Both the position numbers and the translations under genes were made by a program. The notes below the pieces were generated by a model. The model was given only the letters and a program-made list of their open reading frames with translations, ran no database searches and was not told where the DNA came from. From a virus (taxonomy: Duplodnaviria; Caudoviricetes): a stretch of 64,000 bases of DNA. The stretch is from positions 1 through 64,000 of IMG/VR virus record IMGVR_UViG_3300029288_000101; one strand, written 5' to 3'. Below are positions 1 to 64,000 of the stretch, in pieces; within the stretch, counting starts at the first letter, position 1, and each line of letters starts with the position of its first letter.

Positions 1-587
1 GCAGTATTATCATATCCTGTTGCATTATTAAAAAGTGCACCATATCCATTAGCAGTATTATTACTTCCTGTTGTATTAAAATAAAGTGATATAGCTCCAT
101 TAGCAGTATTTAAGGTTCCTGTTGTAATAGAATTTCCTGCCAAATATCCCCAAAAAGTATTTAATAATGTTGGGTCTATCCTGCCTGCTTTTTGATTATT
201 TACTCTAATATTGAAAGGCACATTATCCGTTGTGCCTATAAAGTTAGTGCCATCTACTGTGCCTGAATTACCTGTTAAGCCCCAAGCATTCAAAGCACCC
301 CATGATGCTGTTCCAACATTATTAGAAATTAAAACTTTATTTAAACCTTGATTACCATCAACATATTTTATCGTTCCTCTAAACCAATAATTCCCTTTTA
401 AAATAACAGGTTTTGAAAGACTATTTGTCACTCTTACACTATCATAATACAATTGTAATCTCAGCCAATCATTTACCTTTTTAAACTTTATTACTCTGCT
501 AACAATATCAGTTGAAGGAACTGTGTCGCTTTGAGCAAAAAGAATTAAAGGCAAAGACAAAATAAGAAATAAAAACAATTTTTTCAT
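1..587 (-). CDS. Tail-fibre/adhesin-like beta-repeat protein with N-terminal signal peptide (3' end outside window; not in ORF track)
   Basis: My translation: MKKLFLFLILSLPLILFAQ...WGLTGNSGTVDGTNFIGTTDNVPFNIRVNN...NTANG..NTTGSNNTANG repeats, typical of Bacteroidota tail-fibre-domain/YadA-head-like proteins. Alternative in-frame ATG at 596. Confidence 0.7.
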   Translation of the reverse strand, partial: MKKLFLFLILSLPLILFAQSDTVPSTDIVSRVIKFKKVNDWLRLQLYYDSVRVTNSLSKPVILKGNYWFRGTIKYVDGNQGLNKVLISNNVGTASWGALNAWGLTGNSGTVDGTNFIGTTDNVPFNIRVNNQKAGRIDPTLLNTFWGYLAGNSITTGTLNTANGAISLYFNTTGSNNTANGYGALFNNATGYDNT

Positions 588-603
588 TTTAATCATTTTA
601 AAA

Positions 604-996
604 TTAAAAACATAAAATAGCATATTCACCTGTTATAACTTCTCCTGTAAAAATCTTAACATTATTTACATCAATAGTTTGAAACGGATAAGTTGTATTT
701 TCAATTTTAGAGGCATCTTTAATCACAACAATAATATCTTCTCTTCCTAAATTATGAGGAATCACAAGATTATTATCAACATCAAACCATGCAGGATTAA
801 TAGTTCCTCTTTTCGCAAAAATACCTGACGTTCCAGAGCCAGTGCCATTCAAAGTTTTCCAAGTAGAAGTTACAGTATCATAATATTTATGACGCTTCTG
901 TCCAACATTATCATCATACCACAACATATTCAAATTAGTTGGCGGCACAGTTGAAACAAGAATTAATTTAACAAGTCCTAAATTTTTTGTCAACAT
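604..996 (-). CDS. Hypothetical tail/baseplate-associated protein
   Basis: PPTNLNMLWYD and HNLG motifs are common in small tail proteins; CAGTTATAA motif lies upstream. Confidence 0.45.
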   Translation of the reverse strand: MLTKNLGLVKLILVSTVPPTNLNMLWYDDNVGQKRHKYYDTVTSTWKTLNGTGSGTSGIFAKRGTINPAWFDVDNNLVIPHNLGREDIIVVIKDASKIENTTYPFQTIDVNNVKIFTGEVITGEYAILCF

Positions 997-1018
997 CTAT
1001 TTAATTTTACACATCAAA

Positions 1019-1027
1019 TTATAACTG
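1019..1027 (-). promoter_or_regulatory. Putative late promoter CAGTTATAA
   Basis: Exact intergenic 9-mer recurring upstream of virion genes. Confidence 0.65.
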
Positions 1028-1049
1028 AAATTGTACATAAGCAAACCAA

Positions 1050-1343
1050 TCAATAAGTATAAATCAACTGTCCAATATTGTTAATTGAAAACTTATTCGC
1101 ATTTTCACCAACAACAATCAAACAACCTTCTGAGTCTATATAAAAGCGTTCTTTCATATAATCTTTTAATTCTATAACTAATTCTCCTTGTTTATAAGAA
1201 ATATAATTCAAAACACCATCTCTATCAGCAATAAATAAATTTATAACCTCACAAATCTTAGTATTAAAAGAAGTTTGAAATGTTCCTGATGCTCCTTCAA
1301 CTAACAAAGAATCAACACTTTCTATATTTTTCTTATCTGGCAT
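1050..1343 (-). CDS. Hypothetical protein
   Basis: 97-aa ORF co-oriented within the tail module. Confidence 0.55.
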   Translation of the reverse strand: MPDKKNIESVDSLLVEGASGTFQTSFNTKICEVINLFIADRDGVLNYISYKQGELVIELKDYMKERFYIDSEGCLIVVGENANKFSINNIGQLIYTY

Positions 1344-1367
1344 AATGATATAAATAAGTAATAAATT

Positions 1368-2128
1368 CTACTTCTTTTCGTTCTTTAATTTTTCTTCTTT
1401 TTGTCTAGCGCATCTTCTTTTTGCTGCCTCACTCATTTTCTTTCTCACTTCTTCAGAAAAACAATTTTTTAATCCTTTATTCCAAGGAATTTGTCCTTTT
1501 GCGTTTTTATTTCCCAATAATCTCAACCTTAATAATTCTTTATTTTTTTCAGACATTTTGTATTTTCCTTTTCTTGATTCACTTATCTTCCTCTTTGTCT
1601 TTTTTGTATGATGTTTATCTTTCATAAAATGTCCATCTCTCTCAATTCTTTTCTTTGCAGCTTTAGACATTTTTTCTTTTACTTTTTTAGAAAACTTTTT
1701 GCCATAAAAACAATGATTTTCTCCTGTTTTAGCCTTACTCATTTTCTTCTTAGTCTTTTCTGAATGGTGCTTTCCTTTCATAGGAGAAACTCTTCCTTTC
1801 ATCATTTCTGAAATATTTTTGAGAATTTTATTCTCGCTCTCTCATAATCTTCAGCAGAAACTTTAAATCTTTGTTGATTATCATCTTTTATCCAACACAT
1901 CATTGTCCAAGCATTTCGTATCTTATTGTTTTTAGGAAATATAAATGTTAACCATTTATGTGCATAATAATGCTCCTTAGCTGTTAAATAAACTAAATTT
2001 CTCTTCTCATTACTGCCTTTCATACAACGTGGTTTACAGTGATGTTCTTCAACATAACAAGTTGGTTTTATTCTACCTTTTGCTTTCTTGATTAAATTAA
2101 AATATAATTTTAAATATATGTTTTTCAT
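1368..2128 (-). pseudogene. HNH homing endonuclease with NUMOD3 repeats, split by a frameshift
   Basis: 1802-2128 carries EEHHCKP..N..LTAKEHYYAH (HNH); 1368-1805 carries KHHSEKTKKKMS NUMOD3 repeats. One extra A in the A5 run at 1816-1820 would fuse them, as in the intact paralogue at 5299-6057. Confidence 0.75.
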
Positions 2129-2133
2129 TTTAA

Positions 2134-3333
2134 TTAAATGCTTGTTAAAACTGTTTGAGCATAAGAAAAATCTGCTTGATTGGGATAAAAAACAGGAGAA
2201 AGACTCCCTGAACTGTTTGAGATTATATGTCCTGCTAAATCAATCATTAAAAATCCTCTAAATCTTGGAAGTTTATTCTTATCAATAATTACATCATTAT
2301 TAGGATAAAACCATTGGTCTGGCACATACTTTACACCATTTGTATCTTTCACTAATTGTAATAAATCGTCCCATTCCACTCTCATAGTGGAGTCCCAATA
2401 TCTAAAGTCGTATTTCTTAGCAAACTTTATTTGAATCTCTTTCCTCACATCATCTGGATTCACAGAAGAGAACAATTCAACCCTAAAAGAAATATCCACT
2501 GGTTGAAATAATTGATTTTGCAAATAAATGCCAAAAGTTTGAGTTCCAAAAGTTTTTAATTCTGTAAGGGCAAAATATTCTTGCCCTTGTAATAATAAAG
2601 TATTTAATTCCGCTGCCGTTAATGATATACCATTTTGAGTTAAAACTGCCAAAACCACCTTTCCTAAACTGTCAATTCCATTATAAAAAACTCTTAACAC
2701 ATTAGAATTTATTTTCATAAATACTTGTTCAAGCATAGCAATTGTACCTCTAGAAAGGATATTTGGTCCATTTTTTATTCTTTGACGAAACAAATTATCA
2801 TCTTCTGCATCTCTTCCCCCTGTCGCTTTATATTCATTAATTACATATTGATGGCCAGATGGCACTGGGGAGACAGTTTTAATTGCTAAGCCTAACACAT
2901 TTGTTTTAACTCCAGAACTTTGAGAACGAACTTTTGCATAAGTATAACCATCCGCTCCAATTGTAACAGTTCCTTCAAGGTCAAAAACTATTCCGCCATC
3001 GCCAGTAAAAGTATTGATAAATTGAACATATGTTGTTCCTGGTGTTCCTACTAATCTTAAATAACAGGAACTTCCTGAAGCAGTAAAGCGTGGTGAAATA
3101 CCATTATTTTCAGCCACATCATCTAAATAAGTTGAATAAGCTGAATCGGGGAAAACTCGAGCTTCTAAAAGAGCTATATCTTTAATTGCCTTCTGCGAGG
3201 TTTTTGCTGCTCCATAACTAATACCACTAAGGACTGACAGGTTATCCACTTTTGTCACCTTATTTGTGTGGTTTAATAACCCTTCAATAAAAAGCTGTTT
3301 TAATTCCTCAATAGTAGATATTTCTGTATACAT
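2134..3333 (-). CDS. Baseplate J-like wedge protein
   Basis: A.S..LD..A...GI..., G..TN, and ATGGRDAEDD..FR.RI signature; position in the module. Confidence 0.85.
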   Translation of the reverse strand: MYTEISTIEELKQLFIEGLLNHTNKVTKVDNLSVLSGISYGAAKTSQKAIKDIALLEARVFPDSAYSTYLDDVAENNGISPRFTASGSSCYLRLVGTPGTTYVQFINTFTGDGGIVFDLEGTVTIGADGYTYAKVRSQSSGVKTNVLGLAIKTVSPVPSGHQYVINEYKATGGRDAEDDNLFRQRIKNGPNILSRGTIAMLEQVFMKINSNVLRVFYNGIDSLGKVVLAVLTQNGISLTAAELNTLLLQGQEYFALTELKTFGTQTFGIYLQNQLFQPVDISFRVELFSSVNPDDVRKEIQIKFAKKYDFRYWDSTMRVEWDDLLQLVKDTNGVKYVPDQWFYPNNDVIIDKNKLPRFRGFLMIDLAGHIISNSSGSLSPVFYPNQADFSYAQTVLTSI

Positions 3334-3334
3334 T

Positions 3335-4264
3335 TTAAATAGTTATTTCATTACTAATAATTTGATTGTATTTTGTTTGAACAGTATAAACTATCTTAAC
3401 AGCATCTTTTTCTATCTTTATATCTTTAAAAGCAAAAGCACTAATAGAGTCATCAGTTGCAAAAACTTCCGATAATTTACGAAATATCATAGGAAAAGAA
3501 AAACTTCCAACAGCATTACCAACGCTCATACTTTGATTAATTCCATAATTAGGAAATTCTGGCACATCGCCTTCTTTCAAATTTATTTTTGTATTTATAC
3601 TTTGAAGCATAGTGTCTTTATAATTCAAAACATTTAAATCATCAGTCACAAAAGCCATGCTCACTGAAATATCTTTACCATAGGCAGCCTGGCCAATTAT
3701 ATTATCACACACAGAAGCCATATAAAATAAGCTCGAACTATTATTAAAAACTACTTTTAATAAATTTCCTCCCTCTGGTGTATAATCTTCTTCTTGTAAA
3801 TCATTTTGAACTGCAATAGTTGCCCAATCTTCTTCTTGATTATGACTTGCAAGATCCTCACTTACATTTTCTAATGTTTGATTATAGCGTAAAGGATAAT
3901 CTTGAGTCACACTCGGATTAAAAGAACCCTTAATAATACTGCTTCTTAAATACTTTGAAATATTTGAAATTGTTAAAAGTTTTGTTTTACATTCTTCAAG
4001 TCTTTCTTCTAAATCCCAGTCTTGCACATTACCAAAAGAATTCTTATTTAAAGAGATTGAATTAATTAAAATTTCAAATCGTTCTGCTAAATCATCCAAT
4101 TGCTTAAAACTGTCCGCATCTGGTGTTCTAACTGCTCCTGAATAATAGCCTACAATGTTTTGATATTTATTTTGAATAAAAAATGCAAAATCAACTAAAA
4201 GAGCCTGAACATCTATTCCAGTTACTTTCAAAAATTTATCATATGTGTCTTGGTCTATAATCAT
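3335..4264 (-). CDS. Baseplate wedge protein (LysM-like plus gp25-like C-terminus)
   Basis: QTLENVS..W..IA..NDL segment, then G.DI...P.YG...D..I pattern; immediately upstream of baseplate J. Confidence 0.6.
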   Translation of the reverse strand: MIIDQDTYDKFLKVTGIDVQALLVDFAFFIQNKYQNIVGYYSGAVRTPDADSFKQLDDLAERFEILINSISLNKNSFGNVQDWDLEERLEECKTKLLTISNISKYLRSSIIKGSFNPSVTQDYPLRYNQTLENVSEDLASHNQEEDWATIAVQNDLQEEDYTPEGGNLLKVVFNNSSSLFYMASVCDNIIGQAAYGKDISVSMAFVTDDLNVLNYKDTMLQSINTKINLKEGDVPEFPNYGINQSMSVGNAVGSFSFPMIFRKLSEVFATDDSISAFAFKDIKIEKDAVKIVYTVQTKYNQIISNEITI

Positions 4265-5004
4265 TAAATATTTGTTGATATATTTGTTCGTAAACCATTC
4301 ATTATATCTCCTGCTAATGCTGTTATTCCTTTTGATATTAAAGCAAAAGAGGTCATCTCAATCAAAGATTTGATTATATCTTCTCCTTTTCTTAATCCAC
4401 TTAAAGGTGCTACTGTATTTAAAGTTAAATTATATTGCCAAATCATATTTTTATCAATACTTTGAGGAAAACTTAAATTAACCACTTCTACAGAATAATG
4501 ATTTCCTATGGCAGGATTATAAAGTAACAAAGAATAAGGATTTCCATTCTTATCTGTTTGCTTACTCTTATCGCAAATTCTTTCTAATACCTTAATACAA
4601 CCATAACCAGTCTTAATTTGAGCTGAAAATTCTGTTGGAGTTGAATCTGATGAAAAATCAAATGCATTGGCACTTACAACTGTACTTCCAATCAGCATTC
4701 TTAATTTCTTTCCAAAATTACCTTTCAAAGATATTTCATCCACAGTAAAGGTATTCGTTGTTAATACTGTTACTCCACCAAAAGTTTTATAAATATTTTG
4801 AATATAACCTTTTCGCTGTTCTATGCTATCAGGCATAACAGGAAAAACGAAAAAATCCTCTGTTTTTCCTTTTGAATTAACAAGTTCCAAGGAAAGCATG
4901 TAAAGCTCAAAGTCATTTGGAAAAATACTATTTAAAGTAGCTTTTCCAGCTTCTTTTACTAATGTTAAATACTTACTAACTTCGCTATTTCCTTGAAGAG
5001 TCAT
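4264..5004 (-). CDS. Baseplate/tube-initiator-like protein
   Basis: FPV.P.SI...KTFGG...ISL.G.FG and W.Y.L.L pattern; synteny. Confidence 0.5.
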   Translation of the reverse strand: MTLQGNSEVSKYLTLVKEAGKATLNSIFPNDFELYMLSLELVNSKGKTEDFFVFPVMPDSIEQRKGYIQNIYKTFGGVTVLTTNTFTVDEISLKGNFGKKLRMLIGSTVVSANAFDFSSDSTPTEFSAQIKTGYGCIKVLERICDKSKQTDKNGNPYSLLLYNPAIGNHYSVEVVNLSFPQSIDKNMIWQYNLTLNTVAPLSGLRKGEDIIKSLIEMTSFALISKGITALAGDIMNGLRTNISTNI

Positions 5005-5026
5005 TCCACTTAATAATTTTATTCAA

Positions 5027-5035
5027 TTATAACTG
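5027..5035 (-). promoter_or_regulatory. Putative late promoter CAGTTATAA
   Basis: Exact recurring intergenic motif. Confidence 0.65.
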
Positions 5036-5062
5036 TTTCTTGTTCGTTTTAAACTTAATAAA

Positions 5063-5287
5063 TTAAGAAATTGTTCCTGTTCCAATACTTGTTGTTGCTC
5101 CCATCCCAGTTGAAGGCACAGTTACTACCGTAATACCTGCTGCAACTGTCACAGTACCGCTTTTAATAGCATCTGTAATAATTTGAGCAAGGTCAGAGGC
5201 AAATTTTTTTTCTCCTTCTTCTCCTATCTCTTTATTTGTCTTTATGCAATTTAAAATTTGTTCCTCAATTAAATTTTGATTTAACAT
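5063..5287 (-). CDS. Small baseplate/spike-associated protein
   Basis: Gly/Thr-rich C-terminus; near the spike gene. Confidence 0.4.
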   Translation of the reverse strand: MLNQNLIEEQILNCIKTNKEIGEEGEKKFASDLAQIITDAIKSGTVTVAAGITVVTVPSTGMGATTSIGTGTIS

Positions 5288-5298
5288 AAAAATAACAT

Positions 5299-6057
5299 TT
5301 AAATTGTTTTTAATCCTTTATTCCAAGGAATTTGGCCAATATGAGCTAAACTCATATTTCTTCTCATTCTTTTTGTATAAAATGTTCCTTTTGCATAAGA
5401 ATTTCCTTTATTTAATTCGCTTAATTTTCTTTTACATTCCTCAGATTTTGGTTTTCCTTTCATTCTCTCACTCACTTTTCTCTTAAATTCTTCAGATCTT
5501 TTTGCTCCTAGAGAATTTTTATTTCCCTTCATAGACTCACTCATTTTTCTTTTAGTTTCTTCTGAGCGTTTCAGTCCTATTTGCGCTTTTGCACTTTTTC
5601 TTATATGCTCCTTAGAATTATGCACACCTAATCTTAAACTTCTAAATTTTTCTTTTGCTTCTGGAAATTCTCTATAATGTTTCTTTAGAGATTTACTTAT
5701 TTTTTCTAATGTTTCTTTAGTTACTTTTTTCCCTGTTCTTAATTCAGAACCCAATTTCTTTAATTCTGCGTAATCTTCAGCAGAAATTTCATATCTAACT
5801 TGAGTATTTTTATTCTTAACAAATGCCATACAGAACCAAGCATATTGTATTTTTATATTATTAGGTAACATCTTCGCTAACCATTTATGTGCTAAATAAT
5901 GTTCTTGAGCTGTTAAGACTATTGTATAATCATTTAATTCTATACATTTTGGAAGTGGATGATGTTTCTCTACATACCCAAAAGGTCTCTTTCTCTTCTC
6001 TGCTTTATTCATCAAAGCAAAATACATCTTTTCATATATTTCTATTTCTTTTATCAT
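5299..6057 (-). CDS. HNH homing endonuclease with NUMOD3 repeats
   Basis: [19 protein letters not shown]; repeated [10 protein letters not shown] motifs. Confidence 0.88.
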
Positions 6058-6058
6058 T

Positions 6059-6943
6059 TTATTTCAATATTTTTGTTACTTTATTTTTTAAATTTATTAT
6101 TTGTGTTTTATTCAAAGCAGGCTGAACTCCTATACTGGTCTGGGTTGTGATATTACTAACTTCTGTTATTATATCGTTAAAAAGTCCTTTTAAGCTATAA
6201 TCCTTATTTCTAATATCAAACTTGCCATCTTTATCAATAGTAATAACATTCCCAAATTCATCGCTATAAGAAAAACCAATACCTCGAGAATAATTAATTA
6301 AGGTTTCTGACTCACTATCCTCAACGTCATTTTTTATTATTATATTTAATTCATCCAAAGACTTTATTTGAGTCCTAATTGCTTCCGTCAATATATTCCC
6401 GTTAACATTTACGTCTAATTCTCCTTGTTCCTCAGAATTTAAGACATTAATTAATAATTTATTCTTTAAAGAACTTTTTGCATCTACAGTTAATACCAGC
6501 AAACCTTCATTTGCATTTCCAGATATTTCTATATTAGAATTTTTTGTTTCCTTTTTTATTGAAAAACTATCAGGCAAAATCGAAGTCAATTCACTATCTT
6601 TTGTTAAAACCCCTACTGCCACTGGTTGATTCCATTTTGGAATATTAACCCACACTATCGCGCTTCCTACTTTCTGAATCTTCGAATTAGAATCAAATTC
6701 AGGAAAAACTAAATCCACTAAAATGTGTTTTGGTATTCTAACATTATCAATTCTCTCAAATTCACTAATAAGAGAGACAGTTTGTTTTTGAATACACATT
6801 TTCCTATAAGTTTCTGGGTCAGACCCAGCATCTGTAGGAACTACAATATAACCAATACCAGCAGAAGCTCTAATTCCCGGGACTCCTCTACGACTAACTG
6901 GCCGATTTCTATTAAACATAATTATTTTATTTTTTTCTTCCAA
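6059..6943 (-). CDS. Baseplate central spike (gpV/gp5-like)
   Basis: Follows the hub gene; OB-fold-like N-half (VGSAIVW..P..VG) and beta-rich C-half. Confidence 0.5.
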
Positions 6944-9900
6944 GAAGTAGGTTTTCCTGGATATTTTAAAAACACCTCATAATCTCTTGGAGCTGCTGTT
7001 CCAATACCTATACTTGCTTCCTTTACAGGTAAAAATTGTTTTCTTTTTAAAAGAAAATCAAAGATTTCCTTATTTACTCTAAAATTCTCATAAACAGTTT
7101 TTATATTTGTTTCATAATCCACTTTTGCATTAACTTTCTCAGGATCTATATGAGTATCTATTATTTGAAAATATATATTAAAATGACTTTCCATCATTCC
7201 TCTACTGACGGTTAAGGTTGTCTTTCTATCAATATTATCTGTTGAGATAGAAGCAGAATTTGTAACACCATCAACATAAAACACTTCGCCTGTTCCTTTA
7301 TATCTAATCACTGTGCCCCTCTTGATTCTTCTATCTCCATTAATAGTTATTGTTCCCTTTCTTGTAAAGGGCAAATACATATTAGTATCAATCAAAAACT
7401 TTAAATCATAAAGCGATTGCATGACAAGATAGCCAATACTGTCATCTTGTTTATTTCCTACAAGTGAATGAAATTGAACATAATTAGAAACAATGTCCAA
7501 CGGTCTTTCTCCCCAAATATCAGCATATTCAGGAAAATGTAATGCTTTTACATAAGCTAAAACAGTGTTCTCTCCTAATTCTGAAAAGGAAGCTTGGGGA
7601 GTTAACCGATACCAAGAATAAGAACTATCATTGGCAAAAGTCAAACTATCGCTAATAACATCTTCCTCAAATACATCAATTGCATGTTCTACTAAATCTG
7701 CAAAGGCTTCTTTCGTAAAAGGTGGCTGGCGTACAATGAAATAATATTGATCTCCATAAGTATCACCAAAAAATTCAACCCAAGGTTCTTGACAAATTTT
7801 ATTAATTGCTGTGATGATACTTCCATTCTCATTACCAATGGTAGAATCTACACATCTCCTAGCACCAATATTTGAGCCAGTAGTTTTATCGTTTGTAGTA
7901 CTTTGTTCTTCATCAACAACTAACTTTACTATTTGCCATATACCTCTTAAATATTTTTCTTCATAAGTTTCAGTAACATTTGCTTCTTCCTCTTCTTTAA
8001 AAATATATTGATATGCCATATAAACAGCATCCTGACCACTCTTCCTTAAATCGTTTATATTTTTAGGAATTCTTATATATCTAGATACAAGCTGTTTTTC
8101 CAGCTCTAAAATTTCTTGACAAATAGCTTTTAATCTTGGATCATTAATTTCAGTTACTGTTATACCTTCACTCCAATCTTTAGCAGCATCATAATCTTTT
8201 TTCTGTTCCTCTGTTAATCCTTCATAATAGCTCTGTCCAATTCTAGCTTCCATGTCTTTAATTGCTTGTTCCCTTCCAGTTTCCACATAAGTATTGTTCG
8301 GATCTACTGTTGTTATAATTCTATTTTGACCTGTCAAATCAATACGATTTATTATTTCTTTTTGTTCTTTTGATAAAATATTTTTTGTTGAATAATCAAA
8401 AACTCCTGCTTTTTTCAATTGAGAAATAAGTTTTCTATCACTATCAGTCAAAGTGTTTTGAATTAAAAGTAAAGTGAATTGCTTTTTTAACTCAGCAATT
8501 TTCGCTCTTATTGCTGCTAGATCTACATCATTTATCACCCAAATAGAACGATACAAATAATCATCAAATAAAGATGGAAAAATATTTGAAACTAATTTTT
8601 CTTTCTTATAAATATCTTTAGTTATATTCCAATTAATTAATTTATCTTTCAAAACAATATAATTATTCTTCTTTAAAAACTTTAAAAAAGCTAATAATTC
8701 ATCAAAAATAGGACTTATCTTTAATACTTCTAGTTTTGCCCCCAGCGTTGTTAATCCTTCTGCAATTCTACATTCATTAATTTTATTACAAACCTTTATT
8801 TTTTCTTCTCTTAATTTTGTTCTAGATTGCTCTTTTGCTATTCTGCTTTCAATGTTCAATGCAAACTTTTTACTTCTCCCTAATCCTGCTAAATCTCTTG
8901 CTTTACTTTTACCATTTTGATATATTCCAAAAATGTCTTTTTCTGCATCTTTATCACCATAAGGTTCAAATAATTTATCTGAGCAAATCTTAATTCTTGA
9001 TAAAGTATTTATAATAAATTTCAAAGTATATTCAATATTACGAGTTGTTTCTTGAGATAACATTGATAACTTCCCATCAATACGATCTATATAATCCTGT
9101 TCTGCCTCATTTGCAAATATACCACCAGGCACATAATCCAAAGGAAAGAAATAACAACCATCTTCAACTAATAATTTTGACAAATCTCTCCCTTGTATAT
9201 TAATTGAGAAATTCAAATCTGTTGCACCACCAGACAATTCATTAGAATCTACCAAACCAATCATATCAAAAATATTACCAGGGATATCGCTTTCTGATAT
9301 TTCTAGAAAATTTGTTGTATTTAATCTACTTACAAAACTTTTATTTTCTATTTGTTTATAAACTGCTGGCGAAACTATTTCTCTCTTTAAAGTTTCAAAT
9401 CTGATAAAGACAACATCGTTCTCCCCTATTACATTATGAAAAAAGAACTGATTCCTAATGGAACTATCTTTTGCATATAAAGCATTTTTAGAAACAAATT
9501 CTAAATTATGTCTATTCTTTAAATAATCAACATTCTGCAATCTCCAGCCCTCTGGTGCCCACATCGCAACCAGCGGAGGCAAAGAAAATGAAAATGTACC
9601 ACTTTGTTTTGTTACTGTTGTATTCAAATCTTTTATAAATGGCGTAATATTTAAAATAGTTCCATCAAGATCTTTTGTCTGATACATTTTAGTTTTCGAT
9701 AATGCTTTACACCAAATCCAAACTGTTATTTGTGGTAAACTTTTTAAAAGTGCTGTATTTTTCTCTAATCCTTTATATTTAAAAACAGAAGTATAATTAT
9801 CTACATCTTCTAACAGTTCTCTATGAATGTCTGCCATAAAAGCACTGTAAGATAAAGAAGGTACAACTAAATTACTTAAAATCGAATAAAAATCTTGATT

Positions 9901-10278
9901 AACTTTCTTTAATGGTATCGCTAATCTTGTTCCTTTTTTTAATAAAGTTGTATGGGGAGCACTAAGATTATTTTGCTCTTCAATTGTAATTTCCTTATTA
10001 TTTAATAATTCTATAGTTGAGATGTCATAGCTATACGCTTTCTTTGAATCTATTTCTTTTTTCTGTGTATATTTATATTGAGCTAATTCTTCTGGTGAAT
10101 ATTCTTTATAAATTCTATCTATGTTCTTAGTTCCATCTTCATCCTCATATGCTAACATTTCCCAGTCATTCCAACCATGACAAATTGTTGTTGAATCCTG
10201 ACCACTACATAAATCTTGAATAGTATTTAAACTTTCAGTATCATGAGGATAAATTATATAATCTGATTTTTTATTCAT
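6922..10278 (-). CDS. Baseplate hub protein (gp27/gpD-like) with large helical insertion
   Basis: G.FSF.L, IQGRDLSKLL, ELF.D/RQPPF and GTITINGDRRI..G...FYV.GV motifs; follows tape measure. Confidence 0.65.
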   Translation of the reverse strand: MNKKSDYIIYPHDTESLNTIQDLCSGQDSTTICHGWNDWEMLAYEDEDGTKNIDRIYKEYSPEELAQYKYTQKKEIDSKKAYSYDISTIELLNNKEITIEEQNNLSAPHTTLLKKGTRLAIPLKKVNQDFYSILSNLVVPSLSYSAFMADIHRELLEDVDNYTSVFKYKGLEKNTALLKSLPQITVWIWCKALSKTKMYQTKDLDGTILNITPFIKDLNTTVTKQSGTFSFSLPPLVAMWAPEGWRLQNVDYLKNRHNLEFVSKNALYAKDSSIRNQFFFHNVIGENDVVFIRFETLKREIVSPAVYKQIENKSFVSRLNTTNFLEISESDIPGNIFDMIGLVDSNELSGGATDLNFSINIQGRDLSKLLVEDGCYFFPLDYVPGGIFANEAEQDYIDRIDGKLSMLSQETTRNIEYTLKFIINTLSRIKICSDKLFEPYGDKDAEKDIFGIYQNGKSKARDLAGLGRSKKFALNIESRIAKEQSRTKLREEKIKVCNKINECRIAEGLTTLGAKLEVLKISPIFDELLAFLKFLKKNNYIVLKDKLINWNITKDIYKKEKLVSNIFPSLFDDYLYRSIWVINDVDLAAIRAKIAELKKQFTLLLIQNTLTDSDRKLISQLKKAGVFDYSTKNILSKEQKEIINRIDLTGQNRIITTVDPNNTYVETGREQAIKDMEARIGQSYYEGLTEEQKKDYDAAKDWSEGITVTEINDPRLKAICQEILELEKQLVSRYIRIPKNINDLRKSGQDAVYMAYQYIFKEEEEANVTETYEEKYLRGIWQIVKLVVDEEQSTTNDKTTGSNIGARRCVDSTIGNENGSIITAINKICQEPWVEFFGDTYGDQYYFIVRQPPFTKEAFADLVEHAIDVFEEDVISDSLTFANDSSYSWYRLTPQASFSELGENTVLAYVKALHFPEYADIWGERPLDIVSNYVQFHSLVGNKQDDSIGYLVMQSLYDLKFLIDTNMYLPFTRKGTITINGDRRIKRGTVIRYKGTGEVFYVDGVTNSASISTDNIDRKTTLTVSRGMMESHFNIYFQIIDTHIDPEKVNAKVDYETNIKTVYENFRVNKEIFDFLLKRKQFLPVKEASIGIGTAAPRDYEVFLKYPGKPTSWKKKIK

Positions 10279-10289
10279 AATTAAAATTT

Positions 10290-12146
10290 CTATTTTTTAG
10301 GTTCAGCAGGAGTCTCAATGCCAGCCAATTGATTAATTTTATTAACGAGAAATGTCACAACTGGACCAAACATACCAACTGCCTTTTCAAAAGACTGACC
10401 TGCTTGAGTTATATTAGTTGCTAATCCCTTCCACATACCTTCTGAATAACGATTTGCTAATTCTGCTTGTTGAGCTTCTAATAATGTGGTTTTTCCTCCT
10501 GCTCCTGCGATTACACCTGCTGCTCCTGCTTTTAAATTCACCAACTGCTCTTCAGTCATCTTATCAAAAATAGTATTGTCCATCAAATATCCTTCCCCTA
10601 ATGTTCTTGCTTGATTCGCTGTCAATCCCATTCTATTCTTTAATGCTAATAAAAATTTATCTCCACTTCCCCAACGCTTATTTAATTGCTTCATAGTGGC
10701 AGACATATACATTGGCGAGGCAACTCCTTTTTCTTGTTCTTCCATCAGTCCAAATAATCCCATCCCAGGATTTAACTGAGATAGAACAGCATAAGACATT
10801 GCTTGTTGATATTCATTATTAGGAGTCATTAAAGCCTGATTAATGGCTGACAATCTCGCTCCACCTCTGACTCCTGTAAAACTTCCTCCTAATTTATCAA
10901 AAGCAGCAACAATATTAGAATTCGCTGATTGATTGACTGTTTCTAATGTTGCTGTTTGTTCTTCTGTTAAGGCATTTTGTGTTTTTAATAATTCTAAAAC
11001 TCTCGTATTATCTGCCCCATTCAAAACTCCCGAATTAACCATAGTTTGAACCATTGCAACAATATTTCCCATCACCTCATTACCACTCTTATCAAACCTA
11101 CCATAACCAACATTTTGAAGCAAAGTTCCTTTATCAATACCATAATTCTTCATTAAAGCGATTAAATTCGTTGTATTAGCAGCATAACCACCTCTTCCTT
11201 CACCACCTCTTGCTGTTACAAATTCTTCTGCAATTGGCATTGTTTCTGAAATATCAAAACCAAAACCAGCAGAAAATCCAGCCCCTTTTCCTAATCTTGC
11301 TCTAAAAATATTTGTTGCTTTTGCGACTTGTTCTGCTTCTTGAACATGTTTCTGTGCAGCAGCAGCTAATACATCACCACCAGGCAATATGCCCCATATT
11401 GCTGGTATGGCTTGTTCCCCTGATTCTGCTCCTAATATTCCAGAAAAGGCGTGTTCTACTTTTCCTAATCCTCTTTGAATAAAAGAAGCTCCAAGAATAC
11501 CTTTCATTACTTCCAAAGCTGTTCTTGGTTTTTTTGTTTCTTCGCTTTCTCGTTCTTTTGAATCTGCTACTACCTTTGCTTGATAAGCTTGTTTTGCTTC
11601 TTCTGCTGCATCTTTTGGTTTTTCACCCTTAGCAATAGTCGCCTCAACATTCTTTCTATCATTCTTTATCTCTTCCCTTCCAGTGGATTTTATTGCTTCT
11701 AAAATCTCTTTTAATACATTAATTTGAGTAACTCCTGATAAATATTCTTCTCTCGCCTGAGAAATCTCTTTTGAATATTCTTTTCCTCTTTTTTCATATC
11801 TACTTCTTGCATTTATTTCTTGCTCACGCATCCATGACTTATCTGCTGGAGAAGCCTTTTCTTTTTCTCTCAGCCATTCGTCAGAATTATAATGCTTGTA
11901 TTCTTCTTCTGTCGCCTTACGACTTCTTAAAGCTTCTAATTGAGCAGCTTGTTGCTTTATTGTTAATAATTTTCTTTGGGTTTCAATTTGCTTCTCTAAA
12001 TTTTTTTCTGCTTCTTTCGCTGTTTGGCTTTGAGTTAATGCATCCCGCATCATATCTCGAGCTTGTTCTTTTTGAGCAGCTCGAAACTTATCAAACATAG
12101 AAGTTACACCTGAATCAGTCCCTCGAAAATTAACGGTTGTATCCAC
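10290..12146 (-). CDS. Tape measure protein
   Basis: Coiled-coil plus Ala/Gly-rich composition; follows tube and two chaperone-sized ORFs. Confidence 0.65.
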   Translation of the reverse strand: MDTTVNFRGTDSGVTSMFDKFRAAQKEQARDMMRDALTQSQTAKEAEKNLEKQIETQRKLLTIKQQAAQLEALRSRKATEEEYKHYNSDEWLREKEKASPADKSWMREQEINARSRYEKRGKEYSKEISQAREEYLSGVTQINVLKEILEAIKSTGREEIKNDRKNVEATIAKGEKPKDAAEEAKQAYQAKVVADSKERESEETKKPRTALEVMKGILGASFIQRGLGKVEHAFSGILGAESGEQAIPAIWGILPGGDVLAAAAQKHVQEAEQVAKATNIFRARLGKGAGFSAGFGFDISETMPIAEEFVTARGGEGRGGYAANTTNLIALMKNYGIDKGTLLQNVGYGRFDKSGNEVMGNIVAMVQTMVNSGVLNGADNTRVLELLKTQNALTEEQTATLETVNQSANSNIVAAFDKLGGSFTGVRGGARLSAINQALMTPNNEYQQAMSYAVLSQLNPGMGLFGLMEEQEKGVASPMYMSATMKQLNKRWGSGDKFLLALKNRMGLTANQARTLGEGYLMDNTIFDKMTEEQLVNLKAGAAGVIAGAGGKTTLLEAQQAELANRYSEGMWKGLATNITQAGQSFEKAVGMFGPVVTFLVNKINQLAGIETPAEPKK

Positions 12147-12488
12147 TTATTCTTTTTTATTATTGTTATTAAAACTATCAAGATCTAAATTTTCAAACAC
12201 CTTATCAATTTGTTCTTGAGTCATTTCAGTCTCTTTCAAATAATTGCCTGTCAAATTAAATTCTTCAATGTTTTTCTTTTCTTCCTCTATCTTTTTAATA
12301 AAGTCTTTAAATATTATTTCTTCTTGATATTCAATTAAAGCGTCTATTAAATTTAATTTTCTGTGCTGTTCTGAATTAAACGCAACGTTGTATTTCTTTC
12401 TCCACCATAAATCAATTGGAAACCTGTTGTTCCAATTTATAACAAAACTCTTTACAGTTTGAAGAGAAACCTTTTTTCGTGAATCCAT
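12147..12488 (-). CDS. Tail assembly chaperone (second)
   Basis: Position before tape measure; WWRKKYN.AF. Confidence 0.55.
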   Translation of the reverse strand: MDSRKKVSLQTVKSFVINWNNRFPIDLWWRKKYNVAFNSEQHRKLNLIDALIEYQEEIIFKDFIKKIEEEKKNIEEFNLTGNYLKETEMTQEQIDKVFENLDLDSFNNNNKKE

Positions 12489-12497
12489 ACATTCTTT

Positions 12498-12863
12498 TTA
12501 CTCTTCTTTTTTGTCTTCTTTTCCTGAAATGACATCCATCCATTGATTATACCAAGGCAAATATTCTTTTTTGAAGACATCAACGATTTCTTTCATTGAA
12601 ATTAAATCTAACAGAAAGATATTAGGCACTCTTAAATCTTCAAATAACTTAGGAATTAAAATACTGAAAGTTGCAATACAATCTATATAATCTAATGACA
12701 TCAGTGAAGCTAATGTCATATTGTTCACTAGATTCCGATATTGACCTTTTGATAAATTCGCCTTATAATTCTCAATGTCAATTAATTGACCGCAATTTGG
12801 AAAAGGGCAGTCATAATCATTCCTTTTAATCTTAAGAGTAATAGTTTTTGCTAATTCATTCAT
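12498..12863 (-). CDS. Tail assembly chaperone
   Basis: Size and position between tube and tape measure. Confidence 0.55.
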   Translation of the reverse strand: MNELAKTITLKIKRNDYDCPFPNCGQLIDIENYKANLSKGQYRNLVNNMTLASLMSLDYIDCIATFSILIPKLFEDLRVPNIFLLDLISMKEIVDVFKKEYLPWYNQWMDVISGKEDKKEE

Positions 12864-13010
12864 AATTTTTACGTTTTTTAGTTTACAATTTATTTTTAAT
12901 TAATTTATAATAAAATTTTCTTTTTCAAAGACATTTGAGAATTAACTGATGGTTCACAACTTCTCAAACGGTATTTTATTTATTTTTCTATTTGTTGCCA
13001 TCTTAAAACC

Positions 13011-13055
13011 AAAATGGGACAAGCCAAATTTATTGTTATTGGTTTGTCCCATTTT
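13011..13055 (-). terminator. Long hairpin downstream of the tail tube gene
   Basis: aaaatgggacaagccaa ... ttggtttgtcccatttt inverted repeat. Confidence 0.6.
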
Positions 13056-13142
13056 AAGCATAATAAACTAATTTTTACTCACCCAAAATTATTAATCAAA
13101 CAAAACATTTTAGAACAAATTAATTTCCTTTTTACTTTTTTC

Positions 13143-13616
13143 TTAATAAACTATCGGATAAATGTATTGGAAGCTCTGATTTCGTCCTGAAATTTGACCT
13201 TCAGTAATATCAAAACTTTCTGTATTTAAAAACAAGCCTTGAATTTGAGCATAAGGTACTTCCTGACTTGTCATTAAACCAGAAGTATTTGTTCCCGCAT
13301 TTACTTTTTTAAATATATCTACTGTTATGCCATCCTCCTGAAGAAGTACAGAATCTACAAACGCTTGAAGTGATGCTGTATTACGATAGATTGCTCCTGG
13401 GAGTTGGCTCTTACTGAAGTCAATATTAAAAAAATCACAAGTCAAAGTTCCTGCCCATGTTAACGGAGGAAGTTCGGATGGAGTAATACTCCCTATTCCA
13501 CGAACTTCACCCCTCTGTAGCGTTTCAGTCGCACGAATATTTTTCATTTTTCCTATTGCAACTCCATTTACACGTACAATCGCAATTGCACCTGTCAGAA
13601 CCTTTTCTGCTGCCAT
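13143..13616 (-). CDS. Tail tube protein
   Basis: TGA.A.V.VNG..IG...VRGIGS..P.E pattern; downstream of sheath. Confidence 0.85.
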   Translation of the reverse strand: MAAEKVLTGAIAIVRVNGVAIGKMKNIRATETLQRGEVRGIGSITPSELPPLTWAGTLTCDFFNIDFSKSQLPGAIYRNTASLQAFVDSVLLQEDGITVDIFKKVNAGTNTSGLMTSQEVPYAQIQGLFLNTESFDITEGQISGRNQSFQYIYPIVY

Positions 13617-13628
13617 AATTGTATAAAT

Positions 13629-14720
13629 TTAATTATTAATTTTTAAAAATCTCCCTTCCTTATCTCTAATACTTTCTCTTGATTTAAAAGAATCTTTCAA
13701 AGATTTACTAATTTTATTACCAGTCTCATTCGTCATACCTCTCTCCCAACCTTCGCTTAAATGAGTCTTTAATTCTTCTGGTTCAATCAGTTTATTCTTC
13801 GCCCTATTATTCACCCATATTTTACCTTTTGCATGTAAATAACAAGCAAATGCTTTTCTCTTCTTTGTTTTAATTTCTTCAGAACTCATCATCCCCTTAA
13901 TCCAACCATTGTTTAAATAATCTTCTAACTCTTCTTTTTCCACCAACTTTCCTACAACAGAATTATTTATCCAGACTCTTTCTCCTTTTTTATCTTTATT
14001 CCAAGGAATTAAATGAACACCATACATGGGATTTTTCTCACCTGTTCTACCAAACATAGGATTCTTTTCTCCTGTTATTCTTATACTTAATTCTCTTCTT
14101 TGCTCTTCTGTGTAGGAGGTAATTCTTCCCTTAACCCAGCCTTGCTTTAAATAAGATTGTAACGAATCTTTTTTAATCATTTTATTGATTAAGGAATTAT
14201 TTACACATACAGTATCTTTAAACATCTCTGCTGTTCTTTCTTTTTGTTCCTTTTTCCATTCTTCTGTATGGATATTTTTACCTTTAACATGTTGATTGCC
14301 TTTCAACTGTTTAGTCGCTAATTCAGAATGTTTTATTTTCGCTAATTCAAAATCTTCAGCTGAGATCTTATACCTTTTTTTAGTATTTTCACTCTTTACA
14401 AACGCCATGCAAATCCAAGCAGACCAAATTTTATCATTTTCAGGAAACATTTTTGTCAACCATTTATGACAATAATAGTGATATTTTGCTGGTATAAAGA
14501 GAACGAAATTATTTTTCTTAAAACATTTAGGTAGCATGTGATGTCCTTCAGTATAAACAACATTTCTCTTAGGTTTTGTTTTAAACCCAAATTTCTTAAG
14601 ATAATTAAAATAAGTTTTAAAATAAGACTTTTGCTGTTCTGTTAAAATAGGAGTTTCCTCTAATGCTTTCTTCATTAGAAGACCATATGCTTTATATAAA
14701 TTTAAAGTTTTATTCATCAA
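13629..14720 (-). CDS. HNH homing endonuclease with N-terminal extension and WxNN...GW repeats
   Basis: EGHHMLPKC...HYYCH; GEKNPMFG motifs; three WINN..EEL..YL..GW repeats. Confidence 0.85.
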   Translation of the reverse strand: MMNKTLNLYKAYGLLMKKALEETPILTEQQKSYFKTYFNYLKKFGFKTKPKRNVVYTEGHHMLPKCFKKNNFVLFIPAKYHYYCHKWLTKMFPENDKIWSAWICMAFVKSENTKKRYKISAEDFELAKIKHSELATKQLKGNQHVKGKNIHTEEWKKEQKERTAEMFKDTVCVNNSLINKMIKKDSLQSYLKQGWVKGRITSYTEEQRRELSIRITGEKNPMFGRTGEKNPMYGVHLIPWNKDKKGERVWINNSVVGKLVEKEELEDYLNNGWIKGMMSSEEIKTKKRKAFACYLHAKGKIWVNNRAKNKLIEPEELKTHLSEGWERGMTNETGNKISKSLKDSFKSRESIRDKEGRFLKINN

Positions 14721-14741
14721 ACAATTATTCTCTTTTTAAAT

Positions 14742-16436
14742 TTAAACCATCAAACTCTTATCCAACATAAGTCCCACAAACAAAAGTTTATTGATTGGTA
14801 AGTTAGGATAAAATCCATAAGTAATTTCATAAGCATCTTGAACAACCTTAATTGTAATTTGTTCAAAGCCTAAGATTAGATTAGAAGGATTTATGTCTGA
14901 TACTGTCCTACTTTTCAAGTATTTCTTTGTCCAAGATTCTAAAACTGCAGAACTGATAGAGCCACGATTAGGACCGTTTTCGCTCTTCATTAAATCAATA
15001 TAAGCATTATAAATTATTTCTTTGTTTAATTGACCAGCTATTCTCATCACACTCACTTCATAAGAAGTACCATCACTATTAACAAGAAAATTATTGTTTT
15101 GAAGTGTTGAAATGCTCTGTCCAATTATCCATTCTCCTGCCATATCATATTTTGTCCAAAGCACGCCATATTTCTGAGCAATCTTCTGATCCTTCTCAGA
15201 CATATCATGCATATCTTGATCAATATCTATTGATTTAAATGTTCCTGGTGTCGCAGGTTCAAGTCCACATATCCTTCCTGTTACTAAAGCTGCTTTGACA
15301 ATGGAATCATATTCTTTAAACCCAGCGTTTGCAAGATTTACTTTTTTCATTCCAGCATGTACCACAATAACTACATTGCTATTAAAGTATTGAGCAATAT
15401 CAGTTGAACTATTTGTCGTCCCAACATTAAAGAAATTAGAATCTTTTCCACCACCAATAACAAGATACAAGCCATATTTAGAATCATTGATTAAATGGTT
15501 CTTTAATGCTAAATTTGAATAATGAGATTTTGCCTCACTACCAGTTCTATCAGCAAGTATGAATGAATAATCTGTTGAAATTATATTTTCTAAAACTTTA
15601 TTAAAGTGTGTCTGGTTATAAGTCTCTGTACCACCAGCAGCTAATTCATAATCAGCATAAACTGCCAAATCTGCAGAATCAATCTTTCCAGTTCCTACAA
15701 CTGTATAGGTTTTTATTTTAAAATATTCATTAAAGGTTGAATCTATGTCCATCCATACTTTTAATTCTGCCATTGAATCAACTTCTTCAGAAGAACATAT
15801 CAATTCAGGTACAGAATCTGCTTCAAGAATACCTTGTCCTGGAAGGTCAGTATAAGGTTCGTTATCAACATCTAACCCAGTAAAAGTACCTGCGTAAAAA
15901 TCAAAAATAAATTTTGTAGTGTCTAACACACCAGCTTTCATCTTTACTGCATAACCTCTTGAAAGTACTGTTCCTGATTTTATACCATTGCCACAAAATC
16001 CCTCATTACGACATTGTAATACTAAAGTTCCACCATCAGTCACAACTTCTCCTGAATAAGAGTTATCTCCAAAAATCATAGAAATTTCAGCAGGTGTAGT
16101 TTCAGCTCCTTTTACAAAATAAAGTCCCGTAATACCTTTAATATTTAAATCTTTTGAAGGCTGAAAGAGTTTCTTAGCAAGAAGCCAAAACATATTTCCA
16201 CGAATTTTCTTTCGAAAATCGTCAACATTATCAAAATATTGAATCGCATCTTTTTCTTTCTTTAAGGTTCCAGAAATCCCCGCACCACCATTATAAGCTG
16301 GATATTTCCCTGTATCTATTATAATACAATTACCTGAACTTAAACTTACAGGAGGATTTACTATACCTGAACCTATCCTGGAATATACACCTGGAAGTAC
16401 TACTTGCTTATTTCCAAAAGTTAATTTAACACCCAT
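14742..16436 (-). CDS. Contractile tail sheath protein
   Basis: N-terminal PGVYS, sheath-type C-terminus (T.K...EVSV.R...P..PIN), 564 aa. Confidence 0.9.
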   Translation of the reverse strand: MGVKLTFGNKQVVLPGVYSRIGSGIVNPPVSLSSGNCIIIDTGKYPAYNGGAGISGTLKKEKDAIQYFDNVDDFRKKIRGNMFWLLAKKLFQPSKDLNIKGITGLYFVKGAETTPAEISMIFGDNSYSGEVVTDGGTLVLQCRNEGFCGNGIKSGTVLSRGYAVKMKAGVLDTTKFIFDFYAGTFTGLDVDNEPYTDLPGQGILEADSVPELICSSEEVDSMAELKVWMDIDSTFNEYFKIKTYTVVGTGKIDSADLAVYADYELAAGGTETYNQTHFNKVLENIISTDYSFILADRTGSEAKSHYSNLALKNHLINDSKYGLYLVIGGGKDSNFFNVGTTNSSTDIAQYFNSNVVIVVHAGMKKVNLANAGFKEYDSIVKAALVTGRICGLEPATPGTFKSIDIDQDMHDMSEKDQKIAQKYGVLWTKYDMAGEWIIGQSISTLQNNNFLVNSDGTSYEVSVMRIAGQLNKEIIYNAYIDLMKSENGPNRGSISSAVLESWTKKYLKSRTVSDINPSNLILGFEQITIKVVQDAYEITYGFYPNLPINKLLFVGLMLDKSLMV

Positions 16437-16457
16437 GATTTTTATATTTTTTAGAAT

Positions 16458-16466
16458 TTATAACTG
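16458..16466 (-). promoter_or_regulatory. Putative late promoter CAGTTATAA
   Basis: Exact motif ~22 nt upstream of sheath. Confidence 0.65.
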
Positions 16467-16483
16467 AATTGTCAATTTTACAT

Positions 16484-17155
16484 TTAAATTGAAGTTGTAT
16501 TTTGTAATAATGGAGTGCCTTCAAACTCTAAGTGGCTGATTAAATTATTAGGTAAAAGTTTCTTCACAGATACTTCATAAAAGAAATCTAACATCAAGCC
16601 TTTAGCAAATACATTAATTGGTACTATTTCTTCTGACAGTTGCATGTCTTGTCCTGATAATTTAATATTTCGTAATCCATTTAATTCTAATATATCTAAA
16701 GAACCTACCAACAAACCTTTTAAAAGATTATACAACAATGTTACTTCCAGCACATTATCACTCGTAATTATACAAGCATACTGACATTCATAGATTCTTG
16801 TATAAATTGGATTTTCTTTTTTCTCTGTGGTGTCAACTTCATTTTCAACATAGCCTTCGTCTATACCAATGCCTTGTTGACCACTTCTCTCACTGGGTAA
16901 AGTGATATGCACAGTAGGCATCACTGCCCTACTGCTATCAAAACCTAATCTGACTTGAAGTTGACGAGGATTATCTGCTTCTCTGGTTAAAAACTCCAAT
17001 GCACTCTTATAAAAATCAAAGTTTTGAAATTTTATATTATTGAAAAGATAATAAATTATTGTCTTTGTCTTATCTGTATTACTATTTATATCCTTCTTTA
17101 CAAAAGCAAGTAAGGATTCTAAGAAATTGAATATTACTAATTCAGGAATTACCAT
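16484..17155 (-). CDS. Tail terminator/neck protein
   Basis: Position before sheath; P.VHI.LP.E...GIG. Confidence 0.55.
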   Translation of the reverse strand: MVIPELVIFNFLESLLAFVKKDINSNTDKTKTIIYYLFNNIKFQNFDFYKSALEFLTREADNPRQLQVRLGFDSSRAVMPTVHITLPSERSGQQGIGIDEGYVENEVDTTEKKENPIYTRIYECQYACIITSDNVLEVTLLYNLLKGLLVGSLDILELNGLRNIKLSGQDMQLSEEIVPINVFAKGLMLDFFYEVSVKKLLPNNLISHLEFEGTPLLQNTTSI

Positions 17156-17164
17156 TTTTGAGTT

Positions 17165-19048
17165 TTATAAAATCTTTGAAAAATATTCTTCTGAACTATA
17201 ATCAATTATAGCTCTTAAATTAAGGTCAGCAAGTGCCTTGCCAGCAAAATCTTTTTTTGTTAAACCTGGAAAAATGAAGCTGTTTGCATCGCTCTTGTCG
17301 CTGATTCTACGAAAAGATTTATAACCGCTGCCGCTCGCAGTCTTAGAAATTCCTACGTACACACTGGTTTTTCGTTGATACTCTTCAAACACTTTACTTT
17401 TTAAAATTATCTGTTTTCTAACAGTTGGTATTTGAAGTAATGATGGGATTTCTTCTACCTTCAAAGGTCTTGTTGCTCCTGTTACTGGATTAGGCTTCTT
17501 ACTTGTTACTATTTTAGATATTACTTGTGGTAATACACCTGAAAAGACTTGAGACTCACCAATGGAACCTGCTGTTGCCCAACGAAAAGGAACTGTAATA
17601 TATTTTCCACCACCTAATTTTATACGAGCCTTGGGGCTGGCTAATAAACCAGAATTATGCACAACAATTCCATTAACAATAAAGCTAGAATCTTTATCGA
17701 CAGTCAAATCATATTTATGACTATAAACAGTATCTAAATTATTATTTTTTGTTTTAATTTTCTTTATAGAGAAATCTCTCTCTTTAAAATAATAATTTCC
17801 ATCATGATTATCTAGCACTCTCCTTATTTGCTTAACACAACCAAGAACATCATTGTAAATCTCTTTTCCCCAAAAACCAATATAAGTCCATCCAGATTTT
17901 TCTATTTCTTCTTGCTTTTTACGAATTTGTTCTTTTGTATGCCAAAATTCCCCATTAACTTCAATACAAAGTTTTTTTTCTGGAACGGCAAAATCAAAAT
18001 AATAGAATCTATTTTTAAATTTTTTTGTTTTTTTATTAAAAATCAATCTATTCCTCTTATATGGGTATTGTCTTTGTATTCCCTCTATATCCCTAATTAA
18101 TTCAAATAATTTTTGTTCTAAATTAGAATTTTTACTTGACTTCCCCCATCCAATATGTGCTTTTTTCTCCAATTCTTGAAACTCTTCTTTTGTATAATTA
18201 CCAAATCCCCAATTTGAATTACCCTTAGCATTTACATCAAGCCATTCTTGCAATTTCCCTGTTTGCGTTACATGCTTCCCCTCAACATACATTCTTTTAT
18301 TTGTTTCTATAACTTTTCTACTTATATTTCTTCTCTGTTTTTCCCCCAAATCTGTTCTGCCAAATTCTCTTCTAAACTCATTGTTAACTTTTGCTGCACA
18401 ACTTTTATTACAATATAAATTTTCTTTATCTAAATTTGGTAAAGAAATTAATTTCCCGCAACATAAACATTTCTTTGCAGAAACAATAATCCTGTGTTTC
18501 TTATTATCCAAATCTTTTGCTTTTATCCAACCAAAATTTGTTAAAATTGGATGATTTCCTGTAACAACTAATGCACCCCCACAGCAATTATGTTTAGATT
18601 CAAAGTTAATTTTAATTCTATAAACAAATTCATCCTTATTGACTTCTTTATTAATCTTAACAACTCTTCTCATCTTCCCCTTATGCGTTAAAACCAAATC
18701 ACCAACAACAATATTTTTTATACTTTTAAAACCTTTTGATGTATAAACCTTAGCCTCTCTATTCACTACACATTTCATATCAAAAGCAGCACAACCTTGC
18801 TCTATCATATTTGGCAACAAACCTCTGAGGATGACATAACCAGTGTAAAGTCCTGTGTCTCCCAAATATATTGACTTAACATATTGTTCTCTTGTTCCCT
18901 TAAGAGATTTACCAGCAACTTCACACCATTTTTGATAAAATGAGGCAGTGACTTGTTTGACACAATAATCCATAAGACCCTCAATCTCTACTCGAGTAAG
19001 ATTGAGTTCTTGTGACACATCACTTGTATCAATTACTACCTCTATCAT
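17165..19048 (-). CDS. Neck/tail-completion protein interrupted by an intein
   Basis: Exteins ..MIEQG..AFDMK and SGLL.S.K...YITVPFR..FRRISDKS...FIFPG join to give ~254 aa. Confidence 0.7.
   Translation of the reverse strand: MIEVVIDTSDVSQELNLTRVEIEGLMDYCVKQVTASFYQKWCEVAGKSLKGTREQYVKSIYLGDTGLYTGYVILRGLLPNMIEQGCAAFDMKCVVNREAKVYTSKGFKSIKNIVVGDLVLTHKGKMRRVVKINKEVNKDEFVYRIKINFESKHNCCGGALVVTGNHPILTNFGWIKAKDLDNKKHRIIVSAKKCLCCGKLISLPNLDKENLYCNKSCAAKVNNEFRREFGRTDLGEKQRRNISRKVIETNKRMYVEGKHVTQTGKLQEWLDVNAKGNSNWGFGNYTKEEFQELEKKAHIGWGKSSKNSNLEQKLFELIRDIEGIQRQYPYKRNRLIFNKKTKKFKNRFYYFDFAVPEKKLCIEVNGEFWHTKEQIRKKQEEIEKSGWTYIGFWGKEIYNDVLGCVKQIRRVLDNHDGNYYFKERDFSIKKIKTKNNNLDTVYSHKYDLTVDKDSSFIVNGIVVHNSGLLASPKARIKLGGGKYITVPFRWATAGSIGESQVFSGVLPQVISKIVTSKKPNPVTGATRPLKVEEIPSLLQIPTVRKQIILKSKVFEEYQRKTSVYVGISKTASGSGYKSFRRISDKSDANSFIFPGLTKKDFAGKALADLNLRAIIDYSSEEYFSKIL
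17654..18772 (-). mobile_element. Intein (373 aa) carrying a Vsr/DUF559-like endonuclease
   Basis: Starts at Cys93 (CVVNREAKV), block B VTGNHPI, ends YDLTV..FIVNGIVVHN/S; internal LEQ..QY..FDF...CIEVNGEFWH...GW..I.FW. Confidence 0.9.
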
Positions 19049-19694
19049 GATTTCTCGTTATTTTTTTATTTTGTAACTCCTCTTCTTTTTCTTTATTTTT
19101 AAAAATTATATATTCTCTTTCTCGTCTATCCTTCCAATATTTCTTCATCCTCTTACTATTCTCTCTTTTCCACTTTTCTGTATGTTTCTTTCCTAACCAT
19201 TTTTGGTTTCCCATTTGAGCTTTGCTCATCTTAATGCTTGTTTCTTTAGTATGTTTTTGTCCTTTAAAATATTGGTTTCCAGTATGAACTTTCTTTAAAA
19301 TATCTTTCAACTTTTTCGGCATTTTATATTTTCCCTTCAAAGCAATGCTTCTCTTTTTCCTAATCTCTTCTTTATTAGGATTATTAGTAAAAGTGTCTCC
19401 ACCTCTTCCGCCTTTATGCATATTATAACCAAATTTTCGATTAGTTGTTTTAAATTTACTAATGTATATCTTTTCCCAAATATCCATTTCTTCTTTACAT
19501 TTGCATACTCTCAATATTTGTTTATCAAAATTTTCTTCTCCATATTTCTTTAAAGCTCTATAAAAAGGTAATTTTTTATGATGTCTTTTATTTATAAGAC
19601 TCATATGTCTCTTAAATCTACTTTCTAAAATCTTAACTGTTTGACCAATATAAGATTTCCCATTTATAATATTTGTTATTTTATAAACTATCAT
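19029..19694 (-). CDS. GIY-YIG homing endonuclease (NUMOD3)
   Basis: IVYKITN..NGKSYIGQT, R..H, KYG, E..I, GYN. Confidence 0.9.
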   Translation of the reverse strand: MIVYKITNIINGKSYIGQTVKILESRFKRHMSLINKRHHKKLPFYRALKKYGEENFDKQILRVCKCKEEMDIWEKIYISKFKTTNRKFGYNMHKGGRGGDTFTNNPNKEEIRKKRSIALKGKYKMPKKLKDILKKVHTGNQYFKGQKHTKETSIKMSKAQMGNQKWLGKKHTEKWKRENSKRMKKYWKDRREREYIIFKNKEKEEELQNKKITRNHDRGSN

Positions 19695-20464
19695 ACAACA
19701 AATGAATTATCCAAAATTAAATTCTGATTAAAGTTTTGCGAATCCAATACAAAATGTGCTCGTCTACACACTCCTGAAATAGGAAGACGTATTTCTTTTT
19801 CCCTACCAGAATCTGCTATTACAAGACTGTTTCTGGATTCTTTATTCAAATCTATTACATAGTACATCAATTCATGTTGATAAGTGATTGACACTGTATT
19901 TGAGGAACGATTTTTATATTTTTCATTTAAAAGAAATACATTATCTCTGAAGGTAAAATCAACACCTTCTTCTAATTTTGTTAATTTCCGTTCACTATCT
20001 TCAAATAAAAATGCACATTCCACAATTACAGGATTATACACTGTATATCCCATCAACTGATCTTTAAAATCAAATATATTTATTATTTGAGAATAATAAG
20101 ATTGAGAATCATGTACTGTTATCTTATCCATAAATGAGATCTTTTCATCAGAACGAGCTGAGAATTGACTTGTTCCAGCCATAGTCTCAGACCACTGAGT
20201 GAATCTTGTATTTACATTCATGGATTGTAAAACTATTCGAGTTGCTATCTTACTTAACCAAACGTAACCTGTTCCTAAACAATTACGACAACTGGTCTGA
20301 TTATCAGACCCAGAGGTCTTACACGGGCAAACAATTGCTCTCTCTAATGTGACTAATAATCCTTTTGTATATACAAGGGTATCAAATCTCCAATCTTCAA
20401 AATCAACTCTTCCTTGACTATTAACAGGTGCTGGTCTTTCTGGGATAATTAATTTTGTCATCAC
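19691..20464 (-). CDS. Head closure/neck protein
   Basis: CPC...CRNCLGTG zinc motif typical of Twort-like neck proteins; synteny. Confidence 0.65.
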   Translation of the reverse strand: MMTKLIIPERPAPVNSQGRVDFEDWRFDTLVYTKGLLVTLERAIVCPCKTSGSDNQTSCRNCLGTGYVWLSKIATRIVLQSMNVNTRFTQWSETMAGTSQFSARSDEKISFMDKITVHDSQSYYSQIINIFDFKDQLMGYTVYNPVIVECAFLFEDSERKLTKLEEGVDFTFRDNVFLLNEKYKNRSSNTVSITYQHELMYYVIDLNKESRNSLVIADSGREKEIRLPISGVCRRAHFVLDSQNFNQNLILDNSFVV

Positions 20465-20473
20465 TTTTAAAAT

Positions 20474-21262
20474 TTACATTACACCAAAACTAATGCCCTT
20501 ATAAATATCTCGTAATTGCTTAGATCTTATTGCTAATTCTTCTGTATAGGTTTTAATGCGACCAGCAAATGCCCCATTGCCAGACTTTGTTGAACTTATG
20601 CTTTGTAACAACCCATCCAATCCTAATGAAAAATTACTGATACCCACACCAATTACTATGTCTCCTAATATTGCAAGCAATTCTATTGCAGCTAATTTCC
20701 CGACAAAGTCTACAATATCGGTTGGTACTTTTGTAAAACCTGTGATGTAACTAATTTCCCAGTAGTTTGGGATACTATCGTATCCCAAAAAGCCCAAGTG
20801 GGGTGTAATGCCGGAAAATATAACTGAGGCTGGTACTGAGGTTGTGGTATTTCCGGCTGGTACAATATGTATTTTCCTAAATAATTGCTCTTCATATTGA
20901 CGACGAGCTTTGCTTGCCCACTCAATAGGATACGTGATTTGTTTGACTGTACCTACAAAACCTGTTATATCTAAGGGTGTAATAACAGGAAAACTGCAAG
21001 CCATGTATCCCCAAGATTGATAGTCTGTGCGTATGAAATCTTGAGATTCACTGATGTATTTTCGACTAAATTGAAGTTCTAAAAAATGTTCAGCATATTT
21101 TCCTGCTGCTAATATCTTTTGTTTAATAGTTGTTTGAGATAATATCGTTCCGTCCTTATTTGTTAGAGGAATTCCATAAAGATATTGTTCCAATAATTCT
21201 GAAGGGGACAATAACATGTCTAAATTTTTTGAATATGACAAAATAAGTGTAATTGTAGTCAT
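20474..21262 (-). CDS. Head-tail adaptor/connector
   Basis: LYGIPL, YITGF..VP.D, GIS..SLGLDG..QS motifs; synteny. Confidence 0.7.
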   Translation of the reverse strand: MTTITLILSYSKNLDMLLSPSELLEQYLYGIPLTNKDGTILSQTTIKQKILAAGKYAEHFLELQFSRKYISESQDFIRTDYQSWGYMACSFPVITPLDITGFVGTVKQITYPIEWASKARRQYEEQLFRKIHIVPAGNTTTSVPASVIFSGITPHLGFLGYDSIPNYWEISYITGFTKVPTDIVDFVGKLAAIELLAILGDIVIGVGISNFSLGLDGLLQSISSTKSGNGAFAGRIKTYTEELAIRSKQLRDIYKGISFGVM

Positions 21263-21310
21263 TTTTAATTTCTTTTAAACTATTATCTCCTTCAATTCCT
21301 TGTCTTTCTC

Positions 21311-21709
21311 TCACAATAAACTTTTTATTTCTTCAGCTGTAAAATTATCTACAAGAAACTTCACTGCAATTTCTTTACTCTTCGAGTATTTCTCTTTTTG
21401 TTTTTCTTTTAAACCATCTATATTTTTTATAGTCTTCACCAACCATTTAAAACTCTTAGCAGTTAAAATCTCTTCAACTGCATCTTTTTCATTATCAGAT
21501 TGTTCCTCAACTTCTTCTACTTCCTTTTGTTTTTTCTTGTTTTTAGAGCCTTCTTCTACCTCAACAAACATAGCTGGATGTTCTAATAATACTTCTGCTG
21601 CTTCTTCAGAAACTGAAATTGTTCCTTCTTCAGAAACTTTTACTTCACCTTGTACGGGAACCGTCATTGTTTTTCCCCATGTGCTTTGATCTACCGATTT
21701 AATTTTCAT
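21311..21709 (-). CDS. Hypothetical late protein
   Basis: Downstream of capsid gene; has its own CAGTTATAA motif. Confidence 0.55.
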   Translation of the reverse strand: MKIKSVDQSTWGKTMTVPVQGEVKVSEEGTISVSEEAAEVLLEHPAMFVEVEEGSKNKKKQKEVEEVEEQSDNEKDAVEEILTAKSFKWLVKTIKNIDGLKEKQKEKYSKSKEIAVKFLVDNFTAEEIKSLL

Positions 21710-21762
21710 CTTGTTTACGTTTTTTTTAGTTTACAATTTATTTGATTATATTTTTCATCATT

Positions 21763-21771
21763 TTATAACTG
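21763..21771 (-). promoter_or_regulatory. Putative late promoter CAGTTATAA
   Basis: Exact recurring intergenic motif. Confidence 0.6.
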
Positions 21772-21778
21772 AAATTAG

Positions 21779-22819
21779 TTATCTTGCCAACATTCCTCTT
21801 GTCCAACCTTGTTCTAAATAAATATTTAGTTCTTCAGGTTTAATGTATTTGCTAATTTCTCCATTGTTAATACATTTCTTACCACACATATCTTTTTTCT
21901 TTCTACTAATTGCTTCTGAAAATTTAATTCTATTTTTAGATTTTAATAAACCCTTAAACCAGCGATGTTCTAAATAAAATTGAAGCTCCTCTGCTTTTAC
22001 AAATCTACTTATCTTTCCATTATTTACACCAATCTTACCTGTAGAACTTTTTCTTTTCAATTCTCTAGTTTCTAAAGAATTCTCACCTAAACCTTTGCTC
22101 CAGCCTTGTTCTGAATAAGATTCCAGTTCTTCTGGCTTTATGAATTTTCGTCCTTCTCCTTTATGAATCCAAATTTTTCCTTTATTATTTGCTGTCTGTC
22201 CTGGTTTAAAACAACCAGAATTATCTTTGTAAGCGTTTGGGTGCTCTTTGACGAATTTTTGTTGAGCTAACTTCATATTCTCGCAAGCTTCCTCTGATTT
22301 TAATTTTACCTCAGGATGCTCTTTGTAGAATTTCTTGCGTGATTTGCTTTGTTTATTTCTTGTTTCTGAAGAAGGTTTGTGTCCAACCTTAAATTTTGAC
22401 ATTTTCTTTCTATGTTCTTCGCTTTTAGGTTTATTCTTTAAAGCATCTCTAATTTTATCTTTTGATTCTTGTCTCCAAACTCTTTCTTTGCATGCTTTTG
22501 CAATTGCTTGCTTCGCTTTCTCTTTATGTTCACTCTTAAATCCACCACCACCTCTTGTTAAATTATATCCTATCTTTGGATTTGTAGCATCTAATTTCTT
22601 TATAAAAACTATCTCCCAAGCATTTAATTGGTCATCAGCTTTACAATGTTTTAAGATTTCTTTCTTAAAGTTCTTCTTGCCATATTTCTTAATAGCTCTA
22701 CTAATTAATTTACCAGAACCAAAATATTCAGGATTATTATAACTATCTTGACCAACATAAATTTTACTATTTATTATATTTGTGATTAAATAAATTATTC
22801 TATCTTTCTCTTTTTTCAT
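21779..22819 (-). CDS. GIY-YIG (Seg-like) homing endonuclease
   Basis: IIYLITN..N.KIYVGQ..Y.GSG..KYG..F.KEIL..GYN; NUMOD3 and NNG...GW repeats. Confidence 0.9.
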   Translation of the reverse strand: MKKEKDRIIYLITNIINSKIYVGQDSYNNPEYFGSGKLISRAIKKYGKKNFKKEILKHCKADDQLNAWEIVFIKKLDATNPKIGYNLTRGGGGFKSEHKEKAKQAIAKACKERVWRQESKDKIRDALKNKPKSEEHRKKMSKFKVGHKPSSETRNKQSKSRKKFYKEHPEVKLKSEEACENMKLAQQKFVKEHPNAYKDNSGCFKPGQTANNKGKIWIHKGEGRKFIKPEELESYSEQGWSKGLGENSLETRELKRKSSTGKIGVNNGKISRFVKAEELQFYLEHRWFKGLLKSKNRIKFSEAISRKKKDMCGKKCINNGEISKYIKPEELNIYLEQGWTRGMLAR

Positions 22820-22864
22820 ATCAATATTATTTTACAATCAAAAAAGATTAATTGCCTTAATCGC

Positions 22865-22893
22865 AAAAAGAGCAGGTAAATTTACCTGCTCTT
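22865..22893 (-). terminator. Intrinsic terminator after the major capsid gene
   Basis: Perfect palindrome AAGAGCAGGTAAATTTACCTGCTCTT running into a T tract on the minus strand. Confidence 0.8.
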
Positions 22894-22917
22894 CTAATTT
22901 ATTAATTTAAGTCCTAA

Positions 22918-24423
22918 TTACAAGCCAATATTAATAAGTCTAGTCATCTTTTTAGGTGCAAACAAGAGCATTGTACCATACAATAACACCATAAAACGTA
23001 CAGCAGGGCTGATGATTGCGAGGTCCATTTTCATGAGAGGTGCCAGTTGGCGGAAAGCGTAACATTCTTCATCATTTTGAATTAGGAATGCCTGGTCAGT
23101 GTTAGGAAGTATCCTATTTACATCACGAACTACATTACCTGCTCCGCCATCATAACCAGCTGTTCTTTCAGCAGCAGAAATGGTAAATAATGGCCAGAAA
23201 GTAGTTGAAGCCACAGAAACAGGAGCTTTCGTACTTCTGTAGATAATAAAACCAGTTGCAGGATTTGCTCCACCAGCAGGTGTAAATGCTAAATCAACAG
23301 CACCGCCAGCAAGAATTGCAGCAACCCCACCTGGATTAAGTACTGTAATAGCACCTTCTCCAAAACGGTTTATTGGACATACAGCATAATAATAATTGCC
23401 AGCATCACCAGCACCCCATAAACTGTTTGCAGCAGTAGGAGCAACAGGAGTTGCACTAATAGCAACTACAGCACCAGGAGCTAACACTGAAGTGGCAGCT
23501 GTTGTAGAGGTCTTTTTGTTTTCTTTATTTAAAAAGATATCATAGTTTAAATTCACACGACCATATTGTGAATCAAAAGCTACAACTCTCTGTCCCATTA
23601 CACCTGCAGCAACCTGGTCGCTGTTAGGAGCAATAAGTTTATTTCCGTAAAAATTTTTGACAAATGTCGAAAGAACCTTTGGCGGAGCAAAGAAGTCAGA
23701 ACCAAAACCGTGGTTCTCAACGATACCTTCATTTGCAGCTTCCAGATGAATTTCTTTCAGATAATCACCACGTAAATCAACTACAGAAGGATTATCATTA
23801 TAATATGCATTTTTATCAGCATAATCAGTGCTAAAATGTTGAGCATATAGACCATTAAATTCTTCCGGAATGATAGCTGAATTAGCACGAGCAATTGCAC
23901 GGTCAACTTTACGCAAAATCCAAAGAGAGCCATTCTTTACTTCTCTGTCAATTACACTACCAATCATTGTATTTACCAATGTCATCGGATGTGTTACAGA
24001 TTTTGTTACTCCTAAGAATTTTACTAACTGTGCACGTCTTACATACGTACTGTCTTCTTCATTCGGAAGTTCGCCCTCAACTACAAAACCACCTCTTTCA
24101 GCACCATAACTGGTTAGTTGATTAAATTCTTCAACTGTGTTATAAGCTGGGAGCTTCGGTACTTTTTTCCACAGCATTATTTCACTTTCTTTAAAGGTGA
24201 TAAGTTTCAGAGTTTTATCCAAACTTTCAACTTTCAAAGGAGCACCAGAAGCAGTTGTTGAGTTCAACGTCTGCATTCCTGTTATTTCCTGTGCTTCAAG
24301 AGCTTTTGACAATTCATTCAATTGTTCTTGAGTTGTATTAGCATTGCCAGCTAATACTTGGTCTACAACATTAGGATTTTGATAATCCTGCATATTGATT
24401 CCTAAATTCATCATATTATTCAT
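22918..24423 (-). CDS. Major capsid protein (Herelleviridae-like)
   Basis: ELSKAL..G..GA.LK.ESLD..LK.T, YG..G.F..E, EF.GL, L.P.MK..LA...LYG...L.APKK. Confidence 0.92.
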   Translation of the reverse strand: MNNMMNLGINMQDYQNPNVVDQVLAGNANTTQEQLNELSKALEAQEITGMQTLNSTTASGAPLKVESLDKTLKLITFKESEIMLWKKVPKLPAYNTVEEFNQLTSYGAERGGFVVEGELPNEEDSTYVRRAQLVKFLGVTKSVTHPMTLVNTMIGSVIDREVKNGSLWILRKVDRAIARANSAIIPEEFNGLYAQHFSTDYADKNAYYNDNPSVVDLRGDYLKEIHLEAANEGIVENHGFGSDFFAPPKVLSTFVKNFYGNKLIAPNSDQVAAGVMGQRVVAFDSQYGRVNLNYDIFLNKENKKTSTTAATSVLAPGAVVAISATPVAPTAANSLWGAGDAGNYYYAVCPINRFGEGAITVLNPGGVAAILAGGAVDLAFTPAGGANPATGFIIYRSTKAPVSVASTTFWPLFTISAAERTAGYDGGAGNVVRDVNRILPNTDQAFLIQNDEECYAFRQLAPLMKMDLAIISPAVRFMVLLYGTMLLFAPKKMTRLINIGL

Positions 24424-24483
24424 AGTTTCTTTTTTTTAGTTTAAATTATACAAATCACAATTTAGTGTACAATCTTATATCTT

Positions 24484-26187
24484 TTATTGAACAAGTGTTA
24501 TGCCTTTTTCAAGTTTTAATCTGTTAACGATATCAGCAGGTAACTGACCAGCACTTTCAAATAATGTCATTGCTTTTGCAAAACCGTCATCAATAACACC
24601 TTTTTCAAAGGTAGCTGAATCAAGAATTGATAACACTTGAGCTCTTTGTTTGCTTATTGAATAGGTATTTTTTGACTCTTTTGTTGCTTCTTGATTTTCT
24701 GGGAAGCGTTCCATTGCTTTCCTAATTGCCTTACCACCTCTTGCTGGTGCTTCTTCAAGTTCTTCAAATTTTCTTTCAATCCTTTGGTCCATATCTTTAA
24801 GAATAGTAGCTATGGCTTGAAATTTCAGGTCATTCTTTTCATTTAAACTATTAATTGCTTTTTCAATTATAGTCTCTTCTTGTTCATCAGAATCAAGGGC
24901 TTTCTTTATTTTAGAAGTAACACATTTTTTAATTTTCTTTTTAGGAACTTCTTCCTCTTCAACATCATCATCTTCGTCTTCCTCATCTCTGTCTTTTTCG
25001 TCTTCATCGATATCATTATCCCTATCTTGGGCTTTCTTTATTGTTTTCTTTTCTTCTTCTTCGTCTTCATATTCAGGCTCGTCTTCATCGTCTTCATCAT
25101 CCTCATCATCGCCTTCTTCAGCGTCATCTTCATCTTCTTCGTCTTCTTCATTTCCTTCTTTTTTTAACTTTTTTGATTTTTTAGATTTTTTCAATTCATC
25201 TTCTTCATCATCTTCATCGGTTTTAGCTTTTTCAATAGTTTCTTCTTCATCTTCTTTGCCAATTCCTAAAGTGTCGTATGCTTTCTGAATCATATCATCA
25301 GTAATTTCAGATTTTTCTTCGTTTTTCATAATATTTTGAGTTAAATTAAAGATTTCACATGCTTTTGCAATGTTTATACCTGAATTGTCATCAAATATTT
25401 TTTCAAACACTTCCGCTTTAGAAAAATACTTCTTTGATTGTTTCTGTTTTTTTTCTGATGAAATTAAGTCTTTCTCATTTCCATCCACATGCTCTCTTTT
25501 AAGAGCTTTTCCTGATGGAGTATCTGTTTCTAATGCTTTGAAAACTATATTACCATCAGTATCAACCAAAACTCTAGTCCCGTCTTTTCTTGTTACATCA
25601 CAAATATATTTTACTGTACCTCCGTTTGCTTTTTCTTCAGAAAGTACCTCATACTCTAGAACAGGAGTATCGTCGTCTTCAAAATCATTGTCCATACTTT
25701 TAATGATTTCTGCCAATGTGTGGGAGTTCTTAGGCAAATATGTAACAGCAACTCCTGTTATGACAGCCTTTGTTATCTTCTTGGGATTCATAACATCCCT
25801 TTCCTTAGCAGAACCTTCTATTGAAAATCCTAACCTTCTTGTCTTAGAGTTTTTTTCTAATACCTCAGCAAGTTCATATACTTCACGAGCAATTTTTGAA
25901 TCAGGATAGAGGTCACATTCTACATACAAGCCCTTCTTCGTAACCTCAGCCTTGGATGGTTCGCCAATCACAGTCTTTGGAGAACCTTTCACCTGGTGAT
26001 GCCAGTTAACAAGACCCTTTGAGGTAAGGTACGATATGTCGAATCCCTTCGTTACTAAAGTCTCTCCATCCGTGTCAACATCCTCAGTACTAGCGATTCC
26101 ACCAAGACGCATAATTTCCTTACCTTCTTCGTCTTTTGCTTTACTAATTTGAAGAGGAACCCAAAAATTAAAATTTTTTTCTTTCAT
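24484..26187 (-). CDS. Prohead protease fused to an acidic scaffold-like region
   Basis: GIAST...D.DGE, NWHH, IGEP, LGFSIEG, VAVT..P.N..T; D/E-rich tract; many xxKA motifs. Confidence 0.88.
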   Translation of the reverse strand: MKEKNFNFWVPLQISKAKDEEGKEIMRLGGIASTEDVDTDGETLVTKGFDISYLTSKGLVNWHHQVKGSPKTVIGEPSKAEVTKKGLYVECDLYPDSKIAREVYELAEVLEKNSKTRRLGFSIEGSAKERDVMNPKKITKAVITGVAVTYLPKNSHTLAEIIKSMDNDFEDDDTPVLEYEVLSEEKANGGTVKYICDVTRKDGTRVLVDTDGNIVFKALETDTPSGKALKREHVDGNEKDLISSEKKQKQSKKYFSKAEVFEKIFDDNSGINIAKACEIFNLTQNIMKNEEKSEITDDMIQKAYDTLGIGKEDEEETIEKAKTDEDDEEDELKKSKKSKKLKKEGNEEDEEDEDDAEEGDDEDDEDDEDEPEYEDEEEEKKTIKKAQDRDNDIDEDEKDRDEEDEDDDVEEEEVPKKKIKKCVTSKIKKALDSDEQEETIIEKAINSLNEKNDLKFQAIATILKDMDQRIERKFEELEEAPARGGKAIRKAMERFPENQEATKESKNTYSISKQRAQVLSILDSATFEKGVIDDGFAKAMTLFESAGQLPADIVNRLKLEKGITLVQ

Positions 26188-26219
26188 TTTTAATAAAAAT
26201 TATTTCTTACCAACTTTAT

Positions 26220-26879
26220 TTATTTTTCTTTTTCTCGCCTTTTCTCCCAACCTATTTTCGCAGACTCACTCATCTTTTCCAATGTCTCTTTCGTATAAAC
26301 ATTTGTTTTTCCTTTGTGCCAAGGTTCTTGATTTTTCTTAAAACCATGAGTATTTCCAATCAAACCTTCGTTCAATCTTCTTACAACTTCAGGATGTTCT
26401 TTAAAATATTTCTTACAAGATTTACTAATTTTCTTTTTTGTCTTTCTTGATAATTTACCTCCCCTACGAGTCTCGCTCATTTTCTTTTTCGCTTCTTCTG
26501 GCATCTTTCTTCCTGTTGCTGCTTCTCTCATTAATTGTTTTGTTTTTTCTGAAACAGTTCGACCTTTACCACCTTCTCCTCCATCTGTCATGTTATAACC
26601 AAACTCATCACCATGTTTGCAAATATTTGTTTTATATTTAGCTATATAAAATATCTCCATCTTATCTAACAAATTTTCAGGACAAATACAAACTCTCTCA
26701 ATCTTAAAATTATCTATCCCATATTTTTTGATTGCTTTATGTAAGCGAAAAGCACCTTTTTTAGATTCAGATTTTTCTATATGTCTTTGGAATCTCTTTA
26801 AATAACCATCTATGGTTTGTCCAAAATACAATTTATTGTTTACAATACAAATTATCTTATATATTTCACCTTTTCTCAT
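26220..26879 (-). CDS. GIY-YIG homing endonuclease (NUMOD3)
   Basis: GEIYKI..NNKLYFGQT, R..H, KYG, GYNMTDGG. Confidence 0.88.
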   Translation of the reverse strand: MRKGEIYKIICIVNNKLYFGQTIDGYLKRFQRHIEKSESKKGAFRLHKAIKKYGIDNFKIERVCICPENLLDKMEIFYIAKYKTNICKHGDEFGYNMTDGGEGGKGRTVSEKTKQLMREAATGRKMPEEAKKKMSETRRGGKLSRKTKKKISKSCKKYFKEHPEVVRRLNEGLIGNTHGFKKNQEPWHKGKTNVYTKETLEKMSESAKIGWEKRREKEK

Positions 26880-26929
26880 AATCTGTTTTCTATTTGTTCT
26901 TCCACCCTTAATCTATATTTATTTTGAAA

Positions 26930-26938
26930 TTATAACTG
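26930..26938 (-). promoter_or_regulatory. Putative late promoter CAGTTATAA
   Basis: Exact motif upstream of the endonuclease/protease/capsid run. Confidence 0.6.
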
Positions 26939-26966
26939 AAATAGATTGGCTGTTTGTTAAGCGTTA

Positions 26967-29900
26967 TTATTTCTTTTTCTTTCCTTTTAAATATTCAAAA
27001 CCTTTCTTCGTTAAATGAACAGTCTCATCTTCACCTTCAAATTGATTAAGTCCAACAAAACCTTTCCTCTGTAAATGTCCTAAGATTGCATTATCTGATT
27101 TTCCTCCACTTACAGAACTAGTCCAAACTGGATTATTTATAACACTTTCATCATCAGAATCTTGATACTCACTTTTCAAAACTTTTCTTAACACAATAAT
27201 TTCTTTTTCTGTTAATCCTCCAACTTTCTCTCTCTTCTTTTCTTTTATTGTTGTCTCTTTCTTCACTTCTTTCCTTACTTTTTCTTTTTGCTCATCTGTT
27301 AATTTAACATATGCCTTACCATACATTAAATTAGAACGAGAAGCGAATTTCATATTTAATTTTTGTAATTCTTCTTTTAAATTCTCTTCTGTTCCTTTCT
27401 TTTCCCCTTTAATTGGTTTTACTTTCTCTGGAATCTTAGTCAATATCCTATCTCCATATTTTACTTTCACATAAGCACCAAGTCTGCCTTCTCGCATCAT
27501 CATAAATTCTGCTGCCACTTCTTTTCCATCCACCATTATTTTTACTTTATCACCTCGTTTGAAGCCTAATGGATGTTCAATTTCTTTTGCCATGCCATAA
27601 GATTTAATTTTATCAAAAATCTTATCTCCTTTCTTTTGCTTATCTTCTGATGAGAGTATTTTTATTGTTTTCTTTGGTTGAATCTTTGCTTCAACTACTT
27701 TTGTATCTTCATCTTCTTTTCTTCGTTTATTTTGAAAATTCACTTTTGCTTTTGAATAACCTTCAAAAGCAACTTCATTAAAATGGAGTTTTTTTCTCAG
27801 TTTTTCTAATTCTTCTGGCTCTGTATTAATATTATGCTCTTTTATTCTTATCTCTTCTTTATAATATTTTATAGCATTCTCAGTAGATTCAATTAATTCT
27901 TCTAGACGTTGTTCATATAGTTTTTTTCTCAAAGTAAAGCCTTCTTCGTCCCATGGCTTCACCCAAACCCCTTGACGTTTTCCTTCTTTATTTATAATAA
28001 TTTTCTTTTGAAGTTTTGACAAATCCTTCTTCGCCTTTTCAATATCACCCAGCATACCTTCTTCACCTTGCTGGCTTAATATTTTATATTGTAAATCTGT
28101 AATTAAAATATTAGATTCTAAAAATTCTGATAGATCTTCTGCTTTAATTATTTTATCATCAAAACTTTTTTTAATTTCCTTATTTCTTTGTTTTGCCATT
28201 TCTTCCATCAACTTTAATAAATCATAATAATCTGAAATTTCTCTTAAATGGTCTTCAGCAATTTTACCGTAAACAATTTTTTCAGCCGGAAATTCTCCAG
28301 TTTCTTTATAATAATCTTTAATGAATTGAAAAGTATCTTTGTGTTCTTTTTCCACCTCCACACCCAACTTCAATTGCTTTTTATCTAATTTCTTATCTTC
28401 TGATTTTTTGTCTCCAATTTGTTCTCCTTGTACTTCTTTTGAAGCAAAAGAATAAATAAAAGACTCAAGTTCTTCAGTTTCTATACCAAGCTCTTCAGCT
28501 AACTTATGTACTTCCTCATCAGGTATTTTCTCTCCTTTAAATTCCTTAAGAAAATCTATTACTTTTGTTTTCTCTTTTTTTGTTAACGTTTCCTGAATTG
28601 CCTTCTCAAAGCCATGTTTCTTTGCTTCTGAATAGGCAATAGCTAATGCTTGGTCTCTATCCGTAACAATCTCACCACTCCCTGAATGTAGAGTTCCTCT
28701 TGCAAATTCTCTCATCACTACAGCTATTTTATCTTTACCTTTTAATTTTTTTCGTTTTTTAGTACCAGCACCAAGTTTATCTGAATGTTCCATTGCCATA
28801 TCTTGTTCTTTCTTTGCTTTTTCCACTACATTTTCTTCTTCTAAATTCTTATAATCATCTTTAATCTGATAAATATGCATAGAGCCTGGAATATCCTTTT
28901 CTGGGTCATGTTTCAAAAATGCTTTCAATTCAAAACTATTATCATCTTTATGTCCTGCTGCCATCCAAGCTTCTAATAATTTCACTCCTCTATAATGAGT
29001 AACAATTCCAATATTTTGTCCTTTATATTTCTTTGCTATTCTTTTTATAAAATTCAAAAATCTATCCTTAAAAATATTAAAAGATTCCCCTTTAGAATCT
29101 ACATCTTCCTTACCTTCTTTAGCAGGAACAGGTTTATCTGGATGATTTATGTAAAATATTATCTTTTTCTTGTTCTTAAAGAAATCCTCACCTTGAAACT
29201 TTCCTAAATTCCAAGGGCGCAAATCAAAAGTATAATCTTTTACAGGCAAATCAACCTTCTCAGAAATAATATCGGCTGTTTGTTTAGATCGTTTTAAATC
29301 TGAAGAGAACAACACATCTAAGTCATCCTTTTTTAAAGTTTTTGCAACATCTTTTGCATTCTTAATGCCCTTCTTAGTCAGTGGAATATTTAAATGACCT
29401 CTGACAAAATCTTTAGAATCATTGTTTTCTGCATTCAGCTTTGTATTGCCGTGCCTAATTACAAATATATTTGTCGTTCCTTTTTTATCTTTAGGAATTT
29501 CTTGTTGAATAGCTTTTTCCATAATATTTTCTTCTTTTAATTCTTTATCTTCTTGATTAATATCCGTACCATTTTCTTCTTTTCCTTTTTCATCAAAAAT
29601 CCATTGCAAATTTTCTGGAAGATTGTATTCATCAGGGTCAAGCGACTCATCAGAAAAATCATCAGTATCATCATCATTTTCTTTTTTCTTAATCTGATTA
29701 TTAATTTCTGATAAAGTGGGTACTTTCCAAGTTTGTTCTTCTTCTATAGCCTTTAATATTTCTTCCTTATTTACACCAAGCTGTAAAATCCAAGCATCTA
29801 TTATGTGGGGATTTACATAACTTGATTTCGCCATGCTCGGTGAATTATTGAGTTTTTTTGATACTCGGTTGAAAGTATCTTTCAGCTTATCACTTATCAA

Positions 29901-31091
29901 TCTTTTTATCTTCGATTTTTTTTCTGGCAAAGGTGGCGGAGGCATTGAAAATAAAATATCCTTGGCTATGCTACTTGCAATATAGGTTCTAAGGTCTTTT
30001 AATTTAAAACCCTTAAAACCTAACTTCTCACGAAAAGTATCAAATATTTTTTCTTTCGGTACATCAAATAAAAATTCTTTATTTTCTTTCTTTGCTTCAA
30101 ATTTTCGCTGTAATAAATAATCAGCTAATTTTTGATTCTTAATTGAAGCTACATTATGCTTATATGATTTTCCTGTAAAGGAAAAATTAATTTTATCTCC
30201 ATCAATTTCTACACTATCTGGTGATAAGGTTGACACACCACGATTTCCTGTTTTCTTAAATAATGTTTTATCTCCTGGTCTTAATGCTGTATTTGCAATA
30301 ATATTAATGATTGCTGCTGATTGGGCAACATCTTTATCTTCATTATCATAAAAATTATCTGTCTTTATTTTTACCGCTTTCACCGAAGAGTCTGTAATTT
30401 TAGAAATTCTCTTCCACTTTACTTCTGCATTACGTTGTAAAAATTCTCTTGTATAAGCAGAACGAATCTCACCTGTTTTTGGGTCTCTCCATTGCATCAC
30501 CCAATGGTTTAAAGGATCGGTCTCATCGGTTTTTACTTGCTCTTGAGGGACTCCTATTGGTAAACGATTTAAGTTATGTCGTTTCGATATCTCTCCAAAC
30601 CATTCTATTTTCTTTGGCTCTTTTGCTTGTTTTTCTTTCTTTTCAACTCCCTCACCCTTATTTTCTTTACCTTCAGTTTGTTGATTGTCTGTTTCTTCTT
30701 TTGTTTTACTTGTTTTTCTTTTCTCAAGTTCTTTTTTTACCGCTTCTTCTATCTTAGGATCTTTTTTATCTCTTTCTAAATAGGCTTTCAAATCTTTAGT
30801 CTCTGTTTCCTTTGCAAAATCAGTTAAACTCTTCTTTGGTTTATTTTCCTCTTCCCCACCACTCTTCTTTTTATTGAAAGATTCAGCTTCCTCTTTACTC
30901 ACCCATTTTGTTATTTTTTTTCCATGAACATCTGTACTACTTCGTTTAACTAATTTCCCTTCATGAGATGGATCGCCTTTAAACTTATTTGTGTTAAAGG
31001 CTTTTTCAAAAAGAGTTTCATAAGATTTCTGAATAATATTCTTCTTCTCTTTTTTATTTAATAAGATTCTATATGCTTCGTCCTTCTCCAT
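26967..31091 (-). CDS. Multidomain head-region polyprotein: topoisomerase IB, histidine phosphatase, DUF6496-like, DUF5661-like, SH3-like, winged helix
   Basis: TopIB residues ALRPG/FTGKS/KDLRT/LNNSP/SSYVNP; IRHG..SSDLKR..QTA..VTH; VMREF..G.LHSGSG..V..R.QA.AIA.SEA; G.EVEKEH..IA.DHL.E..DYY..L. Confidence 0.8.
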   Translation of the reverse strand: MEKDEAYRILLNKKEKKNIIQKSYETLFEKAFNTNKFKGDPSHEGKLVKRSSTDVHGKKITKWVSKEEAESFNKKKSGGEEENKPKKSLTDFAKETETKDLKAYLERDKKDPKIEEAVKKELEKRKTSKTKEETDNQQTEGKENKGEGVEKKEKQAKEPKKIEWFGEISKRHNLNRLPIGVPQEQVKTDETDPLNHWVMQWRDPKTGEIRSAYTREFLQRNAEVKWKRISKITDSSVKAVKIKTDNFYDNEDKDVAQSAAIINIIANTALRPGDKTLFKKTGNRGVSTLSPDSVEIDGDKINFSFTGKSYKHNVASIKNQKLADYLLQRKFEAKKENKEFLFDVPKEKIFDTFREKLGFKGFKLKDLRTYIASSIAKDILFSMPPPPLPEKKSKIKRLISDKLKDTFNRVSKKLNNSPSMAKSSYVNPHIIDAWILQLGVNKEEILKAIEEEQTWKVPTLSEINNQIKKKENDDDTDDFSDESLDPDEYNLPENLQWIFDEKGKEENGTDINQEDKELKEENIMEKAIQQEIPKDKKGTTNIFVIRHGNTKLNAENNDSKDFVRGHLNIPLTKKGIKNAKDVAKTLKKDDLDVLFSSDLKRSKQTADIISEKVDLPVKDYTFDLRPWNLGKFQGEDFFKNKKKIIFYINHPDKPVPAKEGKEDVDSKGESFNIFKDRFLNFIKRIAKKYKGQNIGIVTHYRGVKLLEAWMAAGHKDDNSFELKAFLKHDPEKDIPGSMHIYQIKDDYKNLEEENVVEKAKKEQDMAMEHSDKLGAGTKKRKKLKGKDKIAVVMREFARGTLHSGSGEIVTDRDQALAIAYSEAKKHGFEKAIQETLTKKEKTKVIDFLKEFKGEKIPDEEVHKLAEELGIETEELESFIYSFASKEVQGEQIGDKKSEDKKLDKKQLKLGVEVEKEHKDTFQFIKDYYKETGEFPAEKIVYGKIAEDHLREISDYYDLLKLMEEMAKQRNKEIKKSFDDKIIKAEDLSEFLESNILITDLQYKILSQQGEEGMLGDIEKAKKDLSKLQKKIIINKEGKRQGVWVKPWDEEGFTLRKKLYEQRLEELIESTENAIKYYKEEIRIKEHNINTEPEELEKLRKKLHFNEVAFEGYSKAKVNFQNKRRKEDEDTKVVEAKIQPKKTIKILSSEDKQKKGDKIFDKIKSYGMAKEIEHPLGFKRGDKVKIMVDGKEVAAEFMMMREGRLGAYVKVKYGDRILTKIPEKVKPIKGEKKGTEENLKEELQKLNMKFASRSNLMYGKAYVKLTDEQKEKVRKEVKKETTIKEKKREKVGGLTEKEIIVLRKVLKSEYQDSDDESVINNPVWTSSVSGGKSDNAILGHLQRKGFVGLNQFEGEDETVHLTKKGFEYLKGKKKK

Positions 31092-31094
31092 TGT

Positions 31095-32015
31095 TTAATC
31101 AATTTCTTTACCATTTACTTTAATCTTAATCTTTGATTCTGTTCTACGCTTTACTGATATAGGTTTATCAAAAGCTTTAGTTTTATCATCCCATTCCATT
31201 CCAATAGATATTGTTTGTAGGGTACATCTGCACCATGGGTGCATCGGTCCTACGACTGGTCGCATTTCAGCTTTCTTTCTCCCAATGTTATTCCCATTAA
31301 ACACTAATTTTTGCAAGTTAAATACAATTGGTTTACTGCCTAATCCTTTTGTTAAATATGCTTTTTGACAAACCTCACAAGCTTCTGGCTTTACATCTTT
31401 ATAAACCAAAGCATCTTTACCTTTTGTTTTAAGGATTTGCATCGCTCTTCCCATATCAAAAGCATCATGCATCACATAATCAGCTACACGGTCAAAATCT
31501 TTTGCCCAATTTCCTGTACTTTTTGATAATTCTAAAGAGAGTTCCTTAATTGATTTTCTTTCAATTATAGCTCTCTCTATTTGTTGTTTAATAGCTTTTT
31601 GGGCTCTAAATTTCTTCCTCTTATCTCCATCAATTATTATTTGAGTAAAATCTTTGCTCATTTTATCTCCCAAACCTTTAATGTCATTATAAGTTTGAAG
31701 TTTAACATATTGCAAGGCTTCTTGTTCTAATTGAGTTAAGGGTAAAAATTTTTGTTCTGATAGAAATTTCTTGAATTGATTAAAGGTTAATTCTTTAATT
31801 CCAGCTTCTTTTACTGCTGCACTGAGCATACCAAATTTAAACTGTTCTTCGATTTTACCTTCTTTTGGAAAATCTGATTTTTTAAAACCAACACCGTTTA
31901 ATAGTTTTTTATCTTTCTCAGTCAAAATCTCAGAACCCACTTGCTTTGCAATAAATAACAAATGAAAATGAGTTACTATCTCTTTAATCTCTTGTATTTG
32001 TTCTGAATTTAGCAT
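31095..32015 (-). CDS. MuF/gpF-like minor head morphogenesis protein
   Basis: ACEVC and C-terminal GPMHPWCRCTL motif; near portal. Confidence 0.8.
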   Translation of the reverse strand: MLNSEQIQEIKEIVTHFHLLFIAKQVGSEILTEKDKKLLNGVGFKKSDFPKEGKIEEQFKFGMLSAAVKEAGIKELTFNQFKKFLSEQKFLPLTQLEQEALQYVKLQTYNDIKGLGDKMSKDFTQIIIDGDKRKKFRAQKAIKQQIERAIIERKSIKELSLELSKSTGNWAKDFDRVADYVMHDAFDMGRAMQILKTKGKDALVYKDVKPEACEVCQKAYLTKGLGSKPIVFNLQKLVFNGNNIGRKKAEMRPVVGPMHPWCRCTLQTISIGMEWDDKTKAFDKPISVKRRTESKIKIKVNGKEID

Positions 32016-32022
32016 TATTTAA

Positions 32023-33777
32023 TTAATCTCCTGTCCAAGTACCCAATTTCGAACCTTTTCCTTCTATAAACACTTTAGCTTTCTGACCATAGCCTTTTGC
32101 TGCTGCTTCTTCTTGCCACTGCTTACTTGTTTTCTTGCTTGCCTCTTCTCTCTCTCTTCGTTCTTCCTCTTTTATTGCTTTTTCTCTATGTTTTTCATAT
32201 AACTCAGAAAAAGTTTTTTCAATTTTCATACCCTTTCTTATAATATCCTCAATCTTAGGTAAATTTTCTAATGCTACTTTTTTGCCTTCTGTAGTACCAT
32301 GTTCTAATTCATTCTCATAACGTCTTCTCCATTCTCTCGAATTAGACATTATTTGCCTAAACTTTACATAATTAACTGATATATCTTTTGATTTTAAAAT
32401 TGACGTGTCTATACTTTCATCAGACGCTTTTTGTCTTTCTGTTCTTTCTTTTCTTTCAAATGGTTTTATATCTCTAAATTTTGAATAAACTTTTTGTAAA
32501 ACACTTTGTAATTCCGGAGTTAATTTAGATGATTCTTTATTTTTATTCTTCTTCTCTTCTCTAACAGTTTTTAAGGTTCTCTGAATAAAATCGTCCTCAG
32601 ATTCTCCTGGGTTAGAAACATAAGTTTTACCTTCATATTCAATGTTCAATAATTTTTGTTCTTTTTTCTTTGATTCTTTTGATTTTGTGTTTTCTTTTGG
32701 TTTTCTCTCAACCTTTTGCAGTTTATCCATTCTTCTATACAAAACTTTTCCATTGAAATTAATCAATTCAAAAGCACCTCTTTTAGTATCTCGATGCTCT
32801 ATATATGTTCCCTCTACTAAACCACCATGAATACTCGGAAATTTAACAATATCGCCTTTTTTAAATTTTAATTCTTTCTCTTCCTTTGACTCTTTTAATT
32901 TTTTAGGTTCTTCTTTTTTCTTTGGCTCTTTTTGTTCCTTATTTTGACTAACTTTCTTAGTCTCTTTCTTCTCCTTTCCTCTAGCTGTATTAAAATAAAT
33001 AACATTCCCTTCCTCATCAATTTTAAACTTCTTTTTATTATCTTCAAGCTTCCTACCTACAGTCATTAATCTTTTTGTCATCCTACCATTCCTGGTTACA
33101 TCCACTAATTCTTTATGCTTCCCTTCGCCATAATCTTTCTTTGATTTTGCTTTTTCAATTTTATCAAAAAAATCAAAGTCTTCAGATAAAACATTATATG
33201 CTTTTTGGATTTTATTATAATTCCTTAATTCTTCTTCCTTCTTAGTAAGTTCTTCTTTAAACCATTTTAATTCATCGGGTCTCTCACTACTTTTAAATGC
33301 GCTTATCTGTTTAGTCAAAGTCTTAATTCTTTCTCTCAATTCTTTTTTAGTAGGTTTTTCTTCATTATTTATTGTTTCTTTCTTTTCCTCCTTTATTACT
33401 ATTTTATTAGGCTGTTGAAAAGCAGCATTCAAACTAATATCTTCAGAACCAATCAAGCGATGCTGATAGAATGTGGTCCCATTTTTATTTGTTACCTTTA
33501 CATTTTCATAATGCTTTGCCTTTTCAATATCATTTTTATCAAACCAAAAATGTTCTCTCTTTCCTTCTTCTGAGATTTTAATAATTTTAATTAAATTAGG
33601 ATTAACTCTCGCTTTCTTAATATCTGTAATAAGTTCTACATGAGTTAAAATTCCGCTCTCAATTGCTTTATCAAAAGCTTCTTCAGTCAAAATTATCTCT
33701 TGTTGAGTGTTTAAAAAAGAAGCGTTTATTTGCTTCTTTATTTTTGCTTGATGTGTTGAAAGGTCTTGAAAATCCAT
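32023..33777 (-). CDS. Lys/Glu-rich modular head-region protein
   Basis: Multiple xxKA motifs followed by beta-hairpin-like segments; SH3-like FKKGD.VK domain. Confidence 0.6.
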   Translation of the reverse strand: MDFQDLSTHQAKIKKQINASFLNTQQEIILTEEAFDKAIESGILTHVELITDIKKARVNPNLIKIIKISEEGKREHFWFDKNDIEKAKHYENVKVTNKNGTTFYQHRLIGSEDISLNAAFQQPNKIVIKEEKKETINNEEKPTKKELRERIKTLTKQISAFKSSERPDELKWFKEELTKKEEELRNYNKIQKAYNVLSEDFDFFDKIEKAKSKKDYGEGKHKELVDVTRNGRMTKRLMTVGRKLEDNKKKFKIDEEGNVIYFNTARGKEKKETKKVSQNKEQKEPKKKEEPKKLKESKEEKELKFKKGDIVKFPSIHGGLVEGTYIEHRDTKRGAFELINFNGKVLYRRMDKLQKVERKPKENTKSKESKKKEQKLLNIEYEGKTYVSNPGESEDDFIQRTLKTVREEKKNKNKESSKLTPELQSVLQKVYSKFRDIKPFERKERTERQKASDESIDTSILKSKDISVNYVKFRQIMSNSREWRRRYENELEHGTTEGKKVALENLPKIEDIIRKGMKIEKTFSELYEKHREKAIKEEERREREEASKKTSKQWQEEAAAKGYGQKAKVFIEGKGSKLGTWTGD

Positions 33778-33778
33778 C

Positions 33779-33919
33779 TTATATCTTTTTAATTTTTATA
33801 AAAACTTCTTTTAATACTTGTGATAAAATTTTGCCATATTCCTGTTTAAACTCCTTCTCTAATTCTTTTTGAACCTTATAACGTGGCTGTTCTTTTTTAT
33901 GTTTTTTTGTCGCAACCAT
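33779..33919 (-). CDS. Small hypothetical protein (46 aa; not in ORF track)
   Basis: MVATKKHKKEQPRY...KIKKI exactly fills the gap between neighbours. Confidence 0.45.
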   Translation of the reverse strand: MVATKKHKKEQPRYKVQKELEKEFKQEYGKILSQVLKEVFIKIKKI

Positions 33920-33928
33920 AGATTTTAC

Positions 33929-34201
33929 TTATCTTGAATATGATAAGATATAACGATCGTCCCAAACATTATCATAATTCATATTACCATCAGCATATTC
34001 AGTTATTACAACACCAGAAGGTGCTACCGCACTAGCAGTTGTAATCCTCAATATTTTCCATTCTGGTCTTGAAGTAAGAGTCCCTAATGCTGCATATCCC
34101 ATATAAGTAATTTTAGTTGTCTTAATATCAACAATAGGAGCAGGCTGACTCTCAGTTAGAGTTTTATGTACTGGATAAGCGTCTTGGTCTTCTAATTTCA
34201 T
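33929..34201 (-). CDS. Small virion-associated protein
   Basis: Y.G.A..G......W.I.RI....YA.G...Y..VW.DR..L.Y pattern seen in phage structural regions. Confidence 0.5.
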   Translation of the reverse strand: MKLEDQDAYPVHKTLTESQPAPIVDIKTTKITYMGYAALGTLTSRPEWKILRITTASAVAPSGVVITEYADGNMNYDNVWDDRYILSYSR

Positions 34202-34219
34202 AGCTTTTTATTTTTAAAA

Positions 34220-36322
34220 TTATTTTTTCTGTTTTAATTTATTCTTATAAACTGAAATGGCAGAAGCGTAATTTGCCTTCTTTCCACCTTTTGTTAAATG
34301 AGTCACAGCTTTTACCCAAACTCCTTTATCTTTAACAAAAGCAGGAGGATTCTTTATCAAATGTTTTAAATCAAATTTGCCTTCTTTTTTAGTCCCTTCC
34401 TCTTTCCCCTCAGAAGTCTCAATTTTCTTTGCTTCTACTTTCTTCACTTCTTCCTTTTGTGGTTCTTGTCCTGGTCTCAAAATTCGCTTGGGTAATCTTG
34501 CAAAAATCTTATCTCCATATTTTATAAATACATATTCACCACGCTTTCCTGTATTATGACTTTTTACTACACCCTCAACCATCTTACCTTCTTTATTTAA
34601 GAATTTCACTTTATCTCCTGCCTTAAAATGTTCTCCCTCTGGGGTAAAGTCTTTTTTACTTTCTTTCTTTTTTTCTTCTTGAGTTCTTGGTACTATATTC
34701 CCACTCTCATCAACAGTATATTTACTTTTTTCTTGCCTTTTGCGTTCTTCTTCAAAACCTCTCATCTTCGCTTCTTCTTCTTGCTTTACTCTCTTTATCT
34801 GTTCTATCCAAGTTTCTTTCTTTAGCTTGTCTTCCTTCTTATTTTTGGTTTCTTCTATCCCAGTTTTATTTTTCTTTTTAAATATTACTTTAAATGCTTC
34901 TTCAACGAAATCTTTTACTTCATAATCATTATAATCCAATGAATCTATCATTTCTTCTATTGCAATTTCTTGTTTTTGATTTAAAGCCTTTCCAGATTTT
35001 TCTTTCTTCTCATTCTTCTCTTCTTTTCCTTCTAGTTTAGCTATTGAATTTTTAACTGATTTTATTTGATGAAGAACAGCTTTTTTGTTCATTTCAGATG
35101 TCTTAGGCAACATAGTAATATATTTTTTAAGGTTTTGTTTTTCTACCTCAAGTTTATGTTGTTTTTGTTCTTCAGTTTTCGGTTCTTTTTTAACTTCGTC
35201 TTTCTTCTCACCACTAATTTCATAATTATTTTCTAAGTCAACATTTTGAAAGCGAAGTTTTAAATGAGACGGCTCTTTTATAACTACAGTAACCTTTGGT
35301 CCAACACTAACAACTGTAAAGGTTTTATTCACACCACTTTCAAGTTCATGTTTATCATTATCCACACTAAATTTATATAATTTTGATATCTTAGTTCTAA
35401 ATTTCATACCAGGTTGTAATGTATTTTTTAATTCTTCTTTAACATCTTTCTTCTCACCACTTTCTACTTTTTTATTTTCTCCAATAATTCTTAATTCTCC
35501 ATTAGGGTTGATAGAGACTTTATCAGCTTTTAATTTCTCCTTTAAAATTCTCTCTTTTGCTGATGGATTCATCCTATTTATTTGAGACTTTGTGAATTTT
35601 AAATTTAAAAATTTATCTTCTTCTTCAGAACCAAGTTCTTGCCTTCTCTGAAAGGTTTTATTTTTACCGTGGACTGTTACCATTCCCATATGTTTAGCTT
35701 TTTCCAATTCTCCTTCCTCTGCTTTCTCTATTTTTGTTTTTTCGCAATGAATTGTAATATCTCCTTTTTTAATATTTAAATCTTTTGTTTTTTCAGACCA
35801 ACTTTCTGGGAGGATATCTTCTTTTCCAAGTTCTTTTGCTCTCCTCTTAATCCATGCCTTTGCTGCTGCAGGGTCTTTTGCTCTACCAACAGATTTTATT
35901 GCATCTTTCAAATCTTGGCTATTCCTAATAGGAAATGAACCATCCTTCATTGCCTCTCCTTTCTTTGAAAGGTTTTCACGTTCTTTAGTTGAAAAATCTG
36001 TTTTGTTTTTAGCTTTCTCAATATTATTATCAACATACATAACAGAAATATTTCCTGCTTTGTCAGAAACTTTTAAAACCTTTAAAGATTTTAAATCATT
36101 CCACGCTTTATCTATCAATTCCTTCGGTTTACTGTTTGATAGTTCTGCTTTCTTTAATTCTGTTTGAAAAATTCCAATTGCTTCAGAATTATAGTATTTC
36201 CAACCAAATTCCTCCACTGCTTTTTGAAATAATTCGTTAGTTACAATGATTTCTTTTTGAACACTACCACCTACACGCTGACTTACCAACGCTTTTTGTA
36301 AAACATCAAATTTTGCTTCCAT
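34220..36322 (-). CDS. Lys/Glu-rich modular head-region protein with DUF6582-like and SH3-like domains
   Basis: ERE.L...GEAM.DGSFPI....DL..AI...GRA.....AKAWI.RRA..LG....LP.SW; FKAGDKVK domain; many xxKA motifs. Confidence 0.65.
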   Translation of the reverse strand: MEAKFDVLQKALVSQRVGGSVQKEIIVTNELFQKAVEEFGWKYYNSEAIGIFQTELKKAELSNSKPKELIDKAWNDLKSLKVLKVSDKAGNISVMYVDNNIEKAKNKTDFSTKERENLSKKGEAMKDGSFPIRNSQDLKDAIKSVGRAKDPAAAKAWIKRRAKELGKEDILPESWSEKTKDLNIKKGDITIHCEKTKIEKAEEGELEKAKHMGMVTVHGKNKTFQRRQELGSEEEDKFLNLKFTKSQINRMNPSAKERILKEKLKADKVSINPNGELRIIGENKKVESGEKKDVKEELKNTLQPGMKFRTKISKLYKFSVDNDKHELESGVNKTFTVVSVGPKVTVVIKEPSHLKLRFQNVDLENNYEISGEKKDEVKKEPKTEEQKQHKLEVEKQNLKKYITMLPKTSEMNKKAVLHQIKSVKNSIAKLEGKEEKNEKKEKSGKALNQKQEIAIEEMIDSLDYNDYEVKDFVEEAFKVIFKKKNKTGIEETKNKKEDKLKKETWIEQIKRVKQEEEAKMRGFEEERKRQEKSKYTVDESGNIVPRTQEEKKKESKKDFTPEGEHFKAGDKVKFLNKEGKMVEGVVKSHNTGKRGEYVFIKYGDKIFARLPKRILRPGQEPQKEEVKKVEAKKIETSEGKEEGTKKEGKFDLKHLIKNPPAFVKDKGVWVKAVTHLTKGGKKANYASAISVYKNKLKQKK

Positions 36323-36364
36323 TTATTTTATTTTTATTAAATTATTTTTTTTAATTACTCTTCA

Positions 36365-37987
36365 TTAATCTTCTTTATTCAAATTATTTAAAAATAATTG
36401 AAGACTTTTTTCAATTGGATTAGTTTCCTCTTCTTCAGGAACAAGAATAGGATTTTGTTCTTCCATTGATTCTTGTCCTTCTTCGCCACCGCCTTGCTGT
36501 TCTTGCATTTGATTCTGTTTCTCCATTTGCAATGCATTTGTATAGACCCCGTCTAACAAAATATCTCCTCCCTGCAAATCTTTTAAACCATGAGATCTTC
36601 TCACCTCATTAACAGTTTTAGATACTTTTGATAATTTAGTATCTAAATCTACTTCTTCTTGAGGAGTTAATCCTGTTAGTCCTTCAAAACTAAATTCATA
36701 TTTTCCTTTATAAAATTGAGAAACCAAAAACTTATTTAATCTCTTTTGTAAAAATTTCAATATTGGAATTAAACCTTTATCTCTACTCCATTTCAATCTC
36801 GCTTCATTGTTACCTTCAAACAAAGACTTCTGACCACTGTTACCACCTTGAGAAAAATTGACTTCTGATGGATCCATGGCGAAAACTGCACACGCTAAAG
36901 TCAACAAATATTGTTGATATTTATTATATTCCATCTCACGATTTGACTTTTGCAAATCTACCCATTCTGCTTTATCTGCTTCTAATATTGGAGTTTTATG
37001 AGCATTATAAACGCCACGCATTTGAGAGTTCCACATTTGTTTGAATTCTTGAACCTTACTTTCGTTCAACATTCCTGAAACTCTTAAAATCCCTTTTGGT
37101 GCACTGCCTTGTTTGAAAAATCTCCTATTATATTCATCTCCCCATAACATAGCTGTTACAGTTGCTGTTAGTTCTTCCAACTCACTTACACCATAACCAT
37201 TTAAATAAATACTTGTGTCTGGGTTTCTTACACCAAAACACATTTCCCAAGGATAAAATTCTGCTTTTACTTGTTGTTGATATACTTGAACATAATTAGG
37301 ATAATAACCTTTTATTTTCTTTCTATTAGAAGTTTGGCCTGCTTGATAATTATCATCATCATAACTATCTGCTATGCGCATCGTTGAACTATCTACTGCA
37401 TAAAATTCACACGGCACACCTTTCCTGTTATGAATAACCTCAAAACACATCTGGTCGTATGTCAATGAATCTCTTATTATTTTTCTAACAAAACCATCAA
37501 AATCATCAGCTTCCCAGCTCTGACCGTCACCACAATTCTCAAGAAACTTAATTATCTCTTCTACTTCTTTTCGTTCTTCTTTTGTTAATTCTTCATTTTG
37601 ATCTTCTCCTTCAAAATTCTTCTTTTTCTTTATTTTATAGCCTATGCCAAATCTATCTGATTGTGGTTCTGCAAATGAAGCTATTTGGTTAATTCTTGTT
37701 CTAATTATTGCATTTATTATTGGCGTTTTCGCCATACTCTTTAGCATATTATAGCTTAATGCTGTTGGTTTATCTTTAAAGCCAAAAGAAGCATTAAATG
37801 CTTGAGGGTCAAAAAGAAAAGATTTGCGATCTCCAGTTTCTCTTGTCTGTATCTGATTTAAAACTTGAGAAGCTTTAATGATATCTGAAGGATTATCTCC
37901 AGTCATCATACCTTCTAAAAGTTTAAATTTTTTTACTTCAAGAATTTGTTGAGCTTTCTCAATTTTTGTTAAAGTTGCAGAAGACAT
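36365..37987 (-). CDS. Portal protein
   Basis: RDSLTYDQ..FE, N.YG.SELE, YN.RFF.QG..PKGIL, MEY.KY, DPSEVNF, S.DKGL.P.L, TVNEVR. Confidence 0.92.
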   Translation of the reverse strand: MSSATLTKIEKAQQILEVKKFKLLEGMMTGDNPSDIIKASQVLNQIQTRETGDRKSFLFDPQAFNASFGFKDKPTALSYNMLKSMAKTPIINAIIRTRINQIASFAEPQSDRFGIGYKIKKKKNFEGEDQNEELTKEERKEVEEIIKFLENCGDGQSWEADDFDGFVRKIIRDSLTYDQMCFEVIHNRKGVPCEFYAVDSSTMRIADSYDDDNYQAGQTSNRKKIKGYYPNYVQVYQQQVKAEFYPWEMCFGVRNPDTSIYLNGYGVSELEELTATVTAMLWGDEYNRRFFKQGSAPKGILRVSGMLNESKVQEFKQMWNSQMRGVYNAHKTPILEADKAEWVDLQKSNREMEYNKYQQYLLTLACAVFAMDPSEVNFSQGGNSGQKSLFEGNNEARLKWSRDKGLIPILKFLQKRLNKFLVSQFYKGKYEFSFEGLTGLTPQEEVDLDTKLSKVSKTVNEVRRSHGLKDLQGGDILLDGVYTNALQMEKQNQMQEQQGGGEEGQESMEEQNPILVPEEEETNPIEKSLQLFLNNLNKED

Positions 37988-38012
37988 TCTACCAATTTAA
38001 GAATTTACAACT

Positions 38013-38021
38013 TTATAACTG
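38013..38021 (-). promoter_or_regulatory. Putative late promoter CAGTTATAA
   Basis: Exact motif ~26 nt upstream of portal. Confidence 0.65.
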
Positions 38022-38028
38022 TTACAAC

Positions 38029-39021
38029 TTAAACAACCTGAGTTTTTGGCGTAAATTTTTGACGTTGTTTACCAACCTTAAATTTCATTTTCATATATTT
38101 CTGAAACTCACAAAGGCTATGCTCAATTTCTCGCAGTGTCAATCTCTTATATTTATTTTGAAGATAAGGAAAATCTTCAAAACCAAACAGCTTTAAATAG
38201 CTTTCTTGCTCATCTCTTAAATGATAAATAACTTCTTTTGCATCTTCATAGTTACCTCTGTTAGGAAATATCCAACGCACACCTGTTACAGCACCTGGAC
38301 CAACGTTAACAAAATCATTCTGATTAAAACCAACTATCTCAGGGGAGAAATAATCAAAATCACAATACAGTTCATAAGTTATAAAATCATATAAAAAAGG
38401 TACTTTTTTTAAAACATCGATTAATTCCTTTGGCTTCTCTGATTCTAAAATTCTTTTTACAATTTGATTTTCTTTAATAAATTGGAAACTCCTAACAAAC
38501 AGTTTCAAAACTTCCTTTTTAAAATTATCGCCTTTTGGATAAAATCCTAAACTCTTCCCAATATACATAGTCACTGGAGAAGGTATAAATTGATAAGCAT
38601 TGCAAAAAGGCTTTTCAATTTTCATACAAACTTCTACTATCTTATTTAAATCAGTGTTCTTTAATCTGCATAAAGGTTCTATCTTATCATAAGTTTCTGT
38701 TCTATTAAAAAATCTAAAGATGATACAACCAAAAATTTTATTTTTAGTACTCAATTCCTCATTTCTAATTACTGTATTAATTAAATATTGGCTGTTTCTG
38801 TCTAATTCACGATAGGCATTTGTAAATTTATTATCTCTTAAAATTGAGTCTTTTGACCACGGAGCAGGGAGCTTCTTAATAAACCTTCTACAATATATAG
38901 AATGACGCTCATAAATCCAATACCAAAATGTTCTTAAATTTTCCTCGCAGACATCTAATTCTGCATCAGGCATAAATTTTAATACATTTGGTTGTAATTT
39001 AACTGTCTTTTTAGCTTTCAT
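38029..39021 (-). CDS. aGPT-PPlase1-like (5-hmdU DNA kinase helical domain family) DNA base-modifying transferase
   Basis: ER..IY..R.....PWS.D.IL...KFTN.YRE.DR, FRFFN, GPGA..G, L.EIEH.LCEF.KY. Confidence 0.85.
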   Translation of the reverse strand: MKAKKTVKLQPNVLKFMPDAELDVCEENLRTFWYWIYERHSIYCRRFIKKLPAPWSKDSILRDNKFTNAYRELDRNSQYLINTVIRNEELSTKNKIFGCIIFRFFNRTETYDKIEPLCRLKNTDLNKIVEVCMKIEKPFCNAYQFIPSPVTMYIGKSLGFYPKGDNFKKEVLKLFVRSFQFIKENQIVKRILESEKPKELIDVLKKVPFLYDFITYELYCDFDYFSPEIVGFNQNDFVNVGPGAVTGVRWIFPNRGNYEDAKEVIYHLRDEQESYLKLFGFEDFPYLQNKYKRLTLREIEHSLCEFQKYMKMKFKVGKQRQKFTPKTQVV

Positions 39022-39026
39022 CTATT

Positions 39027-39995
39027 TTACAACAATTCTTTAAATTCTTTTGATGTTAACTTCAACAACTTTTTATCAATCTTCTCACTACCGAAAGTTA
39101 TTTTTGGAACTACATGAGTATAAAACCCTGGATGACCATTACATTCACGACAAAGAGCAAGTTTACTTCTACCAGCGTTCTGTAAATGTAACCGATAAAA
39201 ATTAATCAAATCACTGTTCCAAATATCTATTATGTTTTCTTTCAACACATTACCTAATTTTATTTTACTAAAAAAGTCATTGCAACAAATCAACATATTC
39301 CCTTTCCAATCTATAATTGGTCTTCTAAAAGGAAAAACGCAAATTTTATTTTGATTGCCAGGTTTCATTCCTGCTAATTTGCCGTTCAAAGCACCACCAT
39401 TATTTTCTAATAAATTATAAATCTGACTCTTTTTAGTTGAAAACACAGAGCAGTTTCCAGCTGTAAGATATTTGGTCTTATCAATAAGATCTACTACCTT
39501 TTTATCTTTACCAACTTTTGTGTACACCTCTCCTCCAAGAATTAATCCTCCAATATAAGTTTTAATCTCATACAACCATTCTGCAATCTTTATCACTCTG
39601 TTTCTATCTGAATAGACATTTATTTCCATTTGATTCAAACCAGCTTCAAATAAAATTCTAATATCTTTATCACTCTTAAATAAATCTCCATTCGTATTAA
39701 ACATAATACAAACATTTGGAAGTTTCTTTCGTATATATTTTATCTTTTCAATTAAATTCTTATCTAACAGTGGTTCATTATAAGAGTTCAATTCTATTCT
39801 TCCTTTATAATTCAACTCTTTTAATTGTTTTATTATTTGACTAAAAACTTCATCAGTCATAAATTCTTTTGGCTTTTCATAATAACCAAAACCACAAAAC
39901 TCACACTTCCTGTTACAAAAAGAAGTTGTTTGAATCAAAATTGTATTAAATTGAGGAACTTCTTCCTCTTTCCTTACATTTACTACCTTTTGCAT
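39027..39995 (-). CDS. Radical SAM protein with SPASM/twitch domain
   Basis: CNRKCEFC, NEPLL, TNG, C..PF...I...G....CC.D...LGN...IW...C..C. Confidence 0.9.
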   Translation of the reverse strand: MQKVVNVRKEEEVPQFNTILIQTTSFCNRKCEFCGFGYYEKPKEFMTDEVFSQIIKQLKELNYKGRIELNSYNEPLLDKNLIEKIKYIRKKLPNVCIMFNTNGDLFKSDKDIRILFEAGLNQMEINVYSDRNRVIKIAEWLYEIKTYIGGLILGGEVYTKVGKDKKVVDLIDKTKYLTAGNCSVFSTKKSQIYNLLENNGGALNGKLAGMKPGNQNKICVFPFRRPIIDWKGNMLICCNDFFSKIKLGNVLKENIIDIWNSDLINFYRLHLQNAGRSKLALCRECNGHPGFYTHVVPKITFGSEKIDKKLLKLTSKEFKELL

Positions 39996-40001
39996 ATTGT
40001 T

Positions 40002-41417
40002 TTATCTTTTAAATGAAAAATTTCGTTTATCACCAATACCGTACCAAGTCCTTGATGCTTTCTCAATAAACTTTTTATCAGCTTTACCTGTTTCATATTT
40101 CTTATACCAGCCTGTTGGTTTACCTTCTATTACATCTATATATTGCTTACAAACATAATCAACATCAAAGTGTTTTAATAATTTATAATTATTCTGTACA
40201 ATTTTATTATATTTCTTCTCAGACATCGCTAAACCACTTAACATCTTATCTGCAAATTGTTTGGGAGTAGCGTCATAAGGAATCATTAAATAATTTTCAT
40301 CAGGTTTGAATATATCCCCAATACCTTCTTCATTATTACTTAAACCAAGATTTCTACTTATTGGTACAATACCATTCATTATCGCTTCAATTAATACTCT
40401 TGAAAAATGTTCACCATATTCCTTACTGATTGTGTAATAAGCTGTATCTATGAAAAAAGAAGAACTTTTAAAGCAAACATCTCGCTCTTCAGCAGACATC
40501 CAAAACAAAATAAATGTATTACATTTTTTAGCCAATTTTAAAATATACCGACCATAATATCTCTTATTAATATCAGGATCTATTTCTGGATTGACTAAAT
40601 ATTGCTTCTTTACCTTTGTCTTAGACATCATATAATAATATTCCAATCCCTTACCACCTATCAAAAACTCTGTTTCAGGATTTTCAAAATAAACATGAGG
40701 TATAGCTCTAATTAAATCATCAACGTGTTTTGATGCTTTCCAATTTTGTAAAGAGAAAAAAGTAGGCTTCTTTGCAATTGTATGAAAATTACTCTTTGAA
40801 TAATCTACTCCATCTAATATTTGAGGATTAAATATCATACAACGAGGAGTGTCAAAAACACCACAGGCATTATAAGAGGCTGGATGAACAGTGATAATTC
40901 TATCAAAATAAGGCATTATAAAGTATAGCCAAGAAGAATTTGCTCTTATATTCCCATCATGATGAAAAGCAATATTAACAGGATGCTTTAAATCCAAAAG
41001 CATTGGCCAAGTTGTATCTTTTTGGTAATCTTCTTGTTTGAACCAAAAAGGTGTATGCCAAAATACTGCGTCATAGCTCTCTAATTTTTCTTTAAATTGC
41101 TGTTTTTGTTTTAATGTTCCTAATGGAGTTGTAGGCACAAACCAACCAAAATGATTATGAAAATATTCCCCTGTCCCTATTCCTTTATCTAATAAATAAA
41201 CTCTTTGTTTTTCTATTTCAAGTTCTCCGTTCAAATATTCTTGAAGTTTCTTGATTACAAGCTTCTCGTTTGATTCTGCTTTACTTCCGATAAAATAAAA
41301 ATCCACTTCATGTCCTAATCTTTTTAGACCATAAATGGAATGTTCAACATGCTGCATAAATCCTCCATAAATAGAGGAACCTCTATGCATAATATAAGCA
41401 ATTTTATATTTTCTCAT
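40002..41417 (-). CDS. GT-B fold glycosyltransferase (possibly DNA-acting)
   Basis: GG...H......L..LGH, WK..KH....I.A, E.F.RV.IEA...G..P. Confidence 0.7.
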   Translation of the reverse strand: MRKYKIAYIMHRGSSIYGGFMQHVEHSIYGLKRLGHEVDFYFIGSKAESNEKLVIKKLQEYLNGELEIEKQRVYLLDKGIGTGEYFHNHFGWFVPTTPLGTLKQKQQFKEKLESYDAVFWHTPFWFKQEDYQKDTTWPMLLDLKHPVNIAFHHDGNIRANSSWLYFIMPYFDRIITVHPASYNACGVFDTPRCMIFNPQILDGVDYSKSNFHTIAKKPTFFSLQNWKASKHVDDLIRAIPHVYFENPETEFLIGGKGLEYYYMMSKTKVKKQYLVNPEIDPDINKRYYGRYILKLAKKCNTFILFWMSAEERDVCFKSSSFFIDTAYYTISKEYGEHFSRVLIEAIMNGIVPISRNLGLSNNEEGIGDIFKPDENYLMIPYDATPKQFADKMLSGLAMSEKKYNKIVQNNYKLLKHFDVDYVCKQYIDVIEGKPTGWYKKYETGKADKKFIEKASRTWYGIGDKRNFSFKR

Positions 41418-41856
41418 CCTCGAATAACTTTCTTAACCTTTCTCGTAAATCTGTTGAAGAAAAATGATGTCTTCTTGAATTATAATAATTCTCTATTCCT
41501 TCAATGTTTTTCCCTGTATGTTCTTTATCTTTATACTCTTCCCCAATGATTCTAATATCAGGTAAAAGCACTAACAACATATCAACCAAATCTTCTTCAG
41601 ACTCAAAAGGAATTATATAATCAACACATTCAATAGCCTGTAATTGAAGAAATCTTTCAAACAAAGATTGAATAGGTTTGTTCTTTTTCTTTCTACTAAT
41701 CGTAGGATCCGAAAGGATACCGACAATCAAAAAATCACACTTTGATTTTGCTTCAGCAAGCATAGCAACATGTCCAGCGTGTAAAAGGTCAAACGTGCTG
41801 CATGTAAATCCAATTTTCTTCCCTTCTGCTCTCAGTTTATAAATTTTATTTAACAT
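41404..41856 (-). CDS. Cytidylyltransferase (TagD/RfaE-like)
   Basis: FDLLHAGH, K.KP.Q...ER, R.H..SST. Confidence 0.88.
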   Translation of the reverse strand: MLNKIYKLRAEGKKIGFTCSTFDLLHAGHVAMLAEAKSKCDFLIVGILSDPTISRKKKNKPIQSLFERFLQLQAIECVDYIIPFESEEDLVDMLLVLLPDIRIIGEEYKDKEHTGKNIEGIENYYNSRRHHFSSTDLRERLRKLFEDEKI

Positions 41857-42887
41857 ATCATCTTCATTTTTAATCTTACTATTTCCTTAAATTTTGATTT
41901 TAATTCAAAATTTTTTAAATATTTAATAACTCTTATCCACTGAGTGAGTTCTAATAAATCTAAATAACGCTCCTCGATTTGATATTCCTTAATAAAACAT
42001 TTTTTGAAATAATGGTAATGACTCATGTTATCATCTCTCTCAAAAGAATATAATAACTTTGAAATGTCTAAAAGATAAGAACTGTAACTATCAGGATTGT
42101 ATATCGGATCTATTAAATAAAGTTGACCTTCTTTTATCTCTCTAATCAAATTATCCACTGAAAAATCACCATGACAAAAACTTCTTCTTTCATTATAATA
42201 ATCTTCTTTCAAACGTAAAGCATCTAATACTTTAAAAAAATCTTTGTTCGCTTCGCAATGATTTTTCATCCTCTCAATATAACTTGAAAAACTAATTTCG
42301 CTTGGTATTGACTTGAAAGAATTTATTATTTGAAATAGCTCTTCTTTCCTTAAGAACAAAAAATCTTTTGATTGAATATATTGCAAACAAATAGTTTCAC
42401 CTACTACACTATAAACTTCTGGAGTATAAACTAATCCTCTAATTTTTTGATACCAAGAAGCTTCTGACAGGCTATTCTTTGAATTTTTATAAACTTTATT
42501 CCCTCTCCTTTCGACAGCAGCCCCACTTCCTTCTTTTTTTGTTAAATCTTCTATTTCTAATTGCAAAAATCCTTCTGGTGTGAGAGATTTATCATCAACA
42601 TAATAAGCAGCCAAAATCTTATTAAAAGATAATTGATGATATTTGACACCATATTTAGCGAGCCAATTTTCAATTTGAGTTTGATACTTCTGTTTTGCTC
42701 TTTCTCTATCACCTTCGCAAGAAATAAAACCACGAGCAGTCATTATTATTACTTCCCATCCTGAATGATATAGCTTGTTGATTTTCTCTATTATCAACAA
42801 ATTTGGTTCTGCGTTCTCAAAATCTCTATTCGTTGTTTTAGAAATCGTATCATCCAAGTCAAAAACAATTCTTTTATAATATCTCAT
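41850..42887 (-). CDS. HAD phosphatase (capsule-biosynthesis type) fused to an APH/choline-kinase-like phosphotransferase
   Basis: DLDDTI..TARG..K..YYVDDK; CHGDFS.DN..LIDP..D.SK. Confidence 0.82.
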   Translation of the reverse strand: MRYYKRIVFDLDDTISKTTNRDFENAEPNLLIIEKINKLYHSGWEVIIMTARGFISCEGDRERAKQKYQTQIENWLAKYGVKYHQLSFNKILAAYYVDDKSLTPEGFLQLEIEDLTKKEGSGAAVERRGNKVYKNSKNSLSEASWYQKIRGLVYTPEVYSVVGETICLQYIQSKDFLFLRKEELFQIINSFKSIPSEISFSSYIERMKNHCEANKDFFKVLDALRLKEDYYNERRSFCHGDFSVDNLIREIKEGQLYLIDPIYNPDSYSSYLLDISKLLYSFERDDNMSHYHYFKKCFIKEYQIEERYLDLLELTQWIRVIKYLKNFELKSKFKEIVRLKMKMIC

Positions 42888-42913
42888 AAATTTAATTATT
42901 TTACCTCATTAAC

Positions 42914-42943
42914 TTTGAAAAGAGGCTTTCGCCTCTCTTCAAA
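42914..42943 (-). terminator. Intrinsic terminator/attenuator just upstream of the modification operon
   Basis: AGAGGC-GAAA-GCCTCT followed by T run on the minus strand. Confidence 0.7.
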
Positions 42944-42945
42944 TA

Positions 42946-43045
42946 GGTTTTTATCAACTCCCTCCGTATTGAGAGATGCAGAGCCACTTTGCAATTTAAC
43001 CTCATCCTTGTGGCAGAATAAGATTATTCAGATAAAAAACCATTT
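42946..43045 (-). ncRNA. Candidate structured RNA/leader
   Basis: Closing stem GGTTTTTTATC/GATAAAAACC enclosing stems GAATAA/TTATTC, GCCAC/GTGGC and CTCTC/GAGGG. Confidence 0.4.
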
Positions 43046-43051
43046 TCTTAA

Positions 43052-43084
43052 CAAATATAACAATCTTCGGAAATATAAGGCAAG
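43052..43084 (-). promoter_or_regulatory. Bacteroidota sigmaA-type promoter
   Basis: TTG-N21-TATATTTG fits the -33/-7 TAnnTTTG consensus. Confidence 0.55.
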
Positions 43085-43284
43085 CAAAAATGCTGCAATT
43101 TTCATTCTATTATCAAGTTTTATTCAGATCTTGTTTTTAGAATATAGTCTTTTTAGTATACATTATTAGACCTTTCTTTATAGCGGCAACACCTACAATG
43201 ATATTTAACCGCTTTGTAATTTCCACTGAAATTTTCGCGTCTTAAAAGAAAGACTGCTATATTTATTCAAAGAACTTTTATTTT

Positions 43285-43358
43285 TGGAGAAGTAGTAAGG
43301 TTCGAACTTACATCTATGCCTTTAGAAGGGGATCGCTTTAACTTTAAGCTACACTTCT
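43285..43358 (-). tRNA. tRNA-like gene with imperfect anticodon arm (Arg-TCT or amber CTA reading)
   Basis: AGAAGTG TA GCTT-AAAGTTA-AAGC G ATCCC CTTCTAAA GGCAT AGAT GTAAG-TTCGAAC-CTTAC TACTTCT CCA. Confidence 0.7.
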
Positions 43359-43384
43359 CGCCAATCTGGAGGAACCAGAATGAA

Positions 43385-43591
43385 TTAATAACCTTTTTTT
43401 GCTATTCCTTCTTTAATAGCAGCCAAAGCATTTTCTTTCGACAGTATTTGAACCATTTTACTGCCACCTTTTGCTACTCCCTTAACCATATAACCACCAC
43501 GAGCAGTTTTTACGATTGTAGGTGTTCCTTCAAAAGGAACTTTCTTTTTCAATTTTACATTGTAGGCTGTTAAGCCTTCTGATTTTGCCAT
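43385..43591 (-). CDS. Small basic protein, DUF5679-like putative DNA binder lacking Cys ligands
   Basis: AY.VK.KKK.....P.IVKT.RG.Y..KG....G.KM..I; near-consensus late motif at 43634-43642. Confidence 0.5.
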   Translation of the reverse strand: MAKSEGLTAYNVKLKKKVPFEGTPTIVKTARGGYMVKGVAKGGSKMVQILSKENALAAIKEGIAKKGY

Positions 43592-43728
43592 TGTTTTTTT
43601 TGTTTTTTAAATTAATATTTGAATTACTTTTATATATAACTGTGTTTATCTTAAAATTTTAATTTTTCTTCTCTATTCTTTCACTTTTATCCTTATTCGC
43701 TTATCAAATATTTATTCTTTATAACTTC

Positions 43729-43908
43729 TTAAGATTCTTTTGTTGCTTCTTCCATATGAAGCAAAATATCTTTAAAATTTTTTGCTCGATTTGCTTTCAA
43801 TCCATGTCTTTTTGCAATTAAATTAAATATTTCACAATTAACTTTCGTTAATTTCATTTGACTAATTTCTTTAATTACTGTTAAATAAGCAATTTCAATG
43901 GTTTGCAT
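43729..43908 (-). CDS. Small hypothetical protein (59 aa; not in ORF track)
   Basis: ATG preceded by AAGGAGGAAC; MQTIEIAYLTV... Confidence 0.55.
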   Translation of the reverse strand: MQTIEIAYLTVIKEISQMKLTKVNCEIFNLIAKRHGLKANRAKNFKDILLHMEEATKES

Positions 43909-43922
43909 TTTTAAGTTCCTCC

Positions 43923-45290
43923 TTATTTAATTTTATTTATATTATCTGCAGTGTTTTTATCAAAACGAATTTCAACGAGACGAGGCAAAAACAAACTCTT
44001 CTTACCAAACTTATCTTCAATTTTTGAATTGTATTTGACTGAGATTATCTTTCCTATAAAATAATTAGGGTTCTTTGCAATTTCAGTTAATTGTTTATCT
44101 GAAAAGCCTGAGCCAACTTCAACACTTAATAATTTATCAGCACTTTCACAAACAAAGCCACCAATAGTTGCTTCTCGTTTCGTTCCGGATTTTCCAGGAA
44201 ACACACTAACAACTTTTAAATCGCAAACTTTTTCTTCCTTCATCTTAATCCAGGATTTACTTCGCTTAGTTTCATATAAATGGTCTCCTAATTTTAAAAT
44301 TAAGCCTTCTCCACCTTCAGCAACCACCTTACCATAAATCTTTTCCACATCTCCCCAATTCTTCACAGGATATTTGCGTACATATTTTATTTGTGACCAA
44401 TCCTGCTCCCACGATTTCGCTACCTGAAACAAATTGCCTAATAACTTCTTTCTTAAAATGTATTTTAGTTTTCCAACACCATCAGCTACAGTTTGCATTT
44501 TATCATAATCAAAAACATGATAAACAAAATTCTTATCAATTTCTTTCGGTGCAGTTCCTTTTAATATTTTTGTAATTAACCCTGATACTGACTGTCTGTT
44601 TTTCCCTAACATTTCGCCATCAATAAAATAATGGAAATTATTTAAAGGAAATATCATACGAAGTTGTTTGGCTATGTTTTGCATACAATCCATATTTAAC
44701 TCCTGAAAGTTATAAGTATAAAAATGCTCAATTTTCCCTCTCACCATTTCACACCAAATTCTTACACCATCAAACTTCTCCTCAGCAAAAACAGATTTTC
44801 CTTCTTCTAACCATTTCTTAACTACCTCTTTGTTATCTTCTGCCTTCATCATTTCATTATTTGGAATAAGGTTAAAACCCAATGCCTCATTTATAATAGC
44901 TCTTCCAATTCCTATGTTCACATTCTTTGTAAAGATTTTTGCAAGCATTCGCTTTTCCTCCTCTAACAAATCAGTCATTTCAATAAAAATATAAACTTCT
45001 TTTCGAATTTCATCAGTGGCAGCTTTTAAGGAAATAAGCTTCTCTAAAAGTTCTCTAAAATTTTCAAAAGTTTTACACCCACCTTCTGGTCTATCCTCAT
45101 AATCTTCCTCACCTATCCTTTCAACTTTATTTATATGAGTGACAATAAGCGGGTCAAAGCAAAGTTTTAAAACATACCTCAATTCTAAACAATCATTTTC
45201 CCTTATTAATCTTTGTTTTTCTTTTTGAGAGCCTTCTCCAGTAACACTTTCTAACTGAATAAGTAATTGTACAATAGCTTTTAATTCCAT
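43923..45290 (-). CDS. lig: ATP-dependent DNA ligase
   Basis: EEKFDGVR, DGE, FD, EGLILK, Y..KRS..W.K.K, VGSGFSD, SLFLPR...R.DK. Confidence 0.95.
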   Translation of the reverse strand: MELKAIVQLLIQLESVTGEGSQKEKQRLIRENDCLELRYVLKLCFDPLIVTHINKVERIGEEDYEDRPEGGCKTFENFRELLEKLISLKAATDEIRKEVYIFIEMTDLLEEEKRMLAKIFTKNVNIGIGRAIINEALGFNLIPNNEMMKAEDNKEVVKKWLEEGKSVFAEEKFDGVRIWCEMVRGKIEHFYTYNFQELNMDCMQNIAKQLRMIFPLNNFHYFIDGEMLGKNRQSVSGLITKILKGTAPKEIDKNFVYHVFDYDKMQTVADGVGKLKYILRKKLLGNLFQVAKSWEQDWSQIKYVRKYPVKNWGDVEKIYGKVVAEGGEGLILKLGDHLYETKRSKSWIKMKEEKVCDLKVVSVFPGKSGTKREATIGGFVCESADKLLSVEVGSGFSDKQLTEIAKNPNYFIGKIISVKYNSKIEDKFGKKSLFLPRLVEIRFDKNTADNINKIK

Positions 45291-45307
45291 TTTTAGTTCC
45301 TCCTGTT

Positions 45308-45847
45308 TTAATTAATTGTTTTTATTTTATCTGTTAATTCAATTACATAACCTTTTAAAGACTCAGGACAATATCTAACAAAAACTTTGTTTTCTTCCCA
45401 ATCTTTAAAATTTATTTCTTTAAACCATTTTTTAATACTATTTGGAATAGAAGAAATCTTCAAACCTCGATTTACTGCCATTGCAATACGACTCAAACAA
45501 TGCCATGCCATTCTTCTATCCCATTCTTCTATCCCACCCATTTTCAGTAATACCATCTGCTTACGAGCAAACAAATCACAAGCAAACTCCTGTTCAAATC
45601 TTTTACCCACGTTCCCATCTAAAATATGTTTTACTTCGTGCATACAAACAGCAAACCTATCAGCATTGGTTGGGTGTGGTATTTGAATTTCCTTCTTCTT
45701 ACAATTAGCTCGTCCTGAAGAGGTAGTACGATATTTTACCACTTTTATTTTATAGCATTTCAGCAAAGTTTTCAAATGCTTCTCTGCTGCCAACTTATCA
45801 AATACTATTACTTCTTTTCTTTTTGTTTTCATTTTAAATTCCTCCAT
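45308..45847 (-). CDS. HExxH metallopeptidase-like protein
   Basis: MHEVKH...EQEF.CD.FA; probable start at 45832 after GGAGG. Confidence 0.55.
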   Translation of the reverse strand: MEEFKMKTKRKEVIVFDKLAAEKHLKTLLKCYKIKVVKYRTTSSGRANCKKKEIQIPHPTNADRFAVCMHEVKHILDGNVGKRFEQEFACDLFARKQMVLLKMGGIEEWDRRMAWHCLSRIAMAVNRGLKISSIPNSIKKWFKEINFKDWEENKVFVRYCPESLKGYVIELTDKIKTIN

Positions 45848-45852
45848 TTCAA

Positions 45853-46263
45853 TTAAACAAAAAATTTAAAATCAACTATTTTACCGTCTCTCGTAATACC
45901 TTTATAATAATTACCTGAAGGATTTATACGAGTAGTATCAAAACGAATTTTTTCATTATTTAAAGCATTAAATATTTTCCCTGCTAAGATCCTTTTATTC
46001 TTATGCTCTGTTTTTAAAATTGCTATTGAATGGATTATCAAAGCTGTCTCAGAAGTTATTGTATTATCAAGACCTGTTTGATACATATTCTGAAAGGAAA
46101 TCTCTTCGAATAATTTATTAAAAACAGGATTCTCACATAATTTATTTACAAGCCTATTGGCATTAAAAATTTTAACTTTATAGAAATTTTTATAAGTTTC
46201 AAATTCTTCTTCTTTTTTCTTAAAATCTTCATCAAATCTTGATGTATCAATTTTTGTTTTCAT
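45853..46263 (-). CDS. Hypothetical protein
   Basis: ORF with AGGAGG ribosome binding site. Confidence 0.6.
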   Translation of the reverse strand: MKTKIDTSRFDEDFKKKEEEFETYKNFYKVKIFNANRLVNKLCENPVFNKLFEEISFQNMYQTGLDNTITSETALIIHSIAILKTEHKNKRILAGKIFNALNNEKIRFDTTRINPSGNYYKGITRDGKIVDFKFFV

Positions 46264-46297
46264 TTTTTTTGGTTCCTCCTTATTAAATTAATATTCT

Positions 46298-46591
46298 TTA
46301 ATCACCATTCCATATTGTTAATTGTTGAGTTATCATTTCAATATTATTATTTAGCCAGTCTTTTGCATCTTGTACTGATTCTGATTCATGCTTTAAAGTA
46401 ATCCATCTCCATTTACAATTTTTATTCCCGTCTTCCAAAATATCCTTCTTTAAAACTTGTAATCTTATTTTAAAAGGTTTACGGCAATCAATATTTCCGC
46501 ATTCTTTTTTATTTAGTTTAATAATAATATCGTCATTGGAGAATGCTCTCCACTGACCTTTTGCTTTTTCTGTTTTAAATGTAAATTTCAT
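46298..46591 (-). CDS. Hypothetical protein (start revised to 46591)
   Basis: AAGGAGGAACCAAACA-ATG. Confidence 0.6.
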   Translation of the reverse strand: MKFTFKTEKAKGQWRAFSNDDIIIKLNKKECGNIDCRKPFKIRLQVLKKDILEDGNKNCKWRWITLKHESESVQDAKDWLNNNIEMITQQLTIWNGD

Positions 46592-46730
46592 TGTTTGGTT
46601 CCTCCTTTTTAATTTTACAATTTTAGTTTTCAATTTCAATTTACAAACTAATTAATAACATTTTTCAGTACAAACAAAATTTTTTCATACTTATTTTTCA
46701 AGTATGTTTCAAACTACTGATTCTCAGTAA

Positions 46731-46762
46731 TTGAAAAACACCTTTTTCAAGGTGATTTTCAA
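46731..46762 (-). terminator. Intrinsic terminator closing the glycan locus
   Basis: CACCTT-GAAA-AAGGTG plus T tract on the minus strand, extended by TTGAAAA/TTTTCAA. Confidence 0.7.
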
Positions 46763-46817
46763 GTTTTAACAAAAAACAAAATTTAATAATGAACTTAATT
46801 TTTAACTATGTTCTAAA

Positions 46818-47579
46818 TTATTTTTCAAAATGACTCTTCTCTGGGAATAAACTGCTAATCACACTCTTTAAATCTTCTGTTAAGCCCTTATCATTATAGC
46901 CTGCAACTTTTTTATTTAATAATTCTAATTTAATATCTTCTATATTGTTAAAGGGCTGCTCGAAATTAGCTTTAAATCCTTCAGGCACTTTCTTTCTCTT
47001 TTCGGCAACATTATTAAAATACAAAGTATTTATTGTAAATCCTGCTCTTTCCACTCCCCATTCATACTGGTTCATCACCCACTCAAAATCTTTCTTATTA
47101 TATAATGCTGGTAGATGAGAATCATAATGGTAGATTGGCTTTCCTTGTAATATTAAAACTTCAAAAGTTCTTTTCAATCGAGTCCTCCAACGATTCATAA
47201 ATGCCCAATTAATTTCACTCAAATCTCTAATATACATTGGAGAAAAATCTGATGCCACACAAGGTTGTAAAAGCAATTGATCGTCGCTCATCCTGACAAA
47301 GTTCTGAGTGAGCTGTTCTCTCTTGCAAGCTAATAAAACCTTTTGAATCAAATTAGCATCTTTATTAGCTTTAAAAGTATCTTCAGCTGGTATATGGATT
47401 ACATTTTGAATAAAGTTTGGAAGATAGCCAACAATATAGACTTCTCTTAAATCTAAAAAATTTTTCTCTAAACTCCTCAAACAATATCTAATTTCATTAT
47501 CATTCCACCCAGCTTTAATTCCTAATGGTATAACAACATCTATCTTCTTATTAATACTAAAATCTATTTCAGGACACAT
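46818..47579 (-). CDS. Stealth-family-like sugar-phosphate transferase
   Basis: IDVVI..., EIRYCLRSLEKN..VYIV..P.F, F..M.DD. Confidence 0.7.
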   Translation of the reverse strand: MCPEIDFSINKKIDVVIPLGIKAGWNDNEIRYCLRSLEKNFLDLREVYIVGYLPNFIQNVIHIPAEDTFKANKDANLIQKVLLACKREQLTQNFVRMSDDQLLLQPCVASDFSPMYIRDLSEINWAFMNRWRTRLKRTFEVLILQGKPIYHYDSHLPALYNKKDFEWVMNQYEWGVERAGFTINTLYFNNVAEKRKKVPEGFKANFEQPFNNIEDIKLELLNKKVAGYNDKGLTEDLKSVISSLFPEKSHFEK

Positions 47580-47631
47580 TATATTTCTTATTTTGATTAT
47601 TGAAAAACAAAGAACAGATTTTATTAAGGAT

Positions 47632-48183
47632 TTATTTTAAATGTTGTTTTGATTTTCTTCCCCCTTCTAGCAATCTATAATAGTGAAAAACGTAAATCCC
47701 TTCCATTAACAAAATCTTTTTGCCTATGGCTAATACTTTTCTAGAAAAATTATTATCTATTGTTAGTATTCCCTGTTCTAGAAAGCCTCCCACTCTCTGC
47801 CAGGTTTTCTTTTGAATTACCATCAGAAATCCGCTTATTGAACGAGGAATTTCTTTTACTTCAAGATACTTCTCTTTTTGTAATTTTAAAGCTAAATCTA
47901 TATGATATTTCCAATCTTGATTTTCTGAAATGACTCCATTATATCGTTGCCATGGATTTCCCACTCTATTACAATAACAAGTAAAAATTCCAGTATCAGG
48001 ATACATTTTTATAATATCTTCTATTTGTTTTCCATAATCAGAAGTTAAGAACATTATATCACGATCTGTTAGTACTCCATAATCTGTGTCTTGAGGCAAT
48101 AGTTGCATATATTCATTATATGCTTTTCCTACATTACCATTTAAATCATAAGGTATAAAATAATATGTCATAATTTTTCTCAA
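47632..48183 (-). CDS. GT-A/GT2-like glycosyltransferase
   Basis: G.AYN, D.D motif, SGFLM..K..W..VGGF, D..F, V.H. Confidence 0.7.
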   Translation of the reverse strand: MRKIMTYYFIPYDLNGNVGKAYNEYMQLLPQDTDYGVLTDRDIMFLTSDYGKQIEDIIKMYPDTGIFTCYCNRVGNPWQRYNGVISENQDWKYHIDLALKLQKEKYLEVKEIPRSISGFLMVIQKKTWQRVGGFLEQGILTIDNNFSRKVLAIGKKILLMEGIYVFHYYRLLEGGRKSKQHLK

Positions 48184-48274
48184 GTTTATTTAATTTTCTC
48201 TTCTCCCAACCTCTTTTTGCTGCCTCACTCTTTTTTTCTTTTTGTTTCTTCAGAATCTTCTCTTCATTTGTCAT
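48146..48274 (-). pseudogene. Relic of a homing-endonuclease C-terminal tail
   Basis: KKSEAAKRGWEKRK resembles MSESAKIGWEKRR of 26220-26879; SEETKRK appears in an adjacent frame. Confidence 0.4.
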
Positions 48275-48312
48275 TTTTATTATGTTATTACTAAATTAGT
48301 ACTAACAACACA

Positions 48313-49050
48313 TCATTTCATTGACTTTAATCTCTCCACTATATCATCGGGGAGAAACAATTGAATTTTTAAATCTGTTTCAACAAAAGGAAACACAATA
48401 TCGCTGAAAAATTTGCTTCTCTTTTTTGAAATATTATTAAAACCATGAGTATCTACTCCATATAACCAATCGTCAGTTTCATTAATAAATACTCTTTTTG
48501 GATCTATATTTTTTACTAACCAGCCATCTACTTTTGCTCTAACAGCTTCAAAAGAAAGTTTTCTAACATCTTCAGTTTTAGCACCCATATTCAAACCACC
48601 TCTTTGAATATTTTTTTTATCTGAAAATAAAATGTGTTGTTGTTTTTGAATCCAATAAAACAAGCCTTGATTCGCTTTATACCAATCATTTCCTAAATTT
48701 ATTGCTTCCATTGTTGTTCTCAACCTATTAGGTTCTGAATAGCAATCAGCTGCTTGAAATACAAAAGCAACAGAATTTACGTCTGCTCGCTGTCCTAATA
48801 ATCTCCATTTTTGGCTTAATGGAACCCAACAAGGCAAAGAAATATACAATATTCTTCTACAACCTATTTGTTTTAATCTTTCAAAATAAGAATCAAAAAA
48901 TTCCTTACCACAACTATTATCATCAGATTCTTCCACCACTATTATTTCCCAGCCAAAATCAATTCCTTTTTGCCTGCAAAGTCCTTCCATTGCCAGCCAA
49001 GCAATATTTTTACTATTAAACACTGGCAGACCAACTGTTAATTTTATCAT
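48313..49050 (-). CDS. GT2-family glycosyltransferase
   Basis: LTVGLPVFN...L..Q....WEIIVV; AAD.YS.P.RL. Confidence 0.7.
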   Translation of the reverse strand: MIKLTVGLPVFNSKNIAWLAMEGLCRQKGIDFGWEIIVVEESDDNSCGKEFFDSYFERLKQIGCRRILYISLPCWVPLSQKWRLLGQRADVNSVAFVFQAADCYSEPNRLRTTMEAINLGNDWYKANQGLFYWIQKQQHILFSDKKNIQRGGLNMGAKTEDVRKLSFEAVRAKVDGWLVKNIDPKRVFINETDDWLYGVDTHGFNNISKKRSKFFSDIVFPFVETDLKIQLFLPDDIVERLKSMK

Positions 49051-49733
49051 CGTTTGAAATTATTTAAAAATTCTATTTTTACCTCTTCAAATCCCACTGA
49101 CTTCTTAAAGGTTCTTAATCCTGGTAAACAAGCCTTTAAAGTTAGATAATTTAAACACTTTACTTGCTTATAATTCTCTATGCAATCTTTAATTATAAAG
49201 TTAATTAAAAGATTCATTATACCAAACTTTAAATGTTCTGCGTGTCCTAAGATTTGATTAATTATTGCAAATTCATTCATAAAATTCACATTACACCAGG
49301 CTACTAATTTATCTTCTTTTAACACTCCAAAATATTTTATTTTATGAACATCGCAACAATTCAGAGTTCTCGCCTCTTCAGGATATTTTTGATATTTTGC
49401 TGACATTCTTTTACCTTGTCTAAATTCTTTTGAATTGTTAATTTCAAAAATATCTTCTAAAAATAAATTATAAGAAATCTCTCTTGCCTCATAATTATTC
49501 TTCTGAGATTTAACAATCATATTTCTACTTTTACAACCTATTTGTTTTAAATAGGCTTCATAAGTTTTAGAAATTATAATTACTGCTGGTAGATATTTAT
49601 GACTGATAATTTCTTCACTAATTAATACTTCTCCAAAAGGTCTATTGGATTTTATCCAATTTTCCCAAATAAAGAATAACTCTTCACAACCTTTTTGACA
49701 TCCTTCTGCGCTTCCAATTAAATCAATTTTCAT
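49047..49733 (-). CDS. GNAT-like acyltransferase
   Basis: KLVAW......A...ILGH.EHL..GIM..L...L..FK...GF. Confidence 0.55.
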   Translation of the reverse strand: MKIDLIGSAEGCQKGCEELFFIWENWIKSNRPFGEVLISEEIISHKYLPAVIIISKTYEAYLKQIGCKSRNMIVKSQKNNYEAREISYNLFLEDIFEINNSKEFRQGKRMSAKYQKYPEEARTLNCCDVHKIKYFGVLKEDKLVAWCNVNFMNEFAIINQILGHAEHLKFGIMNLLINFIIKDCIENYKQVKCLNYLTLKACLPGLRTFKKSVGFEEVKIEFLNNFKR

Positions 49734-50470
49734 AAATCTAAATACTCCTTGTAAGTCATAAAGACCACGCCTAAATTTTTAAAATGAGCAATAAACTTGT
49801 CATAATAAAAACCTGACAACTCTCCTATATTTAAACCTTCTGGTACATAAGGATTATATAAGGTTGGAATGAATTTCTTATAAAACTAAGTGTTATGAGT
49901 TAACATTGCTAAAGTTTGCTGTTCTTCTAATTTCTTTGTAAAAGCTCTTAAAAATCTATTAAAACCAACAAAACCATCTGTCTTTAAATAACCATCTAAA
50001 GTTAAATGGAAAGGTGTCAAGATCGACTTGAATTTATAATCTTCTGGTTTCATAACTACCATATCGCTACAAATATAATTCAAGCCTAATGAATCTTGAA
50101 CCAAATAGCCTAACGATTTATTCCATTTAAAATTACCACCACAAGCAGAAACTCCTAAAATATTTAAATCTAAAGACCTTACTTTTTTCAATTCTTGTAG
50201 AGGTGAAGGCAATTCTTTTGAATTAACATGATTTGCAAGATGTAAACCAAATTCCCAACCATTGTTCTCTAAAGTCTTATAAAAGTTTTGATATTTCAAT
50301 TCAGAAACTCCCCTGTCATATCTTAAGAATATTGTCGATCTAACTTCATGTTTCCTCTCAATACTAAACATCCTATCAACATTAAGATTTAGACCATGAA
50401 CCCAATCAAAATCATGTCTTAAAATAATAATCTTCTTTTCCTTAAATACTAAAGATTTAACAGTTTCCAT
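49730..50470 (-). CDS. Polysaccharide deacetylase-like protein with an in-frame TAG at 49886-49888
   Basis: LRHDFD, STIF, EFGLH, LTH motifs; frame stays open 51 codons past TAG to a TGA overlapping the next ATG. Confidence 0.7.
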
Positions 50471-51320
50471 TGGTTATAACCTTTGACAAACACCATGCTG
50501 AATATGCTCTTACTCTAAAATTAGTGTGCTGAAGAGAGGTCAAAATCTCTTTGTCTAAAATCAACATTCTTTTATTTAATTTTTCTTCTCCTAAAATCGT
50601 TAAAAGCTCATTTTTATAAAGATTATAAATTAAAAAAGTTATAGGTATAGACCAGCCTATTGAGCCAGAAGATAGCCATTTCTCTTTATCTGAAAAATTT
50701 ATTAAACTTTTTAAAACTATTTCTTTTTTATAAATCAAAAATTTCAATCTATAAAAATGATAAAGCATTAAGCCTAAATGAAAGCTATCTTCCAATTTCA
50801 TTTTTTCCCATTTCTCTTCTTTAAAATATTGATAAGACCAATTACCATTTTCTTGGCTTGATTCTAATAAATTTACTAATTTTTTAGCTCTATCTAATTC
50901 TCCACACTCATTAAAAACCAAAGCCGCTGCTGATGTTACATTTGGAACAGCATAATTTGTTTCTTCACTACAATATTTTTGCCAACCATTTTCATAGCTA
51001 CCTATAGATTTTATATCTTCAAAAATCTTATCTGTTAGGTATTTAAATCTTAATTGTTTAAAAAACTCATAGCAAATCCATAAAGTATAAGTGTATAAAT
51101 TATTTTCTGAACAACGAGCCACATTAACTCTGTTTCTCTTATTTAAAATAAGATTTCTTTCCAATACTTTTATCAAACAATCATGATAATCTAATCCAAA
51201 TATTTGCTTTGCACTTCCTAATAAAGCAAAGCCATCGGCAGAAGATTTTTCAAAAAAAATATCTGTTTCAGGAAACCTTACTTCAGATATTAATTTCTTA
51301 ATATCAGATAAAATAATCAT
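50457..51320 (-). CDS. Hypothetical alpha-helical (toroid-like) protein in the glycan locus
   Basis: Q..NG.W.Y and D..H motifs reminiscent of alpha/alpha-barrel sugar enzymes. Confidence 0.4.
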   Translation of the reverse strand: MIILSDIKKLISEVRFPETDIFFEKSSADGFALLGSAKQIFGLDYHDCLIKVLERNLILNKRNRVNVARCSENNLYTYTLWICYEFFKQLRFKYLTDKIFEDIKSIGSYENGWQKYCSEETNYAVPNVTSAAALVFNECGELDRAKKLVNLLESSQENGNWSYQYFKEEKWEKMKLEDSFHLGLMLYHFYRLKFLIYKKEIVLKSLINFSDKEKWLSSGSIGWSIPITFLIYNLYKNELLTILGEEKLNKRMLILDKEILTSLQHTNFRVRAYSAWCLSKVITNGNC

Positions 51321-51898
51321 CTTACAATGCTATCAATTAAAAATAACTTATTATTATTTTTTGAACTCAAAGAAAACTCTTCAATATTTACAAATTTTAG
51401 CTTCTTATATCTTTTTCTAATTTGAAGCTTATTTTCAAAAAGCCTAACATGGCTCTCATTTTTAAAATTAGGTACTGAAAATATAAATCTAACATTAGAA
51501 GGCAACAATTTTATTACTTCCAAATCTTCTTCTAAATGTTCCAATACCTCGCAACAAATAATAGTCTCAAAAGGCAAATATTGTGCCTCTACACTATATA
51601 TATCTTTTACCTCAAAAGCACAATTAGAAGCAAAAGCAGAATTTAATTGTTTTGCTTTCTCAATAGCAACCTCACTAAAATCTATACCTTTTATATAATT
51701 CTTCTCCTCTCTTAAAAGATAATTTGCTAATTGACCAACACCACAACCTATTTCTAGAATACTTTCCTTTTTTGTTAATATCTCTCCAATCCTCTTCCAA
51801 ATAGGAAAATATATTGTTTGTTCTGGCTGTTTAAAATACATTCCTTTTGAACCGCCCTTCAAATAAATCTCGTCATAAAATTCTCTATTTTTTTCCAT
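51317..51898 (-). CDS. Class I SAM-dependent methyltransferase
   Basis: ILEIGCGVG, GIDFS, EVLEHL, SVPN. Confidence 0.88.
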   Translation of the reverse strand: MEKNREFYDEIYLKGGSKGMYFKQPEQTIYFPIWKRIGEILTKKESILEIGCGVGQLANYLLREEKNYIKGIDFSEVAIEKAKQLNSAFASNCAFEVKDIYSVEAQYLPFETIICCEVLEHLEEDLEVIKLLPSNVRFIFSVPNFKNESHVRLFENKLQIRKRYKKLKFVNIEEFSLSSKNNNKLFLIDSIVR

Positions 51899-51901
51899 AT
51901 T

Positions 51902-52762
51902 CTATTTTTCTAAAAATCCTCTGAATTTTGTTTCTCTTCCTTCTAAAATATCAAACATATTTACCAATCTTTCTCCTGCTGTATGTTTCTTTTGATATAA
52001 TATTCTTCCTTGAGTTCTTACTCTCTCATAGCTCTTTTGTTTTGAAGTTCTTGAGTAAAACTCAATCATCTTCTTTGCTTCCTTTAATTTCTTAAACCAA
52101 ACCAAATGTTTATGATTTTCAAATAAATCTTCGATACCAGGAAACCAAGACACCAAAGCAAAACCACCTGAAGAGAGAATATTGTATAAGCGATTGCTTG
52201 TCACAGAATGCATTGGTAGACTAATGCTCAAATTAAATTTTGAGTTTCTATAAAGAAAGCTCTGGTCTTCTGTGGTTCTTTCTCCGCTAATTATCTTAAG
52301 CTTAAAATTTTCAGCAATACCGTCCAATAAAATTTTTCTATTACTATGCCAACGAGTTGAATTATTTCCTATAAATAACACTTCCCAGTCTATCTTCCTT
52401 CCTTCTGTTGCTTCTGGAATTAAACCACACTGAGGCATATAAAACACTGGCTTTTTAAAATATTCTTCATATAGCTTATTATATTCTAAGTTACAAAGAA
52501 AAATATAATCACAACCGCAGCCACAATTATCTTGTTTAATTAATTTTTCAGGCGGATTCAAATCACACATCCACCATCCCACTTTTGCTTTCGTATTTAT
52601 TTTAGGAAAAGTTTTATTGTAAAAAACAATCAAACTATCGTAATCCTTGACTAAATTTATTTCCGAAAAATCAAAGATCTCTATTCCTGTTGACTTTGCA
52701 GCATTAGCGATAGGACCTAATCTTTCTTTCTTTTCTTTTATTATAAAAGCTCTTTTAAGCAT
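51902..52762 (-). CDS. CgeB-like (Glyco_trans_1_2) glycosyltransferase
   Basis: FIG...R..L, Y..SK..L, S.RL...L..G.F, G......HT...R. Confidence 0.8.
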   Translation of the reverse strand: MLKRAFIIKEKKERLGPIANAAKSTGIEIFDFSEINLVKDYDSLIVFYNKTFPKINTKAKVGWWMCDLNPPEKLIKQDNCGCGCDYIFLCNLEYNKLYEEYFKKPVFYMPQCGLIPEATEGRKIDWEVLFIGNNSTRWHSNRKILLDGIAENFKLKIISGERTTEDQSFLYRNSKFNLSISLPMHSVTSNRLYNILSSGGFALVSWFPGIEDLFENHKHLVWFKKLKEAKKMIEFYSRTSKQKSYERVRTQGRILYQKKHTAGERLVNMFDILEGRETKFRGFLEK

Positions 52763-53441
52763 AGCGAACTCTTAAACGAATGTGCTTCCTTCTTCTAACT
52801 ATTGGCGAATTATAAAGTTTATCCCCAAATTCAGAAGAAATTACTCGTAAATTAATTTTTAATCTTTGTAATAAATAGGAAAATGAAATCTGGTCTCTTT
52901 TACTAAATTGAGAAATCTCTTCCCACCATAAATCATTGAAGCGATTTGTTCTAAAATTGCTTTTTCTTAATATTAAAGCTGTATGATAAAGTCCTGAATT
53001 AGTCTTTATTTTATCTCTCACATACTTTAATTTTTGCTCATCAAAAAGCTCTTTCCTGTCTAAATTCAACCTTCTACAAACATTTAATTCTTCAAACAAA
53101 CAAATTCTTTTAGGATGTTTAAACAATGAAATGTCTGTATCTTTTGGTAAATTCTTTAAACAAAAACTCTTAATATTTTCTATTAAAAGCTGATAGCAAG
53201 AATCAACCCAAATATTTATTTCATGCTTTGGTAAATATTTTTCAGGATGAGTCTTAATGAATCTTGCCGCTCTTTGAGGATCTCCATCAATCGTTTTATA
53301 ATTAATGATTTTTTGCTCCCATCCAAAACAATTATTTAATTTGTCAGTGAAGAGGATGTATCGAACACCCTCTTCTTTTTTCTTTGGATTGAAAACTCTG
53401 TCATAATTACCAAAATTACAACTAAAGACAATAATTTTCAT
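52755..53441 (-). CDS. DUF616/TOD1-MUCI70-like glycosyltransferase
   Basis: GNYD, FTD, R..K..P, IWVD, HP.R.C...E, WW.E....S.RDQISF. Confidence 0.85.
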   Translation of the reverse strand: MKIIVFSCNFGNYDRVFNPKKKEEGVRYILFTDKLNNCFGWEQKIINYKTIDGDPQRAARFIKTHPEKYLPKHEINIWVDSCYQLLIENIKSFCLKNLPKDTDISLFKHPKRICLFEELNVCRRLNLDRKELFDEQKLKYVRDKIKTNSGLYHTALILRKSNFRTNRFNDLWWEEISQFSKRDQISFSYLLQRLKINLRVISSEFGDKLYNSPIVRRRKHIRLRVRYA

Positions 53442-53442
53442 T

Positions 53443-54006
53443 TTACAATTTTAAGAACTCATCTACAGAAATTAAGTTCAGCCATTCTTTTTTATTTTTT
53501 TCAAAGCCTTTAAAATCTACTTCGCCTTCAATTACTAACTTTGTCTGACGACCTCTCTGAATTATACCACATCCCATGTCAGTTTCTATGGTATACATTT
53601 TCAAATTTCCTTTTGTTTGACGACAATATACAAAAGACAGCCAACAGTCTCCAGTCCACGCTTTCACGATTCTTGGAACTTTTTGCATATCTTCATTGAC
53701 AGGCAAACAATCATGCACAACTATGGTTCCACCTTTATTTAAACAAGCCAAAGAATTGTTAATGTCTTTTAATACTTGTTCTGAGTGGTGTAAACCATCA
53801 ATAAATATTATATCAAACTTCTCTTTATTTTGAGCAAAGAACATATCAGAACTCATTCGATGAGTTCCACCTCGTTCAGGATCTACTCCCACTTTTGTTT
53901 TTATATTTATTGCATTAAAGGTTTTATCCTTTTGAGTGCCAATCTCAAGATAACTATTGTAGTTATTCTTTGAAATAAAATGGTGTATTATTTGAACTCG
54001 ATTCAT
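53443..54006 (-). CDS. Methyltransf_24-like SAM-dependent methyltransferase
   Basis: YLEIG, GVDP, SD.FF, DIIFIDGLH, G.IV.HD, WTGD.W, D.G.G. Confidence 0.85.
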   Translation of the reverse strand: MNRVQIIHHFISKNNYNSYLEIGTQKDKTFNAINIKTKVGVDPERGGTHRMSSDMFFAQNKEKFDIIFIDGLHHSEQVLKDINNSLACLNKGGTIVVHDCLPVNEDMQKVPRIVKAWTGDCWLSFVYCRQTKGNLKMYTIETDMGCGIIQRGRQTKLVIEGEVDFKGFEKNKKEWLNLISVDEFLKL

Positions 54007-54030
54007 AACTTCAATTTTTATTTAAAAATA

Positions 54031-54339
54031 TTAAAAAGAAAGACTGTGATCTGCAGGATCGTAGATATGAGTTTTTACCTGATTGTCAATCTTCCAACAA
54101 AGCATATCCTGAGCGATAGCAAAATCTTGTAGTTCTGTTTCTGTATAGGCATGTCCTATTTTAAAAGGAGCATATAAATCTGCTTCAGCCACAACTACAT
54201 CATCGAGTTCTCTTTTTATTGTTGCTATGATAATTCCTTTATCATCATTTTTAAAGCCTTCTATGGTTACCTTTTTTGACTGTGTAATTCCAAGACCATG
54301 TTTTTCTAATACATAAGTAATTTTTCCTGCTTGTCCCAT
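54031..54339 (-). CDS. Hypothetical protein
   Basis: Co-oriented ORF. Confidence 0.55.
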   Translation of the reverse strand: MGQAGKITYVLEKHGLGITQSKKVTIEGFKNDDKGIIIATIKRELDDVVVAEADLYAPFKIGHAYTETELQDFAIAQDMLCWKIDNQVKTHIYDPADHSLSF

Positions 54340-54383
54340 TTTTATAAAATTTTTAATTATTAATTTTTACAATTTTATTTTAA

Positions 54384-55568
54384 TTAAAAGTCTAAATCAG
54401 ATATTTGTTGAGTAGTTAATTCATAGATTTTTTTATCTTCCAAATTTCTTTCTAACAAACCCACTTTCTTCTCGTCTCTAATACAACCAATCACTTTCCT
54501 AATTAACGTATTATATTCTGAACAGAGGTCAGCTTCTTCTTTTGTTGTTGCAGATTTTACATTATTACCACTACTTTCAACACAACAACTTTTCTCATTG
54601 GTATTAAAATAGGTTTTACACCATTCAAACATCTTCAAAGAAGCAACTTCCTTCTCAACATCTCGACTTTCCCATTCATCTAATTTACGTGTTGGGAACT
54701 CTTTGAGCTCGTCCAAAATAACCTGCATTCTCGCTTCACAATTATCTTTTAATCCTATAATTGAAGCAAGTACACCAACTAATTTCTCCTTTATTTCTTT
54801 TCCTGTTTTCTTAAAGGTCATTTTGTCAGCACCATAATTAAAAGAGTCTGAAGACTTCTCAATATCATTGTCAAGAGATTTTTCTATTTCTTTTTCTTTC
54901 CCCTCTGTTTCTTTTTTGTCTTTATAATTATTAATATATTCTTTTTTTAATTTTTTCCACAAATCTTCATATTTACTAGGAATTTCTTTTGAATCATATT
55001 TTCTAGAAGAACTTTTCTTATTTGAATCTGAAAGATAATTATTCCCAGAATAATACTCCATAAATTCTTCTCCTTTTTTGTTACCTTTTACATAAACTCC
55101 ATATGTAATAAGAGAATCTTTATTAATATGACCTTCAAGAATATCACAATCAGGATTATGGTTTTCATGAGAATTAAATACTAATTTTTTAAAACCTTTT
55201 TCTTTTCCCTCAGTTTCTTTTCCTTCTTCTTTATTAATCTTTACCCAAACACCTCTCCTACGACCATTTTTATCAACCACTATCTTTTTAACAAGTTTTG
55301 ATAAATCCTTCTTTGCCTTTTCAAAATAATCAAGTCCATCTTTTTCTCCCACTGCCTTACAAATCTCATTACTTTTTGCAACCACATCTGAAATATATCT
55401 CCTCAAATCTAACTCAGTATAGATTTCCCATTGTTCTTGCTTTGCTTGTTTTGCAAAGTCTTCAAGAGACATCGCTTTTTCAATATTAAAATCTGTAAAG
55501 TTAGAAAAATCTAATCTTCCACCACCATTTTTAAAGTCTTCGAAGCTTAATGTTAAGTTCTTATTCAT
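54384..55568 (-). CDS. Modular xxKA-motif protein related to the head-region proteins
   Basis: FEKAKKDLSKLVKKIVVDKNGRRRGVWVK is nearly identical to a segment of the 1374-aa protein. Confidence 0.65.
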   Translation of the reverse strand: MNKNLTLSFEDFKNGGGRLDFSNFTDFNIEKAMSLEDFAKQAKQEQWEIYTELDLRRYISDVVAKSNEICKAVGEKDGLDYFEKAKKDLSKLVKKIVVDKNGRRRGVWVKINKEEGKETEGKEKGFKKLVFNSHENHNPDCDILEGHINKDSLITYGVYVKGNKKGEEFMEYYSGNNYLSDSNKKSSSRKYDSKEIPSKYEDLWKKLKKEYINNYKDKKETEGKEKEIEKSLDNDIEKSSDSFNYGADKMTFKKTGKEIKEKLVGVLASIIGLKDNCEARMQVILDELKEFPTRKLDEWESRDVEKEVASLKMFEWCKTYFNTNEKSCCVESSGNNVKSATTKEEADLCSEYNTLIRKVIGCIRDEKKVGLLERNLEDKKIYELTTQQISDLDF

Positions 55569-55600
55569 ATCGCTATTATTTTAGTTTTAAATTTACAATT

Positions 55601-55609
55601 TTATAACTG
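55601..55609 (-). promoter_or_regulatory. Putative late promoter CAGTTATAA
   Basis: Exact motif upstream of 54384-55568 and the glycan locus. Confidence 0.6.
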
Positions 55610-55644
55610 TTTCAGAACAAAAAAAACTAATAAATCTTTTGCCA

Positions 55645-57348
55645 TCAAATATCTTCCAAAAATGTTAGTCCGACACCATAATTGATTTTCTTTGCTCCTA
55701 TTTTCGATAAATAAGTTGAACTACAAGCATCGTCATGAGTTCCCACACTTTCCAATCCTTTATCTGTAAAGGCAATGGAAGAAAATTCTGACAGCATCAA
55801 GTCTGTTTGGTCACAACTGTATTGGTCTCCACGAGGAAGATGTATTTTTCCTCGCTCAAAATCTAAACTTAATCCTGGCCAGCCTTCTTTTAAATCATTT
55901 TTTGCTTTTCCTGTTGTATGCGGAAAAATAGGCAGTCCAGCATTTTGACCTTCTTGAGTAAAAATCATTTGAAAAACATTTGCCTCTGCAACTATCACAT
56001 CTGGTGAGAAATTTGAATTTAAAGTTTTTAAAATTCCTATCTGTTCAGCATAAGAACGTCCTTTCTCTCGGTAAACATGCATTAAATACATATCATCTCC
56101 ATCAATTCCCCACGTTGTAAAAAATGAATAATCAGCTGCCACACTTGCACTAAGAGCAAAATCACAACCAATTACTACTTTATTAAACTTTCTAAAATAG
56201 CTTCCTCTGTTCTTAACTAATTTAGCTTCTCCCATTCCAATAAAGGAGCGTTTCAAAATATTGAAAGGGAAAATGGTGCTTGACTCTGAAATTGGACGAC
56301 ATAAAAGTTCTCGGGAAAAAATTAAATTCCCTTGTTCTTCTCTTTTTTCTAAAAGTAACTTTAATGGAAAACGGTTCTTCCAAAGTATTCTTCCATCAGG
56401 AAATATTGCTGGATATTCAAAAATCTTCCACCCTTTTTTCTGTTTTAAATCTCCATATAAATCTTTCTCATGAAAAGGTGTTCCAACTACAATCACTTGA
56501 CCTTCTGGAACGATAGCATTCATTATAACAGAATGAAAATAGTTTGTTGCCTTTCTGCGCTGAAGTTCTGAATAAATTACATTATCTTTTAAATAATCGT
56601 CAACAATAATATATCCTGGGTGTCGTCCTCGAAAACTACCGCCATAAGATTTAATTTTTAATTGAGCTCCATTTTTACACCGTATCGCTTCTTTTCCCCA
56701 AAAATCTTTATTTTCAGGAAAAAGTTTCTCTCTCAATATTGCACTCTCTTCTATAGAAGTTTTAACTATCTCTAAAAAATCTTTTGCTAATTCATTCTCA
56801 TTAGTTAATAAAAAACCCTTAGAACAATTAACTAATTCTTTTCTTGGTTTTCCAATAAAATCTCTTGCTGCTCGATATCTATACATTTTCCAGCAAGGTG
56901 TTGCATTACTAAAATAAAAAGATTTACCATGACCACGAGCAGCGAGTATTCCAACTTTGTCCCATTTCATTACTTCTTGACCCCATTCAAGATGGTGCCA
57001 ATTCAATTCAAAATCAGGTAACGTTGATAAAATAAAATAATTCAAGTTTTCAATGCGAAAAGTTTCTTCAACGCTATCTTGAAGTTTCTCTAAATAAAAT
57101 AAATTTGCATCTTTTATTAACCCTAATTTTCCATATAAGGTATTAAAGGATTCTTCTCTTAATATTTCAAACAGCTTTTCAACATCATTTTGGTTTCCAG
57201 AAAGCATTTGAGCTAATGCTGCATCAGAAAGGTTATCAACAATTTCTCCAGTTACACGATTCACTTCTCTCAATTGTCCTAAAGTAAGAAACTTTGCTTT
57301 ATGACTTTTGATAGGATTCAAAACCTCCAAACTATCTTTAATTCCCAT
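55645..57348 (-). CDS. terL: Terminase large subunit
   Basis: Walker A ARGHGKS, RG.HP..IIVDD, VGTP, GCD and HDD nuclease residues. Confidence 0.93.
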   Translation of the reverse strand: MGIKDSLEVLNPIKSHKAKFLTLGQLREVNRVTGEIVDNLSDAALAQMLSGNQNDVEKLFEILREESFNTLYGKLGLIKDANLFYLEKLQDSVEETFRIENLNYFILSTLPDFELNWHHLEWGQEVMKWDKVGILAARGHGKSFYFSNATPCWKMYRYRAARDFIGKPRKELVNCSKGFLLTNENELAKDFLEIVKTSIEESAILREKLFPENKDFWGKEAIRCKNGAQLKIKSYGGSFRGRHPGYIIVDDYLKDNVIYSELQRRKATNYFHSVIMNAIVPEGQVIVVGTPFHEKDLYGDLKQKKGWKIFEYPAIFPDGRILWKNRFPLKLLLEKREEQGNLIFSRELLCRPISESSTIFPFNILKRSFIGMGEAKLVKNRGSYFRKFNKVVIGCDFALSASVAADYSFFTTWGIDGDDMYLMHVYREKGRSYAEQIGILKTLNSNFSPDVIVAEANVFQMIFTQEGQNAGLPIFPHTTGKAKNDLKEGWPGLSLDFERGKIHLPRGDQYSCDQTDLMLSEFSSIAFTDKGLESVGTHDDACSSTYLSKIGAKKINYGVGLTFLEDI

Positions 57349-57406
57349 CCCAATTAATTAGTTTTTATTAAGAAATCCTTTACACTTCAATTTACTAATC
57401 CACCTA

Positions 57407-57898
57407 CTATTTAAAAAATATAATATATCCTGTCCATTTACCTCTAACATTACATACTGTAGGATTTGAAATTAATAAATCTACATGACTTCTTAAACTT
57501 TTTTTACTTGTTGTATGAAGTTTCCACTCTCCATTTAAATATGGTGCTTGCGGAATATGCAAAGTTATATTGTTTCCATAACCTATTAATTGCACAAGTT
57601 CTCTGCTTGCTCCACACCACCTTTGTGGATTTTTAGGATTAATTATGCTACCATCTGCACAAGTATAAGCTAATTTACCCTTTCCACATTGCTCTACAGT
57701 TGGATTAAATACAGTGACTGTCACTTTAATTGAGTCACAAACTGGTTTGGCTAATTCAATCTGTTTCAATCTTAATTCTTTTTTATTTAACGGTTTTATA
57801 CAAAAATATAAAACAATTATAAAAATACACCCAAGTATAAATGCAAATAATAGTATTCCTACATCTTTTGCTGTTACTTTTTTCATTAATTCTTTCAT
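57407..57898 (-). CDS. Membrane-anchored 3D-domain-like (cell-wall related) protein
   Basis: N-terminal transmembrane helix; VT.T.FN...QC, T.ADG, ASR.L, VDLL. Confidence 0.55.
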   Translation of the reverse strand: MKELMKKVTAKDVGILLFAFILGCIFIIVLYFCIKPLNKKELRLKQIELAKPVCDSIKVTVTVFNPTVEQCGKGKLAYTCADGSIINPKNPQRWCGASRELVQLIGYGNNITLHIPQAPYLNGEWKLHTTSKKSLRSHVDLLISNPTVCNVRGKWTGYIIFFK

Positions 57899-57921
57899 TG
57901 TTTTTATTTTTAAACTTTTAA

Positions 57922-58638
57922 TTAATTCTTTTCACTCTCTTGTGCCATATCATCGTTAGCACTGTCTCTAAGCGAATTTTTATATTCTTCTTGAGTTATA
58001 TTTTCCTCTTCTGTTTCAATTATTTGTTCTTCAGCTTTTTGTTGTTTTTCAACTGGAGCTTCTTCATTTTCTATTTTTAAATAACCTTCCACAACTTTTT
58101 GTTTTTCATTTTCTATTGATTTTTTCTCTACCTGTTCTAATCTCGCTTTTAATTCTTCAAATTCTTTCTCTATAGCGACACATTCTTTCTTTTTATTTAC
58201 CAATACCTCTGTTAGGTGAAACAATCTTGCTGCATCGTTTGGTATAAATTTAAACCAGCCTTCGCCACTCACTTTATCTTCCACCACCATTCCGAAAAGC
58301 TCTAACTGAATTAATAATAATTTTGCATCCGCATATTTCAAATCAAAGTTATTCACCAAATCCTTTATTCTGAATAGTGTTACTTTATATTCTTCAAATT
58401 TATTTCTCCAAATCTCAACATTTTTTATGTTTTCAGGATCGCTTTTAAATTTATTCTCATCAAACTTACCTTTTATTTTTAATACTTTAGCATGAATTGC
58501 TGATAGATTTGCATTATACATTTCTTCATCAAGAAAAACTATTTGTTTATCCGATGAAAATTGAGAAACTATTTGTTTCTGAATTTCAGGTTCAACTTTT
58601 TTCAAACCAATTACGACCACTTCTTTAGTTATTTCCAT
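57922..58638 (-). CDS. Hypothetical coiled-coil protein
   Basis: ORF with Glu/Lys-rich C-half. Confidence 0.55.
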   Translation of the reverse strand: MEITKEVVVIGLKKVEPEIQKQIVSQFSSDKQIVFLDEEMYNANLSAIHAKVLKIKGKFDENKFKSDPENIKNVEIWRNKFEEYKVTLFRIKDLVNNFDLKYADAKLLLIQLELFGMVVEDKVSGEGWFKFIPNDAARLFHLTEVLVNKKKECVAIEKEFEELKARLEQVEKKSIENEKQKVVEGYLKIENEEAPVEKQQKAEEQIIETEEENITQEEYKNSLRDSANDDMAQESEKN

Positions 58639-58863
58639 TTTATTTATTTTTAATTAAACATTAGAACTATCTTTGTTTTTTTATCCTATTAGCTTTTTGA
58701 AAAATTCTTTATCATTCTTATTATTCTGGTATATTAGTTTTATATTCAATAAAATTCCCCTTGCAATCATATATAATAACAACATAAAATTCAAATCTTT
58801 TTGTTAAAGTATTAACAAAAATAAAACTTTCTGAAATCATTTTCCCTTAACAATCATTAATTT

Positions 58864-59214
58864 TTATTTCGTATCTCCTCTTAAGATTTTTATAATCTTT
58901 TTAATTTCTTCAGGATTTACTTGATGCTCTTTTATCTTCCAAACTTCTGTACTAATCCTTATTGCCATATCTCTAAGAAATTCTTCCAACACAGCATCAT
59001 TAGTTCCATCATCGTCATCATCGTCTCCACTATCTATTTGTTCCCATGATAAAAACCTCCCTCCAGGAACATCAAAAGTAATTGTTCCAACAGTACCTAC
59101 TGTTGCTTCTCTTCTTGCTTCTAATTCTAAAGCATTCAATACTCTTATTGCAAGAGCTTCATTCTTCAGCTTCGCAATCAAGATTGTTAATGGTTGCCTA
59201 ACAATTCCTGCCAT
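58864..59214 (-). CDS. Hypothetical protein
   Basis: ORF with poly-Asp tract. Confidence 0.5.
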   Translation of the reverse strand: MAGIVRQPLTILIAKLKNEALAIRVLNALELEARREATVGTVGTITFDVPGGRFLSWEQIDSGDDDDDDGTNDAVLEEFLRDMAIRISTEVWKIKEHQVNPEEIKKIIKILRGDTK

Positions 59215-59249
59215 CTCTTAATTTTTATTTATGAATCTTTACCAATTTA

Positions 59250-59918
59250 TTAAAATTCAAAATGCTTTCTAAATTGTTCCACTTCACTGTTACCAGCTTC
59301 TTTCTCTTTTAAATCAACTGTTTTTATTTTTTTATCAGTTCTCAATAAGCCAACATAATATTCTAATAATTTTTTTGTCATTATTACATCTGCCATTGCC
59401 CTATGTGCTTCAGGAGCTTCAAAACCTAATTTCTCACTTAAATTTGATAATTTATGTTTCCCTGTTATGTTTTGTGCCATTGCTAATTCTAAGGTATCAA
59501 AGCATTTAATAAGATTATTACTTGAAGAAACATATTCATTTAAATTCTTTCCAACTCTCTTAAACAAATAATCTAAAAAAGAAATATCAAACCCAATGTT
59601 ATGTCCTACAATTAATGGAAAATATTTTCCACGGTCACCTTTTGGAGTTAATTGTTTAAATAAACTTATCAAGAGTCTCACAAGTTCTTCCGGCTCAATT
59701 CCTTTATTTATTTCTTTGAAAGTTATTCCTGTCTTCGCAAGTGCCTCAGGTGTGTAAATTAAATTATCGTAACCTTTTACAAAAGTTTCAAATCTGGTGA
59801 TTTCTTTAAAGGTCTCTACATCAACAGCTATAATTGCTATTTCTGTTATTGGATTCTCGGTTGCTAATAAACCACCTGTCTCAAGGTCTAAAATTACAAA
59901 AGCTCTTTTAAATTCCAT
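59250..59918 (-). CDS. DEDDh 3'-5' exonuclease (DnaQ-like)
   Basis: DLETGG, GHNI.FD..FL, DTL, AHRA.ADV. Confidence 0.9.
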   Translation of the reverse strand: MEFKRAFVILDLETGGLLATENPITEIAIIAVDVETFKEITRFETFVKGYDNLIYTPEALAKTGITFKEINKGIEPEELVRLLISLFKQLTPKGDRGKYFPLIVGHNIGFDISFLDYLFKRVGKNLNEYVSSSNNLIKCFDTLELAMAQNITGKHKLSNLSEKLGFEAPEAHRAMADVIMTKKLLEYYVGLLRTDKKIKTVDLKEKEAGNSEVEQFRKHFEF

Positions 59919-59924
59919 TTTAAT

Positions 59925-60317
59925 TTAATCTAAAACTTTTTCCCATTGTTTAGAAAAATGTTTCTTTCGTTTTTGTATTCCTATAACATATAAACCTTTG
60001 TTTAAAATAGTAGGTTTATGATCAGCTACCTCAGTCACTTGATTTTTATTCCAATATTCTTCATTTAAATTTTGTAACCTTGTATGGTTCAATGTAGCTC
60101 CATCACTACCTACTTTAACTAAGAAAGCTTCTGGTATATCAGGGCACTCCATCAGTTCATAATCACCACATAAAGCATGACAGTGACCACTCTTTTCTGA
60201 TTTTGCAAAAAAAGTTTTTGGTAAAACTTTTACACTCTTAGGTAATTCTTCAATCGAAAAAATTTCTACATCGCCTTGATGAGCTTGAAATTTTCCATTT
60301 AATTTTAATTTTTCCAT
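59925..60317 (-). CDS. QGDV-motif His-rich protein (usual partner of DUF6745 proteins)
   Basis: HQGDV, E.SGH.H, L.H, DH....L..G.Y....Q...V.D. Confidence 0.65.
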   Translation of the reverse strand: MEKLKLNGKFQAHQGDVEIFSIEELPKSVKVLPKTFFAKSEKSGHCHALCGDYELMECPDIPEAFLVKVGSDGATLNHTRLQNLNEEYWNKNQVTEVADHKPTILNKGLYVIGIQKRKKHFSKQWEKVLD

Positions 60318-60351
60318 TTTATTTTCTCCTTTATTAAATATTTAACTTTGT

Positions 60352-61521
60352 TTAATTTCTTAAATCCCAACAATAACTCAATTCTTTTGGGATAAAAGTT
60401 GGGCGATGATATTTTGCTGCATCAATAACACTATTAAAACTACTATCAGTAGGTATTAAATAATTTGTTCCTGTTGATGGACAAGTCATCTTCAACCAAG
60501 CTAATGCTGCTGGTGATTTTCCTTTTAAATCTTCTTCTCCTTCAAATAATTCTTTTGTTTTATATAAAATTAATGTTTCAGAGCCTGTTTTATGTTTTAT
60601 TATTTGCTTATCCACTTCTTCTGCTCCAAGTACAGATAACATACTACCCTCTCCTTTATTTGCTTCTATTATCTCATAAATACCTGCTTTTATATCCTCA
60701 TTTTGTTCATTTATAAAATCTTTTTTCGTTATTAAACCATTATTGCACTTTAAAAATACATCTGATGGAATATTTCGTCCATGAAGGAAATAATATTCAC
60801 ATTTAGTAGCTTCTGTTAAATATCCCCATTCTACTGCTATATTCCTTGTATTATGTAACCTGTTTTGTTCATCTCTATAAACTTTTTTAGGATATTTACA
60901 AACTACACAAACAGCTTCACTAAATATGGCTGAATAAATATTTGACTCTCTTTGCAGTTTAAAACATTCTTCAAAATCTTTTTCTATTGTTAAAGATAGT
61001 TTAAATTCCTCTTTTATAAATTTATACCAACTATAAAAGCAATCAGAATAAACGTTTAAAGTGAATAGGTATGAATTATTATAGTCTTCAAGCTGACTAT
61101 CAAGCTGACTATGAAGCTGACTATCAAGCTGATTATCAAGCTGATTATAAAGCTGATTATAAAGCTGACTATCAAGCTGACTATAAAGCTGACTATCAAG
61201 CTGTAGGATTTTTATTTCTTCATTTAAAGGTATTTCATTTTTAAAATTAAACAACAACTGTATTAATTGCCTTAATTCTTCATTGTTTTTTAAATAATTA
61301 AACAATAATTGCTGTTCCAGAATATTCTCTGCTACTATAATAGTAGGTTTCTTATATCCGCATTTTTCATAATTCCAATTAACTGCTGCTGCTGCTGATT
61401 CAATATTAAATTTCTCATATCTTTCACCATCAAACACACCTTCTAATGCTCGTTCAATATAAGAAGGTATTTTTGCTTGAATTTTAGGTGTAAAGTCTTC
61501 TAATGTTTTCATTTTAATCAA
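60352..61521 (-). CDS. DUF6745-like protein with internal tetrapeptide repeat
   Basis: (S/N)QL(D/Y/H) repeat; P.....D...RLH...A.EW..HG; CPSTG..Y. Confidence 0.7.
   Translation of the reverse strand: MIKMKTLEDFTPKIQAKIPSYIERALEGVFDGERYEKFNIESAAAAVNWNYEKCGYKKPTIIVAENILEQQLLFNYLKNNEELRQLIQLLFNFKNEIPLNEEIKILQLDSQLYSQLDSQLYNQLYNQLDNQLDSQLHSQLDSQLEDYNNSYLFTLNVYSDCFYSWYKFIKEEFKLSLTIEKDFEECFKLQRESNIYSAIFSEAVCVVCKYPKKVYRDEQNRLHNTRNIAVEWGYLTEATKCEYYFLHGRNIPSDVFLKCNNGLITKKDFINEQNEDIKAGIYEIIEANKGEGSMLSVLGAEEVDKQIIKHKTGSETLILYKTKELFEGEEDLKGKSPAALAWLKMTCPSTGTNYLIPTDSSFNSVIDAAKYHRPTFIPKELSYCWDLRN
61090..61203. repeat. 12-bp tandem repeat, 9.5 copies
   Basis: Units of aagctga(c/t)tat(c/a/g). Confidence 0.95.
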
Positions 61522-61783
61522 TTTTGATTATTTCTACTTCTAAACCTTTTAACTTTGACTTCAAAGAATTATATTTTTGGGCTCTTAATTTTTCTGTTGC
61601 AAAAGAAAAACACTCCTCTTCGCCTAAATAATAAATAATTAAAATATCAAAAGAAAATCCTGTTGGAAATTCTAAATTTTGAGAATCTTTTATTTTTATG
61701 TTTTTAATTAAGCGATAATCAATCAAAAAATCTTCAAATTCAATTAAAATCTTAACATATTTTTCTGTTTCTCCTTTATTCAT
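61514..61783 (-). CDS. Hypothetical protein
   Basis: Co-oriented ORF. Confidence 0.55.
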   Translation of the reverse strand: MNKGETEKYVKILIEFEDFLIDYRLIKNIKIKDSQNLEFPTGFSFDILIIYYLGEEECFSFATEKLRAQKYNSLKSKLKGLEVEIIKID

Positions 61784-61822
61784 TCAAAATATTTATTGTT
61801 AATTGTTTCTTTCTTTTAAAAA

Positions 61823-63106
61823 TTATTCCTCATCTAACTTAATAGGCTTTTTAAGTTTCAAATTTCTCTTTTTTGCTCCTCCCTTACCAATTGGTGCTAC
61901 CCATTCTTTCTTCTCTTTTTTTATTTCTTTTGTTGTAATAGCAGAATCTACCAAATTCTCTTTACTTTGAATGGCGAATTTTTCTGTTTCAATCTTCGCT
62001 TTTAATAATTTTCTAGGATCTGTCAAACCTTCCGTATATCTAACACGAGAACTTTCTCTTAATTCTCTTAAAATTTGTTCTTCTTCTGATTCTTTCTTCT
62101 CTACTTTTCCTCTTATATGGTCGAAGTCATAGGTTTCTGTCGTCGGATAAGAAACTCCTTCATAATCTTGTTCCTCACCTATTAATCCTAAATAATTCGC
62201 ATAGTAGCTTCTCGCTAATTCGCTTAAAACAAATAAAGGATCTACACCTAATTTTACAGCTACTCTGGAAAGAATAATTTGATTCAAATTCACTGTTTTA
62301 AATACTTCAAGTTGTAAATGTTGATTAACACGACTTTCAATTTGAATATCTAAATTTCCTGTAAAGGTAATTCTGTCTCCTTCTATTTCTTTTCTAATCT
62401 GCTCTATGTTTCCAATTAATGTTCGGTGTTCCATTACACCGAAATTCTTCTTATATTTCTCTTTCATTGATTGATAGAGCCATATAAGTTCTTCTAATCT
62501 TCCACGCTTTGTTCCTAAGCGTGTATCATCATGAGTGGATTTAAAAGTTTCTATTCGCTGAGTGATCTCTTCAATATGGTCTTTTCTCCAAGTTAATATT
62601 GTTCCATAAGTTAATGGCATCTTCCACTCTTCCACCACAATCTTATGTACTTCAGTGGCAGAAAACATACGACCAAATAAATCCAACAACTCTTCCATCT
62701 TAGAATCCAACGAACTGCCTTTCTTAAACCTTGATAAATTGTCATTAAATATTCCTTTTCCAAAGGCTTGCAAACAGAGGCAATTCAACCTACATCTTAA
62801 AGAATGAAAGGTTTTTCTTTTTGCTTCTAATTGCTTTTGTTCTTCTTCTGGAAGGTGCTCTATTCTCTTATGAAATCTACCTGGAAAGAGATTTAAGGTA
62901 ACTATTGCACCATCAGAGCACTCTACTTCTGACTTCTCGTGGAATATAGGATTAAGCCTTAATTTTTTGACTTTCTCGTATGCAATCTCATTTACAACAG
63001 GAGGATCTCCTTGCTGCTGTCGTAACAATTTGACTTCCTCGTTTAAAAGTCCTGCCTCTGAAATCTTTTTTGGCTTTTCAAACTGTTGTTTTTTTGGTTT
63101 TTCCAA
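61823..63106 (-). CDS. Hypothetical protein, possibly terminase small subunit-like
   Basis: Central helical K.GRLEEL..LY...IEQIRKE.EG segment; variant late motif at 63140-63148; start uncertain. Confidence 0.35.
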   Translation of the reverse strand: MEKPKKQQFEKPKKISEAGLLNEEVKLLRQQQGDPPVVNEIAYEKVKKLRLNPIFHEKSEVECSDGAIVTLNLFPGRFHKRIEHLPEEEQKQLEAKRKTFHSLRCRLNCLCLQAFGKGIFNDNLSRFKKGSSLDSKMEELLDLFGRMFSATEVHKIVVEEWKMPLTYGTILTWRKDHIEEITQRIETFKSTHDDTRLGTKRGRLEELIWLYQSMKEKYKKNFGVMEHRTLIGNIEQIRKEIEGDRITFTGNLDIQIESRVNQHLQLEVFKTVNLNQIILSRVAVKLGVDPLFVLSELARSYYANYLGLIGEEQDYEGVSYPTTETYDFDHIRGKVEKKESEEEQILRELRESSRVRYTEGLTDPRKLLKAKIETEKFAIQSKENLVDSAITTKEIKKEKKEWVAPIGKGGAKKRNLKLKKPIKLDEE

Positions 63107-63169
63107 TTTTACTTTTTGTTCTATAATTGTTTAACAATATAATAACTGAAATGACATATAAAGATAGCT

Positions 63170-63461
63170 CTAAAGAAGGTCACATTCAGCTTCAAATAAC
63201 AATAAGTTTTGTTCTTGCAATAGTTTAATTTTAATGTGTTCATAATTTAAAACATTTGAATCTTGATTAGTATCTTGTAGAATTTCTTCACTTTCCGATG
63301 AAAAGGGATCTGTTTTCTTAAATTTCATTAATTTTTGTAATTCTGTAAAGGGTATATCAGCCACTATTTTTATTGCTAATTCACGAAACAAAATATTCTT
63401 CTGTAATGGGTATATTCCTAAATAATTCAGGAGATACTTTCATACTAACTCTATTTTTCAT
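63170..63461 (-). CDS. Hypothetical protein, apparently frameshifted
   Basis: MKNRVSMKVSPELFRNIPITEEY joins LFRELAIK if one T is removed from the run at 63390-63393. Confidence 0.4.
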
Positions 63462-63481
63462 AAACTTATTTTTACCTATTA

Positions 63482-64000
63482 TTAAAATGTTTCATGTAAA
63501 AAGAATCGTTTTATTTTATAACAAATAGTAGGAGTTAGACCATTAAAATTATCTGTTTGAAAGAAGTGATTTTGTTGTCCTAATAACATATCTGAGTCGT
63601 CGTCTATTATTACATATTTATAAAAATCATAATAATTACAGCCAAATGTTTCCTTTGTTATATTTTCAACTAACCATTTATGGATTTCACATCCTCTGGT
63701 TCTACAATCACAAAAACCTGTTTTACTAATAATCTTAAACGTACCGCCACAATAATCAAAAATTTCCTGAAGTTGCTCAATTGTTTTTCCAGATCTCATT
63801 GAAGCAGACAAAACTACGACTGCGTTTGTTTCTTCACATAATTCATTAAACCAGCCTATTCTTTCTATATCAATTTGACTTTTATAATAATTTAAATCTA
63901 AAATATGTGAGTCTTTAATCTTCCCTCTGATATTGTGTAACTTTCTCAAATATTTCTTAACAACTTTATACAGCGGAACACCATCAAATCTATTTAAATG
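63482..64000 (-). CDS. HAD Swiss-Army-Knife RNA-repair-like protein (5' end outside window)
   Basis: VVLSAS.R, RG.EI..WL, YVIIDD.SDM, GLT; frame is open to the window edge. Confidence 0.8.
   Translation of the reverse strand, partial: HLNRFDGVPLYKVVKKYLRKLHNIRGKIKDSHILDLNYYKSQIDIERIGWFNELCEETNAVVVLSASMRSGKTIEQLQEIFDYCGGTFKIISKTGFCDCRTRGCEIHKWLVENITKETFGCNYYDFYKYVIIDDDSDMLLGQQNHFFQTDNFNGLTPTICYKIKRFFLHETF

Follow-up and report, generated by a model that had tools for sequence, protein, structure and literature searches.

A candidate head-cargo polyprotein with type IB topoisomerase and phosphatase domains and putative prohead-protease sites at its joints in a tailed phage

In bacteriophage T4, the internal proteins IPI-III and Alt carry a capsid-targeting sequence, are loaded into the prohead, are trimmed by gp21 at the consensus used in capsid maturation and are injected with the DNA. 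The T4 consensus is L/I-x-E, and gp21 is not a protease of the SPO1/HK97-related type. In vaccinia virus, a type IB topoisomerase (TopIB) is a virion-core enzyme. As defined by Iyer, Burroughs, Anand, de Souza and Aravind 2017 (PMC5512222), phage polyvalent proteins contain 2–15 unrelated domains and are encoded beside virion genes; packaging is predicted for them, as is processing by peptidases, some of them assemblin-like. In SPN3US (phiKZ-like, gp245), many internal head proteins share a prohead-protease motif, and long propeptides are removed by multiple cuts (PMC10052503). The initial annotation of the locus described here considered its architecture undescribed, which is too strong because polyvalent proteins (PMC5512222) and the processing of head cargo in T4 and phiKZ-like phages precede it. 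In the literature we did not find prohead-protease consensus sites described at every domain joint, or TopIB described as a conserved head-module cargo; in the main text of PMC5512222, TopIB and His phosphatase were not found as polyvalent domains (“topoisomerase” occurs once and “phosphatase” is absent).

The window, a stretch of 64,000 nucleotides, comes from a ~110-kb uncultured myophage that is a distant relative of Herelleviridae and probably infects a Bacteroidota host. Its relevant features are collected in Table 1. The polyprotein, P0001 (17.6% Lys, 11.5% Glu), is composed in order of a putative propeptide, a beta-hairpin, TopIB, an acidic spacer, a His phosphatase, DUF6496, DUF5661, a helix-hairpin, a predicted coiled coil, a Tudor/SH3-like barrel and, at its C-terminus, a winged-helix-like domain. 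The ORF, its length and, by Pfam and PDB phmmer searches, its domain order were confirmed as the string of unrelated domains first reported. The motif [ILFVM]-x-K-[AS] was likewise located at 11 of 11 reported places in P0001, as well as in the capsid propeptide (ELSK40↓AL; arrows mark candidate cuts), at both portal ends (IEK11↓AQ and IEK527↓SL) and in the protease-scaffold. Pfam places His_Phos_1 at aa 542–706, DUF6496 at aa 786–827 and DUF5661 itself at aa 901–964; strands form a beta-hairpin at aa 1028–1044 and the Tudor/SH3-like beta-barrel at aa 1182–1219. The last 80 aa have many stand-alone homologues of 80–100 aa, and a winged-helix fold is plausible for them. The MuF-like minor head protein, kept throughout the clade, is a separate ORF that ends with an in-frame TAA plus one codon before the polyprotein, a gap that is not kept in relatives.

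Table 1. Features of the polyprotein and of other proteins in the window
Feature	Position	Strand	Details
P0001, putative multi-domain cargo polyprotein	26967..31091	(-)	1374 aa
P0001 putative propeptide, first 30 aa	31002..31091	(-)	candidate sites IQK22↓S and FEK30↓A; conserved in P0003, P0004
P0001 first beta-hairpin, aa 45-66	30894..30959	(-)	GKLVKRSSTDVHGKKITKWV; kept in homologues
P0001 TopIB domain, aa ~165-443	29763..30599	(-)	R271, K308, R368, N416, Y425 conserved
P0001 K447 of ILK↓A	29751..29753	(-)	4 aa past TopIB domain
P0001 acidic spacer, aa 448-526	29514..29750	(-)	pI 4.1; ends at MEK526↓A
P0001 His_Phos_1 domain, aa ~539-746	28854..29477	(-)	RHG motif present
P0001 K758 of VEK↓A	28818..28820	(-)	after phosphatase
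P0001 DUF6496 module, aa ~780-827	28611..28754	(-)	Pfam; FEK830↓A directly after
P0001 helical module + DUF5661, aa 831-964	28200..28601	(-)	followed by IKK975↓S, IIK983↓A
P0001 helix-hairpin module	27954..28043	(-)	IEK1019↓AKKDLSKLQKKIIINKEGKRQGVWVKP; conserved
P0001 predicted coiled coil, aa 1049-1127	27711..27947	(-)	low confidence
P0001 Tudor/SH3-like barrel, aa ~1170-1225	27417..27584	(-)	resembles Tudor/chromo/SH3 folds
P0001 C-terminal winged-helix-like domain, aa 1293-1370	26982..27215	(-)	phrog_25342
MuF/SPP1 gp7-like minor head protein (orf306)	31095..32015	(-)	306 aa; invariant CxxC...HxxCRC; weak HMM matches
orf584, second candidate cargo protein	32023..33777	(-)	motif sites, hairpins, Tudor/SH3-like barrel
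orf700, third candidate cargo protein	34220..36322	(-)	motif sites, hairpin variant, Tudor/SH3-like barrel
Portal protein	36365..37987	(-)	sites near both ends: K11, K38, K527
Prohead protease (aa 1-~165, SPO1 gp3.2 type) + scaffold-like tail	24484..26187	(-)	one fused protein
Major capsid protein	22918..24423	(-)	L38-x-K40↓A41 in propeptide; K40 codon 24304-24306
orf394	54384..55568	(-)	just downstream of large terminase; motif 4 vs 0.3-0.4 expected

The TopIB region of P0001 was matched by phmmer to PDB entries 6z01 (E 1.7e-8), 2f4q (E 2.6e-6), and 2h7f and 1a41 (E 2e-5 to 7e-5). A PF01028 search with P0001 itself stayed below the Pfam reporting level, and its TopIB homologues match PF01028 at 1e-15 to 1e-20. 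The R-K-R-H/N-Y pentad (residues in Table 1) is invariant in homologue alignment A2. Judged by homology, the region is a TopIB catalytic core (PF01028). The phosphatase matches His_Phos_1 (PF00300) at E 1.2e-27, with 97.2 bits where the cut-off is 21.7, and contains both VIRHGNT (RHG) and GIVTHY (second His); these features place it in branch 1 of the histidine phosphatase superfamily. No equivalog cut-off was reached in an NCBIfam search of the phosphatase.

The signal h-[EQ]-K-[AGS] was counted in a genome-wide scan split into the head module and elsewhere. The head module contained 23 copies compared to 4.4 expected, and the rest of the genome contained 16 compared to 17.0. A set of seven head-module proteins that excluded GIY-YIG and orf90 gave 22 against 4.1, a level reached in 0 of 300 composition-matched shuffles; these shuffles indicate that Lys/Glu composition does not account for the head-module count. 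Reversed and permuted control motifs were not enriched in the head module (observed/expected: reversed, 7/4.0; K/E swapped, 4/4.4; non-hydrophobic P3, 11/12.5; Arg at P1, 1/1.1; non-small P1', 17/21.9), and K/E-rich proteins outside it had zero copies. Outside the head module, orf394 is the one protein in which the motif is enriched, and it too has the helix-hairpin module. The protease-scaffold holds 14 copies with [AS] and 17 with [AGS], compared to 1.8–2.7 expected. In P0001 alone, the broad motif [ILFVM]-x-K-[AS] was weakly enriched (11 vs 5.8 expected, p 0.027), h-[EQ]-K-[AGS] occurred 6 times vs 1.35 expected (2 of 1000 shuffles), and h-E-K-A occurred 5 times vs 0.3. It is important to note that the motif was defined from the same sequences in which its enrichment was counted. 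This caveat is offset because the enrichment was replicated, again limited to the head module, in L001, L003, L011, L012 and a cultured phage of Chryseobacterium, MA9V-3, in which the protease-scaffold holds 21 copies vs 2.7 expected. The 1459-aa protein of MA9V-3 at the position equivalent to P0001 was not enriched in the motif.

The motif had also been placed at the domain junctions of P0001, and this holds for most of the 11 matches but not for two. MAK↓S at 420 is the S-K-x-x-Y active-site motif of TopIB and VLK↓S at 1304 lies inside a helix of the last domain; neither is a linker site. Since 2 of 11 matches are inside folded domains, the tetrapeptide alone cannot suffice for cleavage. Each of the four recognisable domains (4/4) is followed within 12 residues by a site, an arrangement obtained in 6 of 200,000 random placements. 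AF2 models of P0001 were poor (mean pLDDT 53 and 47, with ~55% of residues <50). Matches fell in stretches with pLDDT <50 in 9 of 11 cases, which is weak evidence taken alone because so large a share of residues scores this low (binomial p ~0.07). Several sites sit in predicted helices in these models.

Relatives were compared for their cargo domains, as the initial annotation had suggested, and the comparison revealed module swapping at the motif with the TopIB gene keeping its head-module place. In the window and seven related loci, this gene always lies between the MuF-like gene/portal and the protease-scaffold and capsid genes, and the length of its product varies between 441 aa in L012, where it is TopIB alone, and 1586 aa. 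Cassettes are exchanged at the motif; relative to P0003, for instance, P0001 has gained the phosphatase and DUF6496 as an insert whose ends coincide exactly with two EKAI signals. In four homologues K447 and A448 do not vary, whereas the linker around them does. The Tudor/SH3-like barrel is common to orf700, orf584, P0003, P0009 and the L012 cargo ORFs, and the helix-hairpin module recurs in orf394, P0003, P0004, P0040, P0023 and the classical polyvalent protein P0011. The latter, encoded on a contig whose gene content differs from that of the window, carries ART-PolyVal, InPase, PBECR3 and RadC and has the hairpin module three or four times. The motif copy at 1017 of P0001 belongs to this ~35-aa module, kept even in P0011, and may have a structural role instead of being cut.

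The capsid protein provides a reference for the signal. L38-x-K40-A41 does not vary among six capsid proteins, one of which is that of SPO1, and the SPO1 L-N-K-A-L aligns with V22-V-K24-S25-F of the Kayvirus capsid protein. The 439-aa chain 9row_B begins at S25 of the 463-aa Kayvirus capsid protein 5lii_P, from which we infer a cut after V-V-K24. The window capsid protein has 35% identity to SPO1 gp6.1 and matches 9vel at E 1e-75; its nearest capsid relatives come from phages of Bacteroides and Chryseobacterium and not from Herelleviridae. The protease has 38% identity to SPO1 gp3.2 and matches phrog_1028.

We propose as the best explanation, with moderate confidence, that P0001 is a polyvalent-type head cargo that enters the prohead and is there cut at its joints by the prohead protease. 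This is probably the case because a short signal at its joints recurs in the capsid, scaffold and portal proteins, and it is favoured because the motif, restricted to the head module, is kept in variable linkers and aligns with the likely Kayvirus capsid maturation site. The loading and cutting first suggested for P0001 are partly supported by this computed evidence, and some copies, such as that at 1017, may not be cut. P0001 would be made late alongside the head genes and would co-assemble into the procapsid, with the shared Tudor/SH3-like barrel, the hairpin modules or the adjacent MuF-like protein as a possible loading handle. The SPO1 gp3.2-type protease would cut the linkers after Lys in h-[E/Q/x]-K↓[A/S/G], and would also trim the capsid propeptide and degrade its own scaffold tail. 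The predicted basic fragments are TopIB (48 kDa, pI 9.6), the phosphatase (27 kDa, pI 9.3), DUF6496 (8 kDa, pI 9.7) and a C-terminal hairpin/Tudor/wHTH fragment (41 kDa, pI 9.6). These would remain with the DNA and go into the cell alongside it; the acidic spacers (pI 4.1) would be set free too and may exit the capsid like scaffold peptides.

Alternatively, P0001 could be packaged with cutting that is limited or confined to its propeptide (K22/K30), the internal motifs being linker modules that bind scaffold, portal or DNA. Such an outcome would resemble SPN3US, in which the mapped prohead-protease cuts all yield N-terminal propeptides (PMC10052503), and N4 vRNAP-type polyvalent proteins, described in PMC5512222 as packaged without processing; the predicted helicity of some sites and the embedding of site 1017 in a module kept on a contig with different gene content point the same way. 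We consider this unlikely, given that sites 447, 526, 758 and 830 each lie directly after a domain and have no hairpin after them, that the motif and not the linker around it is conserved, and that 14–17 motif copies in the scaffold tail fit degradation. It is less likely still that the joints are cut by another protease before packaging or after injection, which could be of host origin or, in relatives, could be the zincin domains within the polyprotein itself. The homologue P0004 does have two HExxH zincin-like domains, P0011 has two HExxH motifs read in its sequence (with no peptidase family from Pfam), and Iyer 2017 favours MPTase processing (PMC5512222). However, no HExxH motif was found in the head-module proteins of the window, and the same signal occurs in the capsid propeptide, scaffold and portal, all of which are by analogy substrates of the prohead protease. 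Equally improbable is a non-virion role for P0001 as a late cytoplasmic multi-enzyme for DNA relaxation and nucleotide/phosphate chemistry, with a motif of other use or inherited with shuffled cassettes. A phage TopIB could plausibly work on replicating or packaging DNA, but the gene stays between the MuF-like/portal and protease-scaffold genes across the clade, the motif is otherwise restricted to proteins known to enter proheads, and P0001 has Tudor-like and hairpin modules in common with other head-module ORFs. Finally, despite the Lys and Glu content of P0001 and the marginal enrichment of the broad motif in it, a by-product of composition or helical periodicity is effectively refuted by the genome-wide split and the shuffle and control-motif results, together with the zero counts in other K/E-rich proteins and the repetition of the pattern in five other phages.

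Beyond loading and joint cleavage of P0001 itself, a more tentative suggestion is that an acidic-x-h-E-K↓A/G/S signal, a ~30-aa helix-hairpin and a Tudor/SH3-like barrel might form a portable “load-and-cut” kit used across phage lineages. If so, the kit would let phages join arbitrary enzymes to the procapsid core and free them as individual basic proteins carried along with the DNA. In that case TopIB would be a conserved enzyme that is injected and works on the genome as it enters, and would be the first virion-delivered type IB topoisomerase from a phage.

Like T4 cargo, P0001 bears at the sequence level a consensus shared with the capsid (K40↓A41), scaffold and portal. T4 cargo, however, is encoded by separate genes with one N-terminal cut each, whereas P0001 is one chain proposed to give several products by internal cuts, and the window protease is of the phrog_1028/SPO1 gp3.2 type with sites after Lys rather than of the gp21 family with L/I-x-E. 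As proposed, P0001 would resemble vaccinia TopIB in being a small TopIB inside a virus particle, although the latter belongs to a eukaryotic virus, is not part of a polyprotein and is distantly similar (E 2e-5 to 7e-5). The SPN3US cuts mapped so far remove N-terminal propeptides and do not release multiple enzymes (PMC10052503), and its protease family and motif differ from those of the window phage. As with SPP1 gp7 and the MuF toxins (Jamet et al. 2017, as cited by PMC5512222), a MuF-like protein adjoins variable effector domains past the portal region, but here it is a separate gene and is not fused N-terminally to an effector as in MuF polymorphic toxins. In the head module, the capsid protein and protease are homologous to gp6.1 and gp3.2 of SPO1 (Herelleviridae), and the start of 9row_B at S25 suggests that the capsid propeptide may be cut after Lys. 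Measured against polyvalent proteins as PMC5512222 describes them, P0001 joins unrelated enzymatic and DNA-binding domains in one chain (TopIB, His_Phos_1, DUF6496, DUF5661, the Tudor/SH3-like barrel and the wHTH-like domain, within the range of 2–15), its gene lies among the virion genes of a portal-terminase phage, its domain content shuffles fast among relatives, and it is predicted to be packaged, delivered with DNA and split into units. A Pfam search of P0001 found none of the hub domains MPTase, ArdC-N, ART, SNF2, DdrB-ParB, PBECR, MuF and LPD, in which it differs from polyvalent proteins, and it is linked to them indirectly, through the P0004 zincins and the P0011 hairpin module. That paper proposes that polyvalent proteins are processed by an MPTase fused to them or by an assemblin-like peptidase at the C-terminus, whereas P0001 would be processed by the prohead protease acting in trans, at sites whose consensus recurs in the capsid, scaffold and portal.

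The window covers the initial 64 kb of one contig 109,727 bp long. G+C content is 29-30%, the minus strand encodes 128 of the 131 ORFs, and the late genes are open under translation table 11. Along that strand the head module runs from the portal through orf700, orf90, orf584, orf306, the 1374-aa P0001, a GIY-YIG ORF and a protease protein to the major capsid protein. The first ~165 residues of the protease protein are 38% identical to SPO1 gp3.2. The SPO1 genes for portal, protease, scaffold and capsid adjoin one another, whereas here ~10 kb of additional genes separate the portal from the protease. The capsid protein matches the solved SPO1 capsid 9vel (E 1e-75). Its closest relatives are in Bacteroides DAC-group phages (45%), followed by Chryseobacterium phage MA9V-3 at 40% and the Herelleviridae at 35%. 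On sequence similarity the head therefore belongs to the Herelleviridae type, and a host among the Bacteroidota is probable.

The coordinates and domain order originally assigned to P0001 (17.6% Lys, 11.5% Glu) were correct, and the TopIB residues R271, K308, R368, N416 and Y425 are conserved. For the second half, a Foldseek search with the predicted model returned nothing at E <= 0.001 and gave consistent matches (Tudor/chromo/SH3) for the small barrel only. Relaxed-threshold Pfam searches were uninformative for the hairpin, N-terminal and C-terminal pieces, and residues 1285-1374 and 1010-1240 matched unnamed clusters only in the ESM Atlas (scores <= 0.87).

Features of P0001, the head module and related loci. 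A slash after Lys marks the candidate cut position within a motif match; fragments assume cuts at K30, K447, K526, K758, K830, K983 and K1019.
Feature	Position	Strand	Details	Predicted fragment (kDa; pI)
P0001	26967-31091	minus	1374 aa	
Leader	residues 1-30		IQK22/S and FEK30/A	
Beta-hairpin	residues 45-66			
Lys/Glu-rich stretch	residues 70-160			
Topoisomerase IB (TopIB)	residues ~165-443		6z01 E 1.7e-8, 2f4q 2.6e-6	48.0; 9.6
ILK/A	residue 447			
Acidic spacer	residues 448-526		ends in MEK526/A	9.4; 4.1
Branch-1 histidine phosphatase	residues ~539-746 (borders as set)		RHG; Pfam match 542-706, E 1.2e-27	26.8; 9.3
VEK/A	residue 758			
DUF6496	residues 786-827		then FEK830/A	8.0; 9.7
Helical piece and DUF5661	residues 831-964		DUF5661 at 901-964	18.1; 5.2
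IKK/S and IIK/A	residues 975, 983			
Short acidic spacer	residues 984-1019			4.1; 4.1
Helix-hairpin module	residues 1017-1046		contains IEK1019/A	
Predicted coiled coil	residues 1049-1127			
Small barrel	residues 1182-1219		Tudor/chromo/SH3 match; TM up to 0.78 (target), E 0.05-0.3	
Final domain	residues 1293-1370		many stand-alone 80-100 aa homologues	
C-terminal piece				41.4; 9.6
Portal	36365-37987	minus	PF04860	
Protease protein			567 aa; head maturation protease phrog_1028 matched over the first ~165 aa (E 1e-42)	
Major capsid protein			phrog_752, E 3e-70	
GIY-YIG ORF (homing-endonuclease-like)	26220-26879	minus	inserted in head module between polyprotein and protease	
Second GIY-YIG ORF	21779-22819	minus	in head module, immediately past capsid gene	
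Radical-SAM-like ORF	39027-39995	minus	shortly upstream of portal region	
Phosphoheptose-isomerase/PNK-like ORF	41850-42887	minus	shortly upstream of portal region	
tRNA	43286-43358	minus	8-nt anticodon loop (cttctaaa); Arg (TCT) vs CTA (amber-reading) anticodon undecided by ARAGORN	
ATP-dependent DNA ligase	43923-45290	minus	shortly upstream of portal region	
orf394	54384-55568	minus	directly downstream of large terminase	
Large terminase	55645-57348			
NUDIX hydrolase, phage MA9V-3	L006:13556-14263		stand-alone, 235 aa; just upstream of protease-scaffold gene	
NUDIX hydrolase, related locus	L001:16354-19248		N-terminal domain of 964-aa protein; just upstream of protease-scaffold gene	
ORF upstream of P0003 gene	L005:54-2012		652 aa; Intein_splicing and DUF559 matches	

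The initial annotation placed [ILFVM]-x-K-[AS] motifs at the joints between these domains. P0001 has eleven matches, of which two are not linker sites, MAK/S at 420 being the S-K-x-x-Y active site of TopIB and VLK/S at 1304 lying in a helix of the final domain. Each of the four recognisable domains has a site no more than 12 residues past its end, a proximity matched when 11 sites were placed at random in 6 of 200,000 trials. The pLDDT is also below 50 around 9 of the 11 matches, but this placement is weak support alone because model quality is low (mean pLDDT 53 and 47), with more than half of all residues below 50. Acidic residues usually precede the signal.

A search of 5.8 billion proteins recovered three full-length relatives: P0003 (1046 aa), P0004 (1586 aa, carrying two zincin-like peptidase domains) and P0005 (1455 aa). 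IMG/VR added seven further loci, and a tblastn search of 50,697 phage records with P0001 returned short phosphatase and DUF6496 matches only, with no full-length relative. Cassette breakpoints were read from MAFFT alignments; BLASTP HSP ends were unsuitable because gapped alignments crossed low-complexity linkers. Comparison of these homologues showed the motif retained and the linkers variable, with K447 and A448 invariant in all four aligned proteins. In P0003, AIEK/AI is joined straight to the DUF5661 module; relative to it, P0001 has the phosphatase, VEK/A, DUF6496 and FEK/A inserted between two such signals. In P0005 the signal takes the form I-[EQ]-K/G-G, which also marks two more giant ORFs in the head module of that phage. 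The TopIB gene product measures 441, 696 and 1242 aa in loci L012, L011 and L010, respectively. In L012 it consists of a Tudor-like barrel, a site, a hairpin, TopIB, ILQK/S and an acidic tail, in that order, and its gene immediately precedes those for the protease-scaffold and the capsid protein.

The domain string, with the motif at its joints and in head proteins, was confirmed, and nearby ORFs show related features: orf700 and orf584 have the motif, the Tudor-like barrel and variants of the hairpin in common with P0001, and both are probably also cargo. The NUDIX hydrolase is a candidate further head-cargo enzyme of the clade. The neighbouring orf306, which has weak matches to MuF/SPP1 gp7 models, is kept throughout the clade with an invariant CxxC...HxxCRC, and the ORF upstream of the P0003 gene may be a MuF-like gene interrupted by an intein. 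The P0001 start lies in frame with the orf306 stop TAA, one codon on (GAT TAA ACA ATG, 31089-31097, minus strand). This relation is probably chance because it is absent from L003, L010 and L011, and a MuF-polyprotein readthrough fusion was rejected on the same ground.

In the capsid protein, L38-x-K40-A41 is invariant in all six proteins compared, SPO1 among them. SPO1 L-N-K-A-L falls opposite V22-V-K24-S25-F when aligned to the Kayvirus capsid protein 5lii_P (463 aa), and the deposited chain 9row_B (439 aa) starts at S25. Given that start, the mature form of the Kayvirus capsid protein would most simply be taken to begin after h-x-K/S (h, hydrophobic), equivalent to K40/A41 here. A statement of the SPO1 capsid cleavage site, or of the Lys-Ser site that the initial annotation gave for A511, was not found in the literature searched, and the Kayvirus sequences take its place as the reference.

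The best-supported reading, held with moderate confidence, is that P0001 is loaded as cargo and cleaved at its joints. The predicted basic products and acidic spacers are consistent with a step in which the spacers would leave and the basic enzymes would remain with the DNA. Limited processing, with the linker modules being structural, is an unlikely alternative that finds its parallel in SPN3US, where every mapped prohead-protease cut yields an N-terminal propeptide (PMC10052503). Cutting of the joints by a different protease appears improbable; the protease scaffold tail carries 14 ([AS]) to 17 ([AGS]) motif copies, and the portal has copies close to both ends. It is likewise improbable that P0001 lies outside the virion; the TopIB gene is located in the head module in every relative.

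Cargo loading with cleavage at the joints was also weighed against composition. In P0001 alone the broad motif gives a weak excess (11 against 5.8 expected, p 0.027), while h-[EQ]-K-[AGS] occurs 6 times against 1.35 (reached in 2 of 1000 shuffles) and h-E-K-A 5 times against 0.3. The decisive pattern is the genome-wide distribution of the motif. The head module contains 23 copies where 4.4 are expected, and the 28,346 residues outside it contain 16 where 17.0 are expected, four of them in a single ORF adjoining the large terminase. Lys/Glu-rich proteins elsewhere in the genome have no copies. In a reduced set of seven head-module proteins, with GIY-YIG and orf90 omitted, the forward motif was found 22 times against 4.1 expected. 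Control motifs in the same set were all at expectation: reversed (7 observed, 4.0 expected), K/E swapped (4, 4.4), non-hydrophobic P3 (11, 12.5), Arg at P1 (1, 1.1) and non-small P1' (17, 21.9). With these controls, and with none of 300 composition-matched shuffles reaching 22 copies, amino-acid composition is effectively excluded as the source of the pattern.

The sole motif-enriched ORF beyond the head module is orf394 (4 copies against 0.3-0.4 expected). It carries FEK/AKKDLSKLVKKIVVDKNGRRRGVWV, a helix-hairpin module as in the polyprotein, and may be another packaged protein.

If the cargo reading is true, prohead proteases would act beyond propeptide trimming as polyprotein processors in the style of RNA viruses, and for many uncultured phages of Bacteroidota, which form a large group, the cut sites and mature injected proteome could be predicted from sequence. 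Type IB topoisomerase and histidine phosphatase would join the enzyme types injected by phages, and the short signal with the hairpin and Tudor-like modules could be considered as capsid-loading tags for foreign proteins. Cultured MA9V-3 and Bacteroides DAC phages allow the idea to be tested directly, since they have the motif as well as the protease, scaffold, MuF-like and capsid genes in common with this phage.

In T4, Alt and the internal proteins are loaded via an N-terminal targeting peptide that is cut by gp21. A wider comparison is offered by the "polyvalent proteins" of phages and plasmids, defined by Iyer et al. 2017 as having 2-15 unrelated domains and encoded next to virion genes (PMC5512222). 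Packaging and processing into units were predicted there, with a fused zincin peptidase as the main processing enzyme and an assemblin-like peptidase at the C terminus in a few instances. In the literature searched, "polyvalent protein" and "prohead protease" occur together only in that article. P0001 differs from the class in having none of the hub domains of the Iyer et al. 2017 set. Its helix-hairpin module, unmentioned in the main text of PMC5512222, recurs in P0011, a 1919-aa polyvalent protein with ART-PolyVal, InPase, PBECR3 and RadC, each time after h-x-K-A. The P0011 contig (L009, ENA k141_2272919) encodes several giant proteins in succession, the others being an 1806-aa Eco57I/SNF2 protein, a 711-aa protein without a Pfam match and a protein of at least 1076 aa with LPD1. 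Judged from its sequence, P0001 would be a polyvalent-type cargo protein with a prohead-protease signal at its joints and TopIB as a conserved head-module passenger.

Follow-up and report, generated by a model that had tools for sequence, protein, structure and literature searches.

The sequence specificity of poxvirus type IB topoisomerase (TopIB) is CCCTT. The vaccinia virion carries TopIB along with the transcription apparatus, and there the enzyme crosslinks to DNA ligase; its packaging with the early transcription machinery, noted in the initial annotation of the locus described here, is stated in the same paper (PMC6336343). TopIB also occurs as a cellular stand-alone enzyme in Deinococcus radiodurans (PDB 2f4q, 3m4a) and as stand-alone genes in the jumbo phages PaBG, Motura, Lu11, and phiRSL1 (PMC7824862) and in Bacteroides phage BS162P1, where the neighbours of top1E are small genes of unknown function. 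These phage enzymes had been interpreted as serving replication/recombination.

The internal proteins and Alt of phage T4 carry an N-terminal tag, are cleaved by the prohead protease at a shared short motif, and are delivered with the DNA. Ejection proteins in SPN3US and phiKZ resemble the logic proposed below in the same three respects (tag, prohead-protease cleavage at a shared motif, and co-delivery with DNA). We know of no topoisomerase among the cargos of T4, SPN3US, or phiKZ. Polyvalent proteins likewise combine many enzymatic domains in one polypeptide among the virion genes, and their MuF and portal fusions have been read as injected effectors (Iyer, Burroughs, Anand, de Souza, and Aravind, 2017; PMC5512222). 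TopIB is not among the domains treated in that study, in which "topoisomerase" occurs solely in the reference list, and no published description of a TopIB carried in a phage capsid was found.

A type IB topoisomerase within a 1374-residue protein

The window, the 64,000-nucleotide stretch of DNA analyzed (positions 1 to 64,000 of IMG/VR record IMGVR_UViG_3300029288_000101), derives from an uncultured phage genome of 109.7 kb (approximately 110 kb) in which a single 1374-residue protein contains a complete TopIB. TopIB is the sole recognizable topoisomerase of the 109.7-kb genome, in which neither a type IA nor a type II enzyme was found. Judged from its sequence, the TopIB-bearing protein is likely to be capsid cargo, and it is fairly probable that its open reading frame (ORF) encodes a modular phage-head cargo protein of the polyvalent type. 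The ORF, the domain, and its catalytic codons are as follows:

26967-31091, minus strand: whole ORF of the putative multi-domain (polyvalent-type) head-module protein, 1374 aa (ORF list, translation, Pfam and PHROG scans)
29748-30641, minus strand: TopIB (aa 151-448), a small N-terminal beta domain plus the catalytic domain, ending in ILKA (445-448) (Pfam, PDB, AF2, Foldseek, VIA-align)
30279-30281, minus strand: R271 codon, first catalytic Arg (variola R130; R in 153/153 non-gap family rows)
30168-30170, minus strand: K308 codon, catalytic Lys (variola K167; K in 154/154 non-gap family rows)
29988-29990, minus strand: R368 codon, second catalytic Arg (variola R223; R in 154/154 non-gap family rows)
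29844-29846, minus strand: N416 codon, bacterial-TopIB Asn replacing the poxviral His (variola H265, Deinococcus Asn; N in 151/153 rows, one D, one E)
29817-29819, minus strand: Y425 codon, nucleophilic tyrosine (variola Y274; Y in 153/153 non-gap family rows)

By sequence and predicted structure, the domain is a genuine TopIB of the bacterial/poxviral type, spanning residues approximately 160-445, and it is very likely real and, as predicted, catalytically competent. Alone, it scores 68 bits (E 1e-18) with Pfam Topoisom_I (PF01028), for which the cut-off is 23.7 bits, and a Topoisom_I search of the whole genome returned the same site (29820-30437, E 2.6e-20). Its PDB sequence matches are the archaeal, Deinococcus, variola, and vaccinia TopIBs (6z01, 2f4q, 2h7f, 1a41), and the five catalytic residues all line up in them. 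The AlphaFold2 (AF2) model has a pLDDT of 92.6 and a pTM of 0.87; TopIB accounts for all of its best 22 Foldseek matches in the PDB. With VIA-align, Z reaches 17.6-20.9 over up to 290 residues to TopIB (variola, Deinococcus, human) and at most 13.7 to tyrosine recombinases. The initial annotation had named a tyrosine recombinase fold as one outcome that would speak against its reading; both Foldseek and VIA-align favour TopIB.

The five catalytic motifs that the same annotation placed at 29770-30610 are all present (residues approximately 161-440). The pentad R271/K308/R368/N416/Y425 is intact within the motifs TALRPG, FTGKS, KDLRTY, LNNSP, and SSYV, and HMMER alignments pair it with variola R130/K167/R223/H265/Y274 and N416 with the Asn of the Deinococcus enzyme. 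Among 156 related cluster representatives, every complete domain keeps the pentad except two, which have D or E for N.

The poxvirus enzymes (vaccinia H6R, variola; PDB 2h7f, 3igc, 1a41) share the two-domain fold (Z 20.2, 262 residues) and the catalytic positions, and both groups are small and lack the eukaryotic cap and linker. They differ in that the phage domain has Asn for His at the fourth position, is about 17-20% identical to them, and is one module within a protein of 1374 aa, where a basic hairpin leader precedes it and an acidic segment follows. The virus here is also a tailed phage of bacteria, in which packaging of the enzyme is a proposal. The Deinococcus catalytic domain, with the same R-K-R-N-Y pentad including Asn, aligns with a Z of 20.9 and an rmsd of 2.8 over 203 residues at 22% identity; the phage family differs from this stand-alone form in its PPPPLP loop and in having the hairpin leader and acidic tail. 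PaBG and Motura TopIBs have the same fold (BFVD TM 0.71-0.72), though the stand-alone phage enzymes are very distant (tblastn E no better than 0.2; family HMM score 53 bits) and lack the acidic tail. No close relative was found among 50,697 isolated-phage records, and bacterial genomes hardly contain the family: across 185,579 species, a single MAG contig carries it.

Companion segments and a putative processing motif

Two conserved companions of the TopIB domain, both missed by the initial annotation, are the leader with its basic hairpin and an acidic segment of the pattern Y-x-L-P-x-x-W. The remaining modules of the ORF are listed from the N-terminus:

30999-31091, minus strand: N-terminal leader (aa 1-31), candidate propeptide/targeting piece, ending in IQKS (20-23) and FEKA (28-31)
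30642-30998, minus strand: basic beta-hairpin tag (..SHEGKLVKR..GKKITKWV..) followed by a Lys-rich helical linker (aa 32-150), an N-terminal extension of the TopIB module
29511-29747, minus strand: acidic partner segment (..DDDTDDFSDESLDPDEYNLPENLQW..; aa 449-527), between ILKA (445) and MEKA (524)
28974-29468, minus strand: histidine phosphatase (His_Phos_1; aa 542-706; Pfam E 1.2e-27)
28611-28736, minus strand: DUF6496 (aa 786-827; Pfam E 5e-7), with FEKA (828-831) directly after
28200-28391, minus strand: DUF5661 (aa 901-964; Pfam E 1.3e-9)
27951-28028, minus strand: second copy of the basic hairpin tag (aa 1022-1047), directly after IEKA (1017-1020); hairpin HMM iE 1.4e-6
27420-27563, minus strand: small SH3/KOW-like module (aa 1177-1224), also in the 700-aa and 584-aa head-module proteins
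26988-27215, minus strand: C-terminal module (aa 1293-1368; phrog_25342, PHROG E 1e-5), by eye possibly a winged helix

The hairpin extension accompanies TopIB in 12 relatives, both at the N-terminus and in internal positions (phmmer E 1e-8 to 8e-21; alignment), and its HMM matches the aa 32-150 region with an iE of 3.6e-17. By the strict pattern, 63 of 117 relatives have an acidic tail with Y-x-L-P-x-W after the domain; near variants occur in others, and in two other lineages the segment is a small ORF of its own (51 aa in L007 and 40 aa in L017). When the tail is included in the AF2 model, model residues 341-350 have a mean pLDDT of 78 and the flanking linker blocks 43-67. The histidine phosphatase retains its RHG motif and second His, aligned in CobC/PhoE-type PDB matches. 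DUF5661 is a frequent companion of TopIB (6/47 long relatives, as well as P0140 and P0137). The SH3/KOW-like module is one small domain that three head-module proteins have in common (blastp E 2e-6 to the 700-aa protein; 584-aa versus 700-aa, E 1e-6).

The sequence Φ-x-K-A/S, in which Φ is I, L, V, M, or F, flanks each module of the 1374-aa protein and is a putative prohead-protease motif. In this ORF, the enrichment is modest (11 occurrences versus 5.7 expected), with seven Φ-x-K-A versus 2.7 expected (P about 0.02), every one outside the domain cores; ILKA (445-448) falls in the predicted helix closing the TopIB domain (AF2). The prohead protease/scaffold ORF of this phage contains 14 versus 2.0 expected, and across six phages (this one and five relatives) the scaffold carries 13-16 versus about 2, a 6- to 8-fold enrichment. 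The motif near the N-terminus of the capsid protein is conserved (LSKALEA; N-terminal alignment). Related TopIB proteins also have Φ-x-K-A inside their first 16-60 residues, and where the TopIB module is internal, the same tandem motifs stand ahead of it. Cleavage would fall between K and A/S, whereas the T4 motif is L/I-x-E, and there is no sequence relationship to the T4, SPN3US, or phiKZ cargos. No published account of the sites cut by SPO1-type prohead proteases was found.

Head-module setting and fusions in relatives

The portal, MuF-like, protease, and capsid genes that flank the ORF bear out the head-module setting claimed in the initial annotation:

36365-37987, minus strand: portal (phrog_12 E 3.7e-55; Pfam Phage_portal E 2.4e-22)
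31095-32015, minus strand: MuF-like minor head protein, immediately upstream (weak PHROG head-morphogenesis matches, E 3e-4)
26220-26879, minus strand: GIY-YIG homing endonuclease, between the cargo and protease genes (phrog_314 E 1.7e-30; Pfam GIY-YIG)
24484-26187, minus strand: prohead protease with a scaffold-like C-terminal part (phrog_1028 E 1.2e-42 on aa 1-165)
22918-24423, minus strand: major capsid protein (phrog_752 E 3e-70; LSKALEA at aa 38-44)

The order portal, MuF-like, TopIB-protein gene, prohead protease, capsid recurs in seven related viral contigs (L001-L006 and L010), and the GIY-YIG gene was not at the corresponding spot in L002, L004, L006, or L010. The MuF-like assignment is indirect, based on an Atlas feature score of 0.94 and a structural TM of 0.77 to clusters in which 19-27% of members carry Phage_Mu_F; this gene adjoins the TopIB gene in relatives too. 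The major capsid protein is 45% identical to that of Bacteroides phage DAC19 and about 35% identical to those of SPO1-like phages. Stand-alone TopIB lies in the tail module of L007 and near the capsid gene of L009. In cultured phage PaBG, the TopIB gp84 is likewise encoded among head and tail genes, three genes upstream of that for the capsid protein and adjoining those for the virion proteins gp83 and gp81.

Fusions in relatives include Portal_Mu with TopIB (P0143) and a MuF-like protein with InPase and TopIB (P0155). Among 47 long relatives, the polyvalent-type partners NUDIX and InPase occur in nine and four, respectively; further partners are Zeta toxin/kinase, Kinase-PolyVal, ART-PolyVal, SAM lyase, NAD ligase, 2H ligase, SprT, and a UvrD-type helicase. 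InPase, Zeta kinase, NUDIX, 2H, ART-PolyVal, and Kinase-PolyVal are held in common with the polyvalent proteins, as is MuF/portal fusion, and the TopIB-NAD ligase fusion in one relative parallels the vaccinia TopIB-ligase crosslink. What the present family has beyond the described polyvalent systems (PMC5512222) is the putative prohead-protease motif at module borders and a dedicated acidic partner segment.

Probable delivery and possible roles of the enzyme

Conserved synteny, fusions to capsid parts, polyvalent partners, and border motifs together support virion delivery of TopIB, which is strongly suggested by this sequence comparison. The initial annotation had proposed a virion-delivered enzyme acting in packaging, ejection, or early transcription; delivery is thereby upheld as a suggestion, while none of these three roles, nor one against host DNA, is singled out by the comparison. 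It is proposed that the 1374-aa protein would first co-assemble into the procapsid and then be cut by the prohead protease at Φ-x-K-A/S into the leader, the hairpin with TopIB, the acidic Y-x-L-P-x-x-W peptide, the histidine phosphatase, DUF6496, DUF5661, and a putative C-terminal DNA-binding part. These pieces would exit the capsid together with the DNA. Once in the cell, TopIB would act as an ATP-independent swivel, using a transient 3'-phosphotyrosyl nick at Y425 to remove supercoils of either sign. Its substrate would most likely be the incoming phage genome, its distal end still held by the capsid as early transcription starts, the same logic as for the poxvirus virion TopIB, and the acidic segment would most likely keep TopIB inactive or off DNA before delivery. 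That incoming phage DNA, rather than another target, is what the swivel serves is put forward tentatively.

It is unlikely, though worth weighing, that TopIB is instead an injected effector directed at the host, relaxing the negatively supercoiled host chromosome or trapping nicks in it, so that host transcription and replication are shut down or a topology-dependent defence is blunted; the acidic segment would then be an immunity-like inhibitor guarding the producing cell. The conflict-effector partners in relatives (Zeta toxin, ART-PolyVal, Kinase-PolyVal, SAM lyase, NUDIX) fit such a role, as does the small acidic ORF after tail-less TopIB, which looks like a toxin-immunity pair. TopIB is found in only one of 14 control genomes and not in the Bacteroides control genome, and because of this near absence the likely host probably has no such enzyme of its own. 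However, the complete pentad, including K308 and N416, favours balanced cleavage and religation over a nicking toxin, the NAD ligase and UvrD-type helicase fusions suggest DNA maintenance, and host gyrase would have to be outpaced by no more than a few dozen TopIB molecules in each cell.

An unpackaged, late intracellular enzyme, located in the head operon by chance and relaxing or resolving replicating and recombining concatemers before packaging, is improbable. In its favour, TopIB is the only topoisomerase recognized in the genome, jumbo-phage TopIBs have been classed with recombination and topology enzymes (PMC7824862; PMC7412058), and the distant PaBG gp84 is absent from the 14 visible virion bands. 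Against this, the portal-TopIB and MuF-like-TopIB fusions link the domain physically to capsid components, its structural-module position is kept across unrelated lineages, and tags and motifs are common to the TopIB protein and the capsid/scaffold proteins.

The proposed capsid location and the portal-fused versions, which put the enzyme at the DNA channel, would also suit action inside the capsid, where TopIB would relieve twist during terminase pumping or DNA exit with no cytoplasmic role. This is very doubtful, as a covalent nick in tightly packed DNA could become a permanent break and the conserved acidic segment suggests an enzyme held off DNA, not engaged with it. To our knowledge, moreover, well-studied tailed phages package their DNA without a topoisomerase.

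TopIB chemistry permits end joining or hairpin formation on special substrates, and the catalytic domains of TopIB and tyrosine recombinases have a common fold (XerH Z 13.7, Cre Z about 10), yet a site-specific tyrosine recombinase or telomere resolvase-like enzyme has a negligible chance of being correct, as the TopIB matches are 4-7 Z units higher and cover both domains (260-290 versus 150-180 residues), Pfam assigns Topoisom_I, and the R-K-R-N-Y active site has Lys, not His, ahead of the second Arg. The near absence of the family from bacterial genomes disfavours an integrase of temperate elements.

The TopIB of this phage probably enters the capsid, is freed by cleavage, and reaches the cell together with the DNA, in a manner like that of the poxviruses.

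Type IB topoisomerase domain of the 1374-aa protein

The segment at 29770-30610, in which the initial annotation recognized a type IB topoisomerase (TopIB), corresponds to residues ~161-440 of a 1374-aa open reading frame at 26967-31091 (-), referred to here as the target ORF. The five motifs quoted for this assignment are all found, namely TALRPG (R271), FTGKS (K308), KDLRTY (R368), LNNSP (N416), and SSYV (Y425). With residues 151-460 scanned alone, the Pfam family Topoisom_I (PF01028) is matched with an E-value of 1e-18 and 68 bits (cut-off 23.7), and a search of the genome with Topoisom_I returns this one place only (68.4 bits). Topoisom_I is not listed at E-values up to 0.1 when the whole 1374-aa protein is scanned against Pfam, and an NCBIfam scan gives no useful match. 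The same Pfam family is matched by 36 of 47 long relatives. A sequence search of the PDB retrieves archaeal 6z01 (1.5e-8), Deinococcus radiodurans 2f4q (2.7e-6), variola 2h7f (2.6e-5), and vaccinia 1a41, all of which are TopIB enzymes. In the PDB alignments, R271, K308, R368, N416, and Y425 pair with variola R130, K167, R223, H265, and Y274; N416 corresponds to the Asn of the bacterial D. radiodurans TopIB, whereas the poxviral enzyme has His. Across 156 aligned representatives, R-K-R-N-Y is kept in every complete domain, with Asn replaced by D or E in two, and the remaining deviations from the pentad are truncated fragments. This strict conservation of the active site indicates that the family is under strong selection. 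Neither a type IA nor a type II topoisomerase is detectable in the 109,727-bp genome. The target ORF encodes an intact TopIB module within a modular head-operon protein.

The AlphaFold2 model of the domain, obtained with 44 homologues as input, is confident (pLDDT 92.6, pTM 0.87) and has the two-domain clamp fold consisting of a small N-terminal beta domain and a catalytic domain. The best 22 Foldseek matches in the PDB are all TopIB (E-values 1e-11 to 9e-5), and the first recombinase in the list is XerH (8e-4). Using VIA-align, 20 TopIB entries give Z-scores of 17.6-20.9 over up to 290 residues covering both domains, including variola TopIB (Z 20.2, 262 residues aligned, model 11-294 against chain 7-293) and the human TopIB core (Z 20.9, 290 aligned). 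For tyrosine recombinases the Z-score does not exceed 13.7, and the alignments are limited to 150-180 residues within the catalytic domain (179 for the best match). The recombinase-type R-K-H-R-H/W-Y pattern is also absent, as Lys365 rather than His lies three residues before R368 and Asn occupies the H/W position. A tyrosine recombinase, which the initial annotation had named as the fold that would overturn its assignment, or a telomere resolvase is rejected on fold coverage, active-site pattern, and the gap between Z ~20 over 260-290 residues and 13.7 over 179.

Head operon and distribution of the family

The window has a low GC content (~30%) and is densely coded, with almost all genes on the minus strand, and the virus record containing it is rated 100% complete. 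The head-module setting originally proposed for the TopIB ORF holds, as portal, MuF-like, prohead protease, and major capsid genes surround it.

Genes of the head operon in order of transcription
36365-37987 (-): portal, first in transcription order
34220-36322 (-), then a 90-aa protein, then 32023-33777 (-): 700-aa, 90-aa, and 584-aa proteins, next after the portal, no family match
between the 584-aa protein and the target ORF: 306-aa MuF-like protein, weak PHROG matches
26967-31091 (-): target ORF with TopIB, after the 306-aa protein
26220-26879 (-): GIY-YIG homing endonuclease, after the target ORF
24484-26187 (-): prohead protease with a long scaffold-like C-terminal part, after the first GIY-YIG gene
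22918-24423 (-): major capsid protein, after the prohead protease
21779-22819 (-): second GIY-YIG homing endonuclease, after the capsid gene and followed by tail genes

The 306-aa protein is MuF-like, with an Atlas feature score of 0.94 and a structural TM of 0.77 to clusters in which 19-27% of members carry Phage_Mu_F. The operon is broken by the two GIY-YIG genes; the first insertion is missing in the related loci L002, L004, L006, and L010, and L001 has a GIY-YIG gene at that spot. The capsid protein shares 45% identity with Bacteroides phages DAC16-23, 40% with a Chryseobacterium phage, and ~35% with SPO1-like Bacillus phages. These identities indicate that the virus is an SPO1-related myovirus, probably with a host among the Bacteroidota.

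Among 1.84 billion representatives searched, the TopIB domain has 2133 matches at E ≤1e-3, 664 at 1e-10, and 131 at 1e-30, which makes this a large family. The domain is borne by 19 long metagenomic proteins (798-1948 aa) in an N-terminal, central, or C-terminal position. Gene context was taken from IMG/VR loci. In seven contigs with the same head genes, the TopIB ORF (441-1242 aa) lies between the MuF-like and protease genes, and in L002, L004, L005, L006, and L010 it directly adjoins the protease gene. Phages that are less closely related have TopIB as a stand-alone gene, located between those for the tail sheath and baseplate hub (L007) or close to a capsid gene (L009). No match is found by tblastn of the domain against 50,697 isolated-phage records at E 1e-3, and at E 10 only weak matches to BS162P1 top1E and a Xanthomonas jumbo phage appear. 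The full 1374-aa protein matches isolated phages through its phosphatase and DUF6496 pieces only. Over 39 residues, the DUF6496 piece (28611-28736 (-), aa 789-827) is 74% identical to a Klebsiella phage RCIP0045 protein annotated as hypothetical, an identity unusually high for phages so unrelated. One locus only, on a Bacteroidales MAG contig, is found among 185,579 prokaryote species represented by one genome each, and its flanks have no similarity to the window. Such near-absence from prokaryote genomes fits virulent phages rather than prophages, and the family is almost confined to uncultured virulent phages.

Among cultured phages, the Pseudomonas jumbo phage PaBG (KF147891, locus L016) encodes gp84, annotated as "DNA topoisomerase I," at 12210-13898 (-). 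The TopIB domain of gp84 lies in aa 273-556 and has no acidic tail of the kind described below. Its gene is three genes upstream of the major capsid gene and adjoins those of the virion proteins gp83 and gp81, and the gene has been assigned to replication. TopIBs that jumbo phages encode as stand-alone genes have been mentioned as recombination or topology genes (PMC7824862).

Fusion partners, putative processing motifs, and companion segments

In polyvalent proteins, fusion to MuF or portal domains and a virion-gene context have been read as signs of packaging and injection (Iyer et al. 2017; PMC5512222), a work in which TopIB is not treated. The target ORF combines TopIB with His_Phos_1, DUF6496, DUF5661, and a C-terminal PHROG module, as expected of a multi-domain polyvalent protein. 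Virion-gene context and fusion are likewise found, through its head-module position and two relatives: P0143 combines a Mu-type portal with TopIB in one protein, and in P0155 InPase and TopIB are joined to a protein homologous to the MuF-like protein of the window (E 9e-35). Partner domains in the 47 long relatives include NUDIX (9), DUF5661 (6), and InPase (4), as well as Zeta toxin, Kinase-PolyVal, UvrD helicase, 2H ligase, and SprT. Relatives also fuse TopIB to ART-PolyVal, to SAM lyase, and to a full-length NAD-dependent DNA ligase. The ligase occurs in P0140 (1621 aa), a single polypeptide of DUF5661, TopIB, and a complete NAD-dependent DNA ligase (adenylation, OB, HhH, BRCT), and this fusion recalls the TopIB-ligase crosslinks of vaccinia virions. 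By domain content, the partner repertoire is the one described for polyvalent proteins by Iyer et al. (2017).

The motif Φ-x-K-A/S (Φ being I, L, V, M, or F) is a putative prohead-protease cleavage site, considered here on the model of capsid-targeted internal proteins of the T4 IP/Alt type, whose cleavage motif also occurs in capsid and scaffold proteins. The protease-scaffold protein contains 14 copies where 2.0 are expected, and in five relatives there are 13-16 where ~2 are expected. The capsid proteins of all six phages carry LSKALEA (LLKALEA in L005) at residues 38-44, and the N-terminus before it is poorly conserved. In the target ORF, seven Φ-x-K-A motifs are present against 2.7 expected (P ~0.02), at residues 28, 445, 524, 756, 828, 981, and 1017. 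All seven lie outside domain cores (P ~0.03) and coincide exactly with module borders. This placement is compatible with cutting of the target protein by the prohead protease. The literature on SPO1-type prohead proteases yielded no published cleavage specificity. The 700-aa and 584-aa proteins contain 9 and 6 Φ-x-K-A/S motifs against 3.4 and 2.2 expected, and both share a small SH3/KOW-like domain with the target ORF (27420-27563 (-); blastp E 1e-6 to 2e-6); the two appear to be sister cargo proteins.

The TopIB domain has two companions in the target ORF. The first, at residues ~32-150, consists of a basic hairpin (..GKLVK..GKK.TKWV..) and a Lys-rich helical stretch, and is found with TopIB in 12 relatives at any module position. 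One or two Φ-x-K-A motifs precede this leader in the relatives, internal copies included. The leader may act as a targeting sequence for procapsid loading, a role that N-terminal sequences have in internal proteins of the T4 IP/Alt type. A profile of the hairpin detects a second copy at residues 1022-1047 of the target ORF and none in the 584-aa and 700-aa proteins, although an earlier reader had reported copies there. Outside the head block, a 394-aa protein at 54384-55568 (-) carries a tag of FEKA plus basic hairpin (hairpin HMM iE 1.5e-7) and six Φ-x-K-A/S motifs against 1.5 expected, and may be another capsid cargo protein. In the phage locus L017, the TopIB ORF (5767-6867 (+)) and the next ORF (6968-7654 (+)) share a near-identical ~45-aa N-terminal leader (MKLSELRQIIKEEI..MIKVSSAL.YPKDTAVYKAA), which looks like a targeting tag in that lineage.

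The second companion is an acidic stretch with Y-P-L-P-D-W-W, which follows TopIB in 63 of 117 relatives under a strict pattern and as near variants in others; the version in the target ORF is EYNLPENLQW. In L007 and L017, the TopIB ORF extends no further than the catalytic domain, and an ORF of its own, 51 or 40 aa long, carries the acidic motif. These small ORFs, at L007:10823-10978 (+) and L017:6837-6959 (+), encode only the acidic ..CDEYPLPEWWD.. segment directly after the TopIB ORF, and are candidates for a detachable partner or inhibitor of TopIB. Since the acidic segment of the target ORF (aa 449-527) is flanked by ILKA and MEKA, cleavage there would recreate the two-gene state. When the tail is included in the AlphaFold model, the acidic motif region is moderately ordered, with a mean pLDDT of ~78 between linker blocks of 43-67, which suggests that the motif docks on the TopIB domain.

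Proposed role of the phage enzyme

In the likeliest reading, the target protein would be loaded into the procapsid and cut by the prohead protease into separate enzymes, which would be co-ejected with the DNA. Enzymes of the TopIB type relax supercoils of both signs through a 3'-phosphotyrosyl intermediate, independently of ATP and Mg. TopIB would then work as an ATP-independent swivel early in infection, its likeliest substrate being the entering genome while the far end is still in the capsid; action on host DNA is a rival explanation. The acidic peptide would keep TopIB off DNA before release, and a role of the enzyme within the capsid itself is another alternative. A further rival is that TopIB is an unpackaged late enzyme. 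PaBG gp84 is missing from the 14 visible bands of the published virion proteome, so packaging is without support from any published proteome.

It is a tentative and rather doubtful proposition that TopIB is a widespread, undescribed standard cargo of tailed-phage capsids, arranged as a two-part timed-release device of loading, acidic-peptide silencing, and swivel. Under such timed release, loading may occur through the basic hairpin leader or by direct portal/MuF fusion. Silencing may be provided by the acidic Y-P-L-P-D-W-W peptide, whether fused, protease-cut, or encoded by its own 40-50-aa gene, and TopIB may become active, as a swivel for the entering genome, only once the cargo is diluted into the host cell. 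If true, this would make the enzyme a phage counterpart of the poxvirus virion topoisomerase, and perhaps a relative of whatever gave rise to the viral TopIB lineages. Vaccinia virus packages TopIB together with its transcription apparatus (PMC6336343), in agreement with the precedent invoked in the initial annotation. A literature search for a capsid or virion TopIB in phages found no description. In the target ORF, both the enzyme and the type of carrier protein are known, and no paper was found that describes their combination or the accessories.

The prevailing view is that tailed phages use the topoisomerases of the host, or type II enzymes of their own that are synthesized once infection has begun. 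A particle-borne topoisomerase, if true, would add a new class to the enzymes that phages deliver and would directly parallel the one in poxvirus virions. The family offers a simple enzyme assay, the acidic segment is a candidate natural peptide inhibitor of TopIB, and the family is a marker for capsid cargo and prohead-protease sites in metagenomic phages. The finding also touches on where the TopIB genes of viruses and bacteria came from, which is a matter of debate.
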